NCBI GenBank assembly: GCA_023230485.1
Contig: JALNXG010000007.1
Location: 813 to 64,812 of the forward strand
DNA from: Melioribacteraceae bacterium
GTDB lineage: Bacteria; Bacteroidota; Ignavibacteria; Ignavibacteriales; Melioribacteraceae
Length of the DNA: 64,000 bases
Direction of reading: 5' to 3'
In this document: piece by piece, positions 1-64,000 of the stretch
Layout of the letters: every line of letters begins with the position of its first letter
Position numbering within the stretch: position 1 is the stretch's first letter
Program-made: the position numbers and the translations under genes
Notes under the pieces: generated by a model
Told to the model about the DNA's origin: nothing
Database searches by the model: none
What the model saw: the letters and a program-made list of their open reading frames with translations, nothing else

Positions 1-435
1 CTCGCTCTTGCTTCTCATCAATTATTAAAAAATTCTAAATTGAATTTCTTCGGTAATGTAGAGGGGAGAGATATTTTCAAAGGGAAAGTTGATATTGTTG
101 TTTGCGATGGCTTTACAGGTAATGTGGTTCTAAAATTAGCCGAAAGTGTAATCGGCTTTTTGAAAATAAAAATTAAGCAGTATGCAGATAAGGGAATACT
201 AAATTCCTTAAAAGCACTAGTCGTAAAAAATGTCCTAAAGGTTGCATTGAAAGATATGGATTATCAGTCTCATGGCGGTGTTCCCGTTTTGGGAGTTAAT
301 GGTATCGCAATTGTAGGACATGGATCGAGTTCTCCATTAGCAGTTAAGAATATGATTCTTAGGGCTAAGGAGATGTACGATAAAAATTTAATCGAGAAAA
401 TGGAGGAAGCAATTAATAAATATGCAGTCAACTAA
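1..435 (+). CDS. plsX: Phosphate acyltransferase PlsX, 3' part (5' end lies upstream of the window)
   Basis: Frame 1 is open from nt 1 to the stop at 433-435. The tail contains VVCDGFTGNVVLK and VGHGSSS, typical of PlsX. It lies directly upstream of fabH, the classic plsX-fabH arrangement. Confidence 0.85.
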   Translation, partial: LALASHQLLKNSKLNFFGNVEGRDIFKGKVDIVVCDGFTGNVVLKLAESVIGFLKIKIKQYADKGILNSLKALVVKNVLKVALKDMDYQSHGGVPVLGVNGIAIVGHGSSSPLAVKNMILRAKEMYDKNLIEKMEEAINKYAVN

Positions 436-1423
436 ATTAAATGCTCAAATAACTGCTGTTGGTATGTATGTACCCGATAAAGTTTTAGATAATAAATATT
501 TTGAAGAGATTGTAGAAACAAACGATGAATGGATTGTTTCCCGTACAGGTATTAAAGAAAGAAGAAAGATGGAAAACGGTGCCACTAGCGATATGGCTGC
601 CAATGCTATCTTAGATCTATTAAAAACTACTTCGGTTAAAGCCGAAGAAATAGATGTAATTATTGTTGCTACAGTTACACCTGACATGTTTTTCCCTGCT
701 ACTGCATGTTTAGTTCAGGATAAAATTGGAGCCAAAAATGCTTGGGGATTTGATCTCTCCGCCGCATGTTCCGGTTTCCTTTTTGCATTACAGACCGGTG
801 CCGCATTAATCGAAAGCGGTCGTTATAAAAAAGTAATTGTAGTCGGCTCTGATAAGATGACTGCAATTTCAGATTATACAGATAGAAATACTTGTATTCT
901 ATTTGGTGATGCCGCTTCTGCCATTTTACTCGAACCAACCGAAGACCTTAGTTACGGATTAATTGATACATTATTATATACAGATGGAAGTGGTAAAGAT
1001 GCTCTTAATATGAAAGGGGGTGGAAGTCTTAATCCTTCATCTCACGAAACCGTTGATAATAAGATGCACTATATTTATCAGGACGGTAAAGCAGTTTTCA
1101 AAGTTGCCGTTAAAGGTATGGCTGATATTTCTTACGAAGTAATGAAGAAAAATAATTTAGAATCAGATGATATTGCTTATCTTGTTCCTCATCAAGCAAA
1201 TTTAAGAATAATAGATGCTACCGCTAATAGAATGGGTATCGAAAAAGAAAAAGTTATGATTAATATTCATAAGTATGGAAACACTACTGCAGCTACGATA
1301 CCTTCTTGCTTAACCGAATATTATAGAGCAGGGAAACTTAAAAAAGGAGATAACCTTATTCTTGCCGCATTCGGTGCCGGTTATACTTGGGGTGCCGCTT
1401 ATGTTAAATGGAGCCTCGATTAA
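422..1423 (+). CDS. fabH: 3-oxoacyl-ACP synthase III (KAS III)
   Basis: 333 aa. Catalytic-triad contexts are AACSGF (Cys), VPHQAN (His) and GNTTAATIP (Asn). Overlaps the plsX stop by 14 nt. Confidence 0.95.
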   Translation: MQSTKLNAQITAVGMYVPDKVLDNKYFEEIVETNDEWIVSRTGIKERRKMENGATSDMAANAILDLLKTTSVKAEEIDVIIVATVTPDMFFPATACLVQDKIGAKNAWGFDLSAACSGFLFALQTGAALIESGRYKKVIVVGSDKMTAISDYTDRNTCILFGDAASAILLEPTEDLSYGLIDTLLYTDGSGKDALNMKGGGSLNPSSHETVDNKMHYIYQDGKAVFKVAVKGMADISYEVMKKNNLESDDIAYLVPHQANLRIIDATANRMGIEKEKVMINIHKYGNTTAATIPSCLTEYYRAGKLKKGDNLILAAFGAGYTWGAAYVKWSLD

Positions 1424-1460
1424 TTGGTAAATCTGGTTAAAATATTAATGAGCAAATCTA

Positions 1461-2375
1461 ATGGGTAAAATCGCTTTCTTATTTCCGGGGCAGGGTTCTC
1501 AATATATTGGGATGGCTAAGGATTTATTCGAAAATTCCGGCGATGCTAAACTTCTAATCGAATCTGCTGAAGAGATCATGGGAATTAAAATTTCCGATGT
1601 AATGTTCAATGGTACCGAAGAAGCTCTTAAGCAAACTGATATTACTCAACCGGCTATTTTTATTCATAGTATGGTTCTCTCTTACTTATTAAAATCTATT
1701 AAACCTGATATGTCAGCAGGTCATTCTCTTGGAGAATATTCTGCATTAGTTCAAGCAGGTGCTATTCAGTATCATGATGCTGTTAGTTTAGTGCGACTTC
1801 GAGGTTCTGCTATGCTAACTGCCGGAATTGAACAGCCAGGTACTATGGCTGCAATACTCGGTATGGAAAAAGCAAAATTATACGAGATATGCGCTGATGT
1901 AGCAAAAGAATTTATAGTTCAATGTGCTAATTTTAATTCACCGGGACAGATAGTTATTTCTGGTTCAGTCGAAGGCGTTAAGAAAGCAATGGAAATTGCT
2001 AAATCTAATGGTGCTAAATTGGTAAAAGAATTAGTCGTTAGCGGTGCTTTCCATTCACCATTAATGTTCAGTGCGATAGAAAAATTGGAAACGAAATTAG
2101 AACATATTGCAATTGAAGATGCTAAAATTCCTGTATATACAAATGTTACCGCTAAACCTGTTACTTCTAAAGACGAGATAAAATCTAATCTATCTAAACA
2201 ATTATCTGCCGCAGTTCAATGGGAAGATACAATTAAAAATATGATAGAAGATGGCGCAACTGAATTTTATGAGATTGGTCCGGGAAAGGTATTACAAGGA
2301 TTAGTAAAAAGAATTAATCCGAACGTTAATATTTTCGGAATAGATAAATATTCTGATCTGGAGAAGTATCTCTAA
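1461..2375 (+). CDS. fabD: Malonyl-CoA:ACP transacylase
   Basis: 304 aa. Contains FPGQGSQ and the active-site Ser motif GHSLGEYSAL. Sits in the fab operon. Confidence 0.95.
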   Translation: MGKIAFLFPGQGSQYIGMAKDLFENSGDAKLLIESAEEIMGIKISDVMFNGTEEALKQTDITQPAIFIHSMVLSYLLKSIKPDMSAGHSLGEYSALVQAGAIQYHDAVSLVRLRGSAMLTAGIEQPGTMAAILGMEKAKLYEICADVAKEFIVQCANFNSPGQIVISGSVEGVKKAMEIAKSNGAKLVKELVVSGAFHSPLMFSAIEKLETKLEHIAIEDAKIPVYTNVTAKPVTSKDEIKSNLSKQLSAAVQWEDTIKNMIEDGATEFYEIGPGKVLQGLVKRINPNVNIFGIDKYSDLEKYL

Positions 2376-2968
2376 TGTCCGAACAAAAGTATGATAAAAA
2401 AATAAATGGACTTTTTATTGACCCTTTGATATTCACGCAGAAATTTGTGAAGTCATGCGATGTATGTATCTGTTCAGGTGAATGCTGTTACTATGGCGTT
2501 TATACAGATAAATTAGAGCACGATAAAATCATGGAGATTAAAGAGAGAATAATTCAATCAATGGATGATTCTCAAATTAAAGACCCTGAGAAATGGTTTG
2601 AAGCTCCACAGGAAGATAGCGATTTTGATTCAGGTATTGCAGTCGGAACAGAAGTTTATAATGGAAAATGTGTCTTTTTAGATAAAGTCGGTTATTGCAC
2701 CCTCCAGAAAATCGCCTTTGAAGATGGCGAAAATAAGTGGAAATATAAACCCATATATTGTATATTATTTCCCTTAGTTATTTATGAAGGAGCACTTACG
2801 GTAGATTTAGACCATTTGGGTCGGATGCACTACTGTAATAAAATTGAAAATCAGACATCAACTGTTTTCGATTGCTGTCAAAATGAATTAAAGCATCTTC
2901 TTGGTGAAGAAGGTTTTAATGAGTTATTAAAATACAAAGTAGAATATTTCTCAAAGAATTTAGAGTAA
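2375..2968 (+). CDS. Cys-rich hypothetical protein (DUF3109 / YkgJ-like putative metal-binding protein)
   Basis: 197 aa. The ATG overlaps the fabD stop (TAATG). Cys clusters are SCDVCICSGECCYYG, GKCVFLDKVGYC and FDCC. The C-x-C-x-G-x-CC-x-x-G pattern resembles what I recall of DUF3109; family assignment is from memory only. Confidence 0.6.
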   Translation: MSEQKYDKKINGLFIDPLIFTQKFVKSCDVCICSGECCYYGVYTDKLEHDKIMEIKERIIQSMDDSQIKDPEKWFEAPQEDSDFDSGIAVGTEVYNGKCVFLDKVGYCTLQKIAFEDGENKWKYKPIYCILFPLVIYEGALTVDLDHLGRMHYCNKIENQTSTVFDCCQNELKHLLGEEGFNELLKYKVEYFSKNLE

Positions 2969-2971
2969 AAA

Positions 2972-3715
2972 TTGAAATTAGAAAATAAAGTGGCAATTGT
3001 AACTGGTGGCAGCAGGGGAATCGGAAGAGCGATTGTTCTTCAATTAGCTTCCGATGGTGCTAAAGTAATCTTTACTTATCAATCATCTGAACAAGTTGCT
3101 AATGAATTGGCTGAGGAAGTAAAGAAAAATGGTGGCGAAGCTTATTGTATAAAAGCTGATGCTTCATCTTTTGAAGAAGCTCAGAATGTTGTAAATTTCG
3201 CTCTTGAAAAATTTGGCTCTGTTTCTATTCTTGTGAATAATGCAGGAGCAACGAAAGATAATCTCTTATTAAGAATGAGTGAAAGCGATTTTGATTCTGT
3301 TATTAACACGAATTTGAAAAGTGTTTTTAATTACACTAAAGCAATATTGAAACCGTTCTTAGGTCAAAGATTTGGTAAAATTATAAATATAAGTTCAGTC
3401 GTTGCAATTACAGGAAATGCCGGTCAGGCAAATTATGTTGCTGCAAAAGCGGGAGTAATTGGACTTACGAAATCAAATGCAAAAGAATTAGCTTCAAGAA
3501 ATATAAATGTAAATGCCATTGCACCCGGATTTATCGAGACTGATATGACAAGTAAACTTACCGATCTGCAAAAGGATGCAATTTTAGTAAACGTCCCGTT
3601 GAAGAAAATGGGTAAACCGGAAGATATAGCTAAATTAGTTTCATTTCTCAGCAGTTCTGATTCCGATTATATAACGGGTCAGGTTATAGCTGTCGATGGC
3701 GGAATGGTAATGTAA
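2972..3715 (+). CDS. fabG: 3-oxoacyl-ACP reductase
   Basis: 247 aa, TTG start. SDR motifs TGGSRGIG, NNAG and YVAAK (YxxxK). Lies between fabD and acpP. Confidence 0.93.
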   Translation: MKLENKVAIVTGGSRGIGRAIVLQLASDGAKVIFTYQSSEQVANELAEEVKKNGGEAYCIKADASSFEEAQNVVNFALEKFGSVSILVNNAGATKDNLLLRMSESDFDSVINTNLKSVFNYTKAILKPFLGQRFGKIINISSVVAITGNAGQANYVAAKAGVIGLTKSNAKELASRNINVNAIAPGFIETDMTSKLTDLQKDAILVNVPLKKMGKPEDIAKLVSFLSSSDSDYITGQVIAVDGGMVM

Positions 3716-3756
3716 TAGATTTTAACAAATTAATTAATCATTAAAGGAGAAACAAA

Positions 3757-3996
3757 ATGGATGTTTACTCAAAAGTAAAAGAAATAGTTGTCGATAAACT
3801 TGGTGCAGAAGAATCAGCTATTACTATGGAAGCATCTTTTACTAACGATTTAGGTGCAGATTCTTTGGACGTTGTAGAATTAATAATGGGTTTTGAAAGT
3901 GCTTTTAATATTCAAACAGATGAAGCAGCTGAAAAAATTTCAACTGTCGGAGATGCAGTAAAATATATAGAAAGTAAATTAGCTGAAAAAGCTTAA
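3757..3996 (+). CDS. acpP: Acyl carrier protein
   Basis: 79 aa with the phosphopantetheine attachment motif [20 protein letters not shown] upstream. Confidence 0.97.
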
Positions 3997-4008
3997 GTAA
4001 AATTATTA

Positions 4009-4036
4009 CCCCTGCTATTGCAGGGGATAATTTTTA
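4009..4036 (+). terminator. Rho-independent terminator/attenuator after acpP
   Basis: Perfect 7-bp stem CCCCTGC (4009-4015), loop TATT, GCAGGGG (4020-4026), followed by ATAATTTTT. Confidence 0.7.
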
Positions 4037-4069
4037 ATAAAAGTTAATGTCAATATTTTATAGGGTTTT

Positions 4070-5314
4070 ATGAGAAATAGAAGAGTTGTAATTACAGGGT
4101 TAGGTGCCCTCACACCAATCGGAAATAATGTAATTGAATTTTGGGAAGGTCTAAAATCAGGTAGGAATGGTGCCGGACTAATAACTAAATTTGATACAAC
4201 TAATTTTAATACTCATTTTGCATTTGAATTAAAGAATTATGACCCATCTCAATATATCGATAAAAAAGAATTAAAGAGAATGGACCCTTTTACACAATTA
4301 GGTGTAGCTTCTTCAGTAATGGCAATGGAGGATTCCGGACTTGATCTTGAAAAAGAGAACCTCGAAAGAATTGGTGTTGTTTTTGGAAGCGGTATTGGTG
4401 GAATGTTTACTTTTGAAGCTCAACATGCTGCTTTCATTGAAGGCGGTCCTAGAAGAATCAGTCCTTTTTTTGTACCTATGATGATCTCTGATATTGCAGC
4501 AGGACAGATTTCGATTAGATACGGATTAAAAGGTCCAAACTATGCTACAACTTCTGCATGTGCTACATCATCACATGCAATCGCTGATGCTTTTATGTTA
4601 GTACAAAGAGGTTCAGCAGATGTAATGCTTTGCGGAGGCGCAGAAGCTGCAATCACTCCAATGTCTATCGGCGGTTTTAATGCCCTAAGAGCTTTATCGA
4701 CATGGAATGACCGTTATATGGAAGCTTCTCGTCCATTCGATAAAGACCGTAATGGTTTTGTAATGGCAGAAGGCGCAGGTACATTAGTAATAGAAGATTT
4801 AGAACATGCTCTTAAACGCGGAGCAAAAATTTATGCTGAATTGGCAGGTATAGGATTAACCGCTGATGCCCATCATATTACAGCTCCCGCTCCCGGCGGC
4901 GAGGGTGCCGTTCGCTCAATGAGAGAAGCTTTAAGAGATGCTGAAGTAGAGCCTGAAATGGTAGATTATATTAATGCTCATGGCACTTCTACCGACTTAA
5001 ATGATGTAAATGAATCAAAAGCAATTAAAACTGTATTTGGCGAACATGCTTATAAATTAGCCGTTAGTTCCACTAAATCGATGACTGGTCATCTATTAGG
5101 TGCCGCAGGCGCAGTAGAATCTATTGCTACCTTACTTGCTATAAATAATAGTCTGATACCACCAACCATCAATTTAGACGAACCCGATCCTGAATGCGAC
5201 TTAAATTATACGCCTAAAGTGGCTGTTCCCAAAGAGATAAATATAGCAATTAGTAATACTTTTGGATTTGGCGGACATAATGCATCACTATTATTTAAGA
5301 AATATTCAGAATAA
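4070..5314 (+). CDS. fabF: 3-oxoacyl-ACP synthase II (KAS II)
   Basis: 414 aa. Active-site Cys in TSACATS, plus HGTSTDLND and GHLLGAAG motifs. Confidence 0.95.
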   Translation: MRNRRVVITGLGALTPIGNNVIEFWEGLKSGRNGAGLITKFDTTNFNTHFAFELKNYDPSQYIDKKELKRMDPFTQLGVASSVMAMEDSGLDLEKENLERIGVVFGSGIGGMFTFEAQHAAFIEGGPRRISPFFVPMMISDIAAGQISIRYGLKGPNYATTSACATSSHAIADAFMLVQRGSADVMLCGGAEAAITPMSIGGFNALRALSTWNDRYMEASRPFDKDRNGFVMAEGAGTLVIEDLEHALKRGAKIYAELAGIGLTADAHHITAPAPGGEGAVRSMREALRDAEVEPEMVDYINAHGTSTDLNDVNESKAIKTVFGEHAYKLAVSSTKSMTGHLLGAAGAVESIATLLAINNSLIPPTINLDEPDPECDLNYTPKVAVPKEINIAISNTFGFGGHNASLLFKKYSE

Positions 5315-5316
5315 AA

Positions 5317-6069
5317 TTGTTTAGTTTTATTTTTGGAAGCAAAAAGTCTAAACTTGTTGCAATTCATTTTAATAAGAAGAAACAAAAGGAATTAAATAAA
5401 GTGCTTGGTTTTAGTATCAAAGATAAAGCACTTTATTTAAAATCTTTTACGCATCGTTCTTATTTGGAATTGTATCCTGAATTAGAGAAATCTAATGAAA
5501 GATTAGAATTTCTCGGCGATTCGGTTCTGAATATGTCTGTGGCAAAATTTCTTTTTAATGCTAATCGATATAAAGACGAAGGTTTCCTTACAAAAGCTCG
5601 CGCATATCTTGTAAATAGAGATAATCTATTTAATTCCGCAGAAAGAATCGGCTTATCAGATTTCCTCCTGTTAAATAAAAAATATCTCGTTAATTCCAAA
5701 GAAGGGATGAAAACTGTCCTAGCTGATGCCACTGAAGCACTTATTGCGGCAATCTATTTGGATAAAGGGGAAAAGGTAACAGATGAATTTATTTATAGAT
5801 TTGTTATCGCTCCTTTTGTAAATACCGATTTCGTTAAAGCTGATAATAACTTTAAAGGTCAGCTTTTGGAACTTGCTCATGCTAATAAATTAGGACATCC
5901 TCACTATAAAGTAATTGACGAAAAAGGTCCCGAACATAAAAAAGAATTTACTGTTGAAGTCTATATTGGTGATATATTTTACAGTACCGGTAAAGGCGGA
6001 AATAAAAAAAATGCCGAACAAGAAGCTTCCAAAATAGCCCTCAATAAACTAATATCATCAATAGAATAA
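5317..6069 (+). CDS. rnc: Ribonuclease III
   Basis: 250 aa, TTG start. RNase III signature ERLEFLGDSVL, with a C-terminal dsRBD-like region (KEFTVEV...GKGGNKKNAEQEAS). Confidence 0.9.
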   Translation: MFSFIFGSKKSKLVAIHFNKKKQKELNKVLGFSIKDKALYLKSFTHRSYLELYPELEKSNERLEFLGDSVLNMSVAKFLFNANRYKDEGFLTKARAYLVNRDNLFNSAERIGLSDFLLLNKKYLVNSKEGMKTVLADATEALIAAIYLDKGEKVTDEFIYRFVIAPFVNTDFVKADNNFKGQLLELAHANKLGHPHYKVIDEKGPEHKKEFTVEVYIGDIFYSTGKGGNKKNAEQEASKIALNKLISSIE

Positions 6070-6149
6070 TTTTTAGTATTATTTATCTCGTCCCTAAATT
6101 TTAATTCCAATAAAGTTTTTTATATTTACTTATCATTATTAAATAAAAT

Positions 6150-9056
6150 GTGAATACTATGAATAATTTCCAATTTAATGACCAATTTGTCGATAGGCAT
6201 ATTGGTATCAGCAAACAAGATTATAATGAAATGCTATCTTTATTAGGTGTAAAATCATTAGATGAATTGATTAATTTGACACTGCCTGATTCGATCCGAT
6301 TAAAGAAAGAATTACAATTAGATGAACCGATGAGCGAATTTCAATTCCTTAAACATCTTTCAGAAATTGCTTCCAAAAACAAATTATTTACAAACTATAT
6401 TGGTTTAGGATATTATCCGACAATTACTCCCGGAGTTATTGTAAGAAATATTTTAGAGAATCCGGGTTGGTACACTTCATATACACCATATCAAGCCGAA
6501 ATATCTCAAGGTAGATTAGAAGCACTTCTCAATTTCCAGACTGTAATCGCTGACTTAACCGGATTAAAAATTGCAAATGCATCTTTATTAGATGAAGGTA
6601 CATCTGCCGCAGAAGCTATGGGTATGCTTTATTCACTTCGTAAACCAAACAAAAAGAACGCTAATCTATTTTTAGTTTCTGATTCTGTTTTCCCTCAAAC
6701 TCTTGATGTAATGATCACAAGAGCTGAACCTCTTGGTATCGAAATAAAAGTATGCGACATAACTGAAGAAGAATTAACTGATGATGTTTTCGGTATTTTA
6801 GTCCAATACCCGGATGCTAATGGTGAAGTAAATGATTTCAAAAAATTATTTGAAGTTGCCAACCAAAAAGGGATTTATAAAGCAGTTGCCGCTGACCTAT
6901 TAAGTTTGACCTTACTCACACCTCCCGGTGAATTTGGAGCTGATATAGCAGTTGGATCGGCACAGAGGTTTGGCGTACCGATGGGACTTGGTGGTCCTCA
7001 TGCAGCTTATTTTTCTACTCGTGATGAATTTAAAAGACAAATTCCGGGCAGAATTATCGGTGTATCGATTGATTCGCAAGGAAGACCCGCTCTTAGAATG
7101 GCTTTACAGACACGTGAACAGCATATAAAGCGCGAACACGCTACAAGTAATATTTGTACTGCCCAAGCTCTTTTGGCTATCATGGCGAGCATGTATGCGG
7201 TTTATCATGGACCAATTGGATTAAAAGAGATTGCATTAAGAATTAATCGGCTTGCACAATTCTTAGAATTGAATTTAACCTATCTTGGTTATGAGCAGAC
7301 AAATAAATATTATTTTGATACTCTAAAAATTACTCTCACCTCACATGAAGAGATGGCAAGATTAAATATGCTGTCTGAAGAAAAATCAATAAATCTTCGA
7401 AGAATATCTGAAACTGAAATCGGAATCTCTCTCGATGAGACAAAAACAATAGATGATATAAATATATTAATTGGGATATTCGCTGAATTAAAAGGAAAAG
7501 AAACTCCAAATATTGAAGCTGTATCATTAGATGGGAAAACAACAATCGATTTAGATTCTTTATTCGGTAGAAAAACAGGTTATTTAACTCATCCTGTCTT
7601 TAATAGCTACTACTCTGAAACTGATATGATGAGATATATAAAAAGTCTTGAGAAAAAAGATTTATCATTAAATACTTCAATGATTCCGCTTGGTTCATGC
7701 ACAATGAAATTGAATGCAGCCAGCGAAATGTTCGGTATTACTTGGAAAGAATTTACCGATATGCATCCATTTGCACCAAAGAATCAATCTGAAGGTTATC
7801 AAATCATCTTTAAGGAATTAGAGAAACAATTAGCAGAAATCACAGGATTTAAGGGTGTTTCATTACAGCCAAATTCAGGTGCGCAAGGAGAATATACTGG
7901 TCTTATGGTCATTCGTGCTTACCACAAAAATAATGGCGATCTTAATCGTAATATTTGTTTGATTCCATCATCTGCTCATGGTACTAATCCTGCAAGTGCA
8001 GTTATGGTAGGGAATAAAGTTGTCGTTGTAAAATGCGATAATCATGGCAACGTAGACATTAATGATCTAAAAGAAAAAGCTGAACAATATAAAGATACTC
8101 TTTCAAGCTTAATGATTACATATCCATCTACTCATGGAGTATTTGAAAAAAACATAATCGATATCTGTGATATCATTCATCAAAATGGCGGTTTGGTTTA
8201 TATGGATGGCGCAAATATGAATGCACAAGTGGGATTAACTTCTCCCGGATTTATTGGTGCTGATGTCTGTCATCTAAATTTACATAAAACATTCACAATA
8301 CCTCATGGCGGCGGCGGTCCGGGTGTTGGCCCAATTGGAGTTAATGAAAAATTACTACCATTCCTTCCGGGTCATTCCCTCATAAAAATCGGAAACGAAA
8401 AAGCAATTAATGCGGTTTCTTCCGCTCCTTATGGAAGTGCGAATGTTATGCTTATCCCATATGCTTATATAAAAATGATGGGAGCTAAGGGATTGACAGA
8501 AGCTACTAAAGCCGCAATTCTGAACGCAAATTATATTAAAGCTAAATTGGAAAAAGAATATAAAGTTCTATACGCTGGCGAAAATGGTTTCGTAGCTCAT
8601 GAACTTATATTTGATTTAAGAGAGTTTAAGGCTACGACTGGTGTAGAAGTGGAAGATGTAGCTAAAAGATTGATGGATTACGGTTATCATGCACCTACGG
8701 TTTCTTTCCCAGTACCGGGTACTTTAATGGTTGAACCAACAGAAAGTGAATCACTTAATGAATTAAATAAATTCTGCTCGGTTATGCTTGCTATAAAGAA
8801 AGAAATAAAGGAAATTGAAGTTGGGCAATACGATAAAGCCTCAAACGTTCTGAAAAATGCTCCACATACGGCATTAGCAGTAATTGCCGATGAATGGAAA
8901 AATAGTTATTCGAGAGAGAAAGCTATTTTCCCTGATAATTATACTCGTGAAAACAAATTTTGGCCCGCAGTCGGTCGTGTTAATAATGCTTATGGAGATA
9001 GGAATTTGGTCTGTTCATGTCCACCAATAACAGATTATGTATCAAATGAGGAATGA
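6150..9056 (+). CDS. gcvP: Glycine dehydrogenase (decarboxylating), single-chain P protein
   Basis: 968 aa. PLP-lysine context [18 protein letters not shown] and [21 protein letters not shown]. The start could be the ATG at 6159. Confidence 0.95.
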
Positions 9057-9474
9057 TATGGAAAAATTAAATGATATTTGTAATGTATTGAAATATTCTA
9101 AAACTATTGCGGTTATCGGTATTTCCGATAACCCTGATAGATCCAGCGTTCAGATAGCTGAATTTCTTCTCCAAAAAGGGTATAATGTTATTGGGGTTAA
9201 CCCAAAGATTACTTCTTCAGGAAGTATTAAAGTTTATCCATCATTATTGGATATTCCGGAGAAAATCGATATTGTGGATGTTTTTAGGAGATCAGAATTT
9301 ATTGCTGAACTAATCCCTGATGTATTAGCTATTAAACCAAATACATTATGGCTTCAGCAGGGAATAAGAAATGATGAAGCTGTAAAACCGGTTGAAGAAG
9401 CAGGAATAAATGTAATTCAAGATAAATGTATTGCAGTATATTTTAACCTTTGCAAGTCAACTAATAAAGAATAA
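9037..9474 (+). CDS. CoA-binding domain protein (YccU/YneT-like)
   Basis: Contains [14 protein letters not shown]...[10 protein letters not shown], typical of the CoA_binding_2 family. The likely true start is the ATG at 9058, just after the gcvP stop. Confidence 0.75.
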
Positions 9475-9479
9475 TTTAC

Positions 9480-10796
9480 TTGAAAAAATATCGTTTTAAT
9501 TTACTATCCCTGTTTTTAATAACATTCGCTCTAGCAGCTAATAATAATGCCCAAACCGGCACAACAGTTATTGACTCCATAAAAATTATAGGAAATTCTC
9601 TAACGGAAGATTTTATAATTTTGAGAGAATTGTCTATTAAAGAAAAGGATGCAGTTGATAAGCGAATATTAAAATTCAATAAAGAAAGAATTTTCAGTCT
9701 TGGGATATTTACTTCAGTCGAACTTAATATCGAAAAATTCCCTAAATACAATCAATTAAATATAGTAGTCGAAGAAGGTTGGTATATCTATCCGGTTCCC
9801 TTTATTTCCCGTTCCAACCAGAAGAAAAACTCCTACTCGTATGGAATTAATGCAGAAATAAAAAATTTCCGAGGCAGAAATGAATTGCTAAAAGGGGGTG
9901 TGAGTTTTGGTTATGATCCATCCCTTTCTGTTGCTTATGATAATCCTACGATATTATTTAAATATGATTTAGGAATGAGAATCGGTCTTGGCTATTCTGA
10001 ATCAAATAATAAGAATAACGCAATAAATGAAACGGTAGGCGGCGAATTTACTACTAAAAACTATAATGCTGATTTCATGCTCTATAAAAGACTAAACCAA
10101 TTTGATGTGTTAAGCGTGCCTACTTCATTCACATATATATATTATCCAAATAAAATTGACCGTAGTCTTACCGCATCACGTCAAAATATCGATAGAATAT
10201 TGGCAGTTGGAGTTAGTTATCTTCATGATACACGAGATTTAAAGCAATTTCCTAAAGAAGGACTTTTCTTACATGCTAATGTAACGCATAAAGGTTTTGG
10301 TATAACGGATATTAATTATAATATACTTTATATTGATGTAAGATACTATCAACCACTAAACGACTTTTTGTTTTCAAAATTTAGATATACAAACAGACTT
10401 ACATCTAATACAGTCCCATTTTTTGATCTCTCTTATTTGGGTTATGGAGAGGTTATCAGAGGAAGGAGAGACATTCAAAGAGAAGGGAATAATCTTGTTA
10501 AAGGATCAGTAGAATTATTTACTCCAATACTTGAGGATTTGAATTTTAGATTAAAGCTCCCCATTATTCCCAAAAGCTTAACCTCCGGAAGAATTGGTAT
10601 CTATTTCGGAATATTTGCAGATGTAGGAACTGTACTTAATAATAATAATCAAGGAATTGCTCTGGATATGTTGAGTGCCGGTTATGGAGCCGGAATAACA
10701 ATCTTGGTTTTGCCTTATAATTCTATTCGATTTGAATATGCTTTCGGACAAAAAAATAAAGGAGAATTTTCAATTGATACAGGAATATCTTTCTGA
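9480..10796 (+). CDS. Omp85/BamA-family outer membrane protein (one POTRA plus beta-barrel)
   Basis: 438 aa, TTG start, with a signal peptide (LSLFLITFALAANNNAQ). A POTRA-like segment (IKIIGNSLTEDFIILRELSIKEKD) precedes a beta-barrel-like C-terminus ending in aromatic residues (...IDTGISF). Confidence 0.7.
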   Translation: MKKYRFNLLSLFLITFALAANNNAQTGTTVIDSIKIIGNSLTEDFIILRELSIKEKDAVDKRILKFNKERIFSLGIFTSVELNIEKFPKYNQLNIVVEEGWYIYPVPFISRSNQKKNSYSYGINAEIKNFRGRNELLKGGVSFGYDPSLSVAYDNPTILFKYDLGMRIGLGYSESNNKNNAINETVGGEFTTKNYNADFMLYKRLNQFDVLSVPTSFTYIYYPNKIDRSLTASRQNIDRILAVGVSYLHDTRDLKQFPKEGLFLHANVTHKGFGITDINYNILYIDVRYYQPLNDFLFSKFRYTNRLTSNTVPFFDLSYLGYGEVIRGRRDIQREGNNLVKGSVELFTPILEDLNFRLKLPIIPKSLTSGRIGIYFGIFADVGTVLNNNNQGIALDMLSAGYGAGITILVLPYNSIRFEYAFGQKNKGEFSIDTGISF

Positions 10797-11484
10797 TATT
10801 GAGCTGTTTTATTCGACTGAAATAGAGAAAAATATTATTACTCTTTCCGGGGATGAATTTCGTCATGCCATCCGGGTAATGAGACATAAGATTTCAGATA
10901 CTCTCTATATTACAGATGGTAAAGGAGATATTTTTGAGTCCTCTATTATTGAGATAGGGAAATCATTCCTCAAATCAAAAATTTCTGAAAGCAAAATGGT
11001 AGAATCACCTTTTAAAAATATTACCGTTTCTATTCCTAGATTAAAAAACCAAGACCGATTTGAATTTGCTATTGAAAAATCTATTGAACTCGGAATTACC
11101 AATTTCATAATCTTTGAATCAGAAAGAACCATTGCAAAGGGGAGCAAGATAGAAAGATGGGAGAAAATTGGTCTCGCAGCAATGAAACAAAATCTGGGAG
11201 CACATTTGCCTCGATTTCAATACTGTAATAAATTCTCTGACTTAATTAATAAAGATTGTGAATGTATAGTCTTCGATTTGCATGGCACAAAAAAATGGAG
11301 CACGTTTCTTCAAAATGATTTCCAATTAGATAAACGATACTTATTGGTATTTGGACCCGAAGGTGGATTGAGTGAGGATGAATTAAATTATATTAAAGAT
11401 GCTAATTATTACATTAATAGAAATAGGCTAAGATCAGAAACAGCAGTAATATCTGCCATTTCTCTAATGCAAATTCTACTATAA
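10732..11484 (+). CDS. rsmE: 16S rRNA (uracil1498-N3)-methyltransferase
   Basis: RsmE-like: a PUA-like N-terminus (GDEFRHAIRVMRHK) and a SPOUT C-terminus (VFGPEGGLSEDE...LRSETA). The annotated start overlaps the upstream gene by 65 nt, so the true start may be further downstream. Confidence 0.8.
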   Translation: MNMLSDKKIKENFQLIQEYLSDIELFYSTEIEKNIITLSGDEFRHAIRVMRHKISDTLYITDGKGDIFESSIIEIGKSFLKSKISESKMVESPFKNITVSIPRLKNQDRFEFAIEKSIELGITNFIIFESERTIAKGSKIERWEKIGLAAMKQNLGAHLPRFQYCNKFSDLINKDCECIVFDLHGTKKWSTFLQNDFQLDKRYLLVFGPEGGLSEDELNYIKDANYYINRNRLRSETAVISAISLMQILL

Positions 11485-12300
11485 ACCTTCGATTGTTGAT
11501 TTAACCAAATTTTCAAATGATTCTTTTGCAATTAATCCTGTCTCCATTACTTCTTTATGTGAAAGTTTTGTGTCTGATAATCCGGCAGCAAAATTTGTTA
11601 TACAGGAGATTGCTCCCACTTTAAGCCCAAGAAATGCTCCGAAAATCGCCTCATGTACTGTTGACATACCGATAGCATCACAACCGAATTTTTTGAACAT
11701 CTTGATTTCAGCTGGAGTTTCATAGGAAGGTCCTTTAGAAAACCAATAACTGCCTTCTTTTAATGTTACTTTACCATTCAATGCTCCCATTCTAATCTTA
11801 TTATTTATCACTTTAGATGGGAAATCCAAAAACATATTTCTTTGATCAACTGAACCAATTCCCAGAACCTCGGCAACTTCTTTATATAGACTCATATAAT
11901 TGAATGAATTTACTAACATTAAATCACCAGGCTTAAAATAGTCATTAACTCCACCGGCAGCATTTGTTAATAAGAGATTCTTACATCCAGATTTAACTAC
12001 AAGATAGATTGGTAACAAGCACTCAGATAATTGATATCCTTCATAAAAATGAATTCTACCCTGAAATAAAAGAACCTTTTTACCGCCGTAAAGACCGATT
12101 ATTATTTTTCCTTTATGTCCTTCGACAGTCGATGAAGGATAACCGGCTAATTCTTTTGTTTCAAATGAGTTAATTACTTCTAAATGAGAAGCAAATTCAC
12201 CTAATCCACTCCCAAGTACAATAGCAATATCGGGTGCGAAATCTATTCTCTCTAAAAATTGCTTAATCGTTTTTTCATACTTAAGTTCAAAATTAATCAT
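11479..12300 (-). CDS. punA: Purine nucleoside phosphorylase (PNP family 2 / PunA-type)
   Basis: 273 aa with FQGRIHFYEGY, NAAGG and GMSTVHE motifs. Last gene of the nucleoside-salvage block. Confidence 0.85.
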   Translation of the reverse strand: MINFELKYEKTIKQFLERIDFAPDIAIVLGSGLGEFASHLEVINSFETKELAGYPSSTVEGHKGKIIIGLYGGKKVLLFQGRIHFYEGYQLSECLLPIYLVVKSGCKNLLLTNAAGGVNDYFKPGDLMLVNSFNYMSLYKEVAEVLGIGSVDQRNMFLDFPSKVINNKIRMGALNGKVTLKEGSYWFSKGPSYETPAEIKMFKKFGCDAIGMSTVHEAIFGAFLGLKVGAISCITNFAAGLSDTKLSHKEVMETGLIAKESFENLVKSTIEGL

Positions 12301-13652
12301 GAGAAAAATGCTCCGGCTAATGTTGCTGTTAATAATGTTGCAAGCGTTCCGCCAAGTACTGCTTTTAATCCAAGTTGAGCAAAATCTGATCTTCTTTCGG
12401 GAGCAAGGGGAGATAATCCTCCGATCTGAATTGCAATCGAACTGAAATTAGCAAATCCGCATAAAGCATAAGTTGCCATAAAAATCGCTTTCTTATCAAT
12501 CAAAATATTATTTTGAATCTGATTACCCATATCTAAATATGCTACAAATTCATTTAATACGACTTTTGTACCCAAGAGGCTTCCGAACTGAAAACTTTCA
12601 TCCCATGGAACACCTATCATAAATGCTAAGTATTGGAGTATCAATCCAAAAAATAATTGAAGACTTAACGGCTGTCCAAAATGCGCAATTAAATATGAAT
12701 TAACTCCGATTACATTTCCAAATGCAGTAAAAGAATAATTAAGTAATGCAATAATCGCAATAAAAGCAATTAACATAGCCGCAACATTTAAAGCCAAGGT
12801 TAGTCCTTCGCTTGCTCCTTGCGCCGCAGCTTCTATCACGTTAGAACCGTTTTTCTCTACTTTTATCTTTACTGTCCCTTTTGTTACAGGTTCTTCTGTC
12901 TCAGGAATTAATATCTTAGATATTATTAAAGATGCAAAAGCAGCCATAACGCTTGCTACTAGTAGATGATTAGCAAAGATTAATTGTGCTTCAGCTAAAG
13001 GAATATTATGAGTTGTAGAATATGATTGACCAAGAATTTGAATATATGCCGCCATTACGCTTCCGGCAATTGTAGCCATGCCACCAACCATTATAGTCAG
13101 AATTTCGCTCTTTGTCATCTCCTTGATAAATGGTTTGATCATCAACGGTGCTTCAGTCTGTCCTATAAAAATATTAGCAGTATTTGATAAAGATTCTGCT
13201 CCGGATGTACCTAATAACTTTTGCATTACCCAAGCCATTCCTTGTACAATTCTCTGCATTACGCCAAGATAATATAGAACTGACATTAAACTTGCAAAGA
13301 AGATAATTATCGGGAGCACTTGGAAAGCGAAAAACATTCCTAGCGAACCTTCATTACCAGGACTTAGTGCGAGATTACCAAAAATAAACTTAGAACCTTC
13401 TGTCGTGAAATTTAATACTAATACGAAAAATCCACTAATAAAAGTAAAAAGAGCTTTTAGATATCCTAAAGGAGCGAAAAATTGTGATAATTCATCACCT
13501 TTAAGTATAAAGATTGCTAAAACTAACTGTATACCTAAACCTTTTGCCACCAACTTCCAATTAATTGCTTTTTTATTATTTGAAAAAAGAAATGCAATTG
13601 AAATAAGCACAACAAAACCTAAAATACCTCTTAGGATAGAAACAATATCCAT
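12297..13652 (-). CDS. nupC: NupC/CNT-family concentrative nucleoside transporter
   Basis: 451-aa polytopic membrane protein. Has a CNT-like C-terminal region (YALCGFANFSSIAIQIGG). Lies between tdk and punA. Confidence 0.85.
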   Translation of the reverse strand: MDIVSILRGILGFVVLISIAFLFSNNKKAINWKLVAKGLGIQLVLAIFILKGDELSQFFAPLGYLKALFTFISGFFVLVLNFTTEGSKFIFGNLALSPGNEGSLGMFFAFQVLPIIIFFASLMSVLYYLGVMQRIVQGMAWVMQKLLGTSGAESLSNTANIFIGQTEAPLMIKPFIKEMTKSEILTIMVGGMATIAGSVMAAYIQILGQSYSTTHNIPLAEAQLIFANHLLVASVMAAFASLIISKILIPETEEPVTKGTVKIKVEKNGSNVIEAAAQGASEGLTLALNVAAMLIAFIAIIALLNYSFTAFGNVIGVNSYLIAHFGQPLSLQLFFGLILQYLAFMIGVPWDESFQFGSLLGTKVVLNEFVAYLDMGNQIQNNILIDKKAIFMATYALCGFANFSSIAIQIGGLSPLAPERRSDFAQLGLKAVLGGTLATLLTATLAGAFFS

Positions 13653-13666
13653 AAATCTCCTTTAAA

Positions 13667-14236
13667 CTATGGAATATAATGACATTTTCTGCATCGTGCT
13701 TCGTAACTATCGGAAGCACCAACTAAAACCCTCTCTTGAGTTGCAGTTTTTCTTTGTGTTTTATCAGCCGGATTACCACAAGCAACACATATAGCCAGAG
13801 TTTTTGTAATAAATTCTGCTCTAGCTAATAATTGAGGTATCGGCTCAAATGGAATTCCTCTATAATCTTGATCTAATCCGGCAATTACTACTCTTTTACC
13901 AGAATTAGCCAATTCTTCCACCACATCGATTAAGGTATTATCGAAAAATTGCGCTTCGTCAATGCCAATAACATAAGCATCTTCTGATAAATGTATGATT
14001 TCTTCCGGCTTTTCTATCATCACAGAGGGGAGTGAAAGCTCACTATGAGATACTATACTAGTAGAGGAGTATCTTTTATCAATTGCCGGCTTAAAAATAA
14101 TTACATTTTGCTTCGCTATTTGGGCTCTTCGCAGGCGTCTTATTAATTCTTCTGTTTTTCCGCTAAACATACAGCCGGTTATAACTTCAATCCAACCTGT
14201 ATCTTTCGGTGTAAAGTGAGGTGAATAATTTATCAT
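13667..14236 (-). CDS. tdk: Thymidine kinase
   Basis: 189 aa. P-loop [20 protein letters not shown], and a C-terminal zinc ribbon (CVACG...CRKCH). Confidence 0.95.
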
Positions 14237-14628
14237 TTGTTTAAAAACTCCTCCCCAAATGAATGAGGTAATAATTCTGAAATTTTATAGACTTTAGGTG
14301 TTTCTTTATCTAACAGAATTACATCCAAATCCTTACCGCATAAATCTAGCAAAACCTGCCTGCACGCTCCACAGGGTGGACAGTATGCCGCTTGGTCGCT
14401 TGTAATAGCAATTGCCTTGAATTTGCGTTCACCCTGAATAAAAGCAGAAAAAAGTGCCGTCCTCTCTGCGCAAATTGTAAGACTATATGAAGAAGTCTCG
14501 ATATTAGCACCTTGGTAGATTTTCCCATCTTCGGTTAATAATGCGGCTCCTACATGAAAATTTGAATAGGGTGCATGTGATTTCTTGGTTGCCTCTTTTG
14601 CTTCATCCATTAATTCTTTTGGTGTCAT
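14233..14628 (-). CDS. cdd: Cytidine deaminase
   Basis: 131 aa with the zinc motifs CAERTAL and PCGACRQ. Confidence 0.93.
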
Positions 14629-14634
14629 AAAAGT

Positions 14635-16620
14635 TTATCCTAAAATTATTCCTTCATCATAAAATTTACTTTTTATTTCCGAGAGGAAACGGGATGGTTT
14701 AGAAAAATCACTTCCTCTATAACGTTCATAAATAAATTCGGGATACGAAATATATAAATTTTGTTTCGCTCTTGTTACTGCTACATATAATAATCTTCTC
14801 TCTTCTTCTAATAATTCCAGTTTTCTTTCCGATTGAGCTGAAGGGAATACTCCATCTAATACATGCATAATAAAAACTGTATGCCATTCTAACCCTTTAG
14901 CTGAATGAATGGTTGATAAAGTAAGAAATTCTCTATCTTCAGGGGGTGCTTCCATATCTACAACACTATTTTGAGGTGGATCAAGTGCTAAATCAGATAA
15001 AAAATCATCTAATGTCTTATATTGTTCAGAAACATTTAAAAATGTATCCAAATCTTTCTTTCGCTTTTTATGATCGTCAAATTTTTCTTCAAAATATGGC
15101 TCGTAGTATCTCATTACTAATTCGACTTTTTCTGCAGTTAAACTATTTTTTGTATGAAGGTGATGTAATAATTCAAAAAGTGGATACAAGCGATCATTCA
15201 TATATACTGCTTTTATCTTTTCTGGATGCGATTTTAGAGAAACTATACCGGTTGAAACTGAATCTATTATGACTTGTGCTTTCTTTGGTCCAACACCTTC
15301 ATGCAGTAGGAGCACGCGATACCAACTAACAAAATCCAATGGATTTGATGCTATGCGCAAGAATGCGATCACATCTTTTACATGTGCAGATTCTACGAAC
15401 TTCATTCCACCAAACTTTTGATAGTTTACACCGGCTTTATTAAGCTCTATTTCTAAATCGAACGTGGTATAAGATGAACGGAAAAGCACTGCGATATCGG
15501 AAAGGGGAATACCTTCTTCTCTTAATTCTAAAACTCTCTCGGTAATAAACTTAGATTGCAGATTTTCATCTTTTGCTTTAACTATTACCGGAAGTTCACC
15601 ACCTAACTTATTAGTAAACAATTCTTTAGGGTATTTCTCTACTGCATTTTCTAATAATTGATTTGCAAAATCAAGTATTGTCTGAGTGCTACGGTAATTC
15701 TCTTCTAAAGTAATTAATTTCACATCTTTATATAGATGAGGGAATTCTATTATGTTTTTAAAATCTGCTCCACGAAACGAATAGATAGATTGAGAGTCAT
15801 CACCCACTACCATTACATTTTCTCTTAATTTTGATAGTGCTTTAATAATATCTGATTGAAGTTTATTTGTATCTTGATATTCATCTACCATAATAAACTT
15901 TATAGATTCTATTAAAGATCGTGCTCCGGGTCCGTCCGCCTTTAAGAAATCACGTAGGAATACAAGTAAATCATCATAATCTAATAAGTGATTTTTCCTC
16001 TTATAGGAAATATATAGGTTTTCAATCTCTTTGATTTTATCGATATAGTTAAGATAATCGGGATAATCTGCCATTACGATCTCTTCAATCTCTTTCTCTG
16101 TATTGATCTTGAGACTGAGAATCTTAAAAATCGTTTGTTTTTGAGGGAATTTCTTCTTTAATTCCGCCAACTTTAATTGACCACGGATCAGATTTATTGC
16201 ATCCTCTGAATCACCTTGATCTAAAATTGTAAAATTATTATTTAGATTAAAGTAGGAGGCATATCTTCTTAGAGTAGTATTTGCGAATGAATGAAACGTA
16301 CCACCATTTACTTTTGAACATCGATTATCTAATAAGGCACTTGCACGGCTCATCATCTCTTTTGCGGCTTTTCGAGTAAATGTGAGTAAAAGAATCGATT
16401 TGGGGTCAAAACCTAATTCGACTAATCGTGCAACTCGATATACCAAAGTTCTCGTTTTACCGCTTCCTGCTCCTGCAATAACTAAAAAAACCCCTTCTAA
16501 CGCTGAAACTGCTTCATATTGAGCAGGATTAAGCGAATTTTCATAATCGATCTTAAAATTCGCTTCATTAACTGTTACGGGTAATGCATTCGTACGCGTG
16601 AGAGTAAAACTCTTGGTCAT
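14635..16620 (-). CDS. UvrD/PcrA/Rep-family ATP-dependent DNA helicase
   Basis: 661 aa. Walker A AGAGSGKT, motif II VDEYQDTN, and SIHSAKGLEW plus YVAVTRAK near the C-terminus. Confidence 0.9.
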   Translation of the reverse strand: MTKSFTLTRTNALPVTVNEANFKIDYENSLNPAQYEAVSALEGVFLVIAGAGSGKTRTLVYRVARLVELGFDPKSILLLTFTRKAAKEMMSRASALLDNRCSKVNGGTFHSFANTTLRRYASYFNLNNNFTILDQGDSEDAINLIRGQLKLAELKKKFPQKQTIFKILSLKINTEKEIEEIVMADYPDYLNYIDKIKEIENLYISYKRKNHLLDYDDLLVFLRDFLKADGPGARSLIESIKFIMVDEYQDTNKLQSDIIKALSKLRENVMVVGDDSQSIYSFRGADFKNIIEFPHLYKDVKLITLEENYRSTQTILDFANQLLENAVEKYPKELFTNKLGGELPVIVKAKDENLQSKFITERVLELREEGIPLSDIAVLFRSSYTTFDLEIELNKAGVNYQKFGGMKFVESAHVKDVIAFLRIASNPLDFVSWYRVLLLHEGVGPKKAQVIIDSVSTGIVSLKSHPEKIKAVYMNDRLYPLFELLHHLHTKNSLTAEKVELVMRYYEPYFEEKFDDHKKRKKDLDTFLNVSEQYKTLDDFLSDLALDPPQNSVVDMEAPPEDREFLTLSTIHSAKGLEWHTVFIMHVLDGVFPSAQSERKLELLEEERRLLYVAVTRAKQNLYISYPEFIYERYRGSDFSKPSRFLSEIKSKFYDEGIILG

Positions 16621-17264
16621 CTTCTACGAAGTGCTTTAGGTTTATTTAATATTTCAGTAATAACAATCATATCTTTCAAAGAAATATTATTATCAAGTTT
16701 AGCTCTAATTGCCATTACTTTATCATTTTTAGCAGTACTAAAGTGCTCTACTTTTGAGGCAATATTGTTACCTGCATTTCTAAAAATATCAGTTCTTGAT
16801 GCATTTGAATACTTTGATTTTGCATTAGTATAACTCTCTAAAGATGGTCTTAAATCATAATCTGCAATCTTTTTCTTTTGTTCCTCTATTTTAGTAGAAA
16901 CTTTAAATTCAGATTCTGGGTCCCAAGTGCTTTGATCATTGTATTGATTCGGATCTTTGTAACTATTCCAATCATCAGTTTTGGGAATTTTTACACCAAA
17001 CATCTCTTCGAGAATATCCTTATTGAATTTTTGAGGTGCTTTGTAAGATACGGGAGCAGATTCTCTTGCTCCCGTATTTATTAATCTATCATCTTCAGAC
17101 TGAATTCTATAATCTTCTTGTTCATAGATTCTATCATCCAATCCTTGATTAGCTCTACTTCTTGCTTCTTTCTCTTTCTTCTTTTTGGCTTTATCACCAA
17201 AAAGTCCGCTAAGTATACTTACAATAAAGAAAAATGCAATTATATATTCGATTATATTATCCAT
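16617..17264 (-). CDS. Hypothetical membrane-anchored protein (one N-terminal TM, charged low-complexity body)
   Basis: 215 aa. The start overlaps the floA stop and the stop overlaps the helicase start. TM segment is YIIAFFFIVSILSGLF. I recognise no family. Confidence 0.5.
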   Translation of the reverse strand: MDNIIEYIIAFFFIVSILSGLFGDKAKKKKEKEARSRANQGLDDRIYEQEDYRIQSEDDRLINTGARESAPVSYKAPQKFNKDILEEMFGVKIPKTDDWNSYKDPNQYNDQSTWDPESEFKVSTKIEEQKKKIADYDLRPSLESYTNAKSKYSNASRTDIFRNAGNNIASKVEHFSTAKNDKVMAIRAKLDNNISLKDMIVITEILNKPKALRRR

Positions 17265-18247
17265 TATTCTTTTTTGTCAGTTGGTGGTTTTGCTATCGAA
17301 TTTCTCATATCCGTATCTGCTTGAACGTTGCGAAGATTATAATAATCCATTACACCAAGATTTCCGTTTCTGAATGCTTCAGCGATTGAGCGAGGTATTT
17401 CGGCTTCTGCTTCTACTACTTTTGCTTTCATACGTGAAACTTCTGCTGTCATTTCCTGTTCTAAAGCCACAGCCGCAGCTCTTCTTTCTTCTGCTTTTGC
17501 TCTTGCTACTTTCAAATCTGCTTCTGCTTGATCAGTCTGTAAAATAGCACCGATGTTTGTTCCTACATCTACGTCTGCAATATCAATCGATAGAATTTCA
17601 AATGCCGTTCCTGCATCTAACCCTTTTGCAAGTACAACTTTTGAGATGCTATCCGGATTTTCAAGTACTTCTTTATGTGATTTGCTTGAACCGATTGTAG
17701 AAACGATACCTTCACCGACTCTTGCTAAAATTGTAGCTTCAGTTGCACCACCGACTAATCTCTCTAAGTTAGCTCTAACTGTAATACGTGCTATTGCTTT
17801 TAATTGGATACCATCCTTTGCCACAGCAGCTACCATTGGTGTTTCAATAACCTTTGGAAGTACCGACATTTTAACTGCTTCGAGAACATCTCTACCTGCT
17901 AAATCGATTGCAGCAGCCTTTTCAAATCCTAAATCCAAATTTGCTTTATTTGCAGAAATTAATGCATTTATAACTTTTGTAGGGTTACCACCTGCAAGAT
18001 AATGAGCTTCTAATAATGAAAGATCAACTTCAATTCCTGCTTTTGTTGCTGTTATTAAATTCCTTACAATTACTTGTGGTGAAACTTTTCTAAGACGCAT
18101 ACCAACTAAATCGCGGAATATTTTTACTTTGACACCTGAAAAATATGCTGTTACAAATAATCCGATCGGTACGAAATATAGAAAGAATGATAGTACAACT
18201 ATTGTTGCAAATATGATTAATAAGGATAATCCGGTTTGAACTTCCAT
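17264..18247 (-). CDS. floA: Flotillin-like protein FloA (SPFH/UPF0365 family)
   Basis: 327 aa. Long near-identical stretches to what I recall of Bacillus FloA/YqfA ([53 protein letters not shown]). Confidence 0.9.
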
Positions 18248-18443
18248 TTATTGCTCCTTTTTTGACTTACTTTTTATTATATAAAGTTATTAATAAATAT
18301 GTCATAAAACAAGAATTATAAATTCGGGTTATATCTAAATTTTGCCTATTTTAGTACCTTGATTACAGAAATATGGTTATTTATATTTTGGAAACATTTT
18401 AGATGGATTTTATGTTAAATCCAAAAAACAAGAAGGTGAATTT

Positions 18444-20963
18444 ATGGATGGTAATTTTTCAGAACGTGTTCAAGAAGTAATTAGACTTAGCAGAGAAGAA
18501 GCTTTAAGAATGGGACACGATTATATTGGGACAGAACATCTTTTACTCGGAATTATTCGTGAAGGTCAAGGTGTAGCTGTTAAAATTATTAGAAATCTCG
18601 AAGTTGATTTGATAAAACTTAAAAAAGCAATTGAAGATACAGTCAGAACTGCTGGCGGCACTCTTACTATCGGAAATATTCCGCTTACTAAACAAGCTGA
18701 AAAAGTTCTAAAGATAACTCAGATTGAATCAAAAATTTATAAATCAGATCTTATAGGTACCGAACATATTCTTCTATCACTATTAAGAGACGAAGATAAT
18801 ATTGCTACTCAAATTCTACATCAGTTTAACCTGACTTATGATGCAGCACGTGCAGAATTAAATAATATTCTAAGTGCAAGAGCCGGTCTTGGTGATAAAG
18901 GGGCTCAACAGATGCAATTTGGTCAGGTTGGTAAAAAAATTGAGAAAACTAAAACTCCGGTGTTAGATAATTTTGGTAGAGACCTAACGAAATTAGCTAT
19001 TGAAGATAAACTTGATCCAGTGGTCGGCAGAGAGAAAGAGATCGAAAGAGTGGCTCAAGTTCTATCACGCCGGAAAAAGAATAATCCTGTTTTAATTGGT
19101 GAACCAGGCGTAGGTAAAACTGCTATTGCTGAAGGATTGGCTCTCAGAATTATTCAACGTAAAGTCCCGCGCATTCTTCAGGATAAAAGAGTTGTTACTC
19201 TAGACCTCGCAGGATTAGTTGCAGGTACTAAATATCGCGGTCAGTTTGAAGAGAGAATGAAAGCTCTTATGACTGAATTAGAAAAAGCAGATGATGTGAT
19301 TTTATTTATCGATGAGCTTCATACAATAGTAGGTGCAGGCGGAGCATCAGGTTCCTTAGATGCTTCTAATATGTTCAAACCGGCTCTTGCACGCGGCGAT
19401 ATACAGTGTATTGGTGCTACAACACTTGATGAATATCGTAAGTTTATTGAAACCGATGGAGCTTTGGATAGAAGATTTCAAAAAGTAATGATTGATCCAC
19501 CATCAATTGAAGAAACTATTCAGATTCTCAAAAACATCAAATTCAAATATGAAGAACATCATCACGTTAGATACACTGATGAAGCGATCGTAAATTCTGT
19601 AAAATTGAGTGTGAGATATATTACCGATCGGTACTTGCCCGATAAAGCTATTGATGTTATTGACGAAGCTGGTTCCAGAGTTCATATGGGTAACTTTACA
19701 GTTTCTGAAGAAATTCTAAAACTTGAAGAAGAAATCGAGGAAGTTAAACAACAGAAAGTAATGGTTGTAAAAAAACAAGATTATGAAGAAGCCGCTCGCC
19801 TTAGAGATAGAGAACGCACTCTTCAATCTGATCTTGAAATTGCTAAACGTGAATGGGATACTAAAACTAAAGATCTAATATTCGATGTTACTGAGGAAGA
19901 TATTGCAACTGTTGTGGCAATGATGACAGGTATTCCTGTTACTCGTGTCGTACAAGCTGAATCAGAAAAATTAATGAAAATGGAATCTGCTCTTAAAGAA
20001 AGAATTGTGGGACAAGATGATGCAGTTACAAAATTAAGTAAAGCAATTCGAAGAACTAGAGCCGGATTGAAAAGATCAAATAAACCAATTGGTACTTTTA
20101 TATTTTTAGGTCCGACAGGTGTTGGTAAGACAGAATTGACTAAAGAATTGGCAAGATATTTATTCGATTCTGAGGATGCATTAATTAGAATTGATATGAG
20201 TGAATATATGGAAAAATTTGCCGTATCAAGATTGGTAGGTGCCCCTCCCGGATATGTAGGATATGAAGAGGGTGGACAGCTCACAGAACGAGTACGCCGT
20301 AAACCATATTCGGTAGTTTTATTCGATGAAATCGAAAAAGCACATCCTGACGTGTTTAATATTTTGCTTCAAGTTCTGGATGATGGTACTCTTACAGATA
20401 GTCTTGGCAGGAAAGTAGATTTTAAGAATACAATTATTATTATGACTTCTAATGTCGGTACAAAAGATATTAGAATCGGCGGCGGATTTGGATTTGGTAA
20501 AGGAACTGATGCTGATGAATATTCACAGCTAAAAAATACAGTAGAAGATGCAATGAAACGTCTCTTCAATCCTGAATTTATTAATAGAATTGATGATACT
20601 ATTGTTTTCAGATCGTTGGATAAAGAAGATATAAAGAAAATTGTGTTTATTGAGATGAAAGATTTAATTAATAATCTCGCCGAAAATAAGATGACTATCG
20701 AATTAACCAAAGGAGCAATTGAATTTTTGGCTGATAAAGGTTTTGATCCTAAGTTTGGTGCTAGACCACTCAAGAGAGCAATCCAAAAATATATCGAAGA
20801 CCCATTAGCAGAAGAATTATTACTATCAAATTTTAAAGATGGTGAAAAGATAATAGTGAAGCATAAAAAGAAAACGGAAGAATTATACTTCATCTCCGGT
20901 AAAGCAATTGATACAGAAGAATCAGAAGAAAAAACTGAAGAAGAAACTAAAGAAAATAATTAG
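18444..20963 (+). CDS. clpC: ATP-dependent Clp protease ATP-binding subunit ClpC
   Basis: 839 aa. Two Clp_N repeats, two AAA modules ([10 protein letters not shown] and [10 protein letters not shown]), and a UVR-like linker ([13 protein letters not shown]). Confidence 0.92.
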
Positions 20964-20971
20964 GAATAAAG

Positions 20972-21550
20972 ATGATTTCTAAAGATGAAGTATTAAACAT
21001 TTTTTTGAATACAAATGCCCTTTTGACAGGGCATTTTTTATTAACTTCTGGAAGACATAGTGATAAATATTTCCAATGCGCTCTTGTACTTCAACATCCT
21101 GAGTATAATATTTTACTCGCAGAACAGATTGTCAATCAAATAAGTGAATTAGAAATTGATACAGTCATTTCTCCTGCAATTGGTGGTATATGTGTAGGAC
21201 AGGAAGTGGCACGCCAATTGAATAAAAAATTTATTTTCGCCGAACGTGAAAATGGAAAGATGTCTCTTAGACGTGGTTTCAAAATCGATGAGGGTGAAAA
21301 ACTTTTTGTGTGCGAAGATGTAGTTACTACCGGCGGATCTGTTTTTGAAGTTATGGAATTGATAAAAGAAAATAATGCTATCACTACCGGTGTGGGGATT
21401 ATAGTCGATAGAAGTAATAAAAAAGCTAATTTCGGTGTACCTCAATTTAGTACGCTCGAATTAGACGTTATTTCATATCCGCCAGAAGATTGTCCATTTT
21501 GTAAAGAAAATATTCCGTTTGTAAAACCCGGTTCCCGTAAATTAAAATAG
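20972..21550 (+). CDS. pyrE: Orotate phosphoribosyltransferase
   Basis: 192 aa with the PRPP-binding motif LFVCEDVVTTGGS. Confidence 0.88.
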   Translation: MISKDEVLNIFLNTNALLTGHFLLTSGRHSDKYFQCALVLQHPEYNILLAEQIVNQISELEIDTVISPAIGGICVGQEVARQLNKKFIFAERENGKMSLRRGFKIDEGEKLFVCEDVVTTGGSVFEVMELIKENNAITTGVGIIVDRSNKKANFGVPQFSTLELDVISYPPEDCPFCKENIPFVKPGSRKLK

Positions 21551-21558
21551 AGATAAAA

Positions 21559-22824
21559 ATGAAAATCTGGAAATTATTCTTTTTGTTCCCTTCGCTTTTA
21601 ATAGCTCAAATTCAATATGATGATTATTTCACTGAAAAAACTATGCGTTTTGATTTTACTCATTTCGGAGATAAATATTCCGAAGAGATCGGATTCGATA
21701 AAATAATTGAAGAAGGAGATTGGGCTGGTACTAGAACGAACCTTATCGATCCATTCGGCTATGGAAATTATAAATTTATATTGAAAGACACTGATTCAAA
21801 TAAGGAAATCTTTTCTATGGGGTTCTCAACTCTCTTTATGGAATGGCAGACTACCGAAGAAGCAAAAACTGTAAAAAGAACTTACGAAGGTTCTATTCGT
21901 TTCCCATTCCCTAAAGCAAATTCTATTTTAGAAATTTATAGAAGAGATAAAAGAGGAGATTTCGTAAAAAAAATAGAATATAGTATAGACCCACAAAGTT
22001 ATTTCATTCATCATGAAATGAAATATCAATGCCCTAATTTCAAAGTACACTATTCGGGGAATAGTTATGAAAAATTGGATATTGTTTTTGTACCCGAAGG
22101 ATATACTAAAGAAGAGATGGGCAAATTCAAAAAAGATTGCGAAAGATTAAGTAAGTCATTATTTAGTTATGAACCATTTTCCAATTTTCAAAACAATATA
22201 AATGTATGGGGAGTCGAAGCTCCATCAAATGATTCAGGCACAGATATTCCAGGCGATAATGTTTGGAAAAATACCATTATGGGTTCTAATTTTTACACAT
22301 TCGATAGTGAACGTTATTTGATGACGACAAATTATTTTGATGTAAGAGATATTGCTGCAAATGCTCCTTATGATCAAATCTATATAATTGTAAATACTTC
22401 TAAATATGGTGGCGGAGCAATTTATAATTACTATTCTCTTACAGGTGCTGACCATAAATTAGCCGGACAAGTATTCGTACATGAATTTGGGCATGGTTTA
22501 GCAGGTCTCGCTGACGAATATTCAGGGGATGATACTTACCAAGATTTTTACCCATTAGATGTCGAACCATGGGAGCCGAACGTAACGACATTAGTAAATT
22601 TTGATAATAAATGGAAATCGATGATTGATAAAGATACACCAATTCCTACTCCTACTACTGATGAATTCAAAAACAAAGTTGGTGTTTTCGAAGGTGCAGG
22701 ATATGTCGCAAAAGGTGTTTATAGACCCTCTGTAAATAGTCTTATGAATTCATTTTCAGTAAATGAATTTAATCCGGTTTGTAAAAAAGTATTGAGCGAT
22801 TTCATTAACTATTATTCCAAATAA
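21559..22824 (+). CDS. Secreted zinc metallopeptidase, IgA-peptidase M64 family
   Basis: 421 aa. Signal peptide (LFFLFPSLLIAQ) and zinc motif VHEFGHGLAGLADEY. Confidence 0.75.
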   Translation: MKIWKLFFLFPSLLIAQIQYDDYFTEKTMRFDFTHFGDKYSEEIGFDKIIEEGDWAGTRTNLIDPFGYGNYKFILKDTDSNKEIFSMGFSTLFMEWQTTEEAKTVKRTYEGSIRFPFPKANSILEIYRRDKRGDFVKKIEYSIDPQSYFIHHEMKYQCPNFKVHYSGNSYEKLDIVFVPEGYTKEEMGKFKKDCERLSKSLFSYEPFSNFQNNINVWGVEAPSNDSGTDIPGDNVWKNTIMGSNFYTFDSERYLMTTNYFDVRDIAANAPYDQIYIIVNTSKYGGGAIYNYYSLTGADHKLAGQVFVHEFGHGLAGLADEYSGDDTYQDFYPLDVEPWEPNVTTLVNFDNKWKSMIDKDTPIPTPTTDEFKNKVGVFEGAGYVAKGVYRPSVNSLMNSFSVNEFNPVCKKVLSDFINYYSK

Positions 22825-22827
22825 TCA

Positions 22828-24066
22828 ATGATACAGAAAAAATTATACCGTGCTTTAGAAAATATTGCTTCCAAACATTTTAAAACTGAAAAAGAATTAT
22901 TGACTGAAATTCTTGAAGAACTTATTAACGATCCGAGAACAGATATTCTTGGTGGAAGAGTGTGGCAATTAAATTCCGTTGATCGTTCATATAAGTTATA
23001 TTTTCAATGTGGAAAAGTTCAGAAAATTCCTAAAGAGTTTGAAGTAAAATTAGATGACTATCCAATATTTTCCCAAATAACAGAAGAAAGAACCGTTCTA
23101 GCTAGTGAAACAAACGAAACTCTTATTTCAAAAGGTATATTTAAGTATTCTGCTTCGGGAGTCGGAATTAAGGTTCGTGTAAATGGACATAAATATTATG
23201 AATATCTTATCGCACTAAATAGTAATGAAATCGGGAAAGATCTAAGATATACATTAAATATTGTAGCTACCGTATTGACTTCTAAATTGCACGAGAGAAA
23301 AATTGCTCAATCACAGCTGCATTTAATTGCTGATTTAGATAAAGCGAAAGAATTACAAAGAAGTATTCTACCTGAGCATGAATATCGATTTCATAATTAC
23401 GATATATTTGGCGTTACTATTCCGGCTGAAATAATTGGCGGGGATTTTTACGATTACTTAAAAATTGGAGAAGAGGAAGATCGTCTTGGTATAGTGGTCG
23501 GTGATGCTGCTTCAAAGGGGATTGCCGCTGCTGCTGAAGCTATGTACATTTCAGGTGCTGTCAGAATGGCTTCTACTTTCCAAATGAAAATATCTCCTAT
23601 GATGAATCGTTTGAATCAACTCATTAATAAAATATTCAGTGATGATAAATTTGCAACAATATTTTATGGTGAATTATCCAACGATAAAAAAGGACTTTTT
23701 CTTTATGCAAATGCAGGACATAATCCACCACTTTTTTATAGTAAATACAAGAATAAATTTTCATATCTTCAACCAACTGGTCCATTAATTGGTCCGGCTC
23801 CAAATTCTAAGTATGAAACTGATAGTATCAATTTTTATAACGGTGATATTCTTGTTATATATACTGATGGTGTTGTAGAATCTGCAAATCATAAATATGA
23901 GTTTTATGAAGAGAAACGTTTAGAAAAAATTATTAAAAAAAATGTGGATAAAACTCCAAAGGAAATTGTAGCATTAATTCTTGATGATGTTTTACGCTTT
24001 TCAACTTCTGAAAGCCAGTATGTCGATGATAAAACTATTGTGGTTATTAAAAGGAAAGATAGATGA
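22828..24066 (+). CDS. PP2C/SpoIIE-family serine phosphatase with an N-terminal sensory (GAF-like?) region
   Basis: 412 aa with PPM/SpoIIE motifs GGDFYDY, VVGDAASKGIAAA, ANAGHNPP and YTDGVVE. The stop overlaps the next ATG (ATGA). Confidence 0.8.
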   Translation: MIQKKLYRALENIASKHFKTEKELLTEILEELINDPRTDILGGRVWQLNSVDRSYKLYFQCGKVQKIPKEFEVKLDDYPIFSQITEERTVLASETNETLISKGIFKYSASGVGIKVRVNGHKYYEYLIALNSNEIGKDLRYTLNIVATVLTSKLHERKIAQSQLHLIADLDKAKELQRSILPEHEYRFHNYDIFGVTIPAEIIGGDFYDYLKIGEEEDRLGIVVGDAASKGIAAAAEAMYISGAVRMASTFQMKISPMMNRLNQLINKIFSDDKFATIFYGELSNDKKGLFLYANAGHNPPLFYSKYKNKFSYLQPTGPLIGPAPNSKYETDSINFYNGDILVIYTDGVVESANHKYEFYEEKRLEKIIKKNVDKTPKEIVALILDDVLRFSTSESQYVDDKTIVVIKRKDR

Positions 24067-25376
24067 GCTTTTCTGAAAAAATATTTAATGCCGGCGTTGT
24101 TGGTGCCGGAGGAGCTGGTTTTCCAACTCATATAAAAGCTAATTCAAAAGTGGAATATGTTTTGGTTAATGGTGCTGAATGCGAACCATTAATCCATAAA
24201 GATGTTGAACTGATGAAAAATTTCCCATCTCAAATACTTGAGGGTGTAAGTGAAATGATGAAGAATACCGATGCAAAAAAGACTTACTTCGGTATTAAAG
24301 CTAAGAATAGCATAGCAATTGAAGAGATTGAAAAACATAATTCAAATAATAGAATAGAAACTTGTTTACTTGGTGATTTTTATCCATCAGGTGATGAATA
24401 TGAATTGGTTTATGCGGCGACAAAAAGATTAATACCACCTCATGGACTACCTTTAGATGTCGGTTGTGTCGTAAATAATGTTGAGACATTTTTTAATATT
24501 TCTAATGCTCTTAAAGATATTCCTGTAACTGAAAAAATTGTTACTGTAACCGGATTAGTAAAAGAACCGAAAACATTTTTTGCTCCTATTGGTACTTCAT
24601 TTAAAGACTTAATTGAATTTGCCGGCGGTGCTATTGCAAATGATTACGCAATATTTGTTAGTGGCATTCTCATGGGTCGCTTAACATTCGATTTAACTGA
24701 AGTAGTAACAAAAACAATTGCCGGAATTATTTTACTTCCGAAAGATCATTATTTAGTTACACGAATGAATCGCCCATTAACAAGTATGAACCGAATAGGG
24801 AAATCAGCTTGCGATCAATGTAGTTATTGCACAGAATTTTGTCCTCGTTACTTACTTGGCTATGACGTTCAGCCGCATAAAGTAATGCGGTCTCTACAAT
24901 TCTCAACAACAGGCGAAGCAGTTTGGAATCAATATGCTGATCTCTGCTGCTCATGCGGATTATGCTCATTATATGCTTGTCCAGAAGACCTTTACCCACG
25001 TGAAGCATGCGATCAAGGTAAAGCGGAATTAAGAAAAAATAATCAGAAATATATCCAGCCTAAACCGGTTAAGGTTCATCCGATTAAAGAGGGAAGAAGA
25101 GTTCCACTTAAACAGTTAATGAAAAGGATGGATGTCTTGAAATACGAACAGAAGACTCCGTTTACCGAAGGGAAACCCGAGCCGAAAATTATAAAGATAT
25201 TTTTGAAACAACATGTAGGTGTACCTGCATCATTGAATGTATTGGTAGGGGATAAAGTTTCAAAAGGGGATTTGGTAGGAAAAATGGATAACGGCAAATT
25301 AGGTGCTAATATACATTCATCAATTGATGGTATTGTAACAAGTGCAAATGATAATTTTATAATAATTGAAAGATAG
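24063..25376 (+). CDS. PduS/RnfC-like flavin Fe-S oxidoreductase
   Basis: 437 aa. Contains the 51K-type motif GVVGAGGAGFPTHIK and Fe-S motifs CDQCSYCTEFCP and CCSCGLCSLYACP. A C-terminal barrel-sandwich-like segment (VGDKVSKGDLVGKM...IHSSIDGIV) follows. The adjacent gene is PduT-like. Confidence 0.75.
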   Translation: MSFSEKIFNAGVVGAGGAGFPTHIKANSKVEYVLVNGAECEPLIHKDVELMKNFPSQILEGVSEMMKNTDAKKTYFGIKAKNSIAIEEIEKHNSNNRIETCLLGDFYPSGDEYELVYAATKRLIPPHGLPLDVGCVVNNVETFFNISNALKDIPVTEKIVTVTGLVKEPKTFFAPIGTSFKDLIEFAGGAIANDYAIFVSGILMGRLTFDLTEVVTKTIAGIILLPKDHYLVTRMNRPLTSMNRIGKSACDQCSYCTEFCPRYLLGYDVQPHKVMRSLQFSTTGEAVWNQYADLCCSCGLCSLYACPEDLYPREACDQGKAELRKNNQKYIQPKPVKVHPIKEGRRVPLKQLMKRMDVLKYEQKTPFTEGKPEPKIIKIFLKQHVGVPASLNVLVGDKVSKGDLVGKMDNGKLGANIHSSIDGIVTSANDNFIIIER

Positions 25377-25385
25377 CAGGCAATT

Positions 25386-25937
25386 ATGGAAATGAATTCA
25401 CTCGGATTAATAGAACTAACAAGTATAGCTGCAGGAATGCAGGCAGCTGATATAATGCTTAAAACCTCACAAGTTGAATTAGTACTTTCTCGAACAATTT
25501 GCTCAGGTAAATATATGGTGCTGATCGGCGGAGATGTAGCAGAAGTGCAAACAGCCGTTGATGCGGCAGTAAATCAAATCGATTTTGCTGTTATTGATAC
25601 ATTCGTTATACCGAATGTACATCCCGATATTTTCCCTGCATTAGCTGGGCATTCAAAAATCGATAAATTAGAGGCACTCGGAATTATCGAATCATTTTCG
25701 GTAGCTTCTTTAATTGAGGGAGCTGATGCAGCAATAAAATCTTCTAATGTAAAAATTATTGAGATTCGACTTGCTATGGCGTTGGGTGGCAAGGCATTTT
25801 GTACTTTAACAGGTGAAGTCGCCGCTGTTACAAGTGCAGTAGAATCAGGCGCTCAATTGATTGCTTCTAAAGGTTTGCTGGTGAATAAAGTAGTCATCGC
25901 TCAACCCCGTCCCGAACTCTTAAGTGAAATGATTTAG
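25386..25937 (+). CDS. Tandem BMC-domain shell protein, PduT-like (BMC-T)
   Basis: 183 aa with two BMC domains (LGLIELTSIAAGMQAAD... and LGIIESFSVASLIEGAD...). TICSGK contains Cys39 (25500-25502), matching the PduT pore [4Fe-4S] ligand context TICPGK as I recall it. Confidence 0.85.
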   Translation: MEMNSLGLIELTSIAAGMQAADIMLKTSQVELVLSRTICSGKYMVLIGGDVAEVQTAVDAAVNQIDFAVIDTFVIPNVHPDIFPALAGHSKIDKLEALGIIESFSVASLIEGADAAIKSSNVKIIEIRLAMALGGKAFCTLTGEVAAVTSAVESGAQLIASKGLLVNKVVIAQPRPELLSEMI

Positions 25938-25952
25938 TAATATTATATTCTT

Positions 25953-26966
25953 ATGCCTATAAATAAAGTTGGAATCGATAGCTATTCGCTTCGAAGTTTG
26001 GAATGCGATCCATTTAAAATGTTAGAATGGGTTAAAGAGAATGGTGGATCAGGAATCCAATTTACTGAGTTACATTTACCTAAAAAGGTAAAACTTGATA
26101 ATCATTTCTTAGAAGAATTGAAATCTTATTCTCAAGAATTAGATCTTTATTTGGAATGGGGAAGTGGTTTTTCATTACCATTCGACTTTAATACTAATCA
26201 TAATAAGAAGATATATAAACATAATCTTAATATTGTAAAACAGGCTTCAATATTAGGTTCGAAAATCGTTAGATGTTCCTCAGGAGGATTATTTAGATTT
26301 AATAAAAAATCAATTCCTTTAGATTATGTTATTTCTGAATCTGTAAAATCTTTTAATCAACAACTACCATTTTTAAGAGAGTATAATGTAACTTTAGCAA
26401 TTGAAACTCATTTTGAGTTAACTACTTTTGAGTTATTAAAGATATTCCAGAATTGTGATTTAGAAACGGGAAAAGAACTTGGAATTTGTCTTGATTCTCT
26501 TAATCTTCTTACTTTAATGGAACATCCGATTTATGCTACAAATAGAATTCTTGATTGGGTAGTTGCTACTCATATTAAAAATGGATTCATTTATTTGCAT
26601 AAATTGGGTTTTAATGTCATACCTTCTGAATTAAATAAAGGTGTTCTAAATTTAGGAAAAATTATTTCTTTATTAGATAAGTCAAAGAATCTAATAAATC
26701 TTTCGATAGAAGGACACGGTGGCGATTTTATCATTCCAATATTTAGTAAAACTAATAGAATTAAACTTCCTGATCTTACAAAGCAGGAATTTATGGAAAT
26801 ATTAAAATTAACTTCTTATTGCATCCTCAATAGAAATAAACTTAATAAATATGAAAGATCAGAATCAGAATGGGGGATTAATTGCTTAATTGAAATGTCA
26901 TCGGATATAAGTTATCTTATTGGATTAGTAGAAAAACTAAAAACTAAAAAATGTCATATGGATTAA
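25953..26966 (+). CDS. Xylose-isomerase-like TIM-barrel protein (sugar phosphate isomerase/epimerase family)
   Basis: 337 aa. Has weak but typical AP_endonuc_2-like features (VRCSSGG, LAIETHFE). The assignment is tentative. Confidence 0.55.
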   Translation: MPINKVGIDSYSLRSLECDPFKMLEWVKENGGSGIQFTELHLPKKVKLDNHFLEELKSYSQELDLYLEWGSGFSLPFDFNTNHNKKIYKHNLNIVKQASILGSKIVRCSSGGLFRFNKKSIPLDYVISESVKSFNQQLPFLREYNVTLAIETHFELTTFELLKIFQNCDLETGKELGICLDSLNLLTLMEHPIYATNRILDWVVATHIKNGFIYLHKLGFNVIPSELNKGVLNLGKIISLLDKSKNLINLSIEGHGGDFIIPIFSKTNRIKLPDLTKQEFMEILKLTSYCILNRNKLNKYERSESEWGINCLIEMSSDISYLIGLVEKLKTKKCHMD

Positions 26967-26968
26967 TA

Positions 26969-29900
26969 TCAACTATCAATTTTATAAACATCTTCTAGGA
27001 TGATTGTCATTAAATCGTCATCACTAAGTGAAAATAATCTTGATACTCTTTCTTCTTGATTGCTGATTGCTTTATACAAAATATTTCGTGCTGTGCGGGC
27101 ATTTCCAAATGACTTATCTTTCTTACTACATATATCATTAAATATATCTAATAGAATCTGAAGTGCCCCTTCATCCAATTTATAACCATTCTTTTCGGCA
27201 AGGTCTGCAACTATGCTAAGTAACTGTCTAGGATTGTAATCTTCAAAAACAAAAATATTATTAAAGCGAGATTCTATTCCCGGATTTGATTCTAATAATA
27301 CTTTCATATCATCAGTATATCCGGCAATTATAACAGCTAATTGACCTCCGCAGTCTTCCATTCTCTTCAAAAGTGTATCAATTGCTTCTTGACCGAAATT
27401 ATCACCGCCTCGAAATAGTGTATAAGCTTCATCAATAAATAGGGTACCACCGAGAGCTTCTTTAATTACCTTATCAGTCTTCGTTGCAGTCTGTCCCTGA
27501 TATCCGGCAACGAGACTTGATCTATCAACTTCTACTAAATGACCTTTTTGAAGAAGTCCAAGCTCTTTAAATATTTTACTAATTAATCGCGCTATCGTTG
27601 TTTTACCTGATCCTGGATTACCCATAAATACACAGTTAAGATTTTTTTCAATTACCTGCAGACCTCTTTCTTTTCTTAATTGTGCTACTTTAAGTCCACT
27701 CATCAATTTGAAAACACCTTGCTTAACATTTTCTAAACCTGTTAACTGACTTAGTTCATCGATATATTTTTGAAGTTCAAGTGGATCGCCTTTTACTTCA
27801 TATTCCTTAGCTTGATTCTCTTTCTTAGAAATTACATCTTGAATATCTTCTAACTCAATCTTATTGATTATCTCATCAGTTCTTTCAGCTTGCACAATAT
27901 CTGCAACTCGTAAAAGTAATTTAGTCTTTGCAGTCTCAATAATATTTCTTGCTATACGTGCGTTACCGAATTTTTTATCTCGATTCCTGTAAATCTCATT
28001 AAAGTGTTTGCTTAATTCTTCTTTAGCTTTTTCTGAGATAGTCTTTTTATCTTTTTCTAATGAAAGAGTAATGATAGTTGATAATTCTTCAGGTGTATAA
28101 TCCTCGAACATAAATGTTTTATTAAAACGAGAAAGCATTCCCGGATTACTATTAATAAAAACATTCATTTCGTCTGTATAACCGGCAGCGATACAAATAA
28201 ATTTACCCCTATCATCTTCCATTCTTTTGAGCAGAATATCGATTGCTTCTTTACCGAAATCATTTTCCCCACCTTCTTTTTTGACTAAAGCATATGCTTC
28301 ATCAATAAAAAGAGTGCCCCCAAAAGATCTATCAATTATTGCACTTGTTTTTTCGGCTGTTTGTCCCACATAACCGGCGACTAAACCTTGCCGATCAGTT
28401 TCTATCAAATGACCCTTTGGTAAAATTCCTAAAGCATTATATATTTTGCTAAAAATGCGTGCAACAGTTGTCTTACCCGTACCCGGATTACCAAGAAATA
28501 GAATATGCGAAATGAATTTTTGAGTTACATCTTCACCTTCTTCAATGAAGTAACGAACTAACTTTACTAAATCATTTATCTCTTTTTTTACAGATGAAAG
28601 TCCAACTAATTTATTTAGTTCCCCTAACGATTCTTTAAGGGCTTCTTCATTGATAGGGAGATGAACTTCACGCGCTTTCTCGCGAGTTATAATCGATTTG
28701 ATATCGTCAATTGTAAATAAATTTATAGAATCAGGAGTTCTTTCAGAATCATCGAGATTTAAAATCCTTTTACTGATTTTTATTTTAGCTTCTTCAAATA
28801 TTTTCCTTACTAATCGAGCATTACCAAATGATTTATCACGTGAACGATATAGATTAATAAATTCTTTTTTTAATAATTCTTTTGCTTCTTCATTAATCTT
28901 ATAATCTTCTTTTTCAATAAGATTATTAAAAATAATTAATAGTTCTTCTGGCGTATAATCTTCAAAAATAAAGGTATGAGTGAAACGTGATTTTAGTCCC
29001 GGATTTGAATTAAGAAATGTTTCCATATCATCTGGATAACCGGCGGCTACTACTGTAAACTCACCTTTTTTATCTTCCATTCTTTTTAGAATAATGTCAA
29101 TCGCTTCTTGACCGAAATCTTGACCGCTCCCTTTTTTTATAAGGGTGTAAGCTTCATCAATAAATAAAACACCGCCCATAGCTTCTGTAATTGCTTTATC
29201 AGTTTTTTGAGCAGTTTCGCCGATATATTGTCCCACTAAAGCTGCACGATCTACTTCTACTACATGCCCTTTTTCAAGAAAACCGAGTGCTCTTAGAATC
29301 TCTCCGATTAATCGTGCAATGGTTGTCTTACCTGTTCCCGGATTACCAATAAATACAGTATTAACAGCGATTTTGTCTTCTGTTTTTAATCCATGTAGTT
29401 TTCGCTGTTTCTGATAATCTAAAAATGTAATAAAATCCTTTATTGAATTTTTTATACTTGCTAATCCGGTATATGAATTGAGTTCTTCTAATAATTCATC
29501 AAGCGTTCTTAATGGGGCAGGGTTTGAGTCTTTTGATTCATTTTTTAGCTCTTCTTTATCTTCAATATCTTTATCCGCTGTCAAGTGTTCATCTTCTTCG
29601 ATAAGGTGATCGCTAATAATGAAATTTCTTTCACAGACCTTGAAATCATTTAAGTAAATTTCTACTCTTGCTTGACCCTTTTTCCATTCGTGTGTTTTAT
29701 CGCTTCCACACGATTGTGCAAAAATGATCGATTCCCATTCTTTCTTAACATTTAATCGAAAATTATTTCTTAATATTTCAAAATCATTCAAGTACCATAC
29801 TGCATAACAATTATATAATAGATCTTTCTTCTTATATGCAGGATTAGTAAGAATGATTTCAGACCCAATTCTATTCGATAATTCATCGAATTGCGAATAA

Positions 29901-30916
29901 TATTTTCGCTCTCCATTATCCTTATCTTTTATTGCATCAAACAATTTAAGAGAAACTACCTCGGCGTATTCATTTGGGTAAATGATAGTTTCTGATTTTA
30001 ATTTTATCTCATCTTTTGGTAGTTCTCTTTTCCCTGATTTTTTAATTCTTTTTTCATCAGTAGAAGAAGAAAAAGTATTTTCAGTAGCCGATTCGCTATT
30101 CTTTGTGCTTTGTTTTTTTATAAGATTATAGATATTAACGAACTCTTTAGTAGCACCTAACTCATCTTTAAGCAATTCTGCTTTCTTAAGAGCGGGCTTT
30201 ATTTGAAATAAATAAAACATCGATTCTAGTTCTTTAACGTGCAATGCTGCTTTTAATTCAGAGGGGAGTTTCACCTTTTGTAATAGTTGTGATATATATA
30301 GTGAATACCAATACTCCTTTTGCTTAATTGCTTCATTAAGTGAAGTGACAATTTCTTTAATTTCAGGTAGGATTAATTTGTTCTTTTTGCCAATAATACT
30401 AATCGCATTTTCAAGAAATGATTTGGTAATATTTAATTTCTCATTCTCGCCATCTTCGAATATTACTGCTAATTCTAATACATTTAATGCTTCTTCAAAC
30501 TTACTCAGACCTGCTAACGCTTTCACTTTAGAGATATAAGTATCTGCTAAATATTTTTTTTCTTCTTCGATTGTTTTATCGATATCGGTAATAGCACCTT
30601 CATAAATGCTCATTCTATTGAGTATGAATGCTCTATAATAACGAGCTTTACGAGTATCGCCTTTAAGCTCTAAAGCAAGATTGGCAAATTCCATTGCCTT
30701 TGCAGGATATCCATTCTCTAATAAAGCAAGCGCATAACAGATTGCAGCATCCGAATCGTCAGGCATCGCATTTATTACTTTTTCAGCATTTGTTAATGCT
30801 AGTCGATATCTTCCATTCCAGAGATGTTCGTATGCTTCTTGTAATAATATATTTATGTTTTCGTTCATCAAAAAGTATTTTTTAGTACCGAATAGTAAGA
30901 AATCAAAAAATATCAA
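26969..30916 (-). CDS. TPR protein with three tandem CbbX/SpoVK-type AAA+ ATPase modules
   Basis: 1315 aa on the ORF track; the ATG at 30868 (MNENINILL) is the more likely start. Modules have Walker A GNPGTGKTT (K530), GNPGTGKTT (K815) and GNPGSGKTT (K1105). Each is followed by LFIDEAY (Walker B) and preceded by an L-x-x-L-x-GL-x-x-VK lead-in. The N-terminal ~260 aa are TPR-like. Residues ~305-440 are an unassigned beta-rich region. Confidence 0.85.
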   Translation of the reverse strand: MIFFDFLLFGTKKYFLMNENINILLQEAYEHLWNGRYRLALTNAEKVINAMPDDSDAAICYALALLENGYPAKAMEFANLALELKGDTRKARYYRAFILNRMSIYEGAITDIDKTIEEEKKYLADTYISKVKALAGLSKFEEALNVLELAVIFEDGENEKLNITKSFLENAISIIGKKNKLILPEIKEIVTSLNEAIKQKEYWYSLYISQLLQKVKLPSELKAALHVKELESMFYLFQIKPALKKAELLKDELGATKEFVNIYNLIKKQSTKNSESATENTFSSSTDEKRIKKSGKRELPKDEIKLKSETIIYPNEYAEVVSLKLFDAIKDKDNGERKYYSQFDELSNRIGSEIILTNPAYKKKDLLYNCYAVWYLNDFEILRNNFRLNVKKEWESIIFAQSCGSDKTHEWKKGQARVEIYLNDFKVCERNFIISDHLIEEDEHLTADKDIEDKEELKNESKDSNPAPLRTLDELLEELNSYTGLASIKNSIKDFITFLDYQKQRKLHGLKTEDKIAVNTVFIGNPGTGKTTIARLIGEILRALGFLEKGHVVEVDRAALVGQYIGETAQKTDKAITEAMGGVLFIDEAYTLIKKGSGQDFGQEAIDIILKRMEDKKGEFTVVAAGYPDDMETFLNSNPGLKSRFTHTFIFEDYTPEELLIIFNNLIEKEDYKINEEAKELLKKEFINLYRSRDKSFGNARLVRKIFEEAKIKISKRILNLDDSERTPDSINLFTIDDIKSIITREKAREVHLPINEEALKESLGELNKLVGLSSVKKEINDLVKLVRYFIEEGEDVTQKFISHILFLGNPGTGKTTVARIFSKIYNALGILPKGHLIETDRQGLVAGYVGQTAEKTSAIIDRSFGGTLFIDEAYALVKKEGGENDFGKEAIDILLKRMEDDRGKFICIAAGYTDEMNVFINSNPGMLSRFNKTFMFEDYTPEELSTIITLSLEKDKKTISEKAKEELSKHFNEIYRNRDKKFGNARIARNIIETAKTKLLLRVADIVQAERTDEIINKIELEDIQDVISKKENQAKEYEVKGDPLELQKYIDELSQLTGLENVKQGVFKLMSGLKVAQLRKERGLQVIEKNLNCVFMGNPGSGKTTIARLISKIFKELGLLQKGHLVEVDRSSLVAGYQGQTATKTDKVIKEALGGTLFIDEAYTLFRGGDNFGQEAIDTLLKRMEDCGGQLAVIIAGYTDDMKVLLESNPGIESRFNNIFVFEDYNPRQLLSIVADLAEKNGYKLDEGALQILLDIFNDICSKKDKSFGNARTARNILYKAISNQEERVSRLFSLSDDDLMTIILEDVYKIDS

Positions 30917-31009
30917 AAGATTTGCTAATAATCTAAACTTATTTTAATGAGATAATTTTAACTTTTTCATTTATATTTCGTCTAATAAGATAACGAAATA
31001 GAGGAAGAT

Positions 31010-31657
31010 ATGAGAACACGAATTTTACTATTGTCGATAATAATGGCGTTTTCTTTATTTGGCTGCCGAATGTGGGGTGTCAGAGGTAATGGAAATGTCA
31101 ATGAAGAAGTTAGAAATGTTTCTAATTTTAAAAAGATCTATGTCGGCGGTGCATTTTCTGTTAAAATACGAATTGCAGAAAAATACAGCTTAAAGATTTC
31201 TGCCGAAGAAAATCTTTTGGGATTAATTCGCACAAGAGTTCGCGGTGATATATTAGATATCGATACTAAAAAAACTCTTTCTCCACGTAAAGAAGTTAAT
31301 ATTTACATCACTACACCCGATTTAAATTATATCAATTGTTCAGGAGCTAACAATGTTTATGTCGAAGGAATAAATTCAGAGTATTTTGAAGTTAATCTTA
31401 GCGGTGCAGGGAATGTTGATCTTACAGGTAAAACAAAAAAGTTTAAAGCCGTTATTTCTGGTGCAGGAAGCTTAGATGCGAAACAACTAAAAGCAGAAGA
31501 AACTAGAATAAAAGTTAGTGGTGCAGCAAGTGCAGATGTCTTTGCATCCAAAAACATTGATGCAGAAGTTTCAGGTGTCGGTTCAATTGATTATTTTGGA
31601 AAACCGGAAAAGATTAGGACAAATGTTTCCGGAGTGGGTTCAATTAATCAAAAATAA
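31010..31657 (+). CDS. Lipoprotein with a DUF2807-like (GIN-domain, beta-helix repeat) fold
   Basis: 215 aa. Lipobox LFGC, followed by repeated SGAGN(V/L)D / SGAAS / SGVGSID strands. Confidence 0.6.
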   Translation: MRTRILLLSIIMAFSLFGCRMWGVRGNGNVNEEVRNVSNFKKIYVGGAFSVKIRIAEKYSLKISAEENLLGLIRTRVRGDILDIDTKKTLSPRKEVNIYITTPDLNYINCSGANNVYVEGINSEYFEVNLSGAGNVDLTGKTKKFKAVISGAGSLDAKQLKAEETRIKVSGAASADVFASKNIDAEVSGVGSIDYFGKPEKIRTNVSGVGSINQK

Positions 31658-31669
31658 TAGAATTATATT

Positions 31670-32794
31670 ATGAAAATAGGAATACTCGGAGGTGGACAGC
31701 TTGCACGTATGTCTTTAATTCCTGCTGTCCGCTTAGGATTTGATGTAGCAATTTTAGAAAAATCAGCCAATTCTCCTGCCGGTAAATTAACTAAAAACGA
31801 ATTTATCGGATGGGTTGATGATAAAATAATATTTAATAAATTTATTGATTTCTGTGATATCTTTACATTAGAAAATGAATTTATCGATTTTAAATATATT
31901 GAAGCTATTGAAAAGAGTGGGAAGAAATGCGTCCCTTCATCTAAAACAGTTTCACTAATTCAAGACAAACTAATTCAGAAAAAAGTATTCTCAGATAATA
32001 AAATTCCGTTAGCAAAATTTACCCAAATAGATACAGATTCAAATTATGAATCGATTTCACTTTTACTCGGAAAGAAATTTGTTGTGAAATCAAGAAAAAT
32101 GGGTTATGATGGTTATGGAAATGCTTTAGTAAAAAACAGAAGCGATTTTAGCAAGGCACTTATTAAATTGAAATCAAGAAATTCAGACTTATATGCTGAA
32201 TCGTTCGTCAATTTCAAAAAAGAATTAGCGACTATTATCATTAAAAGTAAGAATGAAATAAAAACCTATCCGATAGTTGAATCAATTCAAAAAAATCATA
32301 TATGTAAATTAGTGATTGCTGAAGCTGATATTCCCAATAAAATTAAAAAAGAAGTTATCCATATTGCTCATAAATGTATAGAAGCAATTGAGGGGGAAGG
32401 AATATTTGGTATCGAGTTTTTCTTAACTTCGGAAAATAAGTTACTTGTTAATGAAATAGCTCCGAGACCACATAATACAGGGCATTATACTTTAGATGCA
32501 TGCGTTACATCGCAATTTGAAAATCATATCCTCTCGGTGCTCGGATTACCTTTAGGAGAAACTTTTATGCTTCGACCTAAAGCGGTTATGATAAATATAC
32601 TTGGTAAAAATAACGGTACTTCTGTAATATCGAATTATAGTAGTATTTTAAAACAGAGTGATCTTCATCTCCATTTATATGGAAAAGATAAATCACGCAA
32701 AGGTAGAAAAATGGGGCATATCACTGCTATAGGAAATAGCGTTGATGCACTATTAATTAAAGTAAAAAAAGCTGATCGTCAAATAAAAATTTAG
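31670..32794 (+). CDS. purK: N5-carboxyaminoimidazole ribonucleotide synthase
   Basis: 374-aa ATP-grasp protein with [12 protein letters not shown]. Immediately upstream of purE. Confidence 0.9.
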
Positions 32795-32802
32795 GTGAAT
32801 AT

Positions 32803-33294
32803 ATGGCTAGTCCATTAGTTGGTATTATCATGGGAAGTGATTCTGATTTTAACGTAATGAAAAATGCCGGTGAGGTATGTAAGCAATTTGGTATCTCTTA
32901 CGAAATAAGAATTATCTCAGCTCATCGCACTCCTATTCAAGTAAAGGAATATGCTGATTCAGCTTATAAAAGAGGAATTAGAGTTATTATTGCCGGAGCC
33001 GGTGGTGCAGCTCATCTTCCCGGATTAACAGCTTCTCATACTGCTTTGCCCGTTATTGGTGTCCCTGTAAAAAGTAAATCGTTTGATGGTATGGATTCGC
33101 TTCTTTCAATTGTTCAAATGCCGTCAGGCGTTCCCGTTGCAACTGTCGCAATCGATAATGCTAAGAATGCAGGACTTCTTGCTATACAGATTCTCGCAGT
33201 TTCCGATGAAATATTATATCAAAAATTTATTGATTTTAAGAAAGAGATGGAGATAGAATCGATGGCGAAAAATGATAAATTAGGTTTAGTCTAA
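32803..33294 (+). CDS. purE: N5-CAIR mutase
   Basis: 163 aa with GSDSD and GGAAHLPG motifs. Confidence 0.95.
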
Positions 33295-34305
33295 AATCTT
33301 ATAAACCGGTTCTCCAATTAATTTCTTTGCATCCCATACAAAGTCGATTGATTTTTCTTCAGTTCGATAAACACAATTTTCGACATTGCAATATTTACAG
33401 ACTTCCGGTTTGCAATAATCCATATGAATCCTTACACTGAAATTAGGGAATAACTTCTTAAATTCAACTTCTATAAATTCTTCTTCCAAATGAGATTGCT
33501 TAATTGAAAAGAAGTAGGGAAGTATTAGATGAAAATCTAAAAACAAAGTATCGGCAGATTTCCAAAATCTAAGATGATGTATATCCATCCAATAATCTTT
33601 TTTGATTCGATTAAGAGTATCTAAAATGATTTTTAATGTCTCAGGATCGGTTTCATTCATTATTCCGCCAATAGATTCCCTTATTAATTTATATCCGGTA
33701 TAAAGAATATTAAGGGCTACAATAATAGCGAAAATAGGATCTATTATTTGATAACCCGTAAATAATACCACGACTAGACCAATCACAACCCCTATACTCG
33801 TAAAAGAATCAGTTAAAACATGCTTCCCATCGGCAGTAAGAATCAATGATTTAGTCTTTTTCCCTTTAGCAATTAAATAATATCCTAAGAATAGATTTAT
33901 AATACCTGCACCGGCAATTATATAAGCACCGATATCGATCTTTTCGATCTTAATGCCATTTATTAAACTTAATGTAGAAGAATAGATAATAGTTATGGCA
34001 GCGGTAAGAATTAAAAACCCTTCCACTCCGGCTGAAAGATATTCAATTTTACCATGACCATATAGATGCGATTCATCGGCAGGTTGTGCACTTAAATAAA
34101 TACTATAAAGTGCCATAGAAGTTGCTACTACATGAACAACTGATTCGGCAGCATCTGAAAATATTGCATTAGAACCAGTAATAAGATATGCTGTCATTTT
34201 AAAGACAAACATTCCAATACCTACAAATAGGGATATATAGGCAGCTTTTTTCTTTTCCGGTAAATTTTCTTGTACGAGTTTCATTTTTCTAAATCCTTCA
34301 TTCAA
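33286..34305 (-). CDS. Cation diffusion facilitator (CDF) family metal efflux transporter
   Basis: 339 aa with six TM segments. Contains DAAESVVHV and HVLTDSFTS metal-site contexts and a Cys-rich tail ([14 protein letters not shown]). The 3' end overlaps purE by 9 nt (convergent). Confidence 0.85.
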
Positions 34306-34432
34306 ACATAAGGAAAGATTAGCAAATAGTATAATCGTTTCTCACTATTAGGAATATTTAGTATTAAATAACAAAAAAGGACAAAGAAGTTGCAAAAAGC
34401 TTTAAAAACAGAGCAAAAACAAATTAAGACAT

Positions 34433-34448
34433 TGGCATACAATATGAT
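34433..34448 (+). promoter_or_regulatory. Weak sigma-54-like -24/-12 candidate upstream of the hydrogenase unit
   Basis: TGGCAT-ACAAT-ATGA against consensus TGGCAC-N5-TTGC. The -24 GG is intact and the -12 element is poor. It lies about 40 nt upstream of the hydC1 ATG. A similar TTGGCATA box lies upstream of kdp. Confidence 0.2.
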
Positions 34449-34486
34449 TATATATGACAGGAAATCAAATTAAATGAGAGAAAAAG

Positions 34487-34978
34487 ATGCACAATCATAT
34501 TTTTGAAAATTACGCTCCCGGAGAGAGAAGCAGTTTAATCGCTCTTTTGCAGGACGTCCAAGAAATTTATGGCTATTTACCTGAAGAAGCATTAAGAGAC
34601 ATTTCAGATTTTATAAAAGTACCTTTAAGCGGTATTTACGGAGTAGCAACTTTCTATAATCAATTCCGCTTGAAACCTTTAGGAAAAAATGTTATTAGAG
34701 TTTGCAGAGGAACTGCATGCCATGTAAAAAATTCTGCGAATATTCTTATGGCTTTAGAGTTGGAATTAGGTGTTAAAGCCGGAGATACTACCAGAGATAA
34801 ACTTTTTACTTTAGAAACAGTGGCATGTATCGGAGCTTGTAGTATTGCACCCGTAGTTAATATCAATCAAGAATATTTCGGAAGAGTTACGGTTAAAGAA
34901 ATTCCTAAAATTCTTAAAAAATATCGTCAAGAAGAAGCATTGAAATCGAAGTCAGAACAATCCGTGAGTGTAGAATGA
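34487..34978 (+). CDS. hydC: NuoE-like [2Fe-2S] subunit of HydABC-type hydrogenase (set 1)
   Basis: 163 aa with the thioredoxin-like [2Fe-2S] motifs CRGTACH and CIGACSIAP. Confidence 0.88.
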   Translation: MHNHIFENYAPGERSSLIALLQDVQEIYGYLPEEALRDISDFIKVPLSGIYGVATFYNQFRLKPLGKNVIRVCRGTACHVKNSANILMALELELGVKAGDTTRDKLFTLETVACIGACSIAPVVNINQEYFGRVTVKEIPKILKKYRQEEALKSKSEQSVSVE

Positions 34979-36960
34979 AAAATTTTATAGAAACCTGCTG
35001 TAATGAATGTTGGCATTCTAATGAAAATCCATGCGAACAGTTTGTGCTTTGCTGCACAGAGGGTCCACTTTGTCATCAGAATCCTGAATGTAAAGAGAAA
35101 TTTCAAAATCTAAATAAAGAACTACTTTATCAAAAACATGATATCCCTGTTATTTTTATCGGCATGGGAACTTGCGGACTTGCATCTGGTGCAGAAAAAG
35201 TTAAAGAAGCAATCGAAGCTGAACTTACAAAATTAAATATAGAAGCTCGAATAGTCCCAACCGGTTGTATCGGTTTTTGTGCTAGAGAAGTGATTGTTGA
35301 TATAAAAATTCCAAATGAAAAAAGAATTGCTTATTGTGAAGTTACACCAAAAGATGTTCCTGAGCTTATCAAAACAGCTATACTTGAAAAGAAAATTCTT
35401 GATAGAAAATTCCTTGGTATTCATGGAGAAGGAGATGTAGGTCATATTTGTATTGATCAAGTCCCGTTTTTCAAACGTCAGCATAAAATTGTTTTAGAAA
35501 AATGCGGTATTATTAATCCTGATTCTATTGATGAATATATTGCAAATGGCGGATTCAAAGCATTAGATAAAGCACTCAGAATAATGACGCCCGAAACTGT
35601 TGTAAAAGAAGTAAAAGATAGTGGACTTAGAGGTAGAGGGGGTGGAGGTTTCCCTACCGGTATGAAATGGGAAATTGCTCTTAAACAAAAAAATAATAAA
35701 AAATATATTATATGTAATGCAGATGAAGGTGATCCCGGTGCATTTATGGATCGTTCAGTTTTAGAGAGCGACCCTTATAAAATGGTCGAAGGTATTATGA
35801 TTGCCGCTTATGCAATTGGTGCTTCTTCGGGTTATGTTTACTGCCGTGCTGAATATCCGTTAGCCATCAAAAGAATATTGAATGCAATAGCTAAATGTAA
35901 AGAATATGGTCTTCTTGGTAATAATATTCTTGGAACAGATTTTTCATTCGAGCTAAAGATAAAAAAAGGTGCTGGTGCATTTGTATGCGGTGAAGAAACT
36001 GCATTAATTGCATCAATCGAAGGCAAGAGAGGAATGCCTAAACCACGTCCTCCTTACCCATCAATTTCAGGTTTATTTAATAAACCAACTGTTATCAATA
36101 ATGTTGAAACATTTGCAAATGTTACATCGATTATTAATAGGGGTGCCGGTTGGTTAAATTCAATCGGTACTAAAGCTAGCAAGGGCACTAAAGTATTCGC
36201 ACTTAGCGGTAACGTTAAATATAGCGGCTTAGTTGAAGTGCCAATGGGCGTTACCTTGCGGGAGGTAGTATTCGATATCGCCGGTGGAATTCCTGATGGA
36301 AAGAATTTCAAGGCAGTTCAAATTGGCGGTCCTTCGGGTGGATGTTTACCTGAATCTGTTATGGACACTGAAATTGATTATGAATCTTTGAAAAGCGTTG
36401 GTGCTATGATGGGGTCTGGCGGATTCGTAATCATGGATGAAGATACTTGTATGGTTGATGTAGCTAAATATTTCTTGAATTTTATTAAAGATGAATCATG
36501 CGGTAAATGCGTCCCATGTAGAGAAGGAACTAAACGTTTATTAGAAATTATTGAAAGAATCCCTACTGCATATTCTGAAAAAACTAATAAACTTGAACAG
36601 CTTCAAAGATTCAAAGGCATTATGCACATGCAAAGATTGGCTGATGTAATTAAAGACACTTCTCTTTGTGGTCTAGGACAGACTGCCCCGAATCCAATTC
36701 TCTCCGGTCTAAGATATTTCAGAGATGAATATGAAGAACATTTATATGAAAGACATTGTAAAGCCGGCGTTTGTAAAGAACTTTTAACCTATACAATTGA
36801 TAATGATATCTGTTCCGGATGTGGACTTTGCGCTAAGAAATGTTCTGTCGAAGCAATTGTAGGCGATAAAAAGATGCCTCATTATATTGTTCAAGAAAAA
36901 TGTATCAAATGCGGAATGTGTGTAGAAACTTGCCGATTTGAAGCTATTACAGTTAATTAA
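34975..36960 (+). CDS. hydB: NuoF-like FMN/NAD(P)H-binding Fe-S subunit (set 1, long form)
   Basis: 661 aa. In order: a Cys-rich leader, a [2Fe-2S] thioredoxin-like domain (GTCGLASG...GCIGFC), GRGGGGFPTGMKW, CNADEGDPGAF, ESCGKCVPCR, and two C-terminal CxxCxxCxxxC motifs. Confidence 0.9.
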   Translation: MKNFIETCCNECWHSNENPCEQFVLCCTEGPLCHQNPECKEKFQNLNKELLYQKHDIPVIFIGMGTCGLASGAEKVKEAIEAELTKLNIEARIVPTGCIGFCAREVIVDIKIPNEKRIAYCEVTPKDVPELIKTAILEKKILDRKFLGIHGEGDVGHICIDQVPFFKRQHKIVLEKCGIINPDSIDEYIANGGFKALDKALRIMTPETVVKEVKDSGLRGRGGGGFPTGMKWEIALKQKNNKKYIICNADEGDPGAFMDRSVLESDPYKMVEGIMIAAYAIGASSGYVYCRAEYPLAIKRILNAIAKCKEYGLLGNNILGTDFSFELKIKKGAGAFVCGEETALIASIEGKRGMPKPRPPYPSISGLFNKPTVINNVETFANVTSIINRGAGWLNSIGTKASKGTKVFALSGNVKYSGLVEVPMGVTLREVVFDIAGGIPDGKNFKAVQIGGPSGGCLPESVMDTEIDYESLKSVGAMMGSGGFVIMDEDTCMVDVAKYFLNFIKDESCGKCVPCREGTKRLLEIIERIPTAYSEKTNKLEQLQRFKGIMHMQRLADVIKDTSLCGLGQTAPNPILSGLRYFRDEYEEHLYERHCKAGVCKELLTYTIDNDICSGCGLCAKKCSVEAIVGDKKMPHYIVQEKCIKCGMCVETCRFEAITVN

Positions 36961-36982
36961 TTTGAAACCGGAGATAGAAAAA

Positions 36983-38713
36983 ATGTTAGAATTAACGATA
37001 AATAATATAAAAGTAAAAGCTGAAGAGGGGATGACGATTTTAGATGCAGCAAAATCAGTCGGTATTAATATTCCCACTTTATGCCATATGAAAGATTTGT
37101 TCCCAACCGGTGCATGTAGAATTTGCGTTGTAGAAGTCGATGGAATGCGCGGTTTAACTCCATCTTGTGCTTATCCGGTTATGGAAGGTATGAAAGTTCA
37201 AACAAATACTCCAAGAGTTAGAATTGCAAGAAAAACTATTGTAGAATTATTAATTGAAAACCATCCACAGGATTGTTTGGTTTGTGTCAGAAATAAAAAT
37301 TGCGAATTACAAGATTTGTCTGAGACCTATAACGTAAGAGAACATAGATACTGCGGCGAGAAAAAAGAACACGCAATTGATATTTCAAGTGCTTCTATGG
37401 AAAGAGATCCTGCTAAATGTATCCTTTGTGGTAGATGTGTTAGAATGTGCGGAGAAATTCAGAAAATCGGTGCTATTGATTTTACAAATAGAGGTTTTTA
37501 TAGCACCGTTACTACTCCATACAATATCGGATTAAACGTAAGTGATTGTATTCTTTGCGGTCAATGCATCCTTGTATGCCCTACTGCTGCTCTTAGAGAG
37601 AAAAGTAGTTCAAAAGAAGTAATGAATGCAATAACGGATAAAAAGAAATTTACCGTTGTTCAAGTAGCTCCTGCTGTTAGAGCATCTATCGGTGAAGAAT
37701 ATAATTTACCTCTTGGAACAAATGCAACCGGACAATTAGTAACAGGATTGAAACGACTTGGATTTGATAAAGTATTCGATACTAACTTTGCAGCCGATCT
37801 TACGATTATGGAAGAAGCATCCGAATTAATTAATAGAGTGAGCAATGGCGGAACATTACCAATGTTTACAAGTTGCTGCCCGGGCTGGGTTAAATATATC
37901 GAACAAAACAGTCCTGAATTACTCCCTCACGTTTCTACGTGTAAATCTCCTCATGAAATGGAAGGCGCAGTTCTAAAAACATACTATGCAAAAAAAATGG
38001 GATTGAAACCGGAAGAAATTTATGTAGTTTCTATAATGCCATGTACAGTTAAGAAATTCGAATCGGGGAGAGCAGAACTTTCTGAAGATAAATTACAGGA
38101 TGTAGATGCAGTTCTTACAACAAGAGAATTAGTACGATTATTCAAAGCTGCTGGAATTGATTTTAATGATCTACCGGAAGATAAATTTGATAATCCGCTT
38201 GGTGATTCTACAGGTGCTGCTGCAATATTCGGTACTTCAGGCGGTGTAATGGAAGCAGCTCTTAGAACTGCTTATTTCAAACTTACAGGAACCGAATTAG
38301 ATAATTTAGCTCTAGAAGATATGCGAGGCAATGATGGATTAAAAGCATCTACTATCGATATAAATGGTCTAGAAGTTAGAGTAGCTGTTGTTAATGGTAT
38401 TGGAAATGTCGGACCGGTTTTAGAAGAGATAAAGAATGGTACTTCTAGATATCATTTTGTAGAAGTTATGGCATGCCCCGGCGGTTGTATTAATGGCGGC
38501 GGGCAACCAATTCATCAAAAACCGGAAAAAGTGAAAAAACGTATTCAAGCTCTATATGAGATTGATTCGAAAATGAAAAATAGACGTTCGCATGAAAATG
38601 AGTCAGTTCAAAAACTATATAAAGAATTTTTAATAGAACCAAATAGTCATGTAGCTCATGAAGTACTACATACTACTTATGTAGATAGAAAAAAGATTCT
38701 AAGTAAAAAATGA
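36983..38713 (+). CDS. hydA: [FeFe]-hydrogenase catalytic subunit (M3-type, set 1)
   Basis: Canonical H-cluster motifs FTSCCPGW, MPCTVKKFE and EVMACPGGCINGGGQP. N-terminal [2Fe-2S], HPQDCLVC and 2x[4Fe-4S] domains. I chose the start at 36983 (GGAGA RBS); the ORF track starts at 36938. Confidence 0.93.
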   Translation: MLELTINNIKVKAEEGMTILDAAKSVGINIPTLCHMKDLFPTGACRICVVEVDGMRGLTPSCAYPVMEGMKVQTNTPRVRIARKTIVELLIENHPQDCLVCVRNKNCELQDLSETYNVREHRYCGEKKEHAIDISSASMERDPAKCILCGRCVRMCGEIQKIGAIDFTNRGFYSTVTTPYNIGLNVSDCILCGQCILVCPTAALREKSSSKEVMNAITDKKKFTVVQVAPAVRASIGEEYNLPLGTNATGQLVTGLKRLGFDKVFDTNFAADLTIMEEASELINRVSNGGTLPMFTSCCPGWVKYIEQNSPELLPHVSTCKSPHEMEGAVLKTYYAKKMGLKPEEIYVVSIMPCTVKKFESGRAELSEDKLQDVDAVLTTRELVRLFKAAGIDFNDLPEDKFDNPLGDSTGAAAIFGTSGGVMEAALRTAYFKLTGTELDNLALEDMRGNDGLKASTIDINGLEVRVAVVNGIGNVGPVLEEIKNGTSRYHFVEVMACPGGCINGGGQPIHQKPEKVKKRIQALYEIDSKMKNRRSHENESVQKLYKEFLIEPNSHVAHEVLHTTYVDRKKILSKK

Positions 38714-40686
38714 CAGGTATTGTAACCACGATACGACAACGATGCAGAAGATGTTATTCCTGCGTCAGAGAATGTCCTGCACAAGCCATTAAGGTAATTA
38801 ATGGTCAAGCAGTGGTAATCGAAGAACGCTGTATCGTGTGTGGGCATTGTGTTACTGTATGTTCACAAAATGCTAAACAAGTAGTAAATGATAAAGAATT
38901 AGTATTGAAACAGATATTGTCAAGCGGAAAGGCAGTAGCTATAATCGCTCCTTCCTTTCCTGTTTCTTTCCCTGATCACCACGAAAAGTTGGTTGGTGGA
39001 TTAAAAGAAATTGGATTTTCTCATGTTTGTGAAACTTCCTTTGGCGCGGATTTAGTTAGTCAGCTTTATCCAAAGTTTATTGAAGCAAACAAAGATAAAA
39101 CAATTATTAGTTCGCCTTGTCCGGCAGTTACAAATTGGATTGAGAAATATTATGTAGATCTCATACCTAATATAGCGACAATTGTATCTCCTATGATTGC
39201 AATGGGGAGATACTTAAAACAAAAATTAGGTGAAAATTATAGTGTTGTCTTTATTGGACCCTGTATTGCTAAGAAGAGTGAATATAAAGATGAAGAAGTG
39301 GCAGGTGATATTGATGCAGTACTGACGTTTGTAGAATTGCATGAGATATTCGAAGAATTAAGAATCGACTTAAATAAGTGTGATGAGATACCATTTGATC
39401 CTCCTTTTGCCAATATGGGTAAAACATATCCATTAACAGGCGGTTTACTTAAATCTTCTGAACTTTCAAATGATATCCTTCAGAATGATATTCTAGTAGT
39501 TGAAGGAAAAAAGAATGTAAAAAAAGTTATTCAGGAAATTAGCAACCAAAAAGTAAAAGCAAAATTTGTCGATATATTGTTTTGTGAAGGTTGCATAAAT
39601 GGACCTGCGGCAGGAAGTGATCTAGATAACTATTCACGCAAAATTAAAGTTGTTGATTACATAAACGAACACATTAATAATGTTGATAAAGCGGTTTGGA
39701 AAAGTGAGATATATAATAGCAGAGATTTGGATCTAACTAGAAGCTTTGATAATAAAAATCAAAGAAGACCTATGCCTTCCGAAGAAGAGATTAAAAAAAT
39801 TCTTGCTCAAACTGAAAAATATTTAGTTACAGATGAACTTAATTGTGGTTCTTGCGGATATCCCACTTGCAGAGAATATGCTATTGCAATTGCTAAAGGA
39901 TTAGCCGAAGAAGATATGTGTCTTCCTTATTTAATTGAAAAACTGGAAGACGCTAATAGAGAATTAAAAGAAACACAAGCACAATTACATAGTGCTGAAA
40001 AGTTAGCTTCTATTGGTCAGCTCGCAGCAGGTGTTGCTCATGAAATAAATAATCCGCTCGGTACAATTATGCTTTATGCTTCTATGATGAAACGTAAAAT
40101 GGAAAAAACTAATTGTTCTGAACAAAATAGCGAAGACCTTCAGTTAATAGTTGAAGAAGCAACTCGTTGTAAGAATATTGTAGCTAATTTATTGAACTTC
40201 GCTCGTCAAGGTAAAATAAAATTATCTACAATTAAATTAAATGATTTGATAACTAATATCGTCTCTGCTATTAAGATTAATCCAGAAAATTCTGATATAA
40301 TTATTAATCTTCACGATAATACAGAAGGTGCTATTATCGAAGGGGATTCAGATCAACTTAAACAAGTATTTCTTAATGTGCTTAATAATTCAGTTGAAGC
40401 TTTAGACGCAAGCTCAATAAAAAATATCACAATAAATATCGATCAAAATGAAGAAAGTATTATAACAAATATTATTGATACAGGTGTAGGTATTCCAGAA
40501 GAGAATATAAATAAACTTTTTACACCCTTCTTCACTACTAAAAAAATGGGTAAAGGTACTGGTTTAGGCTTAGCAATTACTTATGGAATTGTTAAAATGC
40601 ATAAGGGTGATATAACTGTAAAAACGATTTTAGGTAAAGGAAGTGATTTTAAAATCAAATTGCCAAAAATATTAATTAAAAAATAA
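38710..40686 (+). CDS. HydS-like putative sensory [FeFe]-hydrogenase domain fused to a histidine kinase
   Basis: 658 aa. The ATG overlaps the hydA1 stop (ATGA). Two CxxCxxCxxxC motifs sit at the N-terminus. The H-domain is degenerate but Cys-complete (SSPCPAV C137, GPCIAKKSE C185, FCEGC C292/C295). An extra motif C379-x2-C382-x4-C387-x16-C404 follows. The kinase part has the HisKA H-box AHEINNPL (His444) and HATPase_c boxes (DTGVGIP, GTGLGLAI). Confidence 0.85.
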   Translation: MTGIVTTIRQRCRRCYSCVRECPAQAIKVINGQAVVIEERCIVCGHCVTVCSQNAKQVVNDKELVLKQILSSGKAVAIIAPSFPVSFPDHHEKLVGGLKEIGFSHVCETSFGADLVSQLYPKFIEANKDKTIISSPCPAVTNWIEKYYVDLIPNIATIVSPMIAMGRYLKQKLGENYSVVFIGPCIAKKSEYKDEEVAGDIDAVLTFVELHEIFEELRIDLNKCDEIPFDPPFANMGKTYPLTGGLLKSSELSNDILQNDILVVEGKKNVKKVIQEISNQKVKAKFVDILFCEGCINGPAAGSDLDNYSRKIKVVDYINEHINNVDKAVWKSEIYNSRDLDLTRSFDNKNQRRPMPSEEEIKKILAQTEKYLVTDELNCGSCGYPTCREYAIAIAKGLAEEDMCLPYLIEKLEDANRELKETQAQLHSAEKLASIGQLAAGVAHEINNPLGTIMLYASMMKRKMEKTNCSEQNSEDLQLIVEEATRCKNIVANLLNFARQGKIKLSTIKLNDLITNIVSAIKINPENSDIIINLHDNTEGAIIEGDSDQLKQVFLNVLNNSVEALDASSIKNITINIDQNEESIITNIIDTGVGIPEENINKLFTPFFTTKKMGKGTGLGLAITYGIVKMHKGDITVKTILGKGSDFKIKLPKILIKK

Positions 40687-40707
40687 ATTGAATTTGGAGA
40701 AAAAATA

Positions 40708-41115
40708 ATGGATTTATTGGTAAAAAAAATATTACTTGTGGATGATGATATCGATTTATTAGAACAAAATAAGTTAATCCTTGAGAATAAAGGATTTCAG
40801 GTAGTTACTGGTGAATCTGGGTCTGAAGGATGGAGTTTATTTCAGAAAGAAAAACCTGATGCCTGTATTGTCGATTTAATTATGGAGCAGATGGATTCAG
40901 GCTTTGTATTAACTCACCGAATTAAGAAAACTGAACATGGGAAAAATATTCCTGTTTTTATTCTTACTTCTGCCACATACGAAACAGGATTTAAATTCAG
41001 TGCTTCTACAAGCGAAGAAAGAGAATGGATTAAATGTGATGGTATTCTTCATAAACCTGTCGTAGTTGAAGAATTGATCACTAAATTGGAAAATTTTAAC
41101 CCAAAGACGAATTAA
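40708..41115 (+). CDS. Single-domain response regulator (receiver only)
   Basis: 135 aa. Acidic pocket DDD, phospho-acceptor context IVDLIM, then LTS and HKP. No output domain. Confidence 0.85.
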   Translation: MDLLVKKILLVDDDIDLLEQNKLILENKGFQVVTGESGSEGWSLFQKEKPDACIVDLIMEQMDSGFVLTHRIKKTEHGKNIPVFILTSATYETGFKFSASTSEEREWIKCDGILHKPVVVEELITKLENFNPKTN

Positions 41116-41119
41116 TAAA

Positions 41120-42601
41120 TTGAATGAAACAAAAGGAAAAATTTTAGTTGTCGATGATGAAAAAGGATTAAGGATTGGAACGCAAAGATTATTAGAAGAT
41201 GAGAATTTTACAGTAGATACTGCGGAAAATGGTGAACAGGGAATTAGTCTTGGTGTTGCTTCCGATTACGACTTAGCAATAATCGACCTTAAAATGCCGG
41301 ATGTAGATGGACTTGAAGTGCTTAAGCAAATCAAGTCCGTACATCCAAACACAATCTGTTTTATAGCTACTGCTTATGCAAGCTATGAAACGGCAATAGA
41401 ATCCACTCGCCTTGGCGCATATGGCTATATACCAAAACCTTTCACTCCCGATGAATTAATTTATCAAGTTGAACAAGGATTTAGACAACGGCAATTAGTT
41501 GTTGAATCTGAACTTCTTAAAAAAGAACGCGATGAAAATCTTATCGAAATTGCTTCAGAAAAATCACGACTAAATACAATAATTAAAGCAATTAGCGATG
41601 GCGTCCTAGTAATTAATAGAATAGGTGAGTTAGTTTATTTTAATACAGCCGCCTTAAAATATTTTGATCTCGATTCACTTTCAATAGGAGATTCTGCTCT
41701 TATACATTTACCCGCTCCTATTGTAGAGATTATTAAAAAGATTTATAGCCCCGATCAAGCACTTCAAAAAACATATAGCATACAATTAGAATTAAAATCC
41801 AATAATGAATTATTTGTTGAATCTACATGCACTCCAATACTTCAAAATGACAAATCGATTGCAGGAGTTGTAGTAGTAATCAAAAATATCACTGAATTTA
41901 AAAAGATCGAGTTAATTAAATCTCAATTCGTTTCTATGGTAGCTCACGAACTAAAAACCCCTATGGCTGCAGTTCAAGGATTCTTGAATATTATCCTAGA
42001 TGATTCTATTAGCATTCCTTATGATACTCAACGCGATTATTTAGTAAGGTCAGTTATTCGCCTAAAAAGTTTGACTGATCTAGTAAATGACCTTTTAGAT
42101 ATCTCAAGAATGGAATTAAAGACAAAGCAGAGAGAAATAACGGAAATTAAGCTCGATGAGATAGTCCAATCAGTTTCACAAATGCTAGAATTAGAACTCA
42201 AGAAAAAAGGTGTTACATTAATTACTCATTATGAAGAACCAATTCCAACTATTAAAGCGGATGCTAATGAAATCAACAGAATATTTACCAATCTCATTAG
42301 CAATGCAATAAAGTATAATAAAGACAAAGGGAAAATTGATATCAGTATTTCCCATTCCGGCAGCTACGCAGTGATACAGATTAGCGATAGCGGAATAGGG
42401 ATGAAAACGGAAGAAAAAAATAGATTATTCCAGGAATTTTACAGAGCAAAAAATGAAAAGACCCGCGGCATCAGCGGTACCGGTCTCGGTCTTTCTATCG
42501 TAAAAAAAATAGTTGAATCTTATTATGGAAAAATAGAAGTCGAATCTGAATATGGTTCGGGTACGACATTTATAATCCATTTTCCAATAAATACTAACTA
42601 A
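41120..42601 (+). CDS. Hybrid sensor kinase: receiver-PAS-HisKA-HATPase_c
   Basis: 493 aa, TTG start. Receiver (VVDDE...IIDLKMPDVDG...PKP), a PAS-like middle region, H-box VAHELKTPMAAV and GTGLGLSIVKK. Confidence 0.85.
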   Translation: MNETKGKILVVDDEKGLRIGTQRLLEDENFTVDTAENGEQGISLGVASDYDLAIIDLKMPDVDGLEVLKQIKSVHPNTICFIATAYASYETAIESTRLGAYGYIPKPFTPDELIYQVEQGFRQRQLVVESELLKKERDENLIEIASEKSRLNTIIKAISDGVLVINRIGELVYFNTAALKYFDLDSLSIGDSALIHLPAPIVEIIKKIYSPDQALQKTYSIQLELKSNNELFVESTCTPILQNDKSIAGVVVVIKNITEFKKIELIKSQFVSMVAHELKTPMAAVQGFLNIILDDSISIPYDTQRDYLVRSVIRLKSLTDLVNDLLDISRMELKTKQREITEIKLDEIVQSVSQMLELELKKKGVTLITHYEEPIPTIKADANEINRIFTNLISNAIKYNKDKGKIDISISHSGSYAVIQISDSGIGMKTEEKNRLFQEFYRAKNEKTRGISGTGLGLSIVKKIVESYYGKIEVESEYGSGTTFIIHFPINTN

Positions 42602-42616
42602 AAAGGGGAAATAACT

Positions 42617-42988
42617 ATGGCTCTTATCGCTATTATCGATGATGATCCGGATATTCTCGATGCAAGCTCTTTGGTACTAAAATCTAAAGGATTTGATGTC
42701 GTTACAGCAACTAACCCGGTCGATGGTTACGACATCGTAACAAAAAGGAATCCAAATCTGATTATACTAGATGTAATGATGGATGAACCTGATGACGGCT
42801 TTTTCTTGGCACAGAAATTCAGGAAAAACGGAATCACTACACCAATTTTAATGTACACTTCAGTATCGAAAGCCATTGGTTTAGAATTTGGCAAAAGTGA
42901 TATGGTACCTGTCGATGATTTTGTCGAAAAACCAATCTCACCTGAAGAATTAGTCAAAAAAGTTGAAAGTTTATTGCAGAAAAAATAG
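42617..42988 (+). CDS. Single-domain response regulator (receiver only)
   Basis: 123 aa with IIDDDPD, ILDVMM, YTS and EKP. No output domain. Paralogous in layout to the regulator at 40708. Confidence 0.85.
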   Translation: MALIAIIDDDPDILDASSLVLKSKGFDVVTATNPVDGYDIVTKRNPNLIILDVMMDEPDDGFFLAQKFRKNGITTPILMYTSVSKAIGLEFGKSDMVPVDDFVEKPISPEELVKKVESLLQKK

Positions 42989-42999
42989 GAGGAAATTAA

Positions 43000-43473
43000 A
43001 TGCTTATTCTCGAAAAAAATGCAATGACTGAAGAAATTGAAAAGCTTGTAGAGAAATACGGACCTGAAAGGTCGTCTTTACTTCCAATTCTTCAAGACAT
43101 TCAACGAGATCACAAATCAATACCCGATTTTGCTCAACAAGAAGTAGCTCGTTTGTTAGATATTCATCCTGTTGAAGTTTTTAGTGTCATTTCATTTTAC
43201 GCATTTCTTAATACCGAAGCTAAAGGTAAATTCATCGTTCGTCTTTGTCGGACAATTACTTGCGATATTAAAGGTAAAGAAAGAATTGCACAAGCAATTG
43301 AACGTGAACTCGGTATTACTTTTGGTGAAACAACGAAAGATAATAAATACACATTAGAATATGCTAACTGCCTTGGAATGTGTGATCAAGGACCGGCTAT
43401 GTTAATTAATGATATCGTTTATGCAAATCTAACACCCGAAAAAGCAGTCAAAATTCTTAAGGGGGTTAAATGA
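43000..43473 (+). CDS. hydC: NuoE-like [2Fe-2S] subunit (set 2)
   Basis: 157 aa with CRTITCD and CLGMCDQGPA. Confidence 0.85.
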   Translation: MLILEKNAMTEEIEKLVEKYGPERSSLLPILQDIQRDHKSIPDFAQQEVARLLDIHPVEVFSVISFYAFLNTEAKGKFIVRLCRTITCDIKGKERIAQAIERELGITFGETTKDNKYTLEYANCLGMCDQGPAMLINDIVYANLTPEKAVKILKGVK

Positions 43474-44672
43474 TTATGGAAAAGACAAAAAGAGAAGGTT
43501 CAGTAATATTCTCTGAATATAAAAGAGGCGAAGGAATAAAAGCCGCTTTGGGTAAAAAGCGTGAAGATATTCTTTTAGAACTTCGTGAATCTAAAATTAA
43601 AGGTAGAGGCGGCGCAGGATTCCCAACTGCTACGAAATGGATGGTTGTAGCGGCTTCTACTGCTGAAATCAAATATGTTATATGTAACGCCGATGAAGGG
43701 GAACCTGGTACATTCAAAGACCGTGTGCTTTTAGTCGATTATCCTGAATTAGTTTTTGACGGTATGGTGATTGCGGGATATACAATCGGTGCTTCAAGGG
43801 GTATCGTTTATCTTCGTGGTGAATATGAATATGTAAGAAAACCATTAGAAGATTATTTAGAATCAATGAGAAAAGATAATTTGCTCGGGAATAACATTCT
43901 CGGTAAAGATGGATTCGATTTTGATATAACTATAAGAATGGGCTCTGGCGCATATATATGCGGCGAAGAAACCGCTTTAATTGAATCATTAGAAGGTAAT
44001 AGAGGAGAAGCTCGTAATAAGCCTCCTTACCCTGTAAATACAGGATTTTTTGGACGACCTACTGTTGTAAATAATGTTGAAACTTTAGCTGCTGTTTCTC
44101 ATATTTTAGTTAAAGGTGGCGATTGGTTTAGACAACATGGTACGGATAAATCTACCGGCTCTAAATTATTTTCTATTTCCGGCGATTGCGAAAAACCGGG
44201 TGTTTATGAATTACCTTGGGGCACTAAACTTTCGGAAATTCTTTTCCTTGTAGGTGCTAAAAATACTAAAGCAATTCAGGTTGGCGGTGCTTCCGGAATA
44301 TGTCTTAATAAAACTCAGTTCGATAGAACTTTAGCTTATGAAGATGCGGCAACAGGCGGCTCGATTATGATTTTTAATGAATCGAGAAATATGATTCACA
44401 TTCTTAAAAATTTCATGGAGTTTTTTGTTGAAGAATCTTGTGGTCAATGTACACCTTGTAGAATCGGTAATGTCAAATTACTCGAGGGTGTGAAAATGAT
44501 TCAATCAGGTGAATATACTTTCGATTATATCGAAAAGTTAATCGATCTTGGTAGAACAATGCAAGTAGCGTCTAAATGCGGTTTAGGTCAATCTTCTCCA
44601 AATCCGTTTATCTCGATTTTAGAAAACTTTAAAGATGAAATATTCAATGGAAACGGAGGATATAATGGATAG
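43470..44672 (+). CDS. hydB: NuoF-like FMN/NAD(P)H-binding subunit (set 2, short form)
   Basis: 400 aa with GRGGAGFPTATKW, CNADEGEPGTF and ESCGQCTPCR. It lacks the N-terminal [2Fe-2S] domain and the C-terminal ferredoxin domains present in set 1. Confidence 0.85.
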   Translation: MIMEKTKREGSVIFSEYKRGEGIKAALGKKREDILLELRESKIKGRGGAGFPTATKWMVVAASTAEIKYVICNADEGEPGTFKDRVLLVDYPELVFDGMVIAGYTIGASRGIVYLRGEYEYVRKPLEDYLESMRKDNLLGNNILGKDGFDFDITIRMGSGAYICGEETALIESLEGNRGEARNKPPYPVNTGFFGRPTVVNNVETLAAVSHILVKGGDWFRQHGTDKSTGSKLFSISGDCEKPGVYELPWGTKLSEILFLVGAKNTKAIQVGGASGICLNKTQFDRTLAYEDAATGGSIMIFNESRNMIHILKNFMEFFVEESCGQCTPCRIGNVKLLEGVKMIQSGEYTFDYIEKLIDLGRTMQVASKCGLGQSSPNPFISILENFKDEIFNGNGGYNG

Positions 44673-46584
44673 TAGAAAAGATTATAGAGCACCATTAAGT
44701 CAACAGCCACTGACAATCGAAAAGCCAACTGACCTTACTGCGATTGGCGGGACTATCACCGTTGAAATTAATGAAAAGAAAGTTGTTGTTCCATTAGGGA
44801 CTACAATTTTAGATGCATGTAAAATGGCAGGAATTAGTATCCCTACTTTATGCCATCATGAAGACCTTTGCATTGCAGGTGTTTGTCGTATATGCGTTGT
44901 TGAAGTCGAAGGAATGAGAACTCTACAAGCTTCTTGTGCCTTTCCAATTACAGCACCAATAAAAATAAAAACTTCTACACCTATGGTACGTAAAGCAAGA
45001 AGACATATTATTGACTTAATGCTAAGTGAACACTATGGCGAATGTTATTCTTGCGTCAGAAATGGTAACTGCGAATTACAGAATTTAGCTAAAGAGTATG
45101 GAGTAGATGGTTATACTTTTGGACATGTTGATAAACCACGCTATGAAATTGATCGCTCTTCTTATGCTGTTATTAGAGATATGAGTAAATGTATCTTATG
45201 TAAAAGATGTGTTAGAACTTGTATCGATCTTCAAGAAGTCGGTGTACTTGAATCAATAGGAAGGGGAGACATGACTCATATTTCCACTTTCTTAGAGAAA
45301 CCACTTTCAGACGTAATCTGTATTAATTGCGGTCAGTGTATTAATAGATGTCCCACTGCCGCTCTTAGAGCAAATGATCCATCTGATGAAATCTGGAGAG
45401 CAATTGACGATCCGAAAAAACACGTAGTAATTCAAACTGCACCATCACCTAGAGCTGCGATATGCGAAGAATTTGGAATGGAAGCAGGTACTTCTTTAAC
45501 TCAAGAGCTTAATACTGCATTAAAAAGAATTGGCTTCGATAAAGTATTTGATACCAATTTTACTGCAGATTTAACAATTATCGAAGAAGGCACTGAATTA
45601 ATAATTCGACTATACAAAGCATTAGTTGGTAAAGATGCTTCCGTTAGTCTTCCACAATTCACCTCATGCTCACCTGGATGGGTAAAATACTTAGAACATT
45701 ATTATCCTGAATATCTCGATAATCTAAGTAGTGCTAAATCACCTCAACAAATGTTCGGTTCACTTATTAAAACTTTTTATGCACAAAAGAATGGCGTTAA
45801 TCCTGAAGATATTGTTTCTGTTGCATTAATGCCTTGCTCAGCTAAAAAGTTTGAATGTAACCGTCCTGAAATGGCTGATTCTGGTTATAAAGACGTTGAC
45901 TATGGTCTTACAACACGCGAAATGGCAAAGATGATTAAGGAAGCAGGTATTAATCTCCCTGAAATGCCGAAATCACATTTCGATGATCCATTTGGTGAAG
46001 CTTCAGGTGCTGGATTAATTTTCGGAGCTACCGGCGGTGTTATGGAAGCTGCTATTAGAACAATAGTTGAGTTTATTACAGGTGCTAAAGCAGAAGATAT
46101 TTTTGCAAATGCAAACGTTGTTGATGTACGTGGATTTGATGGTATAAAATATATGGAAATTCCTCTTGGTGATAAATTTGGTCCTGTACCCGGTTTAATT
46201 GCTCATCTTGTTCCTAATTGGGATTGGCTCAAAGGTGCTACTCTTAAAGTTGCTGTAGCACACGGTACTGCGAATGCCAAAAAAGTAATGGATGATATTA
46301 AGGCAGGCGGTAAGTTTAGCGAGTGCCATTTTATAGAATTTATGGCATGCCCAGGCGGATGTCTTGGAGGTGGTGGTCAACCGATCCCAACAACTCCTGA
46401 AATTCGTATGAAACGCGCTCAAGCTATATATGCCGAAGATGAATCGCTTGAATTAAGAAAATCTCATGAGAATCCTCACATTACTAAGATTTATGAAGAG
46501 TTCTTAACCGAAGGTCCTTGTAGTCATTTATCGCACAAATTATTACATACACACTACGTAAAACGCGGTAAATATATTATTTAA
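44665..46584 (+). CDS. hydA: [FeFe]-hydrogenase catalytic-type subunit (set 2) with a variant L1 motif
   Basis: H-cluster motifs FTSCSPGW (variant), MPCSAKKFE and EFMACPGGCLGGGGQP. Same N-terminal Fe-S domain set as HydA1. I chose the start at 44665 (GGAGGA RBS); the ORF track starts at 44635. Confidence 0.9.
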   Translation: MDSRKDYRAPLSQQPLTIEKPTDLTAIGGTITVEINEKKVVVPLGTTILDACKMAGISIPTLCHHEDLCIAGVCRICVVEVEGMRTLQASCAFPITAPIKIKTSTPMVRKARRHIIDLMLSEHYGECYSCVRNGNCELQNLAKEYGVDGYTFGHVDKPRYEIDRSSYAVIRDMSKCILCKRCVRTCIDLQEVGVLESIGRGDMTHISTFLEKPLSDVICINCGQCINRCPTAALRANDPSDEIWRAIDDPKKHVVIQTAPSPRAAICEEFGMEAGTSLTQELNTALKRIGFDKVFDTNFTADLTIIEEGTELIIRLYKALVGKDASVSLPQFTSCSPGWVKYLEHYYPEYLDNLSSAKSPQQMFGSLIKTFYAQKNGVNPEDIVSVALMPCSAKKFECNRPEMADSGYKDVDYGLTTREMAKMIKEAGINLPEMPKSHFDDPFGEASGAGLIFGATGGVMEAAIRTIVEFITGAKAEDIFANANVVDVRGFDGIKYMEIPLGDKFGPVPGLIAHLVPNWDWLKGATLKVAVAHGTANAKKVMDDIKAGGKFSECHFIEFMACPGGCLGGGGQPIPTTPEIRMKRAQAIYAEDESLELRKSHENPHITKIYEEFLTEGPCSHLSHKLLHTHYVKRGKYII

Positions 46585-46594
46585 TTCATTTAGG

Positions 46595-46630
46595 GTCTTA
46601 GCAGTCAATTGGCTGCTAAGATTTATTTTA
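46595..46630 (+). terminator. Rho-independent terminator after hydA2
   Basis: Stem (T)CTTAGCAG at 46596-46604, loop TCAATTGG, CTGCTAAG(A) at 46613-46621, followed by TTTATTTTA. Confidence 0.7.
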
Positions 46631-47994
46631 TGCTGCTAATACCTAAATATGTTCAAATATATGAAGAGTATTTCAAGACGATTAAGCGTTATAACGCTTG
46701 GTTTGTTGAATTACGTTTCGCTGCTATTTTAGCTCTTATAGCCCTTCTTATTCTATTAAATATTTTACCTGATGTTCTTTTATCATTTTTTCAGAACATT
46801 TCGGTAATCATTATAATTATTTTTATTACTTCTTATAATTACTATTTCCAAAAACTCATAAGATTAAAAAAGAAAGATGAACAAGTAATTCTTTCACTCT
46901 ATCAGATTATTGTTGATCTATTTTCATTAAGTATTCTTATTTATGTGTTAGGGGGAATTGAAGCTCCTATTTTTCTTTTTTATATTTTTCACATGATCAT
47001 CGGAAGTTTAATACTTCCTGCTGGTATGATGTACGTTTTAGCAGCTATTTGCCTATTGATCTTTGTTACCTTTAGTTCTCTTGAATTAATGGGAACAATC
47101 CCACATCAAAATATTATTGGACTATTTAATTTTGAGTTTTATAATAATCTAAATTATCTTCTTGTATTTCTAAGTATATTCGCATCGCTAGTATTCATCT
47201 CAATATTTATCACCTCGAAGATTGTAAAAGATTTATATGAAAGAGAACAGCAATTAAAGCGGGCATTAGATGATCTACATCAAGCAGAAAAATCTAAACA
47301 AAAATATGTAGCAGCAGTAGTTCACGAATTAAAATCACCAATCTCAGCAGCAAGTTCAATCTTAGATTTAATACTCGGTGATTATCTAGGTGAAGTTAGT
47401 CAATTAGTTAAAGATAAAATATCACGTGCCAAAGAAAGAATAAACGAATCAATTCAAATGATAAATAATATGGTCCGTTTCTCTCGGTTTAGGCTATTGA
47501 ATAAAATTGAAATCGAACATGTTAATCTATCTGAAATGATAAGAAAATATATCCTTTCAATTAATCCATTAGCTGAGAAGAAAAATATAACGATTAATTT
47601 TAATCAGAAACAGAAGGATGATGTACATTTAAATTGCGATAGAAATCTTTTTGAATTAGTTTTTTCAAATCTGTTTAATAACGGAATCAAGTATAATAAT
47701 CCGAATGGGGAATTGCTGATTGAACTTTCAACTAAAGATGATTTATTGACAATAGAAATCTCCGATACAGGCATAGGTATTCCGAAATCTGATAAAGAAA
47801 AAATCTTCGAAGAATATTATCGCGCTTCTAACGTAATGCAAGTTGAGGGAACGGGAACCGGTTTGAACATAGTTAAAAGTATCATCGAGAATCATGATGG
47901 ATCAATAATATTTTATTCTCCATCTAAAATTAGTTCTGCAATTGGGGTTGGTACAACTTTCATTATCGAATTAAAACAAAACATTTTACTTTAA
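46630..47994 (+). CDS. Polytopic membrane histidine kinase (paralog 1)
   Basis: About six N-terminal TM segments, H-box VVHELKSPISAA, and HATPase_c (DTGIGIP, GTGTGLNIV). The start is set at MLLIPKY by analogy with the paralog. The TTG at 46609 on the track lies inside the terminator hairpin. Confidence 0.85.
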   Translation: MLLIPKYVQIYEEYFKTIKRYNAWFVELRFAAILALIALLILLNILPDVLLSFFQNISVIIIIIFITSYNYYFQKLIRLKKKDEQVILSLYQIIVDLFSLSILIYVLGGIEAPIFLFYIFHMIIGSLILPAGMMYVLAAICLLIFVTFSSLELMGTIPHQNIIGLFNFEFYNNLNYLLVFLSIFASLVFISIFITSKIVKDLYEREQQLKRALDDLHQAEKSKQKYVAAVVHELKSPISAASSILDLILGDYLGEVSQLVKDKISRAKERINESIQMINNMVRFSRFRLLNKIEIEHVNLSEMIRKYILSINPLAEKKNITINFNQKQKDDVHLNCDRNLFELVFSNLFNNGIKYNNPNGELLIELSTKDDLLTIEISDTGIGIPKSDKEKIFEEYYRASNVMQVEGTGTGLNIVKSIIENHDGSIIFYSPSKISSAIGVGTTFIIELKQNILL

Positions 47995-48046
47995 TTAAAT
48001 CTCTTTCTATATTTAAATAAGATTACCACAATAATCGGAATACGTT

Positions 48047-49438
48047 ATGCTTATAATTATTCCTAAGTGGGCAACAAATTACAATGAATTTTGGAAGTCT
48101 GTTATTCAGCGTAATTTTTGGTTTATAAAGTTGCGATATGCGGCTGTAGTAATTCTTTTACTATTTTTATTGGCTGGTCAATTTATACTCGGTTTTAAGT
48201 TCTCATCTGCACAAACTTATGCAATCTCTTTTACCGCAATTTCAATTCTATTATATAATATTGCTCTCCATTCAATTAAAAATAATGTAACTTGTAATCC
48301 TGAAGGTTTTAATTGCCTTCATCTATCTCTCATACAAATGATTTTAGATTTGACTGCCTTGATGGTATTAGTTTACTATACCGGTATTATTGATTCACCT
48401 CTCTATATGTTTTTTATATTCCACATGGTAATTGGAAGTATGATTCTTCCTGGATATATAATGTATTTATCCGCCTCTGTTGTTGTAATAGTATTCTCAA
48501 TTCTCGTTTTTATGCAGAATTTTGGAATGATAGATAATAATATTATAGTAGGATTATATGCTTACCCTCGTCCCCATAAATTAATATTCGGGCTAATTTT
48601 CATTACTATATTCGCCATGATGCTTTTTATAAGTATAATGCTCGCTAATACGATAGCAAACAAACTATATATGCGAGAGCAAGAATTACAAGATTCAGTT
48701 GATAGATTAGGTGAAGCAGAAAAATCAAAACAGAAATATGTACTTGGTTTAGTGCATGAAATTAAATCTCCACTTACAGCAATTCGTTCAATATTGGACC
48801 TTGTACTCAATCAATATTTAGGTAAAGTAGAAAATGATGTTATGGATAAATTAGAACGTGCCCGAATTAGGACGAATGAAGCTATTAATTTAATAAACAA
48901 TGTAATTAGAATGGCAAAACTCAGATTATTGGATATAAAACAGATTGAAGTTTTTGATGTACTTGATACAATTGAACAAGTATTGAAATCCACTAAAGAA
49001 CTTTGCGATTCGAAGGATGTTAAAATTGAATTAATAGATAATAGAAACGACAAACCATTTATTGATTTTGATAAGCTTTTATTTCACCTTGCAATATCCA
49101 ATCTCATTTGTAACGCAATTAAGTATAATCAGATGCAAGGGATAATCAAAATATATTTAAAGAATATTGAAAATGGTTTACAAATAAAAGTAATTGACAA
49201 TGGGATAGGTATCGAACAACAAGATATTGAAAGAATTTATAAAGAATATATTAGAGCAAAAGATTTTAATAATAAAACTGAAAGTAGTGGTCTGGGACTT
49301 ACCTTGGTAAATGAAATAATGAAACAGCATCATGGTTCTATGGAAATTATTAGTCCATCTGAAATAGGAGAACCTGAACATCCAGGTACTGAAGTAAGGC
49401 TAATAATACCAATAATTAATGGAGTTCATGATGATTAA
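48047..49438 (+). CDS. Polytopic membrane histidine kinase (paralog 2)
   Basis: 463 aa with the same layout as 46630-47994. H-box LVHEIKSPLTAI, DNGIGIE and SSGLGLTLV. Confidence 0.85.
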   Translation: MLIIIPKWATNYNEFWKSVIQRNFWFIKLRYAAVVILLLFLLAGQFILGFKFSSAQTYAISFTAISILLYNIALHSIKNNVTCNPEGFNCLHLSLIQMILDLTALMVLVYYTGIIDSPLYMFFIFHMVIGSMILPGYIMYLSASVVVIVFSILVFMQNFGMIDNNIIVGLYAYPRPHKLIFGLIFITIFAMMLFISIMLANTIANKLYMREQELQDSVDRLGEAEKSKQKYVLGLVHEIKSPLTAIRSILDLVLNQYLGKVENDVMDKLERARIRTNEAINLINNVIRMAKLRLLDIKQIEVFDVLDTIEQVLKSTKELCDSKDVKIELIDNRNDKPFIDFDKLLFHLAISNLICNAIKYNQMQGIIKIYLKNIENGLQIKVIDNGIGIEQQDIERIYKEYIRAKDFNNKTESSGLGLTLVNEIMKQHHGSMEIISPSEIGEPEHPGTEVRLIIPIINGVHDD

Positions 49439-50283
49439 TAATCATTTAGATCATATATTCTGCGCATGTATGAATGATTTAATTTATTAGATGCTCGTAA
49501 TGCACTTTCTCTTGAATCAAAAAAACCATAAACAGTAGAACCACTGCCCGACATCATCGAAAATAATGACCCGTTTTTTACCATAATATTTTTAATATTT
49601 TTAATTTCGGGATATTTCCCAAATACAAAATCTTCAAAATCATTTGTCGTTTCATTTTGTAATTTCGAGAAATTAAATCTCTCTCCTTCAATCATATTTT
49701 TATAATCCCAATTACTATCAGATGGATTAACATTTCGGAATGCTTCAGCAGTTGAAATATGTATATGTGGGTTTACAATTAATAGAAAACAATCTATATT
49801 AACTTCAACTTGATTTAATAACTCTCCACGTGATTCACCTATACTTGGTTTTGCTTTTAGAAAAAAAGGAACATCAGAACCTAATTCTAATGCCATCTCA
49901 ATTAATTCGTTATATGCAATATGCAATGAATAAAGTTCGTTCAATGAAATCAGGGTTGCAGCAGCATCGGAACTTCCGCCGCCAAGACCTGCACCCATAG
50001 GGATATTTTTTTGTAATGTAATTCCGGTCTTTAGATTATTTGAGATTTTATTTTCTACTAATTTTTTTGCTTTTATTATCAGATTACTTTCGTCATCTTT
50101 TATTAATGGCTCGTTTGATATAAAATAATCAGCATTATTTTTCTTAAATGACATAATATCGGATAGTCCATAAATAGGATAGAAGAAAGTGTATAAATTA
50201 TGATATCCATCATCTCTTTTGGAAACTACTTTTAAACCAATATTTATTTTTGCCGGAGCTTTTATCTCAATATATTCTTTCAT
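49435..50283 (-). CDS. ispE: 4-diphosphocytidyl-2-C-methyl-D-erythritol kinase
   Basis: 282 aa. KINIGLKV N-terminus and GHMP kinase motif PMGAGLGGGSSDAA. Confidence 0.9.
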   Translation of the reverse strand: MKEYIEIKAPAKINIGLKVVSKRDDGYHNLYTFFYPIYGLSDIMSFKKNNADYFISNEPLIKDDESNLIIKAKKLVENKISNNLKTGITLQKNIPMGAGLGGGSSDAAATLISLNELYSLHIAYNELIEMALELGSDVPFFLKAKPSIGESRGELLNQVEVNIDCFLLIVNPHIHISTAEAFRNVNPSDSNWDYKNMIEGERFNFSKLQNETTNDFEDFVFGKYPEIKNIKNIMVKNGSLFSMMSGSGSTVYGFFDSRESALRASNKLNHSYMRRIYDLNDY

Positions 50284-51404
50284 TTTCTTCCATCGAAATA
50301 TTTTATTGTTTCAGCAACAATTCTTTCTAAATCGATCATCTGAATGCACTCAAGATTATAAGGGCATTTCTTTTTCCAACAAGGTGCACAAAATAATCCT
50401 TCAGGGAACAACTTAATTCCACGATCATACAAATCTATTTCTGTCCAACAGCTTAATCCAAACCATGCTATAACATATTTCTTTAATGCTATTGCAAGGT
50501 GCATTCCAAATGAATCACCTGTAATTATTAATTGTGGAATATTTTCATAGCAAGCACCCTTCCTGATACCATGATTTGTTGGTGTGTTAATTATCTTACC
50601 GGAGAAATGGCTTTCAATTGCTTTATTTCTTTCAAAGTCTTCAGGTCCACCAACCAGTACAATCTTAAATCTATTCAGAGAAAGAAATTTATCAATTAAT
50701 GCCACATGCTGTTCAATTGTCATTTTTTTGTTTGGATATAGTTCTGAGCAGCCGGTATTAAATCCAATTACTTCATCACTTTCTGAAATGCCTACTTCGA
50801 TTTTATAATTATTGATAAATTGTTTTTCCTCATCAGAAAATTCAAATGTATAATCTGTTCTTTCATACTCTAAATTAAAAGTCTCTGCAAGATAATCTTG
50901 CCCCAATCTTTGATTGACTTTGAACTTTAGATGATCATCCATTCCAAGCAGATAATTATATTCTGCTCCTTTATTCATCGGGACTATTTTACCATTTTCA
51001 CTTAAACCGAAACCAAGTTTTTCTTTGCTATTCATGGACATTAAAAGGGCAGAGGACCGCTGCGATTTATCCACATTCAATACTAAATCAAATTTTATAT
51101 GTTCCAATATTGATAGAGACTCAAAATCATATTGATATATTTTATCTAATAATGGATTATTCAATAATAATCCATAAGCATTCTTAAGTGTTATCCAATA
51201 AATTGTAGATTCAGGATATTTCTTTTTTAATAATGGGAGCTGAGCGGTAGTCATCAATACATCACCCATTGCATCTAAATTAATTATTAATATTTTCGTT
51301 CCAATCTCCAAATGATCTTTACAACCATCCTTCCAACAATTATGATCTGGATAACAAGGCTTATATCCGGAAAACTTTTTACATGTCTCAAAATTATTTT
51401 TCAT
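50280..51404 (-). CDS. Glycosyltransferase family 9 (heptosyltransferase-like)
   Basis: 374 aa with GT9 features (LDAMGDVLMTT; ITGDSFGMHLAIAL). Also has an extra Cys-rich N-terminus. Confidence 0.8.
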   Translation of the reverse strand: MKNNFETCKKFSGYKPCYPDHNCWKDGCKDHLEIGTKILIINLDAMGDVLMTTAQLPLLKKKYPESTIYWITLKNAYGLLLNNPLLDKIYQYDFESLSILEHIKFDLVLNVDKSQRSSALLMSMNSKEKLGFGLSENGKIVPMNKGAEYNYLLGMDDHLKFKVNQRLGQDYLAETFNLEYERTDYTFEFSDEEKQFINNYKIEVGISESDEVIGFNTGCSELYPNKKMTIEQHVALIDKFLSLNRFKIVLVGGPEDFERNKAIESHFSGKIINTPTNHGIRKGACYENIPQLIITGDSFGMHLAIALKKYVIAWFGLSCWTEIDLYDRGIKLFPEGLFCAPCWKKKCPYNLECIQMIDLERIVAETIKYFDGRK

Positions 51405-52446
51405 GATATTTCTCTATAAATGGAATCAATTTTGTTTTTACTTCATTAAATGAGATATTCTTTAATGTAGCCTCTTTAGTTAATACTATTTCGTAATCTG
51501 AAGCATAAGGATACCAGATAGTATCATCTGTATCATATTGGACGTAAAGCCCAAATACTGGTACTTTCAATGCCGAAGCTATATGAACTATCGATGTATC
51601 TGGTGTTATTAATATATCCAATTTAGTAATTATTGCAGTAAATATTTCAAAACTTTCGGAATAATAAATTGGAATATTATTTTCAGAAATCGATTCTGCT
51701 TTTACTATATCTGACGGTGCACATAAAATTATAGGTATAACATTATCATAGTCCAACGCCATAATTAGTCTTTTATAATTTTCTATTCCCCAAAATCGTG
51801 CATCACTACCTGCGGAAATATTTATTCCTACTATAAACTTATCTATGTACTTATTTAAAAAAGAATCAGCATGTAAAAGAGCTTCTTCTGAAATCGAATA
51901 TTCGATATTATACTTTTCTAAGGAACCTTTATAATTAAGTAAATAATTTGTTATTTCTAATAGTCTGTCAATTACATGAAATACTTTTGTGTTTAATATT
52001 GGTACAAGATGAGTATATATTTTTCTGTTTTCTTTATTGAACCCTATTTTGATTGGTGCACTTAAATACGCAATTAATAAACTCACAGTAGTAGAAACAT
52101 CTGTATGAGTATCAATTATCACGTCAAAATCCATTTTATTGAGATATTCAATTGTTTCCCTTAATCCCTTTTTTTTATCAAATATTATTACTTCCTCAAT
52201 TGCATGATTGTTCTTAAAGACGAAATGATTTTTCTTATCTGCTAATAGATAAATCATCGGATTAAAATTGTTTTTCAGAGAATTGATTAAGGGTGTTGTT
52301 ACTAAAGCATCACCAATTCGATTGAGTCTGATTATCAATAGCTTTTTATTTGATATCTCGGGAATACCATTAGTATTATGATTCTTTGAAAAGAATAAAA
52401 ATATTTTCAGCAATACTTTACGAAAGAAGATTTCAATATTTTTCAT
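51394..52446 (-). CDS. Glycosyltransferase family 9 (heptosyltransferase-like)
   Basis: 350 aa with LNRIGDALVTTP and TPDTSIVHIASAL. Confidence 0.8.
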   Translation of the reverse strand: MKNIEIFFRKVLLKIFLFFSKNHNTNGIPEISNKKLLIIRLNRIGDALVTTPLINSLKNNFNPMIYLLADKKNHFVFKNNHAIEEVIIFDKKKGLRETIEYLNKMDFDVIIDTHTDVSTTVSLLIAYLSAPIKIGFNKENRKIYTHLVPILNTKVFHVIDRLLEITNYLLNYKGSLEKYNIEYSISEEALLHADSFLNKYIDKFIVGINISAGSDARFWGIENYKRLIMALDYDNVIPIILCAPSDIVKAESISENNIPIYYSESFEIFTAIITKLDILITPDTSIVHIASALKVPVFGLYVQYDTDDTIWYPYASDYEIVLTKEATLKNISFNEVKTKLIPFIEKYHEK

Positions 52447-53473
52447 TAAGAGTAATTTTATTTTGTTTTATTAATTTATCTATTTGATTAAGTATTCGCT
52501 CCATCGGCAATTCATAAAAGCATTCATGTTTATAAGGACATTCTAATAGATTACATACAATGCAGTGCAATTCAGAATAATTTATTACTAATGAATTATC
52601 GCTATATGGAGCATGGAATTTTGGATTCGTTGGTCCGAAGAATGCCAATAGCGGGATATTTAATGCGGCGGCTAAATGCATCGGTCCGCTATCATTACAT
52701 AAAATAAATTTACACTTTTGCATAATTGCGCCCATCTGCATAAATGTACAATTTGGAATTTTTATCGAATTAGGGATAAATGATTCTAATTTATCAACTT
52801 CCTTTTCGTCCCCTGGTCCCCATAATATTAATGGAGTGAAAAAATATTTCTTTTCTAATTCTTTTATAATCTCCGCATATCTTTCGGGTGGACATTTCTT
52901 TGAGTTCCAACCTCCGGTCAATGAGATCCCTATATAAAATTCCTCACCATAATTACTAATTAATTTATCCGCATAATTTCTATCATCCTCATTAATTTTA
53001 ATAGGAAATGATTTTACATTTACCGGTATTCCTAAATTCTCAATTAACTTAAATTGTAGTTCTGCATTATGATATTTGTCTCTTTCGGAAGGTCCAAAAA
53101 TATTGTAAGCATATTTTCTTCCTTTGTAAGGAAAACCGGCTTTTAACTTTGCCTCTGAGAAAAATGTATATAAAGCAGTAGTAGAATTTGAGTATAAATC
53201 TATAACAATATCATATTTATGCGACCGAATCTTTAATATTGTTTTAAATCTCTCTGAAATAGTCTTACCATTTTTTATAATATAATTAACTAGGGGAATC
53301 GATTTTAATAGATCGAAAGAAGATTTATCAGCAAGGAAATCAATTTTTGCTTCCGGAAAATAGTCTTGAATCGGCTTAATAAGCAACGAAGCTAATATTA
53401 CATCTCCTATACCTTTTAATTTGATTATAAGGATTCGTTTAACGGGATATTTAATTTTATTTACTATCAACAA
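52433..53473 (-). CDS. Glycosyltransferase family 9 (heptosyltransferase-like)
   Basis: 346 aa with LKGIGDVILAS and CNDSGPMHLAAAL. Confidence 0.8.
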   Translation of the reverse strand: MLIVNKIKYPVKRILIIKLKGIGDVILASLLIKPIQDYFPEAKIDFLADKSSFDLLKSIPLVNYIIKNGKTISERFKTILKIRSHKYDIVIDLYSNSTTALYTFFSEAKLKAGFPYKGRKYAYNIFGPSERDKYHNAELQFKLIENLGIPVNVKSFPIKINEDDRNYADKLISNYGEEFYIGISLTGGWNSKKCPPERYAEIIKELEKKYFFTPLILWGPGDEKEVDKLESFIPNSIKIPNCTFMQMGAIMQKCKFILCNDSGPMHLAAALNIPLLAFFGPTNPKFHAPYSDNSLVINYSELHCIVCNLLECPYKHECFYELPMERILNQIDKLIKQNKITLNEKY

Positions 53474-53535
53474 TTTTTCAATTAGTTTTGATTATAAAGA
53501 TAGCAAATTTATGAAATAATGGTGAGAGTGAAATT

Positions 53536-54357
53536 ATGAAATTAGAAAATATGAAAGTAATTATTACTGGCGGAGCTATGGGTATCGGATTGGCAACTGC
53601 CAAAAGATTGCTCGCCGAGAACGCTATCGTTACAATTTGGGATATTAATCAGAAAGAACTTGATAATTGCAATTTATTGTTCAAAGATTATTTAGGTAGA
53701 ATATTCCTTCATAACTGCGATGTTTCGGATAATGGGAAAATTCATGAAATGGTTCAAGTGGCATTAAAAGAGATGGGTGGAATCGATATACTTATCAATA
53801 ATGCCGGTTATGTAGCAGGCGGCAGCTTAATTGATACCGATAACGATAAGTGGGATAAGACGATTAAGATAAATTTGAATGCAATCGTCTATACTACAAA
53901 AGAGATACTTCCAATATTATTGAAGCAAGATAGGGGACATATAGTAAATTTATCTTCAGCTTCATCATATCTCGGAGTGCCGGATTTGGCTGTATATACT
54001 GCCACTAAATGGGCGGTATGGGGATTTACTGAATCGATGCGATTTGAAATAATTAATTCTGGTAAAAAAAATGTCGGTATCTCTTCTATACATCCAAGCT
54101 ATTTAGCAACCGGAATGTTTGAAGGAGCTAAATTAGGATTCTTTGGTAACTTAATCGTTCCTCAAGTAAAAGACCATGATGTTATTGCCAAAGCAATCGT
54201 TAATGGTGCTCTTAAAAAAGGGAAGTATGCAGTTCGCCGACCAAGGTCTTTACGTCTATCAATGATTTTAAGAGGCGTTTTACCCGATAAACTTTTCCAG
54301 TATATGTTAATTATAATGGGTGTTCATAAAAGTATGTCTAATTGGAAGGGGAGATAG
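53536..54357 (+). CDS. Short-chain dehydrogenase/reductase (SDR)
   Basis: 273 aa with TGGAMGIG, NNAG and YTATK (YxxxK). Its last ~50 codons are duplicated at 63634-63788. Confidence 0.85.
   Translation: MKLENMKVIITGGAMGIGLATAKRLLAENAIVTIWDINQKELDNCNLLFKDYLGRIFLHNCDVSDNGKIHEMVQVALKEMGGIDILINNAGYVAGGSLIDTDNDKWDKTIKINLNAIVYTTKEILPILLKQDRGHIVNLSSASSYLGVPDLAVYTATKWAVWGFTESMRFEIINSGKKNVGISSIHPSYLATGMFEGAKLGFFGNLIVPQVKDHDVIAKAIVNGALKKGKYAVRRPRSLRLSMILRGVLPDKLFQYMLIIMGVHKSMSNWKGR
54206..54354 (+). repeat. Direct repeat copy 1 (the 3' end of the intact SDR gene)
   Basis: A hand alignment to 63634-63782 gives 149 nt, no gaps and 11 mismatches. Eight differing codons are synonymous and two change the residue (P->Q, V->I). 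Confidence 0.9.
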
Positions 54358-54397
54358 TTACAATAATTGATCATAGAAAAAAAATAAAAGATTACTA

Positions 54398-55734
54398 ATG
54401 ACTGAAAATATATTAATAATTGATGACGAGAATGATCTTCGTAAGTTATTGGTCAAACTGATTAGATTAGAAGGTTATAATACATTTGATTCAGAGAATG
54501 CCTTATCCGGTCTTGATATATTATCAAAAGAAGAAATCTCTGTTGTATTAACTGATGTTAAACTCCCTGATATAAATGGCATTGATTTAATTGAAAAGAT
54601 TAAGATGATTAGCCCTTATTGTGAAATCATAGTAATTACAGCTTATGGTACTATCGATGGTGGTGTAAATGCAATCAAGAATGGTGCTTTTGATTATATC
54701 ACTAAAGGTGATGAAGATAATAAGATAATCCCTTTAATTAATAATGCAATTGAAAAAGTTAGTTTAAAGAAAAGAATTGCAGCACTTGAAAAAAGCCTAA
54801 TTAATAAATTTAATTTCGATTCAATATTAGGTAAATCGGATGAAATAAATAAAGCAAAACTAATTGCTGGTAAAGTAGCGCAGACAGATACTCCCGTTTT
54901 ACTTCTTGGCGCAACTGGTACGGGAAAGGAATTATTCGCTCAAGCAATTCATTATTCGAGTAATAGAAGCAACAATCAATTCGTAGCTATTAATTGCAGT
55001 GCCATTTCTCGAGAACTTTTAGAATCAGAAATGTTTGGATATAAAGCAGGTGCTTTTACTGGTGCAGTTAAAGATAAAAAAGGTTTATTTGAAGAAGCTC
55101 ACGCAGGCACTCTTTTCTGGATGAGATTGGTGAACTTGACCTTTCATTACAAGCAAAGTTTCTAAGAGTTTTAGAGACAGGTGATTTTATAAAACCCGGC
55201 GATACAAAACTAACTAAAGTGGATGTAAGAATAATTGCGGCTACAAATAGAAATCTAACCGAAGAAATCGGAAAGGGCAATTTCAGATCGGATCTTTTTT
55301 ATAGAATAAGTGTTATTAAAATTGAACTCCCATCCTTGAATAACAGGAAAGAAGATATTAAAGAAATAACTGAGTATTATATTCAACACTTTTCAAAAAA
55401 GATTGGGAGAAACATAAAAGTAATAAGTAAATCATTTTGGGATTCTATATATAAGTATCATTTTCCGGGTAATATTAGAGAACTTAGAAATGTAATAGAG
55501 CGCTCAATTATACTTTTAGATGGAGATATACTTACTGAAAAATCTCTTCCACAAGAATTTTTCAAAGAATCCATAAATGCGAATAATGAATTTACAATAC
55601 TTGAAGATGTTGAAAAAAATCATATTCTAAAAATCCTCAATAAAGAAAATGGAAATAAAACAAAAACTGCGGAAGTGCTAGGCATAGGACTAACTACGCT
55701 TTACAGAAAAATCCAACTATATAAAATCAAATAA
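54398..55734 (+). pseudogene. Sigma-54-dependent (NtrC-family) response regulator interrupted by a -1 frameshift
   Basis: The two ORFs (54398-55165 and 55219-55734) together make receiver + AAA+ (GATGTGKE, GAFTGA) + Fis HTH (TKTAEVLGIGLTTLYRKI). The reading GTLF|LDEIGELDLSLQAKFLRVLETGDF continues in the other frame after the T4 run at 55113-55116. One extra T restores a single ORF. Confidence 0.8.
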
Positions 55735-55839
55735 AGAAATATTTTTACCCTTTCAAAATGAAAAACACCCTGCCATTTCGGAGTGGTTTTAATCTTACTC
55801 CTATAATTACAAATGCATCTAGCATCTAATAACTTATTT

Positions 55840-55896
55840 AATAACATAATGTTATTGAATTATTCCATTTCTTATCCCTTTGGCATATAATTAGTA
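55840..55896 (+). promoter_or_regulatory. Perfect 8-bp palindrome plus a sigma-54-like -24/-12 candidate upstream of kdp
   Basis: AATAACAT-A-ATGTTATT at 55840-55856. TGGCAT-ATAAT-TAGT at 55881-55896, against consensus TGGCAC-N5-TTGC (-24 good, -12 weak). Sits between the NtrC-type regulator and kdpF. Confidence 0.3.
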
Positions 55897-55924
55897 TAAC
55901 TCCATATAAATATCTGGAGGTGAT

Positions 55925-56005
55925 ATGGTTTTTATAGTAACAATTACAAGTTTGATTTTATTTTTTCTGTTTTTCAAATCAATCAAATTTTTTGATAAGA
56001 TTTAG
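55925..56005 (+). CDS. 26-aa hydrophobic micro-ORF preceding kdpF
   Basis: Encodes MVFIVTITSLILFFLFFKSIKFFDKI. A GGAGGTGA RBS lies 5 nt upstream. The peptide has a single TM-like helix. Confidence 0.4.
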   Translation: MVFIVTITSLILFFLFFKSIKFFDKI

Positions 56006-56011
56006 GGGTAG

Positions 56012-56092
56012 ATGATGATTCTTTTATTTGTTATAAGTATAGCAGTCTTGTTCTATTTGCTTTATGCACTAATTAGACCAGAAAAATTTTAG
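56012..56092 (+). CDS. kdpF: K+-transporting ATPase small subunit KdpF
   Basis: 26 aa: MMILLFVISIAVLFYLLYALIRPEKF. The C-terminal YLxYALxxPExF pattern is typical of KdpF. Lies immediately upstream of kdpA. It is not on the ORF track because of its size. Confidence 0.75.
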   Translation: MMILLFVISIAVLFYLLYALIRPEKF

Positions 56093-56100
56093 AGGGTAAA

Positions 56101-57795
56101 ATGGTAAATGAATATTATGGCGTAATTTTAATTATACTTTTGTTATTTGTTCTTTCAGTTCCATTAGGCAAATATATAAGTAAAGTGTTTCAAGGAGAAA
56201 AAGTATGGAGCGATTTTCTTTCACCTTTAGAACACTTTATTTTTAGAATTGCAGGTATCAATGAAAATGAATCTATGGATTGGAAAGAAAATAGCAAAGC
56301 ATTATTAAGAATTAATTTCATTTTCTTTCTATGGAGCTTTGGTTTTCTACTTTTGCAAGGTGAAATTGGCTTTTTAAATCCGTTAAATATACTCAATATG
56401 GAACCCACTTTAGCATTTAATACCGCTGCGAGCTTTACTTCAAACACAAATTTACAACATTATTCTGGTGAAACAGGGTTAAGTTATATTTCTCAAATGT
56501 TAGTAATCGGTTTTTTACAATTTGTTTCAGCTGCAACAGGCATTGCCGCATTTGCACTTTTTATAAAAGGTATATTACAGAATAAAGTTACTAACCTAGG
56601 TAATTTTTATAATCTATTCTTAAAAAGCTGTACAAGAATTTTGCTTCCTTTGTCATTTACATTAGCTATTATATTACTACTTAATGGAGTACCCGCAACT
56701 TTTGAATCACCTTCTACTATTGTATCATTAGAAGGTGATTCAGTTACAGTAGCATCCGGTCCTGCCGCTCCAATGATTGCCATAAAACAATTGGGAACTA
56801 ATGGTGGCGGATTTTTTGGTGTTAATTCTACTCATCCTTTTGAAAATCCTAATTATTTTACAAATATAGTTGAAACAATTTCATTGGCAATTATACCAAT
56901 TGCACTTGTCTTTACATTTGGTTTCCTAATTAATAATAAAAAGCTCTCATTACTATTCTTTGGAGTAATGACAATATTCTTTCTCCTATTTACAACTGCC
57001 GCAGTGAAACTTGAAACTCAAGGCAATCCAGAAATTGCAAAGTTAGGAATTATGCAACCATTGGGAAGTTTGGAGGGGAAAGAGGTTAGACTTGGTTCTG
57101 CTGCTACTGCTCTTTGGAGTGTTTCTACTACATCTACGTCAAATGGTTCCGTAAATGGAATGAGTGATAGCATGACTCCTCTTACAGGCGGAATATTAAT
57201 TCTTGATATGTCGATTAATGCTATCTATGGCGGTGTAGGAGTAGGGTTCTTAAATTTCTTTATGTATGTAATTATAGCCGTTTTTATTGGTGGTCTAATG
57301 GTTGGTAGAACGCCTGAATTTCTGGGTAAGAAAATAGAAGTTCGGGAAATTAAGATCGCTGTGCTATTGATTTTATTACATCCATTCCTAATATTGGCAG
57401 GCACCGGCATTTCCACATTCATAATAAATAATAATCCGCATATTGGTTGGTTAAGTAATCCCTCTTATCATGGTTTTTCACAGATGCTATATGAATTTAC
57501 CTCAGCAGCTGCAAATAATGGTAGTGGATTTGAAGGACTTGGAGATAACACTCCTTTCTGGAATATTTCAACCGGCGTGATAATGTTGCTAAATAGATTT
57601 ATCCCCATCATTGGAGCAATTGCAATAGGTGGATTTTTAGCTTCAAAGAAAGTAGTTCCTTTTTCGGAAGGAACATTAAAGGTTGATAGTGTAGCTTTTG
57701 CAGTAATTCTATTAGGTGTGATATTTATTATCGCAGCTTTAGCTTTCTTACCTGTTCTTACGCTTGGACCAATTGCTGAATATTTTTCAATGTGA
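56101..57795 (+). CDS. kdpA: Potassium-transporting ATPase subunit A
   Basis: 564-aa polytopic protein with KdpA-type selectivity-filter-like segments (TNGGGFFG, NNGSGFEG). Confidence 0.95.
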   Translation: MVNEYYGVILIILLLFVLSVPLGKYISKVFQGEKVWSDFLSPLEHFIFRIAGINENESMDWKENSKALLRINFIFFLWSFGFLLLQGEIGFLNPLNILNMEPTLAFNTAASFTSNTNLQHYSGETGLSYISQMLVIGFLQFVSAATGIAAFALFIKGILQNKVTNLGNFYNLFLKSCTRILLPLSFTLAIILLLNGVPATFESPSTIVSLEGDSVTVASGPAAPMIAIKQLGTNGGGFFGVNSTHPFENPNYFTNIVETISLAIIPIALVFTFGFLINNKKLSLLFFGVMTIFFLLFTTAAVKLETQGNPEIAKLGIMQPLGSLEGKEVRLGSAATALWSVSTTSTSNGSVNGMSDSMTPLTGGILILDMSINAIYGGVGVGFLNFFMYVIIAVFIGGLMVGRTPEFLGKKIEVREIKIAVLLILLHPFLILAGTGISTFIINNNPHIGWLSNPSYHGFSQMLYEFTSAAANNGSGFEGLGDNTPFWNISTGVIMLLNRFIPIIGAIAIGGFLASKKVVPFSEGTLKVDSVAFAVILLGVIFIIAALAFLPVLTLGPIAEYFSM

Positions 57796-57807
57796 TGAGG
57801 TATTAAA

Positions 57808-59847
57808 ATGAGAAGAGATAAAAATATAAAATTATTTAATTCAGAGATTTTAAAAGAATCCTTGATTGAGGCGATTAAAAAATTAAATCCGTCAGTAATG
57901 ATAAAAAATCCAGTCATGTTTACTGTAGAAATTGGTACTATAATTATGCTTTCAATAACCATTTTATCTTTTGTTTCATCTGAGAGCGGTCAAGGAAATT
58001 ATGTTTATAATACTGTCATTACTCTATTATTATTATTAACAGTACTATTTGGAAATTCCGCCGAAGCAATCGCTGAAGCAAGAGGGAAAGCTCAAGCTGC
58101 CTCATTAAGAAAAACTCGTGAAGAAACAGCAGCTAAATTAATAACTCCTGATAATAAGATTATTAATGTATTTTCATCACAATTACAAAAAGGTGATATA
58201 TTCCTTGCAGAAACAGGAGACACTATCCCAACTGATGGAGAAATAATCGAAGGAATAGCATCAATTGATGAATCGGCAATTACCGGTGAATCGGCTCCTG
58301 TAATTAGAGAAGCAGGTACTGACCATTCAGGTGTGATTGGCGGAACTAAAGTATTATCAGATCGAATTAAGGTAAAAGTTGTAACTGCTTCAGGAGAATC
58401 CTTCCTTGATAAAATGATTGCATTAGTTGAAGGTGTTAGCCGCCAGAAAACTCCAAATGAAATAGCTTTAACAATTTTGCTCGCAAGTTTTACCTTGATA
58501 TTTTTATTCGTAACTGTAACACTCAAGCCTTTTAGTGATTATGCAAATACTGCAGTGTCAATTACCGCGCTAATCTCTTTATTTGTTTGTTTAATTCCAA
58601 CTACAATAGGAGGTCTGCTTTCTGCTATTGGTATCGCAGGGATGGATAGAGCATTAAGAGCAAATGTAATTGCTAAATCAGGCAAAGCAGTAGAAAATGC
58701 AGGAGATATTGATGTTGTATTATTAGACAAAACGGGTACAATAACAATAGGTAATAGAAAAGCAACAAGATTAATCCCTTTAACTAATGTAAATGAACCA
58801 GAATTTATAAAATACTGTTTGCTTAGCTCAATTTCAGATCCTACTCCTGAAGGGAAATCAATAATTGAACTTGGTTCGATGTCCGTTGCATCTTCTTATC
58901 AAAAAGATGCAGAGAGTGGAAAGTTTATTGATTTTACTGCTGAAACAAGAATGAGTGGTATTGATTTAATCGATGGTAAGAAAATTAGAAAAGGGGCTTT
59001 GGATGCAATAGCTAAATGGTGTAATTGTTCTACAAATATCGATAAGGAAGTTGTTGATTACTTTGAAAGAATCGCCTCAAATGGTGGCACGCCACTCGCT
59101 ATTGCAGTTGATAATAATATTTTAGGCGTTGTACAACTCGAAGATATTATTAAACCGGGTATTAAGGAACGATTCGATAGAATGAAAAAAATGGGGGTTA
59201 AAACTGTTATGGTTACAGGTGATAATCCATTGACTGCCAAATATATAGCTAATAAAGCCGGAGTTGATGATTTTATCGCTGAAGCAAAACCAGAAGACAA
59301 GATGAATTATATTCTAAGAGAACAACAACAGGGTAAATTAGTGGCTATGATGGGGGATGGTACTAATGATGCTCCAGCGCTTGCTCAAGCTGATGTTGGT
59401 GTCGCTATGAATTCTGGAACTCAAGCGGCTAAAGAAGCAGCTAATATGGTCGATTTAGATAGTGATCCTACTAAGCTTCTTGAAGTTATTGAGATTGGAA
59501 AACAACTTCTTATCACAAGAGGAAATATAACTACTTTCTCAATTGTAAATGATGTTGCAAAATATTTTGCTATAATTCCTGCAATATTCGCTACCACTAT
59601 CCCGGGGATGGATCTCTTGAATGTTATGAAATTAAGCAGTCCACAATCTGCAATTCTTGCGGCTGTTATATTTAATGCATTCATTATACCTGCACTAATA
59701 CCCCTTGCATTAAAAGGCTCAAAGTATAAACCTATTGGAGCAACTGCTCTTTTAACAAGAAATTTGCTCATTTATGGTCTAGGTGGCTTAATAGTCCCAT
59801 TTGGAGGAATAAAATTAATTGATTTATTTGTTTCATTATTTATTTAG
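57808..59847 (+). CDS. kdpB: Potassium-transporting P-type ATPase subunit B
   Basis: 679 aa. Phosphorylation motif LLDKTGTIT, plus MVTGDNPLTA and MGDGTNDAPALAQADVG. Confidence 0.97.
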   Translation: MRRDKNIKLFNSEILKESLIEAIKKLNPSVMIKNPVMFTVEIGTIIMLSITILSFVSSESGQGNYVYNTVITLLLLLTVLFGNSAEAIAEARGKAQAASLRKTREETAAKLITPDNKIINVFSSQLQKGDIFLAETGDTIPTDGEIIEGIASIDESAITGESAPVIREAGTDHSGVIGGTKVLSDRIKVKVVTASGESFLDKMIALVEGVSRQKTPNEIALTILLASFTLIFLFVTVTLKPFSDYANTAVSITALISLFVCLIPTTIGGLLSAIGIAGMDRALRANVIAKSGKAVENAGDIDVVLLDKTGTITIGNRKATRLIPLTNVNEPEFIKYCLLSSISDPTPEGKSIIELGSMSVASSYQKDAESGKFIDFTAETRMSGIDLIDGKKIRKGALDAIAKWCNCSTNIDKEVVDYFERIASNGGTPLAIAVDNNILGVVQLEDIIKPGIKERFDRMKKMGVKTVMVTGDNPLTAKYIANKAGVDDFIAEAKPEDKMNYILREQQQGKLVAMMGDGTNDAPALAQADVGVAMNSGTQAAKEAANMVDLDSDPTKLLEVIEIGKQLLITRGNITTFSIVNDVAKYFAIIPAIFATTIPGMDLLNVMKLSSPQSAILAAVIFNAFIIPALIPLALKGSKYKPIGATALLTRNLLIYGLGGLIVPFGGIKLIDLFVSLFI

Positions 59848-59855
59848 AGGGTAAT

Positions 59856-60431
59856 ATGAAAATTCTAAAAGACATAAAGCTTCATTTCATTACAGTAATA
59901 TTATTTGGAATTATGTTCCCTGTATTAATCTTTTTGATTGGATTATTATTCCCAAGTCAATCAAAAGGAATACCTATATATCAGGATAATAAACTTGTGG
60001 GATATGAAAATATTGGACAATATTTTTATTCAGATAAATATTTTTGGGGTAGACCTTCTGAAGTGAATTATAATGCTAAATCAGCCGGTGCTTCTAATAA
60101 AGGTCCTACTAATCCGGAATATCTTGTACAAGTAGAAAATAGAATAAAAGAATTTCTTTTAATAAATCCAACAATCAAAAGAGAACAAATTCCTTCAGAT
60201 TTGGTAACGGGATCTGGTAGTGGTCTTGATCCACACATTTCATCTCAAGCCGCACTAATACAAATCGAAAGAGTTGCAAAAGCTAGAAATATAATAGATA
60301 GAGAAAAGATATTAAAGCTCGTTAATAATAATATCGAAGAACCATTATTAGGTATATTTGGGCCAAAGAATATTAATGTACTTAAACTTAATATGGCATT
60401 AGATAAATTAAATAATAATGACTTGGAATAA
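59856..60431 (+). CDS. kdpC: Potassium-transporting ATPase subunit C
   Basis: 191 aa with an N-terminal TM segment and GSGSGLDPHIS, typical of KdpC. Confidence 0.93.
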   Translation: MKILKDIKLHFITVILFGIMFPVLIFLIGLLFPSQSKGIPIYQDNKLVGYENIGQYFYSDKYFWGRPSEVNYNAKSAGASNKGPTNPEYLVQVENRIKEFLLINPTIKREQIPSDLVTGSGSGLDPHISSQAALIQIERVAKARNIIDREKILKLVNNNIEEPLLGIFGPKNINVLKLNMALDKLNNNDLE

Positions 60432-60437
60432 CAATAA

Positions 60438-61586
60438 ATGGAAAGGGAAATATCAATATCGGCAGAACGTTTTCTAAATCTTATACGCTCATCTAAAAAA
60501 GGTAAATTAAAAATTTATCTAGGGATGGCAGCAGGAGTAGGGAAAACATTTAGAATGCTATTAGAAGCAAAAGAATTATATGAAAATAAAATTGATGTCG
60601 TAATTGGCTATGTAGAAACTCATAAAAGAAAAGAGACCGAAATACTATTATCAGGTCTACCTATAATTGCTCGAAAACAAAATTATTATAAAGGTAAAAT
60701 GTTAGAGGAAATGGATCTTGATTCTATACTTCTTCAAAAACCCGAGATTGTACTTGTCGATGAATTAGCACACACTAATATGCCAGGTTCAAAAAACGAA
60801 AAACGTTGGCAGGATATTTTTGAATTATTAAATGCAGGTATAAATGTTATTACCACAGTAAATATTCAGCATATAGAAAGTGTGATTGATCGTGTAGAGA
60901 AAATTACCGGAATAAAAATCACTGAAGTTGTTCCTGAAAAAATAATTCATGATGCCGATGAGGTTGTAAACGTCGATCTTACTATTGAGGAACTTATTAA
61001 AAGATTGAAAGAAGGAAGAATTTATGAGCATTCAAATGTTTCATTAGCATTAAAACATTTTTTCCAAACTGAAAAATTACTTCAATTGAGGGATTTAACT
61101 CTCAAAGAAGTTTCAAGACAAGTAGAGAGAAAAATGGTGAGGGAAATATCTTTAGATTCACGTAATAAAATCGACACTATCGTTACTGCTCTTAGCTCAA
61201 ATTATAAAACCGGACGAAAATTAATTCGAAAGTCTTCACGCTTAGCTGAAATATACAACTCAAAATGGTTTGTGATTTATGTCCAGACGAGTAAAGAGTC
61301 TATGGATAAAATCGAAACAACCTTACAACGAATGTTATTAAATAATTTTAAGCTGGCTGCAGAACTTGGAGCCCAAGTTGTTGAGCTTAGTAATGATAGT
61401 GTTGCAAAAGCAATAGTCGATTTTGCAAAGGTTAAAGAGGCTGTTTTAATTATTATAGGAAAACCATCATTTTCAGTTTTTTATCGACTTAATCCAAAAA
61501 ATTTATTTAGAGAGCTTTCTTCATTAACTTCAAAAGAAAACATTGACATTTTAATGGTGGCATCAGATGAAAACAATAAGAAGTAA
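60438..61586 (+). CDS. kdpD: Stand-alone KdpD N-terminal sensor domain plus Usp domain protein (no kinase core)
   Basis: 382 aa. Has the KdpD N-domain P-loop-like motif LGMAAGVGKT and VDELAHTN, followed by a Usp-like C-terminal half. There are no TM segments and no HisKA or HATPase domain. Confidence 0.85.
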   Translation: MEREISISAERFLNLIRSSKKGKLKIYLGMAAGVGKTFRMLLEAKELYENKIDVVIGYVETHKRKETEILLSGLPIIARKQNYYKGKMLEEMDLDSILLQKPEIVLVDELAHTNMPGSKNEKRWQDIFELLNAGINVITTVNIQHIESVIDRVEKITGIKITEVVPEKIIHDADEVVNVDLTIEELIKRLKEGRIYEHSNVSLALKHFFQTEKLLQLRDLTLKEVSRQVERKMVREISLDSRNKIDTIVTALSSNYKTGRKLIRKSSRLAEIYNSKWFVIYVQTSKESMDKIETTLQRMLLNNFKLAAELGAQVVELSNDSVAKAIVDFAKVKEAVLIIIGKPSFSVFYRLNPKNLFRELSSLTSKENIDILMVASDENNKK

Positions 61587-63411
61587 AATAACAATCGGTG
61601 TAATATTTCTATTCTCTGTAATCGTTACATTAAGTATAGTGGGAATCGTTTTTGTAAATCAGTTAGCTGAAAAATCAAAAGGTACAATTAAAGAAAACTA
61701 TAATTCAGTTGATTATACTGTCAATATGTTGATGTACTTAAATAATATAGAGAAATATACAGATAATTCAATTTATGATAAAATATTAATTTTTAATAAG
61801 TACAATAATATTCAGGAAGAAATAAAAAGGTTTAGAACGGAATTAGAAAAAGAATCAAATAATTTAACAGAGCCTGGTGAAGAAATATTATCAAATGAAC
61901 TAACTATTCTATTCAATGATTATGTTGAAGAAATCGAAAGTATTGATAAAGCGAATATTTCAGAAGATTTGATTAATGTCATCGCCGATAAACATAACCT
62001 TATAAAGAATAATATATTGATGTTATATAAAATTAATACCGATGCAGTAAAATCAAAGATGGATAAATTACTATCGACTGCAGATGATGTAACACTGTAT
62101 ATGACTTTAATTGGTACTTTAGCCATTTTAATAACTTTATCCTTTGTTTATAATTTCCCTTCAAATATTATTGAACCTATAAAAGAACTAACTCATAAAA
62201 TAAAATCAATCAGTGAGAATAACTATAACCAAAGTTTGGAAGTAAAATCAGATGATGAATTAGGTGAACTTGCTATTGCGTTCAATAATATGGTTGAAAG
62301 ACTTAAACTGTATGAAGAAAAGCAGATTGATAAATTATTATTCGAACAAAAAAGATTAGAAACGCTCGTTAGAAATATTGAAGATGGAATTTTATTTATT
62401 GATGAATCAAAAAATATTGTTTTAGTTAATAATACAATGATCAAAATTACTTCACTGGATGAAGATGAAATTATTAATAAGCATATCAACGATGTATCTT
62501 CTAAAAACGATTTAATAAAAGAATTATATAGGATATATCTAAATCGGTGTGATGGTGAGGATAAAGAAATCAGTCCTGTGCGCATAACAATTGAAGGCAA
62601 AGAATATTTTTTTAATGTAGAAATCGAAGAGATTATCACTTATTCGAAAACATGGAAAAAAGATACCTTCATTGGAACACTTATACTGTTAAGAAATATA
62701 ACTGAATATCAAGAAAGAGATAAAGCTAAATCAAATTTATTAGCAACGGTTTCCCATGAATTGAAAACCCCTCTTTCATCTATTAACCTAAGTCTGAAAT
62801 TACTTGATGATATAAGAATTGGGGAGCTAAACATTGAACAGAAAGAGATATTAAACTCATTGAGGCAGCAAAGCAATAGACTATCAAAAGTTATAAAAGA
62901 ATTATTGGATTATTCACAAATTGAAACTGGCAATATTAGATTGAATTTTGCACCAGCCAAACCGGATGCAGTTATCGATATTGGCATTACTGCACTTATG
63001 ATGCAAATTTCAGAAAAAAGCATTGAGCTACAAACAATAATTGATGATAAATTACCTGTAATTAATATTGATTTTGAAAAATTAGTGTTTGTTTTTATTA
63101 ACATCCTTAATAATGCAATACGATATTCTAAAAGTAAAGACGAAATAATTGTCGAAGTTAGAAAAAATGGAAACAACATTGAATTTTCAGTTAAAGATAA
63201 CGGTATGGGAATTTCAGAAGAGGATATACCAAAATTATTTCAAAAGTTCACTCAAGTAGGTGAAAAGTACCAACAAGGTTGGGGATTAGGTCTAGCAATC
63301 TCTAAAGAATTTGTTTCTGCTCAAGGTGGTAAAATATGGGTAGAAAGTGAATTTGGGAAGGGAAGTAAATTCATTTTTACAGTACCAGTTATTAAAATGA
63401 AAAATTTATAA
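61567..63411 (+). CDS. Membrane histidine kinase (TM-sensor-TM-HAMP-PAS-HisKA-HATPase_c)
   Basis: 614 aa. Overlaps the kdpD-N ORF by 20 nt. HAMP segment (DELGELAIAFNNMVERL), H-box VSHELKTPLSSI and GWGLGLAISKE. Confidence 0.88.
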   Translation: MKTIRSKITIGVIFLFSVIVTLSIVGIVFVNQLAEKSKGTIKENYNSVDYTVNMLMYLNNIEKYTDNSIYDKILIFNKYNNIQEEIKRFRTELEKESNNLTEPGEEILSNELTILFNDYVEEIESIDKANISEDLINVIADKHNLIKNNILMLYKINTDAVKSKMDKLLSTADDVTLYMTLIGTLAILITLSFVYNFPSNIIEPIKELTHKIKSISENNYNQSLEVKSDDELGELAIAFNNMVERLKLYEEKQIDKLLFEQKRLETLVRNIEDGILFIDESKNIVLVNNTMIKITSLDEDEIINKHINDVSSKNDLIKELYRIYLNRCDGEDKEISPVRITIEGKEYFFNVEIEEIITYSKTWKKDTFIGTLILLRNITEYQERDKAKSNLLATVSHELKTPLSSINLSLKLLDDIRIGELNIEQKEILNSLRQQSNRLSKVIKELLDYSQIETGNIRLNFAPAKPDAVIDIGITALMMQISEKSIELQTIIDDKLPVINIDFEKLVFVFINILNNAIRYSKSKDEIIVEVRKNGNNIEFSVKDNGMGISEEDIPKLFQKFTQVGEKYQQGWGLGLAISKEFVSAQGGKIWVESEFGKGSKFIFTVPVIKMKNL

Positions 63412-63633
63412 ATATATTTTTTAATTTAAGGATACTACATTAATATTATGTTTCATTAGATTCGTACTGCTCGGTTTAATTCATTTATTTTATTCGATAC
63501 TCTTTCGAGACGCTTTGATATTGCGGAAATCAATATCCTCCGATTGACCTCTTTTCTATCCGAATAAAAAGCATTTGTTCTATATGAATCGGATGCTTCT
63601 AAATAACTATCGCATGTTTTGAATCCATCAAAT

Positions 63634-63788
63634 GTGCTCTTAAAAAAGGGAAGTATGCAGTTCGCCGACAAAGGTCATTACGTCTATCTATGATATTAAG
63701 AGGTATCTTACCCGATAAACTTTTCCAGTATATGTTAATTATAATGGGTGTTCATAAAAGTATGTCCAATTGGAAAGGAAGGGAATAA
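63634..63788 (+). pseudogene. Orphan 3' fragment of an SDR gene (direct repeat copy 2)
   Basis: Encodes ...LKKGKYAVRRQRSLRLSMILRGILPDKLFQYMLIIMGVHKSMSNWKGRE*, in frame with copy 1. The frame is closed by a TAA at 63600-63602, so no N-terminal part exists. Confidence 0.85.
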
Positions 63789-64000
63789 AAATACTAATCA
63801 GTAACTTAGAACGAAGCATTTGCTCTAAAAGATTTGATAAATTTCTTATTTATTATTTTATATTTATTCAAAATATCTTATTTTAATTATTTAATTTTTA
63901 TCTGAATAATATAAAAGTATATTGCATGGTTTGTTCTTATTGTTTAGACTTTTGATCTGATTCTATAATTAAATATATTAATTCTTCAAAGGTATAAAAA

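What the first reader, a model, noticed from the sequence alone, without database searches (positions are those of the whole stretch)
45661..45681. HydA2 has TSCSPGW instead of the canonical TSCCPxW H-cluster motif
Seen:
- Codons 45661-45681 read acc tca tgc tca cct gga tgg, giving T-S-C-S-P-G-W, in frame with the ORF.
- HydA1 in the same locus has TSCCPGW.
- The L2 (MPCSAKKFE) and L3 (EFMACPGGCLGGGGQP) motifs of HydA2 are canonical.

Established: in Clostridium pasteurianum CpI numbering, the first Cys of the pair (C299) is the proton relay to the bridging amine. The second (C300) ligates the [4Fe-4S] subcluster.

Inference, three alternatives:
- A Ser replaces a cluster ligand, giving unusual Ser ligation or altered potential.
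- The local register is shifted so the single Cys ligates and the proton relay is lost.
- It is a sequencing error.

Either of the first two would predict atypical catalytic bias or a non-catalytic role for set 2. I cannot recall whether this variant defines a known subgroup.
Basis: partly seen in the sequence, partly recalled or inferred. Interest (0 to 1): 0.6.

Follow-up and report, generated by a model that had tools for sequence, protein, structure and literature searches.

The report
Known serine ligand in [FeFe]-hydrogenase HydA
The second hydrogenase gene in this locus really does encode a serine where textbook enzymes have an iron-sulfur-binding cysteine. This is a conserved and common natural variant, already seen in a solved, fully active enzyme, so the finding is real but ordinary.

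Summary
Window 45661-45681 encodes T-S-C-S-P-G-W in frame in hydA2 (44635-46584). Ser346 (TCA, 45670-45672) sits at the CpI Cys300 position, the [4Fe-4S]H ligand. The proton-relay Cys (Cys345, CpI C299) is intact.

It is not a sequencing error. All 79 orthologues from other Ignavibacteriota species genomes read TSCSPGW, and they use three synonymous Ser codons.

It is not rare. About 20% of diverse HydA representatives carry Ser here (26 of 133). They are scattered over the tree with at least 9 well-supported Cys/Ser switches. This matches the "about 20%" quoted by Kertess et al. 2017.

It is already characterised. Acetobacterium woodii HydA (PDB 7Q4V/7Q4W/8A5E) is the best solved relative and has the identical motif. 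Katsyv et al. 2023 describe Ser301 as a ligand of the H-cluster cubane, with normal infrared signatures and activity.

HydA2 keeps L2, L3 and the whole proton pathway, so an atypical or non-catalytic role is not indicated.

The more informative feature of set 2 is its 400-aa HydB2, which carries every sequence marker of non-bifurcating NADH-dependent enzymes.

This scan has noted the same motif 86 times in at least 84 other genomes.

The parts
45661..45681 (+). H-cluster motif L1 of HydA2, TSCSPGW. Cys345 (45667-45669) is the proton relay (CpI C299). Ser346 (TCA, 45670-45672) replaces the [4Fe-4S]H ligand (CpI C300, A. woodii S301, T. kivui C299, CrHydA1 C115).
   Evidence: ungapped alignment to 7q4v_A and CpI; literature
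44635..46584 (+). hydA2, a group A multimeric-type [FeFe]-hydrogenase catalytic subunit (649 aa as the longest ORF). The conserved start is probably Met11 at 44665.
   Evidence: Met11 is an invariant column in 26 aligned sequences, and orthologues are 637-639 aa.
45829..45855 (+). Motif L2, MPCSAKKFE (Cys401 = CpI C355, Lys404 = K358, Met399 = M353).
46336..46383 (+). Motif L3, EFMACPGGCLGGGGQP (Cys572 = CpI C499; Cys576 = C503, the bridging Cys).
43470..44672 (+). hydB2, a minimal 400-aa NuoF-like subunit with the FMN/NADH core and one [4Fe-4S] only. It carries the non-bifurcating markers T/K (GEPGTFKDR), Y (GAYICGEE) and GGASG.
   Evidence: Losey 2020 criteria and Table S1; conserved next to all orthologues
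43000..43473 (+). hydC2, a NuoE-like thioredoxin-like [2Fe-2S] subunit.
   Evidence: PF01257, 3.8e-47
46593..46624 (+). Terminator-like hairpin (14-bp stem plus T-rich tail), 9 nt after the hydA2 stop codon.
36938..38713 (+). hydA1, the paralogue with canonical TSCCPGW. It sits next to a long HydB1 (661 aa) with the bifurcating markers A/M/F/GGPSG.

Best explanation
HydA2 is a catalytically competent group A [FeFe]-hydrogenase subunit. One of the four protein ligands of the [4Fe-4S] part of its H-cluster is a serine (Ser346) instead of a cysteine. The serine oxygen most likely coordinates the cubane iron directly, as Ser301 does in Acetobacterium woodii HydA. The adjacent Cys345 keeps its normal job as proton relay to the bridging amine. 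The substitution is a long-fixed, selectively maintained and functionally tolerated state, and it has switched with Cys many times in HydA evolution. It does not mark a dead or sensory enzyme. Together with a minimal HydB2 and HydC2, HydA2 most likely forms a non-bifurcating, NADH-linked HydABC hydrogenase. It works alongside the canonical bifurcating set 1 in the same locus. Shown here: the sequence, its conservation, its frequency and the homology. Inferred: Ser-O ligation, activity and NADH-only coupling in this particular protein.
For: 1. The motif is real and in frame.
2. All 79 orthologues in other Ignavibacteriota genomes have TSCSPGW, with TCA/TCG/TCT Ser codons. This indicates purifying selection on Ser. 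117 of 121 close homologues also have it.
3. The best PDB match is A. woodii HydA (7q4v_A, 594.7 bits). It has the identical TSCSPGW in a 65-residue ungapped alignment. It is also the top structural match of the model (7q4w_A, 46% identity).
4. Katsyv et al. 2023 (PMC10021017) state that a Cys ligand of cluster A1 is replaced by Ser301 in A. woodii. [quoted passage not shown]
5. Ser occupies this position in 26 of 133 diverse representatives. These are spread over the tree with 20 parsimony changes, at least 9 of them forced by well-supported branches. Kertess et al. 2017 quote about 20%.
6. HydA2 and 17-18 of 18 Ser-type representatives keep CpI E279, E282, R286, C299, S319, M353, C355, K358, C499 and C503.
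7. HydB2 meets all four Losey 2020 non-bifurcating markers. It matches the 409-aa I. album protein that the paper lists as non-bifurcating.
Against: No biochemical data exist for this protein or any Ignavibacteriota orthologue. The engineered equivalent change in Chlamydomonas HydA1 (C115S) abolished cubane binding and activity, so tolerance of Ser depends on context and cannot be assumed from the motif alone. The effect of Ser on cluster potential or catalytic bias has not been measured, even in A. woodii, as far as the papers read here show. The AlphaFold model is of low confidence (mean pLDDT 61.8, no cofactors), so ligand geometry was not tested. In the draft assembly only hydE was found above threshold; hydG and hydF were not. 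Reads could not be inspected.
Confidence: 0.8

Rival explanations
1. The serine is adaptive tuning, not near-neutral. An oxygen ligand shifts the [4Fe-4S]H potential and thereby the catalytic bias. In this organism that would match the H-cluster to NADH-only (non-bifurcating) electron input.
For: In this genome the one Ser-type HydA pairs with the one non-bifurcating-type HydB, while both HydAs next to GGPSG-type HydB are Cys-type. Ser has been held across the whole orthologue set. Neighbouring positions tend to change with it. Gly at +2 occurs in 17/18 Ser-type versus 38/96 Cys-type. Bulkier residues at 353 occur in 13/18 versus 18/96. Among 9 Ser/Cys sister pairs, 353 goes the same way in 6 and the opposite way in 1, and 350 Ile versus Val goes the same way in 5 and the opposite way in 0. 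Other cubane-ligand Cys-to-Ser/Asp variants of CrHydA1 changed catalytic bias.
Against: A. woodii HydA is Ser-type but partners a bifurcating HydB (599 aa, A/M/F/GGPSG), so Ser is not tied to the non-bifurcating type. Its FTIR signature and activities resemble the Cys-type T. kivui enzyme. The many Cys/Ser switches among close relatives fit drift between near-equivalent states. The co-variation tests are under-powered (sign tests p about 0.06-0.25).
Confidence: 0.12
2. Register shift: the single remaining Cys345 binds the cubane, Ser346 is a bystander, and the proton relay is lost. This would give a slow or non-catalytic enzyme.
For: Kertess et al. suggested that in CrHydA1 C115A the neighbouring Cys114 might take over ligation.
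Against: Alignment to CpI and A. woodii HydA is ungapped through the motif and its flanks. The A. woodii structure assigns Ser301 as the ligand, and that enzyme is highly active, which requires the relay Cys. The rest of the proton pathway (E318, E321, R325, S365) is strictly kept in HydA2 and its orthologues, which would be pointless without the relay.
Confidence: 0.03
3. HydA2 is a non-catalytic, sensory or regulatory hydrogenase homologue.
For: The locus is rich in signalling genes: a HydS-like kinase, three receivers and two more kinases downstream. Di Rienzi 2013 reported TSCSPGW together with a lost L3 cysteine in two Melainabacteria proteins.
Against: HydA2 has intact L2 and L3, the full proton pathway and the small-subunit domain. 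It sits in a hydC-hydB-hydA operon ending in a terminator. The true sensory-type protein in the locus (38710-40686) has a quite different L1 region and a kinase fusion. HydA2 scores above the cut-off of the catalytic A6 family.
Confidence: 0.03
4. Sequencing or assembly error: the true codon is TGY.
For: None beyond the departure from the textbook motif. Reads could not be checked.
Against: TCA is two substitutions away from TGC/TGT. The 96%-identical relative and 78 further species genomes all encode Ser, with three synonymous codons.
Confidence: 0.01

Closest known systems
Acetobacterium woodii HydA1 of the electron-bifurcating HydABC(D) complex (PDB 7Q4V, 7Q4W, 8A5E; Katsyv et al. 2023, PMC10021017)
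   Same: Identical L1 motif TSCSPGW with Ser at the cubane-ligand position. Same domain order: [2Fe-2S], His-ligated [4Fe-4S], 2x[4Fe-4S], H-domain, small-subunit tail. It is the best sequence and structural match in the PDB and has HydB and HydC partners.
   Different: Only 46% identical. HydA2 has a 7-residue insertion just before L1 and a roughly 24-residue insertion near residues 510-535. The A. woodii partner HydB is the long bifurcating type (599 aa, GGPSG), whereas HydB2 is the minimal 400-aa type.
Predicted non-bifurcating NADH-dependent [FeFe]-hydrogenases (Syntrophus aciditrophicus HydAB, Syntrophomonas wolfei Hyd1ABC; Losey et al. 2017, 2020)
   Same: HydB2 lacks the N-terminal [2Fe-2S] and C-terminal 2x[4Fe-4S] domains and has T, K, Y and no GGPSG. 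Losey's Table S1 lists the Ignavibacterium album orthologue (409 aa, T/K/Y/GGASG) in this class.
   Different: No Ignavibacteriota enzyme has been purified. Whether the characterised Syntrophus and Syntrophomonas HydA subunits carry Ser or Cys at this position could not be determined here.
Clostridium pasteurianum CpI and Thermoanaerobacter kivui HydA (all-Cys H-cluster, TSCCPxW)
   Same: Same fold, the same L2 and L3 motifs and the same proton pathway.
   Different: Cys300 (CpI) or Cys299 (Tk) is Ser346 in HydA2.
Engineered CrHydA1 C115S (Kertess et al. 2017, PMC5855289)
   Same: The same Cys-to-Ser change at the same ligand position.
   Different: The engineered variant lost the cubane and all activity (<1 U), whereas natural Ser-type enzymes such as A. 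woodii are active. The natural scaffold must therefore accommodate Ser.

Membership tests
[FeFe]-hydrogenase, catalytic group A | L1 motif TSCCPxW with both cysteines | tested here: not met
   The motif is TSCSPGW and the second Cys is Ser346. This departure is itself a documented variant within group A: about 20% of sequences and A. woodii HydA.
[FeFe]-hydrogenase, catalytic group A | L2 MPCxxKxxE and L3 ExMxCxxGCxxG motifs | tested here: met
   MPCSAKKFE and EFMACPGGCLGGGGQP
[FeFe]-hydrogenase, catalytic group A | Proton-transfer pathway (CpI E279, E282, R286, S319, C299) | tested here: met
   E318, E321, R325, S365 and C345, from the alignment to CpI
[FeFe]-hydrogenase, catalytic group A | Profile score above curated thresholds | tested here: met
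   TIGR02512 scores 475 bits (cut-off 406). NF040763 'group A6' scores 800 bits (cut-off 765).
[FeFe]-hydrogenase, catalytic group A | H2 turnover with a matured H-cluster; hydE, hydF and hydG present | tested here: inconclusive
   hydE was found (269 bits, above the cut-off) on a short contig. hydG and hydF were not found above the cut-off in a 93%-complete, 177-contig draft. Activity is not testable with these tools.
Ser-ligated H-cluster type (A. woodii HydA1) | Ser at the CpI C300 position in an otherwise intact L1, aligned without gaps | tested here: met
Ser-ligated H-cluster type (A. woodii HydA1) | Ser oxygen actually bound to the cubane iron | not testable with these tools
   The AlphaFold model has no cofactors and a mean pLDDT of 61.8. 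Ligation is inferred from the A. woodii cryo-EM structure.
Multimeric HydABC (HydDB A3 / Calusinska A6) | HydA with N-terminal [2Fe-2S], NuoG-type [4Fe-4S] and 2x[4Fe-4S]; adjacent NuoF-like and NuoE-like genes | tested here: met
   Pfam domains; gene order hydC2-hydB2-hydA2 with overlapping junctions
Non-bifurcating NADH-dependent HydAB(C) (Losey 2020) | HydB without the accessory N- and C-terminal Fe-S domains; T/S at TmHydB 232, K/S/A at 234, Y at 367, no GGPSG | tested here: met
   HydB2 is 400 aa with only Complex1_51K and NADH_4Fe-4S. It has GEPGTFKDR, GAYICGEE and GGASG. The markers are given.
Non-bifurcating NADH-dependent HydAB(C) (Losey 2020) | Ferredoxin-independent NADH-to-H2 activity | not testable with these tools
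   This needs an enzyme assay.
Sensory [FeFe]-hydrogenases (group C/D, HydS-like) | Loss of the proton-relay Cys and the proton pathway; fusion to or association with signalling domains | tested here: not met
   HydA2 keeps C345 and the pathway and has no signalling domain. The HydS-like protein of the locus is a different gene (38710-40686).

The most novel reading that the evidence does not exclude
The Cys/Ser state of this cubane ligand may be a recurrently used evolutionary 'dial'. It would only be permitted on a particular local scaffold (Gly at +2, bulkier aliphatic residues at +4 and +7 on the following helix). It would shift the H-cluster potential, and in Ignavibacteriota it would be fixed to suit a non-bifurcating, NADH-only hydrogenase that works at very low H2 pressure.
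Probability: 0.12. Interest if true: 0.45.

Novelty: already known. Interest (0 to 1): 0.15.

Why it matters
It matters little as a discovery. Serine at this H-cluster ligand position is documented in about a fifth of HydA sequences and has been seen in a solved, active enzyme. Annotators should therefore not treat TSCSPGW as a defect or as a sign of a sensory protein.

Two small points remain of interest to specialists. First, the engineered Cys-to-Ser change kills the algal enzyme while natural Ser-type enzymes work, so the scaffold features that permit oxygen ligation are still undefined. Second, nobody has measured whether Ser shifts the cluster potential. This organism carries Ser-type (non-bifurcating-like) and Cys-type (bifurcating-like) complexes side by side under one sensory unit. 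That makes it a convenient natural pair for such a comparison.

Tried and rejected
2. Hypothesis that TSCSP marks non-bifurcating enzymes. It holds inside this genome. It is rejected as a rule because A. woodii is Ser-type with a bifurcating HydB.
3. Hypothesis that TSCSP defines one clade. This is rejected: Ser-type rows are scattered, with 20 parsimony changes and at least 9 forced by supported branches.
4. Co-variation of neighbouring residues with Ser. The trends are consistent at 348, 350, 353 and 355, but there are only 6-9 independent contrasts and no test reaches 0.05.
5. Structure model. The shallow alignment gave a mean pLDDT of 61.8, with the N-terminal Fe-S domains poor. It was used only to confirm the fold match to 7q4w_A, and no ligand geometry was derived.
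6. Context look-ups of distant Ser-type representatives were not attempted. Those proteins came from the representative search, and the context tool does not accept them.
7. Whether the characterised S. wolfei and S. aciditrophicus HydA subunits are Ser- or Cys-type could not be determined.
8. Therien 2017 and Morra 2022 were checked for mention of the variant, and none was found.

Full report
**Observation**

The bases at 45661-45681 are acc tca tgc tca cct gga tgg. They lie in frame in the ORF 44635-46584 (+), which translates without stops to 649 residues. The motif is T343-S344-C345-S346-P347-G348-W349. The paralogue HydA1 (36938-38713) reads TSCCPGW.

The ORF is a bona fide multimeric-type HydA:
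- Pfam finds Fer2_4, NADH-G_4Fe-4S_3, ferredoxin-type 4Fe-4S domains, Fe_hyd_lg_C (1.5e-85) and Fe_hyd_SSU.
- NCBIfam places it above the curated cut-offs of '[FeFe] hydrogenase, group A' and 'NADH-dependent [FeFe] hydrogenase, group A6' (800 bits against 765).

**Which residue is changed**

HydA2 aligns without gaps through the motif and its flanks to Clostridium pasteurianum CpI and to the A. woodii and T. kivui HydA chains. Counting along the CpI chain gives:
- Cys345 = CpI C299, the proton relay.
- Ser346 = CpI C300, the [4Fe-4S]H ligand.

The same position is Ser301 in A. woodii, Cys299 in T. kivui and Cys115 in the numbering of Kertess et al. for Chlamydomonas HydA1, where Cys114 is the neighbour.

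There is a 7-residue insertion in HydA2 in the loop before the motif. It lies upstream of the conserved P-x-F-T-S-C stretch and does not shift the register.

**Not an error**

- Of the 121 closest proteins in the 5.8-billion-protein collection (81-95% identical), 117 contain FTSCSPGW. The other four did not match the pattern and were not examined further.
- A scan of one genome per species returned 80 loci, all Ignavibacteriota. They include cultured Melioribacter sp. Ez-97 and Rosettibacter primus, and the nearest is 'bacterium BRH_c32' at 96%.
- In all 79 loci where the gene could be read the motif is TSCSPGW.
- The Ser codon is TCA in 43, TCG in 18 and TCT in 18, while the preceding Cys is TGC in 42 and TGT in 37.

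Synonymous turnover with an unchanged amino acid is the signature of purifying selection on serine. TCA is also two substitutions away from either Cys codon.

**How common and how distributed**

An exhaustive HMMER search of 1.84 billion 50%-identity representatives returned 150 best hits. After the H-domain was cut out and aligned, 26 of 133 rows with a residue at this column have Ser. That is about 20%. Of these, 18 have the fully catalytic-looking [TS]SCSP pattern, against 96 with [TS][ST]CCP.

On a FastTree tree built without the motif columns, the Ser rows are not one clade. Parsimony needs 20 changes, and well-supported branches alone force at least 9. Nine Ser/Cys sister pairs can be read directly from the tree.

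Named members include Natronincola peptidivorans and a Clostridia MAG. One Ser-type representative is a 1192-aa sequence held as an MMETSP transcript. Di Rienzi et al. 2013 noted TSCSPGW in Melainabacteria.

The figure agrees with Kertess et al. 2017. [quoted passage not shown]

**Already characterised**

The best PDB match of HydA2 is chain A of 7Q4V/7Q4W/8A5E (594.7 bits), which carries the identical TSCSPGW. These entries are the A. woodii electron-bifurcating HydABC. Katsyv et al. 2023 state three things:
- In HydABC from A. woodii one cysteine ligand of the A1 cluster (Cys299 in T. kivui) is replaced by Ser301.
- The A. woodii complex showed infrared signatures and activities similar to the all-Cys T. 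kivui complex.

A low-confidence AlphaFold model of HydA2 (mean pLDDT 61.8; H-domain blocks mostly 70-85) finds 7q4w_A as its best structural match (E 1.9e-45, 46% identity). I draw nothing about ligand geometry from it.

**Is HydA2 otherwise catalytic?**

Yes, by sequence. The equivalents of CpI E279, E282, R286, C299, S319, M353, C355, K358, C499 and C503 are all conserved in HydA2. Each is conserved in 17-18 of the 18 Ser-type representatives, and the Cys-type group shows similar conservation.

The gene ends an operon hydC2-hydB2-hydA2 with overlapping junctions. A strong terminator-like hairpin follows at 46593-46624.

One caveat concerns maturation. In the draft assembly (93% complete, 177 contigs) hydE is present on a short contig. 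hydG and hydF were not detected above the family cut-offs. I take this as probably an assembly gap, but it is unverified.

**What set 2 probably is**

HydB2 (43470-44672, 400 aa) has only the FMN/NADH core and the NuoF-type [4Fe-4S]. HydB1 (661 aa) adds a Cys-rich leader and two C-terminal ferredoxin-type clusters. Losey et al. 2020 gave four sequence markers separating bifurcating from non-bifurcating beta subunits:

| Subunit | Position 232/234 context | Position 367 context | SLBB motif | Class by Losey markers |
|---|---|---|---|---|
| HydB1 | GDPGAFMDR (A, M) | GAFVCGEE (F) | GGPSG | bifurcating |
| HydB2 | GEPGTFKDR (T, K) | GAYICGEE (Y) | GGASG | non-bifurcating |

These strings are read. 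Losey's supplementary table lists a 409-aa Ignavibacterium album protein with T/K/Y/GGASG as non-bifurcating. It lists the 661-aa I. album and Melioribacter roseus proteins as bifurcating. A short GGASG-type HydB precedes the Ser-type HydA in nearly all of the 79 orthologous loci. The exceptions are a few loci cut short by contig ends.

The genome's third HydA, on contig C73, is Cys-type and follows a GGPSG-type HydB. Within this organism, therefore, Ser goes with the non-bifurcating-type partner.

This is not a general rule. A. woodii HydB is 599 aa with A/M/F/GGPSG, yet its HydA is Ser-type.

**A residual puzzle**

Kertess et al. found that C115S, C115A and C115D in the algal enzyme lose the cubane, take up no [2Fe] subsite and have no activity. 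Natural Ser-type enzymes must therefore provide a permissive scaffold. I looked for residues that travel with Ser:

| HydA2 position | State | Ser-type | Cys-type |
|---|---|---|---|
| 348 | Gly | 17/18 | 38/96 |
| 353 | Leu/Ile/Met | 13/18 | 18/96 |
| 355 | His/Thr | 14/18 | 11/96 |

In the nine sister pairs, position 353 is bulkier in the Ser partner in six and in the Cys partner in one. Position 350 is Ile against Val in five pairs and never the reverse.

With only 6-9 independent contrasts, no test reaches significance (p about 0.06-0.25). This is a lead, not a result.

**Verdict**

The 'Ser replaces a ligand' reading is the right one. The expectation of unusual catalysis or a non-catalytic role is not supported. 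The variant is common, recurrent and already published with a structure.

The same motif has been raised 86 times in at least 84 other genomes by this scan. The follow-ups shown there reached the same conclusion. I reached it independently through before looking.

Novelty: already known. Interest: low.

Noticed in passing
window 43470-44672: HydB2 is a minimal 400-aa NuoF-like subunit that carries all four Losey 2020 sequence markers of non-bifurcating NADH-dependent hydrogenases (T, K, Y, GGASG). HydB1 (34975-36960) carries the bifurcating set (A, M, F, GGPSG). The organism therefore seems to hold both enzyme types in one locus.
   Followed up: yes
window about 46150-46240 (HydA2 residues about 508-535) and 45625-45645 (residues about 331-337): HydA2 and its orthologues have two insertions relative to HydA1, A. 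woodii HydA and CpI. One is about 24 residues with conserved Pro, Trp and Leu positions (P510, G516, P519, P527, W529, W531). The other is 7 residues in the loop just before L1. Their role is unknown.
   Followed up: no
G000 contig C73, loci L002/L005: A third hydrogenase set lies elsewhere in the genome. It has a Cys-type HydA (TSCCPGW, MPCTAKKVE) after a GGPSG-type HydB, followed by a second HydS-like gene (L1 region GTSCPSF).
   Followed up: partly
G000 whole assembly; hydE at C131:2271-3278 (-): Only the maturase hydE is detectable above threshold. hydG and hydF are not found in the 93%-complete draft, although the genome encodes three catalytic-type HydAs. This is probably an assembly gap.
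   Followed up: partly
window 44635-44667: The longest ORF of hydA2 starts at 44635 and overlaps hydB2 by 38 nt. Met11 (44665) is the invariant start in orthologues of 637-639 aa, so the true start is probably 44665.
   Followed up: partly
protein P0153 (from the representative search): This is a 1192-aa sequence held as an MMETSP transcript. It has a Ser-type L1 (TSCSPGW) at its N-terminal HydA part and a long C-terminal extension with no NuoF-type motifs. Its Cys-type sister P0143 has the same length.
   Followed up: no
window 46593-46624: A 14-bp-stem terminator-like hairpin lies 9 nt after the hydA2 stop. No comparable site lies between hydC2 and hydA2.
   Followed up: partly

What the first reader, a model, noticed from the sequence alone, without database searches (positions are those of the whole stretch)
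54206..63788. Diverged direct repeat of the SDR 3' end brackets the whole ntrC-kdp module: footprint of a 9.4-kb insertion
Seen:
- 54206-54354 (the end of the intact SDR gene) and 63634-63782 align without gaps, offset by 9428 nt.
- I count 11 mismatches in 149 nt.
- In frame, eight differing codons are synonymous. Two are conservative replacements (P->Q, V->I).
- Both copies run into a stop codon, giving WKGR* and WKGRE*.
- Copy 2 has no upstream coding part; its frame is closed by a TAA at 63600-63602.
- Everything between the copies is one functional module: sigma-54 regulator, kdpFABC, KdpD-N and the kinase.

Inference:
- The excess of synonymous changes means both copies evolved as parts of functional genes. 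They are two alleles or orthologues, not a decaying local duplication.
- That is what is expected if a DNA segment carrying its own surrogate SDR 3' end integrated into the gene and displaced the original 3' end. The same pattern is seen with integrative islands that target gene 3' ends.
- Recombination with a related genome could give the same result.
- No integrase or transposase is visible between or next to the repeats, so the mechanism is open.
Basis: partly seen in the sequence, partly recalled or inferred. Interest (0 to 1): 0.65.

Follow-up and report, generated by a model that had tools for sequence, protein, structure and literature searches.

The report
Recombination scar beside an inserted kdp operon
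The duplicated gene end is real and the potassium-pump (kdp) operon is a genuine insertion, but the duplicate is a scar of ordinary recombination between related strains at a variable genome spot, not the footprint of a new kind of mobile element.

Summary
54206-54354 and 63634-63782 match at 138/149 without gaps. Eight of ten differing codons are synonymous.

Close relatives (Melioribacteraceae, Ignavibacteriota) provide the empty site. SDR is followed directly by NFACT, or by a small g161 island and then NFACT. None has kdp or the repeat. The nearest kdp modules (HK 65-68% aa) lie at unrelated loci.

The intact NFACT gene lies 5 kb downstream. This permuted NFACT|SDR joint is what closing a circle, or a tandem duplication, of the SDR-to-NFACT interval would produce.

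The fragment, copy 2, the g161-g593 island and the 3' third of the resident NFACT are 92-94% identical to one sister lineage. The flanking backbone is 80-88% identical to it.

Best reading: a circularised segment from a sister strain integrated by one homologous crossover. The kdp module fills the redundant copy.

No integrase, transposase or tRNA lies within 10 kb. The case is an ordinary integrase-free hotspot, unusually well resolved.

The parts
53536..54357 (+). Intact short-chain dehydrogenase (SDR) gene, 273 aa. It is a core gene and the left border of the variable spot.
   Evidence: ORF. Pfam adh_short. Orthologues at 91-95% aa in L004, L005, L006 and at 58-60% in other Melioribacteraceae, always next to the GT9 genes.
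54206..54357 (+). Repeat copy 1: the last 152 nt of the functional SDR gene, including the stop codon.
   Evidence: 138/149 identical to copy 2. 87.2% identical to L033, like the rest of the gene at 88.5%.
54358..54397 (.). 40-nt spacer between the SDR stop and the ntrC start. The left junction of the kdp module lies here.
   Evidence: All five lineages diverge immediately after the SDR stop codon. No terminator-like site follows SDR.
54398..55734 (+). Sigma-54-dependent response regulator (NtrC type). In the window it is split by a frameshift at the T-run 55113-55116.
   Evidence: ORFs 54398-55165 and 55219-55734. Intact 445-aa gene with Response_reg, Sigma54_activat and HTH_8 in L001. The single 1-nt difference was located.
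56012..60431 (+). kdpF (56012-56092), kdpA (56101-57795), kdpB (57808-59847), kdpC (59856-60431).
   Evidence: ORFs. Pfam KdpA, E1-E2_ATPase and KdpC. kdpF peptide read.
60438..63411 (+). KdpD N-terminal domain protein (60438-61586) and HAMP-PAS histidine kinase (61567-63411).
   Evidence: Pfam KdpD; HAMP, PAS, HisKA, HATPase_c. The closest HK homologues are 65-68% aa, in kdp modules at other loci.
63412..63477 (.). 66-nt tail after the kinase stop. It matches neither NFACT nor any other kdp module flank. The right junction of the kdp module is at 63477/63478.
   Evidence: Four-way alignment. Flank comparison with L029, L031 and L032.
63478..63633 (-). 156-nt internal fragment of the NFACT (RqcH-like) gene, codons 219-270. 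It has the same orientation as the intact gene 5 kb downstream.
   Evidence: 88% identical over 131 nt to the resident NFACT. 146/156 identical to L033 NFACT, against 132/156 for the resident copy. Both ends are sharp. Differences from L033 are 7 synonymous of 10 codons.
63634..63788 (+). Repeat copy 2: an SDR 3'-end fragment (codons 224-273 plus a one-codon extension), joined directly to the NFACT fragment.
   Evidence: Closest to BRH_c32 (142/149) and 91.9% identical to L033. Differences from L004 are 5 synonymous of 6 codons. The joint reads CATCAAAT|GTGCTC with at most 4 nt of microhomology.
63789..64000 (.). AT-rich spacer downstream of copy 2. It is collinear, with indels, with the spacer that follows the intact SDR gene in L005/L033, and it leads to g161 just beyond the window end.
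   Evidence: Alignment with L005. L033rc 5314-6097 matches ext 64103-64887 at 91.7%.

Best explanation
**Setting.** The interval between the convergent core genes SDR and NFACT is a gene-turnover hotspot in Melioribacteraceae. No mobile-element genes are present at it in this genome.

**What the repeat is.** It is the scar of an insertion-duplication, not an att site. A segment of a sister lineage (Z, close to L033/L005/BRH_c32) ran from codon 224 of SDR, through its g161-g593 island, to codon 219 of NFACT. It was closed on itself, as a circle or as a tandem-duplication join point. This created the permuted joint NFACT-fragment|SDR-3'-fragment at 63633/63634.

**Integration.** One homologous crossover inside the 3' part of NFACT (about ext 68600-68950) integrated the segment into the resident chromosome (lineage X). 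The expected product is:
- intact SDR (copy 1);
- spacer;
- a redundant partial NFACT copy;
- the joint;
- the SDR 3' fragment (copy 2);
- the island;
- intact hybrid NFACT.

**Where kdp sits.** The promoter-less-looking module (ntrC-kdpFABC-kdpD-N-HK, from a more distant Ignavibacteriota lineage) now occupies exactly the dispensable stretch. That stretch runs from 40 nt after the SDR stop to codon 270 of the redundant NFACT copy, and kdp replaces the spacer plus NFACT codons 271-527. It is probably expressed by read-through from SDR.

**Shown:**
- the repeat;
- the joint;
- the empty sites;
- the block of different ancestry;
- the selection signature in both fragments;
- the absence of recombinase genes.

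**Inferred:**
- the circular or join-point intermediate;
- the single crossover and its position;
- the order of the two events;
- read-through expression.
For: - **Ancestral synteny.** GT9-SDR(+)/NFACT(-)-NTP_transf_4-PASTA-rpe is conserved. SDR is directly convergent with NFACT in L006/L020, L009, L013, L022, L025 and L026.
- **Variable cargo at the same spot.**
  - HipBA-like and VapBC modules (L011, L023, L024).
  - A metabolic cluster (L012).
  - Hypothetical genes (L010).
  - An IS256-family transposase plus an IS3 remnant (L004).
  - g161 (L033/L005).
  - Sources.
- **Empty site for kdp, both flanks on one contig.** L033 has SDR, g161, a g593 remnant and NFACT.
- **Permuted joint.** The NFACT fragment abuts the SDR fragment with no filler. 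Both keep the orientation of their intact genes but in reversed order.
- **Contiguous block of Z ancestry.** Identity to L033:
  - NFACT fragment 93.6%;
  - copy 2 91.9%;
  - g161 region 91.7%;
  - g593 3' end 93.5%;
  - resident NFACT 3' part 92.2%.
  - For comparison: GT9 genes 82.3%, SDR 88.5%, copy 1 87.2%, NFACT 5' part 81.8%, NTP_transf_4 79.6%.
- **Three-way test with L006.** The window groups with L033 at 102 informative sites against 21 in ext 68020-68620. Beyond about 68920 the counts are at parity.
- **Both fragments differ from their functional relatives mainly at synonymous sites**. They were parts of working genes until recently. This excludes a long-decaying local duplicate.
- **Experimental precedent.** In E. 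coli, 56 of 60 events in a screen for one-sided recombination were single crossovers of re-circularised DNA. They left duplications of 109-950 bp (PMC3240628).
- **Hotspots in general.** Hotspots without mobile-element genes and with frequent recombination in flanking core genes are general (PMC5635113).
- **A second, younger example at the same locus.** A 197-nt repeat of the g593 3' end plus terminator (ext 66465-66661 and 67822-68018, 96.4%) brackets the g163 cassette. The g163 stop codon lies inside the repeat.
Against: - **Thin reference set.** Ancestry rests on one sister lineage (L033/L005/L004) and one outgroup (L006).
- **Mosaic SDR gene.** SDR has short conversion patches: 144 nt identical to BRH_c32 at 53773-53915, and a 7-difference cluster at 54307-54324 between L004 and L005. 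Assigning a 149-nt piece to a lineage is therefore weak.
- **Possible hybrid copy 2.** Copy 2 shares three derived states with copy 1 in codons 235-237.
- **Extra illegitimate event needed.** The model needs kdp to replace about 900 nt of the redundant copy. No genome with the predicted intermediate (a full partial NFACT copy, no kdp) was found.
- **No donor found for kdp.** The nearest modules are about 71-72% identical at nucleotide level.
- **Crossover position imprecise.** Identity to L033 falls gradually between ext 68600 and 68950.
- **Metagenome caveats.** All data are metagenome assemblies. The right-hand ancestry switch could in principle be a strain switch made by the assembler.
- **Unexplained sizes.** The near-equal sizes of the duplicated pieces (152, 152 and 156 nt) are not explained.
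Confidence: 0.5

Rival explanations
1. A donor strain already had SDR, kdp and a 3'-truncated NFACT in that order. A fragment running from SDR codon 224 to NFACT codon 219 was circularised, or joined illegitimately at one end. It integrated through the 152-nt SDR 3' homology into a recipient that had SDR, g161 and the island. The 9428 nt are then one insertion carrying a surrogate SDR end, and the NFACT fragment is a passenger.
For: - It gives the present structure with no event after integration.
- The duplication length (about 152 nt) lies within the 109-950 bp seen for single-crossover integrations.
- The sequence to the right of copy 2 is collinear with the empty-site arrangement of L005/L033.
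- Copy 2 looks hybrid: like copy 1 in codons 235-237, like L004 from codon 238 on. This is what a crossover inside the repeat would give.
- The kdp module lies immediately next to the joint.
Against: - The donor must have carried a disrupted NFACT, a gene conserved at this locus in every relative.
- It needs a separate recombination to explain why the island and the 3' part of the resident NFACT share the L033-like ancestry of the fragment, with a break at about ext 68600-68950.
- Copy 1 (87.2% identical to L033) does not share the similarity level of the NFACT fragment (93.6%), although both would come from the same donor.
- No genome with kdp next to SDR or NFACT was found.
Confidence: 0.3
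2. Local tandem duplication of the SDR-to-NFACT interval within this lineage. The extra copies then decayed neutrally and cargo was inserted later.
For: A tandem duplication gives the same permuted joint. The younger g593 repeat has two copies that are each other's closest relatives. Local duplication therefore does occur here.
Against: - Copy 2 and the NFACT fragment are closer to other lineages (142/149 to L004; 146/156 to L033) than to the resident genes (138/149; 88%).
- Their differences are mostly synonymous.
- Most changes in the SDR pair map to the functional copy 1, not to the supposed pseudogene. Neutral decay predicts the opposite, by a factor of about four.
Confidence: 0.06
3. A site-specific integrative island that targets the SDR 3' end. 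The two copies would be attL and attR, and the integrase has been lost or acts from elsewhere.
For: A direct repeat of a gene 3' end brackets the cargo, and an empty site exists in relatives. The longest identical core between the copies is about 60 nt.
Against: - No integrase, transposase or tRNA lies in the 9.4 kb or within 10 kb on either side.
- Copy 2 is fused to an NFACT fragment, which an att site does not explain.
- Other cargoes at this spot are bracketed by different sequences: the g593 3' end, and a palindromic intergenic element in Melioribacter relatives.
- No shared motif is visible at the junctions.
Confidence: 0.04
4. Assembly chimera of two co-occurring strains in a metagenome.
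For: All sequences are metagenome assemblies. The pieces are about 150 nt, close to read length and to k = 141. The Logan contig stops at 63591, before the NFACT|SDR joint.
Against: - The joints 63477/63478 and 63633/63634 connect non-homologous sequences with at most 4 nt shared, so a k-mer graph cannot create them.
- The window and the ENA contig agree over 12.4 kb except for one indel.
- The Logan contig independently crosses the kdp-tail/NFACT-fragment joint. It ends inside the 47-nt stretch that is identical in the fragment and the resident NFACT, as expected if both copies exist in that sample.
- The repeat copies are diverged, not collapsed.
Confidence: 0.05

Closest known systems
Single-crossover (Campbell-type) insertion-duplication by a re-circularised DNA fragment, as seen experimentally in E. 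coli (Amarir-Bouhram et al. 2011, PMC3240628)
   Same: - Heterologous DNA is flanked by a direct duplication of the homologous segment (109-950 bp there, about 152 nt here).
- A novel closure joint lies next to one copy.
- No dedicated recombinase is needed.
- The two copies are donor and recipient alleles.
   Different: - Here it is inferred from a natural genome, not observed.
- The donor is a diverged sister lineage.
- The closure joint links two chromosomal genes (NFACT and SDR) rather than plasmid ends.
- A second cargo (kdp) has replaced most of one duplicated arm.
Horizontal-transfer hotspots without mobile-element genes, flanked by recombining core genes (Oliveira et al. 2017, PMC5635113)
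   Same: - One interval between two conserved core genes holds different cargo in each lineage.
- No integrase is present.
- The flanking core genes (SDR and NFACT) show mosaic ancestry.
   Different: That work is statistical and assumes clean double crossovers in the flanks. Here illegitimate joints and duplicated gene ends are preserved, so single events can be read.
Integrase-mediated genomic islands that target the 3' end of a tRNA or protein gene and carry a surrogate 3' end (established knowledge, not tested against a library here)
   Same: A direct repeat of a gene 3' end brackets the cargo. The gene stays intact. An empty site exists in relatives.
   Different: - There is no integrase or excisionase.
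- The repeat is fused to a fragment of the gene on the other side of the spot.
- The repeats differ between cargoes at the same locus.
Homology-facilitated illegitimate recombination during natural transformation (described in PMC3240628)
   Same: One homologous crossover is combined with one illegitimate joint that has little or no microhomology. Foreign DNA comes from a related donor.
   Different: - It usually deletes recipient DNA rather than duplicating it.
- Recipient sequence is expected on one side of the illegitimate joint, whereas both sides here look donor-like.
Accessory kdp operons carried as cargo, e.g. on SCCmec elements in staphylococci (my own knowledge; only lists 40 papers that mention both terms, none was read)
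   Same: A complete Kdp potassium-pump operon with its own regulators is present as strain-specific accessory DNA.
   Different: SCCmec moves by Ccr recombinases at a defined site in orfX. Here no recombinase is present, and the regulators are a split KdpD plus an NtrC-type sigma-54 activator.

Membership tests
Integrase-mediated integrative island at a gene 3' end | Tyrosine or serine recombinase gene within or next to the element | tested here: not met
   Pfam annotation of all called genes from 10 kb upstream of SDR to 10 kb downstream of the kinase shows none. A Pfam scan of the unannotated island genes gives no recombinase.
Integrase-mediated integrative island at a gene 3' end | Direct repeats (attL/attR) that bracket the element and consist only of target-gene sequence | tested here: not met
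   The repeat exists, but copy 2 is fused to a 156-nt NFACT fragment. Other cargoes at the same locus have other repeats.
Integrase-mediated integrative island at a gene 3' end | Unoccupied site in related genomes | tested here: met
   L005/L033 have SDR followed by g161. L006 and others have SDR followed by NFACT.
Single-crossover insertion-duplication (Campbell type) or duplication join point | Direct duplication of the homologous segment flanking the inserted DNA | tested here: met
   SDR 3' end duplicated, 138/149 identical. NFACT codons 219-270 also duplicated.
Single-crossover insertion-duplication (Campbell type) or duplication join point | A permuted closure joint: the end of the downstream homology is joined to the start of the upstream homology, both in native orientation | tested here: met
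   NFACT codon 219 is joined to SDR codon 224 at 63633/63634, with no filler.
Single-crossover insertion-duplication (Campbell type) or duplication join point | Donor and recipient ancestry alternate as the model predicts | tested here: inconclusive
   The block 63478 to about ext 68600 is 92-94% identical to L033, against 80-88% for the flanks. Only one sister lineage is available and the SDR gene is mosaic.
Single-crossover insertion-duplication (Campbell type) or duplication join point | Existence of a circular or tandem intermediate | not testable with these tools
   Needs reads, PCR or further genomes.
Homology-facilitated illegitimate recombination | Recipient sequence on one side of the illegitimate joint, usually with deletion of recipient DNA | tested here: not met
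   Both sides of the joint are closer to L033/L004 than the resident genes are. The outcome is a duplication, not a deletion.
Kdp potassium-transport module (KdpFABC plus sensor and regulator) | KdpA, KdpB and KdpC subunits, a KdpF peptide, a KdpD sensor domain, a kinase and a response regulator | tested here: met
   Pfam KdpA, E1-E2_ATPase, KdpC, KdpD, HisKA/HATPase_c, and Response_reg + Sigma54_activat. The kdpF peptide ends in ...YALIRPEKF. The same gene order occurs in L032 and L035. The regulator is frameshifted in the window copy.

The most novel reading that the evidence does not exclude
Melioribacteraceae may have a recurrent cassette-capture process that needs no linked recombinase. 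It would insert cargo just after a gene and duplicate a fixed length of about 150 nt of that gene's 3' end.

For this reading: the SDR repeat and the independent g593 repeat both begin 152 nt before the end of the stop codon. The NFACT fragment is 156 nt.

That would point to a length-measuring mechanism, or a trans-acting enzyme, rather than chance homologous recombination.
Probability: 0.06. Interest if true: 0.7.

Novelty: new member of a known kind. Interest (0 to 1): 0.3.

Why it matters
Many gene-transfer hotspots carry no mobile-element genes, and how DNA enters them is mostly inferred statistically. Here the illegitimate joints and duplicated gene ends are still readable. A full potassium-pump operon can therefore be traced into an uncultured Ignavibacteriota genome through ordinary recombination between related strains.

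This is useful as a worked natural example, and as a caution against reading every duplicated gene end as an att site. It does not reveal a new mechanism.

Tried and rejected
- **Compositional foreignness of kdp.** GC is 0.25-0.36 and GC3 is 0.16-0.21, indistinguishable from the flanks. This neither supports nor excludes transfer from a related low-GC lineage.
- **Terminator and promoter scans around both junctions.** Nothing above shuffle expectation.
- **Sigma-54 promoter consensus scan of the window.** Not enriched.
- **Donor search.** The four closest kinase homologues (65-68% aa) were traced to their contigs. None lies next to SDR or NFACT and no flank similarity was found.
- **Independent contig across the NFACT|SDR joint.**
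  - The chimeric antisense ORF 63456-63671 is not on record.
- **Recombination hot point at the left edge of the repeat in relatives.** The L004/L005 differences are a short cluster at 54307-54324, not a breakpoint at 54206.
- **Homology of the sequence after copy 1 with any relative's SDR-NFACT spacer.** None; all lineages diverge right after the stop codon.
- **tRNA scan.** None found.

Full report
**1. Observation**

The repeat is real.
- 54206-54354 and 63634-63782 align without gaps at an offset of 9428 nt, with 138/149 identities. In a self-comparison of the extended locus the BLAST E-value is 3.7e-58.
- Ten of 49 codons differ. Eight are synonymous; the others are P236Q and V248I. dN/dS is about 0.05.
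- Between the copies lie an NtrC-type sigma-54 regulator, kdpF, kdpA, kdpB, kdpC, a KdpD N-terminal domain protein and a HAMP-PAS kinase.
- An ENA metagenome contig (ERZ27247358 k141_1765477, 140.8 kb) is identical to the window over 12.4 kb except for one base in a T-run. That base leaves ntrC intact there and frameshifted in the window.
- This contig extends the locus 9.4 kb past the window end. 'ext' coordinates below continue the window numbering.

**2.

63478-63633, directly upstream of copy 2, is a 156-nt fragment of the NFACT (RqcH-like) gene, codons 219-270.
- The intact gene lies on the minus strand at ext 68039-69622.
- Both ends of the fragment are sharp.
- Its right end abuts copy 2 with no filler. 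The joint reads CATCAAAT|GTGCTC and has at most 4 nt of microhomology.
- Only 66 nt (63412-63477) separate it from the kinase stop codon.

**3. Organism and ancestral arrangement**

SDR relatives place the window in Melioribacteraceae (Ignavibacteriota).
- The closest relatives are 'bacterium BRH_c32' (L004/L019, 95% aa), L005/L033 (95% aa) and L006/L020 (91% aa).
- The order GT9, SDR(+), NFACT(-), NTP_transf_4(-), PASTA, rpe is conserved across the family.
- SDR and NFACT are directly convergent in L006, L009, L013, L022, L025 and L026.
- Other genomes carry different cargo at the same spot:
  - HipBA-like and VapBC modules (L011, L023, L024);
  - a metabolic cluster (L012);
  - hypothetical genes (L010);
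  - an IS256-family transposase plus an IS3 remnant (L004);
  - a small lipoprotein gene, g161 (L005/L033).
  - Sources.
- The interval is therefore a gene-turnover hotspot of the kind described by Oliveira et al. (PMC5635113).

**4. Empty site**

- L033 (12.8 kb, same lineage as L005) carries both flanks on one contig: SDR, g161, a g593 remnant and NFACT. It has no kdp and no repeat.
- The sequence to the right of copy 2 is collinear with the sequence that follows the intact SDR gene in L005/L033.
- The closest kdp modules lie in unrelated contexts. Identities are kinase 65-68% aa, KdpB about 80% aa, and about 71-72% at nucleotide level.
- kdp is therefore a derived insertion. Its composition is not distinctive.
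- No integrase, transposase or tRNA lies within 10 kb.

**5. Ancestry**

Identity to L033 is uneven:

| Segment | Identity to L033 |
|---|---|
| GT9 genes | 82.3% (89.2% to L006) |
| SDR 5' part | 88.5% |
| Copy 1 | 87.2% |
| NFACT fragment | 93.6% |
| Copy 2 | 91.9% |
| g161 region | 91.7% |
| g593 3' end | 93.5% |
| Resident NFACT, 3' 560 nt | 92.2% |
| NFACT further on | 86%, then 85%, then 82% |
| NTP_transf_4 | 80% |

- Informative sites in a three-way comparison with L006 group the window with L033 at 102 sites against 21 in ext 68020-68620. Beyond about 68920 the counts are at parity.
- A contiguous block from 63478 to roughly ext 68600-68950 therefore has a different, L033-like ancestry ('Z'). 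The NFACT|SDR joint lies inside that block.
- Both fragments differ from their nearest functional relatives mostly at synonymous sites. Copy 2 against L004 has 5 synonymous of 6 differing codons. The fragment against L033 has 7 of 10.
- Most changes in the SDR pair map to the functional copy 1.
- A long-decaying local duplicate is therefore excluded.

**6. Mechanism**

An internal NFACT piece followed by the SDR 3' end, both in native orientation but in reversed order, is what forms when the SDR-to-NFACT interval is closed on itself. Closure could be as a circle or as a tandem-duplication join point.

The most economical history has two events.
- First, a Z-lineage segment ran from SDR codon 224 through its island to NFACT codon 219. 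It was circularised and integrated by one homologous crossover in the NFACT 3' part. This explains the joint, the extent of the Z block and the hybrid resident NFACT.
- Second, the kdp module replaced the dispensable spacer plus the redundant NFACT copy down to codon 270.

Single crossovers of re-circularised DNA that leave 109-950 bp duplications were the dominant outcome (56 of 60) in an E. coli screen (PMC3240628).

A donor with SDR, kdp and a truncated NFACT supplied a circle carrying kdp, which integrated through the 152-nt SDR homology.
- It needs a donor with a broken conserved gene, plus a separate event to explain the Z block.
- It cannot be excluded.
- The apparently hybrid make-up of copy 2 fits it.

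With only 40 nt and no terminator-like site between SDR and ntrC, the regulator is probably read through from SDR. This is inference.

**7. A second case at the same locus**

- A 197-nt repeat comprises the last 152 nt of g593, which encodes part of its T9SS sorting domain, plus the terminator hairpin (ext 66465-66661 and 67822-68018, 96.4% identical). It brackets the g163 cassette, which L033 lacks.
- The g163 stop codon lies inside the repeat.
- The two copies here are each other's closest relatives, so this event is recent and local.
- Both duplications start 152 nt before the end of a stop codon, and the NFACT fragment is 156 nt.
- I cannot explain this. It may be chance. It may instead be a compromise between enough homology to integrate and too little to be lost quickly.

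**8. Caveats**

- All sequences are metagenome assemblies.
- The non-homologous joints cannot be k-mer artefacts.
- A Logan contig from SRR6484325 crosses the kdp-tail/NFACT joint. It stops inside the 47 nt that are identical in the fragment and the resident gene.
- No independent contig crosses the NFACT|SDR joint.
- Ancestry rests on one sister lineage, and the SDR gene is visibly mosaic.

**9. Verdict**

The insertion, the allelic nature of the copies and the absence of an integrase all hold. The simple 'element with a surrogate 3' end' picture does not.
- This is a new, well-resolved instance of a known kind of process. Interest is modest.

Noticed in passing
window 55113-55116: The ntrC-type regulator is frameshifted in the window (T4 run). 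It is intact (T5, 445 aa) in the otherwise identical ENA contig. This is either a real strain variant that inactivates the kdp regulator or a homopolymer error.
   Followed up: partly
L001 14898-15094 and 16255-16451 (ext 66465-66661 and 67822-68018): Second direct repeat at the same hotspot: the last 152 nt of the T9SS-substrate gene g593 plus its terminator hairpin, 96.4% identical over 197 nt. It brackets the g163 lipoprotein cassette, which L033 lacks. The g163 stop codon lies inside the repeat.
   Followed up: partly
window 54206-54357, 63478-63633; L001 14898-15049: Size coincidence: both 3'-end duplications begin 152 nt before the end of the stop codon, and the NFACT fragment is 156 nt. 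Unexplained.
   Followed up: no
window 63456-63671 (minus strand): A 71-aa ORF spans the NFACT|SDR joint. It consists of 12 residues antisense to the SDR fragment, then 52 NFACT residues, then 7 more. It is not on record as a called gene anywhere, and there is no evidence of expression.
   Followed up: partly
window 55881-56092: Upstream of kdpA lie three features: a TGGCAT-N5-TAGT motif resembling a sigma-54 promoter, a 26-aa hydrophobic ORF with a GGAGG ribosome-binding site (55925-56005), and kdpF (56012-56092).
   Followed up: no
L005 1886-1976; L033 (reverse complement) about 6050-6382: In the sister lineage g593 is reduced to its signal peptide fused to the T9SS sorting domain. The deletion runs through a CAGAAT microhomology, and there is a stop at codon 2.
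   Followed up: partly
L004 10897-12486 (also L019): In 'bacterium BRH_c32' the SDR stop codon is followed by an IS3-type OrfA remnant and an intact IS256-family (Transposase_mut) gene. Mobile elements therefore do visit this hotspot.
   Followed up: partly
L011 10897-10960 / 12784-12847; L023 10820-10896 / 11720-11801; L024 1003-1078 / 1800-1875: In Melioribacter relatives, toxin-antitoxin cargo between SDR and NFACT (HipBA-like, VapBC) is bracketed by 64-84-nt direct repeats. In L011 and L023 the repeats carry a palindromic intergenic element (TGTAAAGCGAC...GTCGCTTTACA). The L024 repeat is a different sequence without that motif. The palindromic element is possibly REP- or MITE-like.
   Followed up: partly
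window 53773-53915 and 54307-54324: The SDR gene is mosaic. 144 nt are identical to BRH_c32 amid about 11% divergence. Between BRH_c32 and its 98.5%-identical sister L005 there is a cluster of 7 differences within 18 nt. These are short recombination patches.
   Followed up: partly
window 50375-53473: The three GT9 glycosyltransferase genes upstream are closer to L006 (89.2%) than to L033 (82.3%). From SDR onward the affinity reverses (88.5% against 83.7%). This is a further ancestry switch at the GT9/SDR boundary.
   Followed up: no
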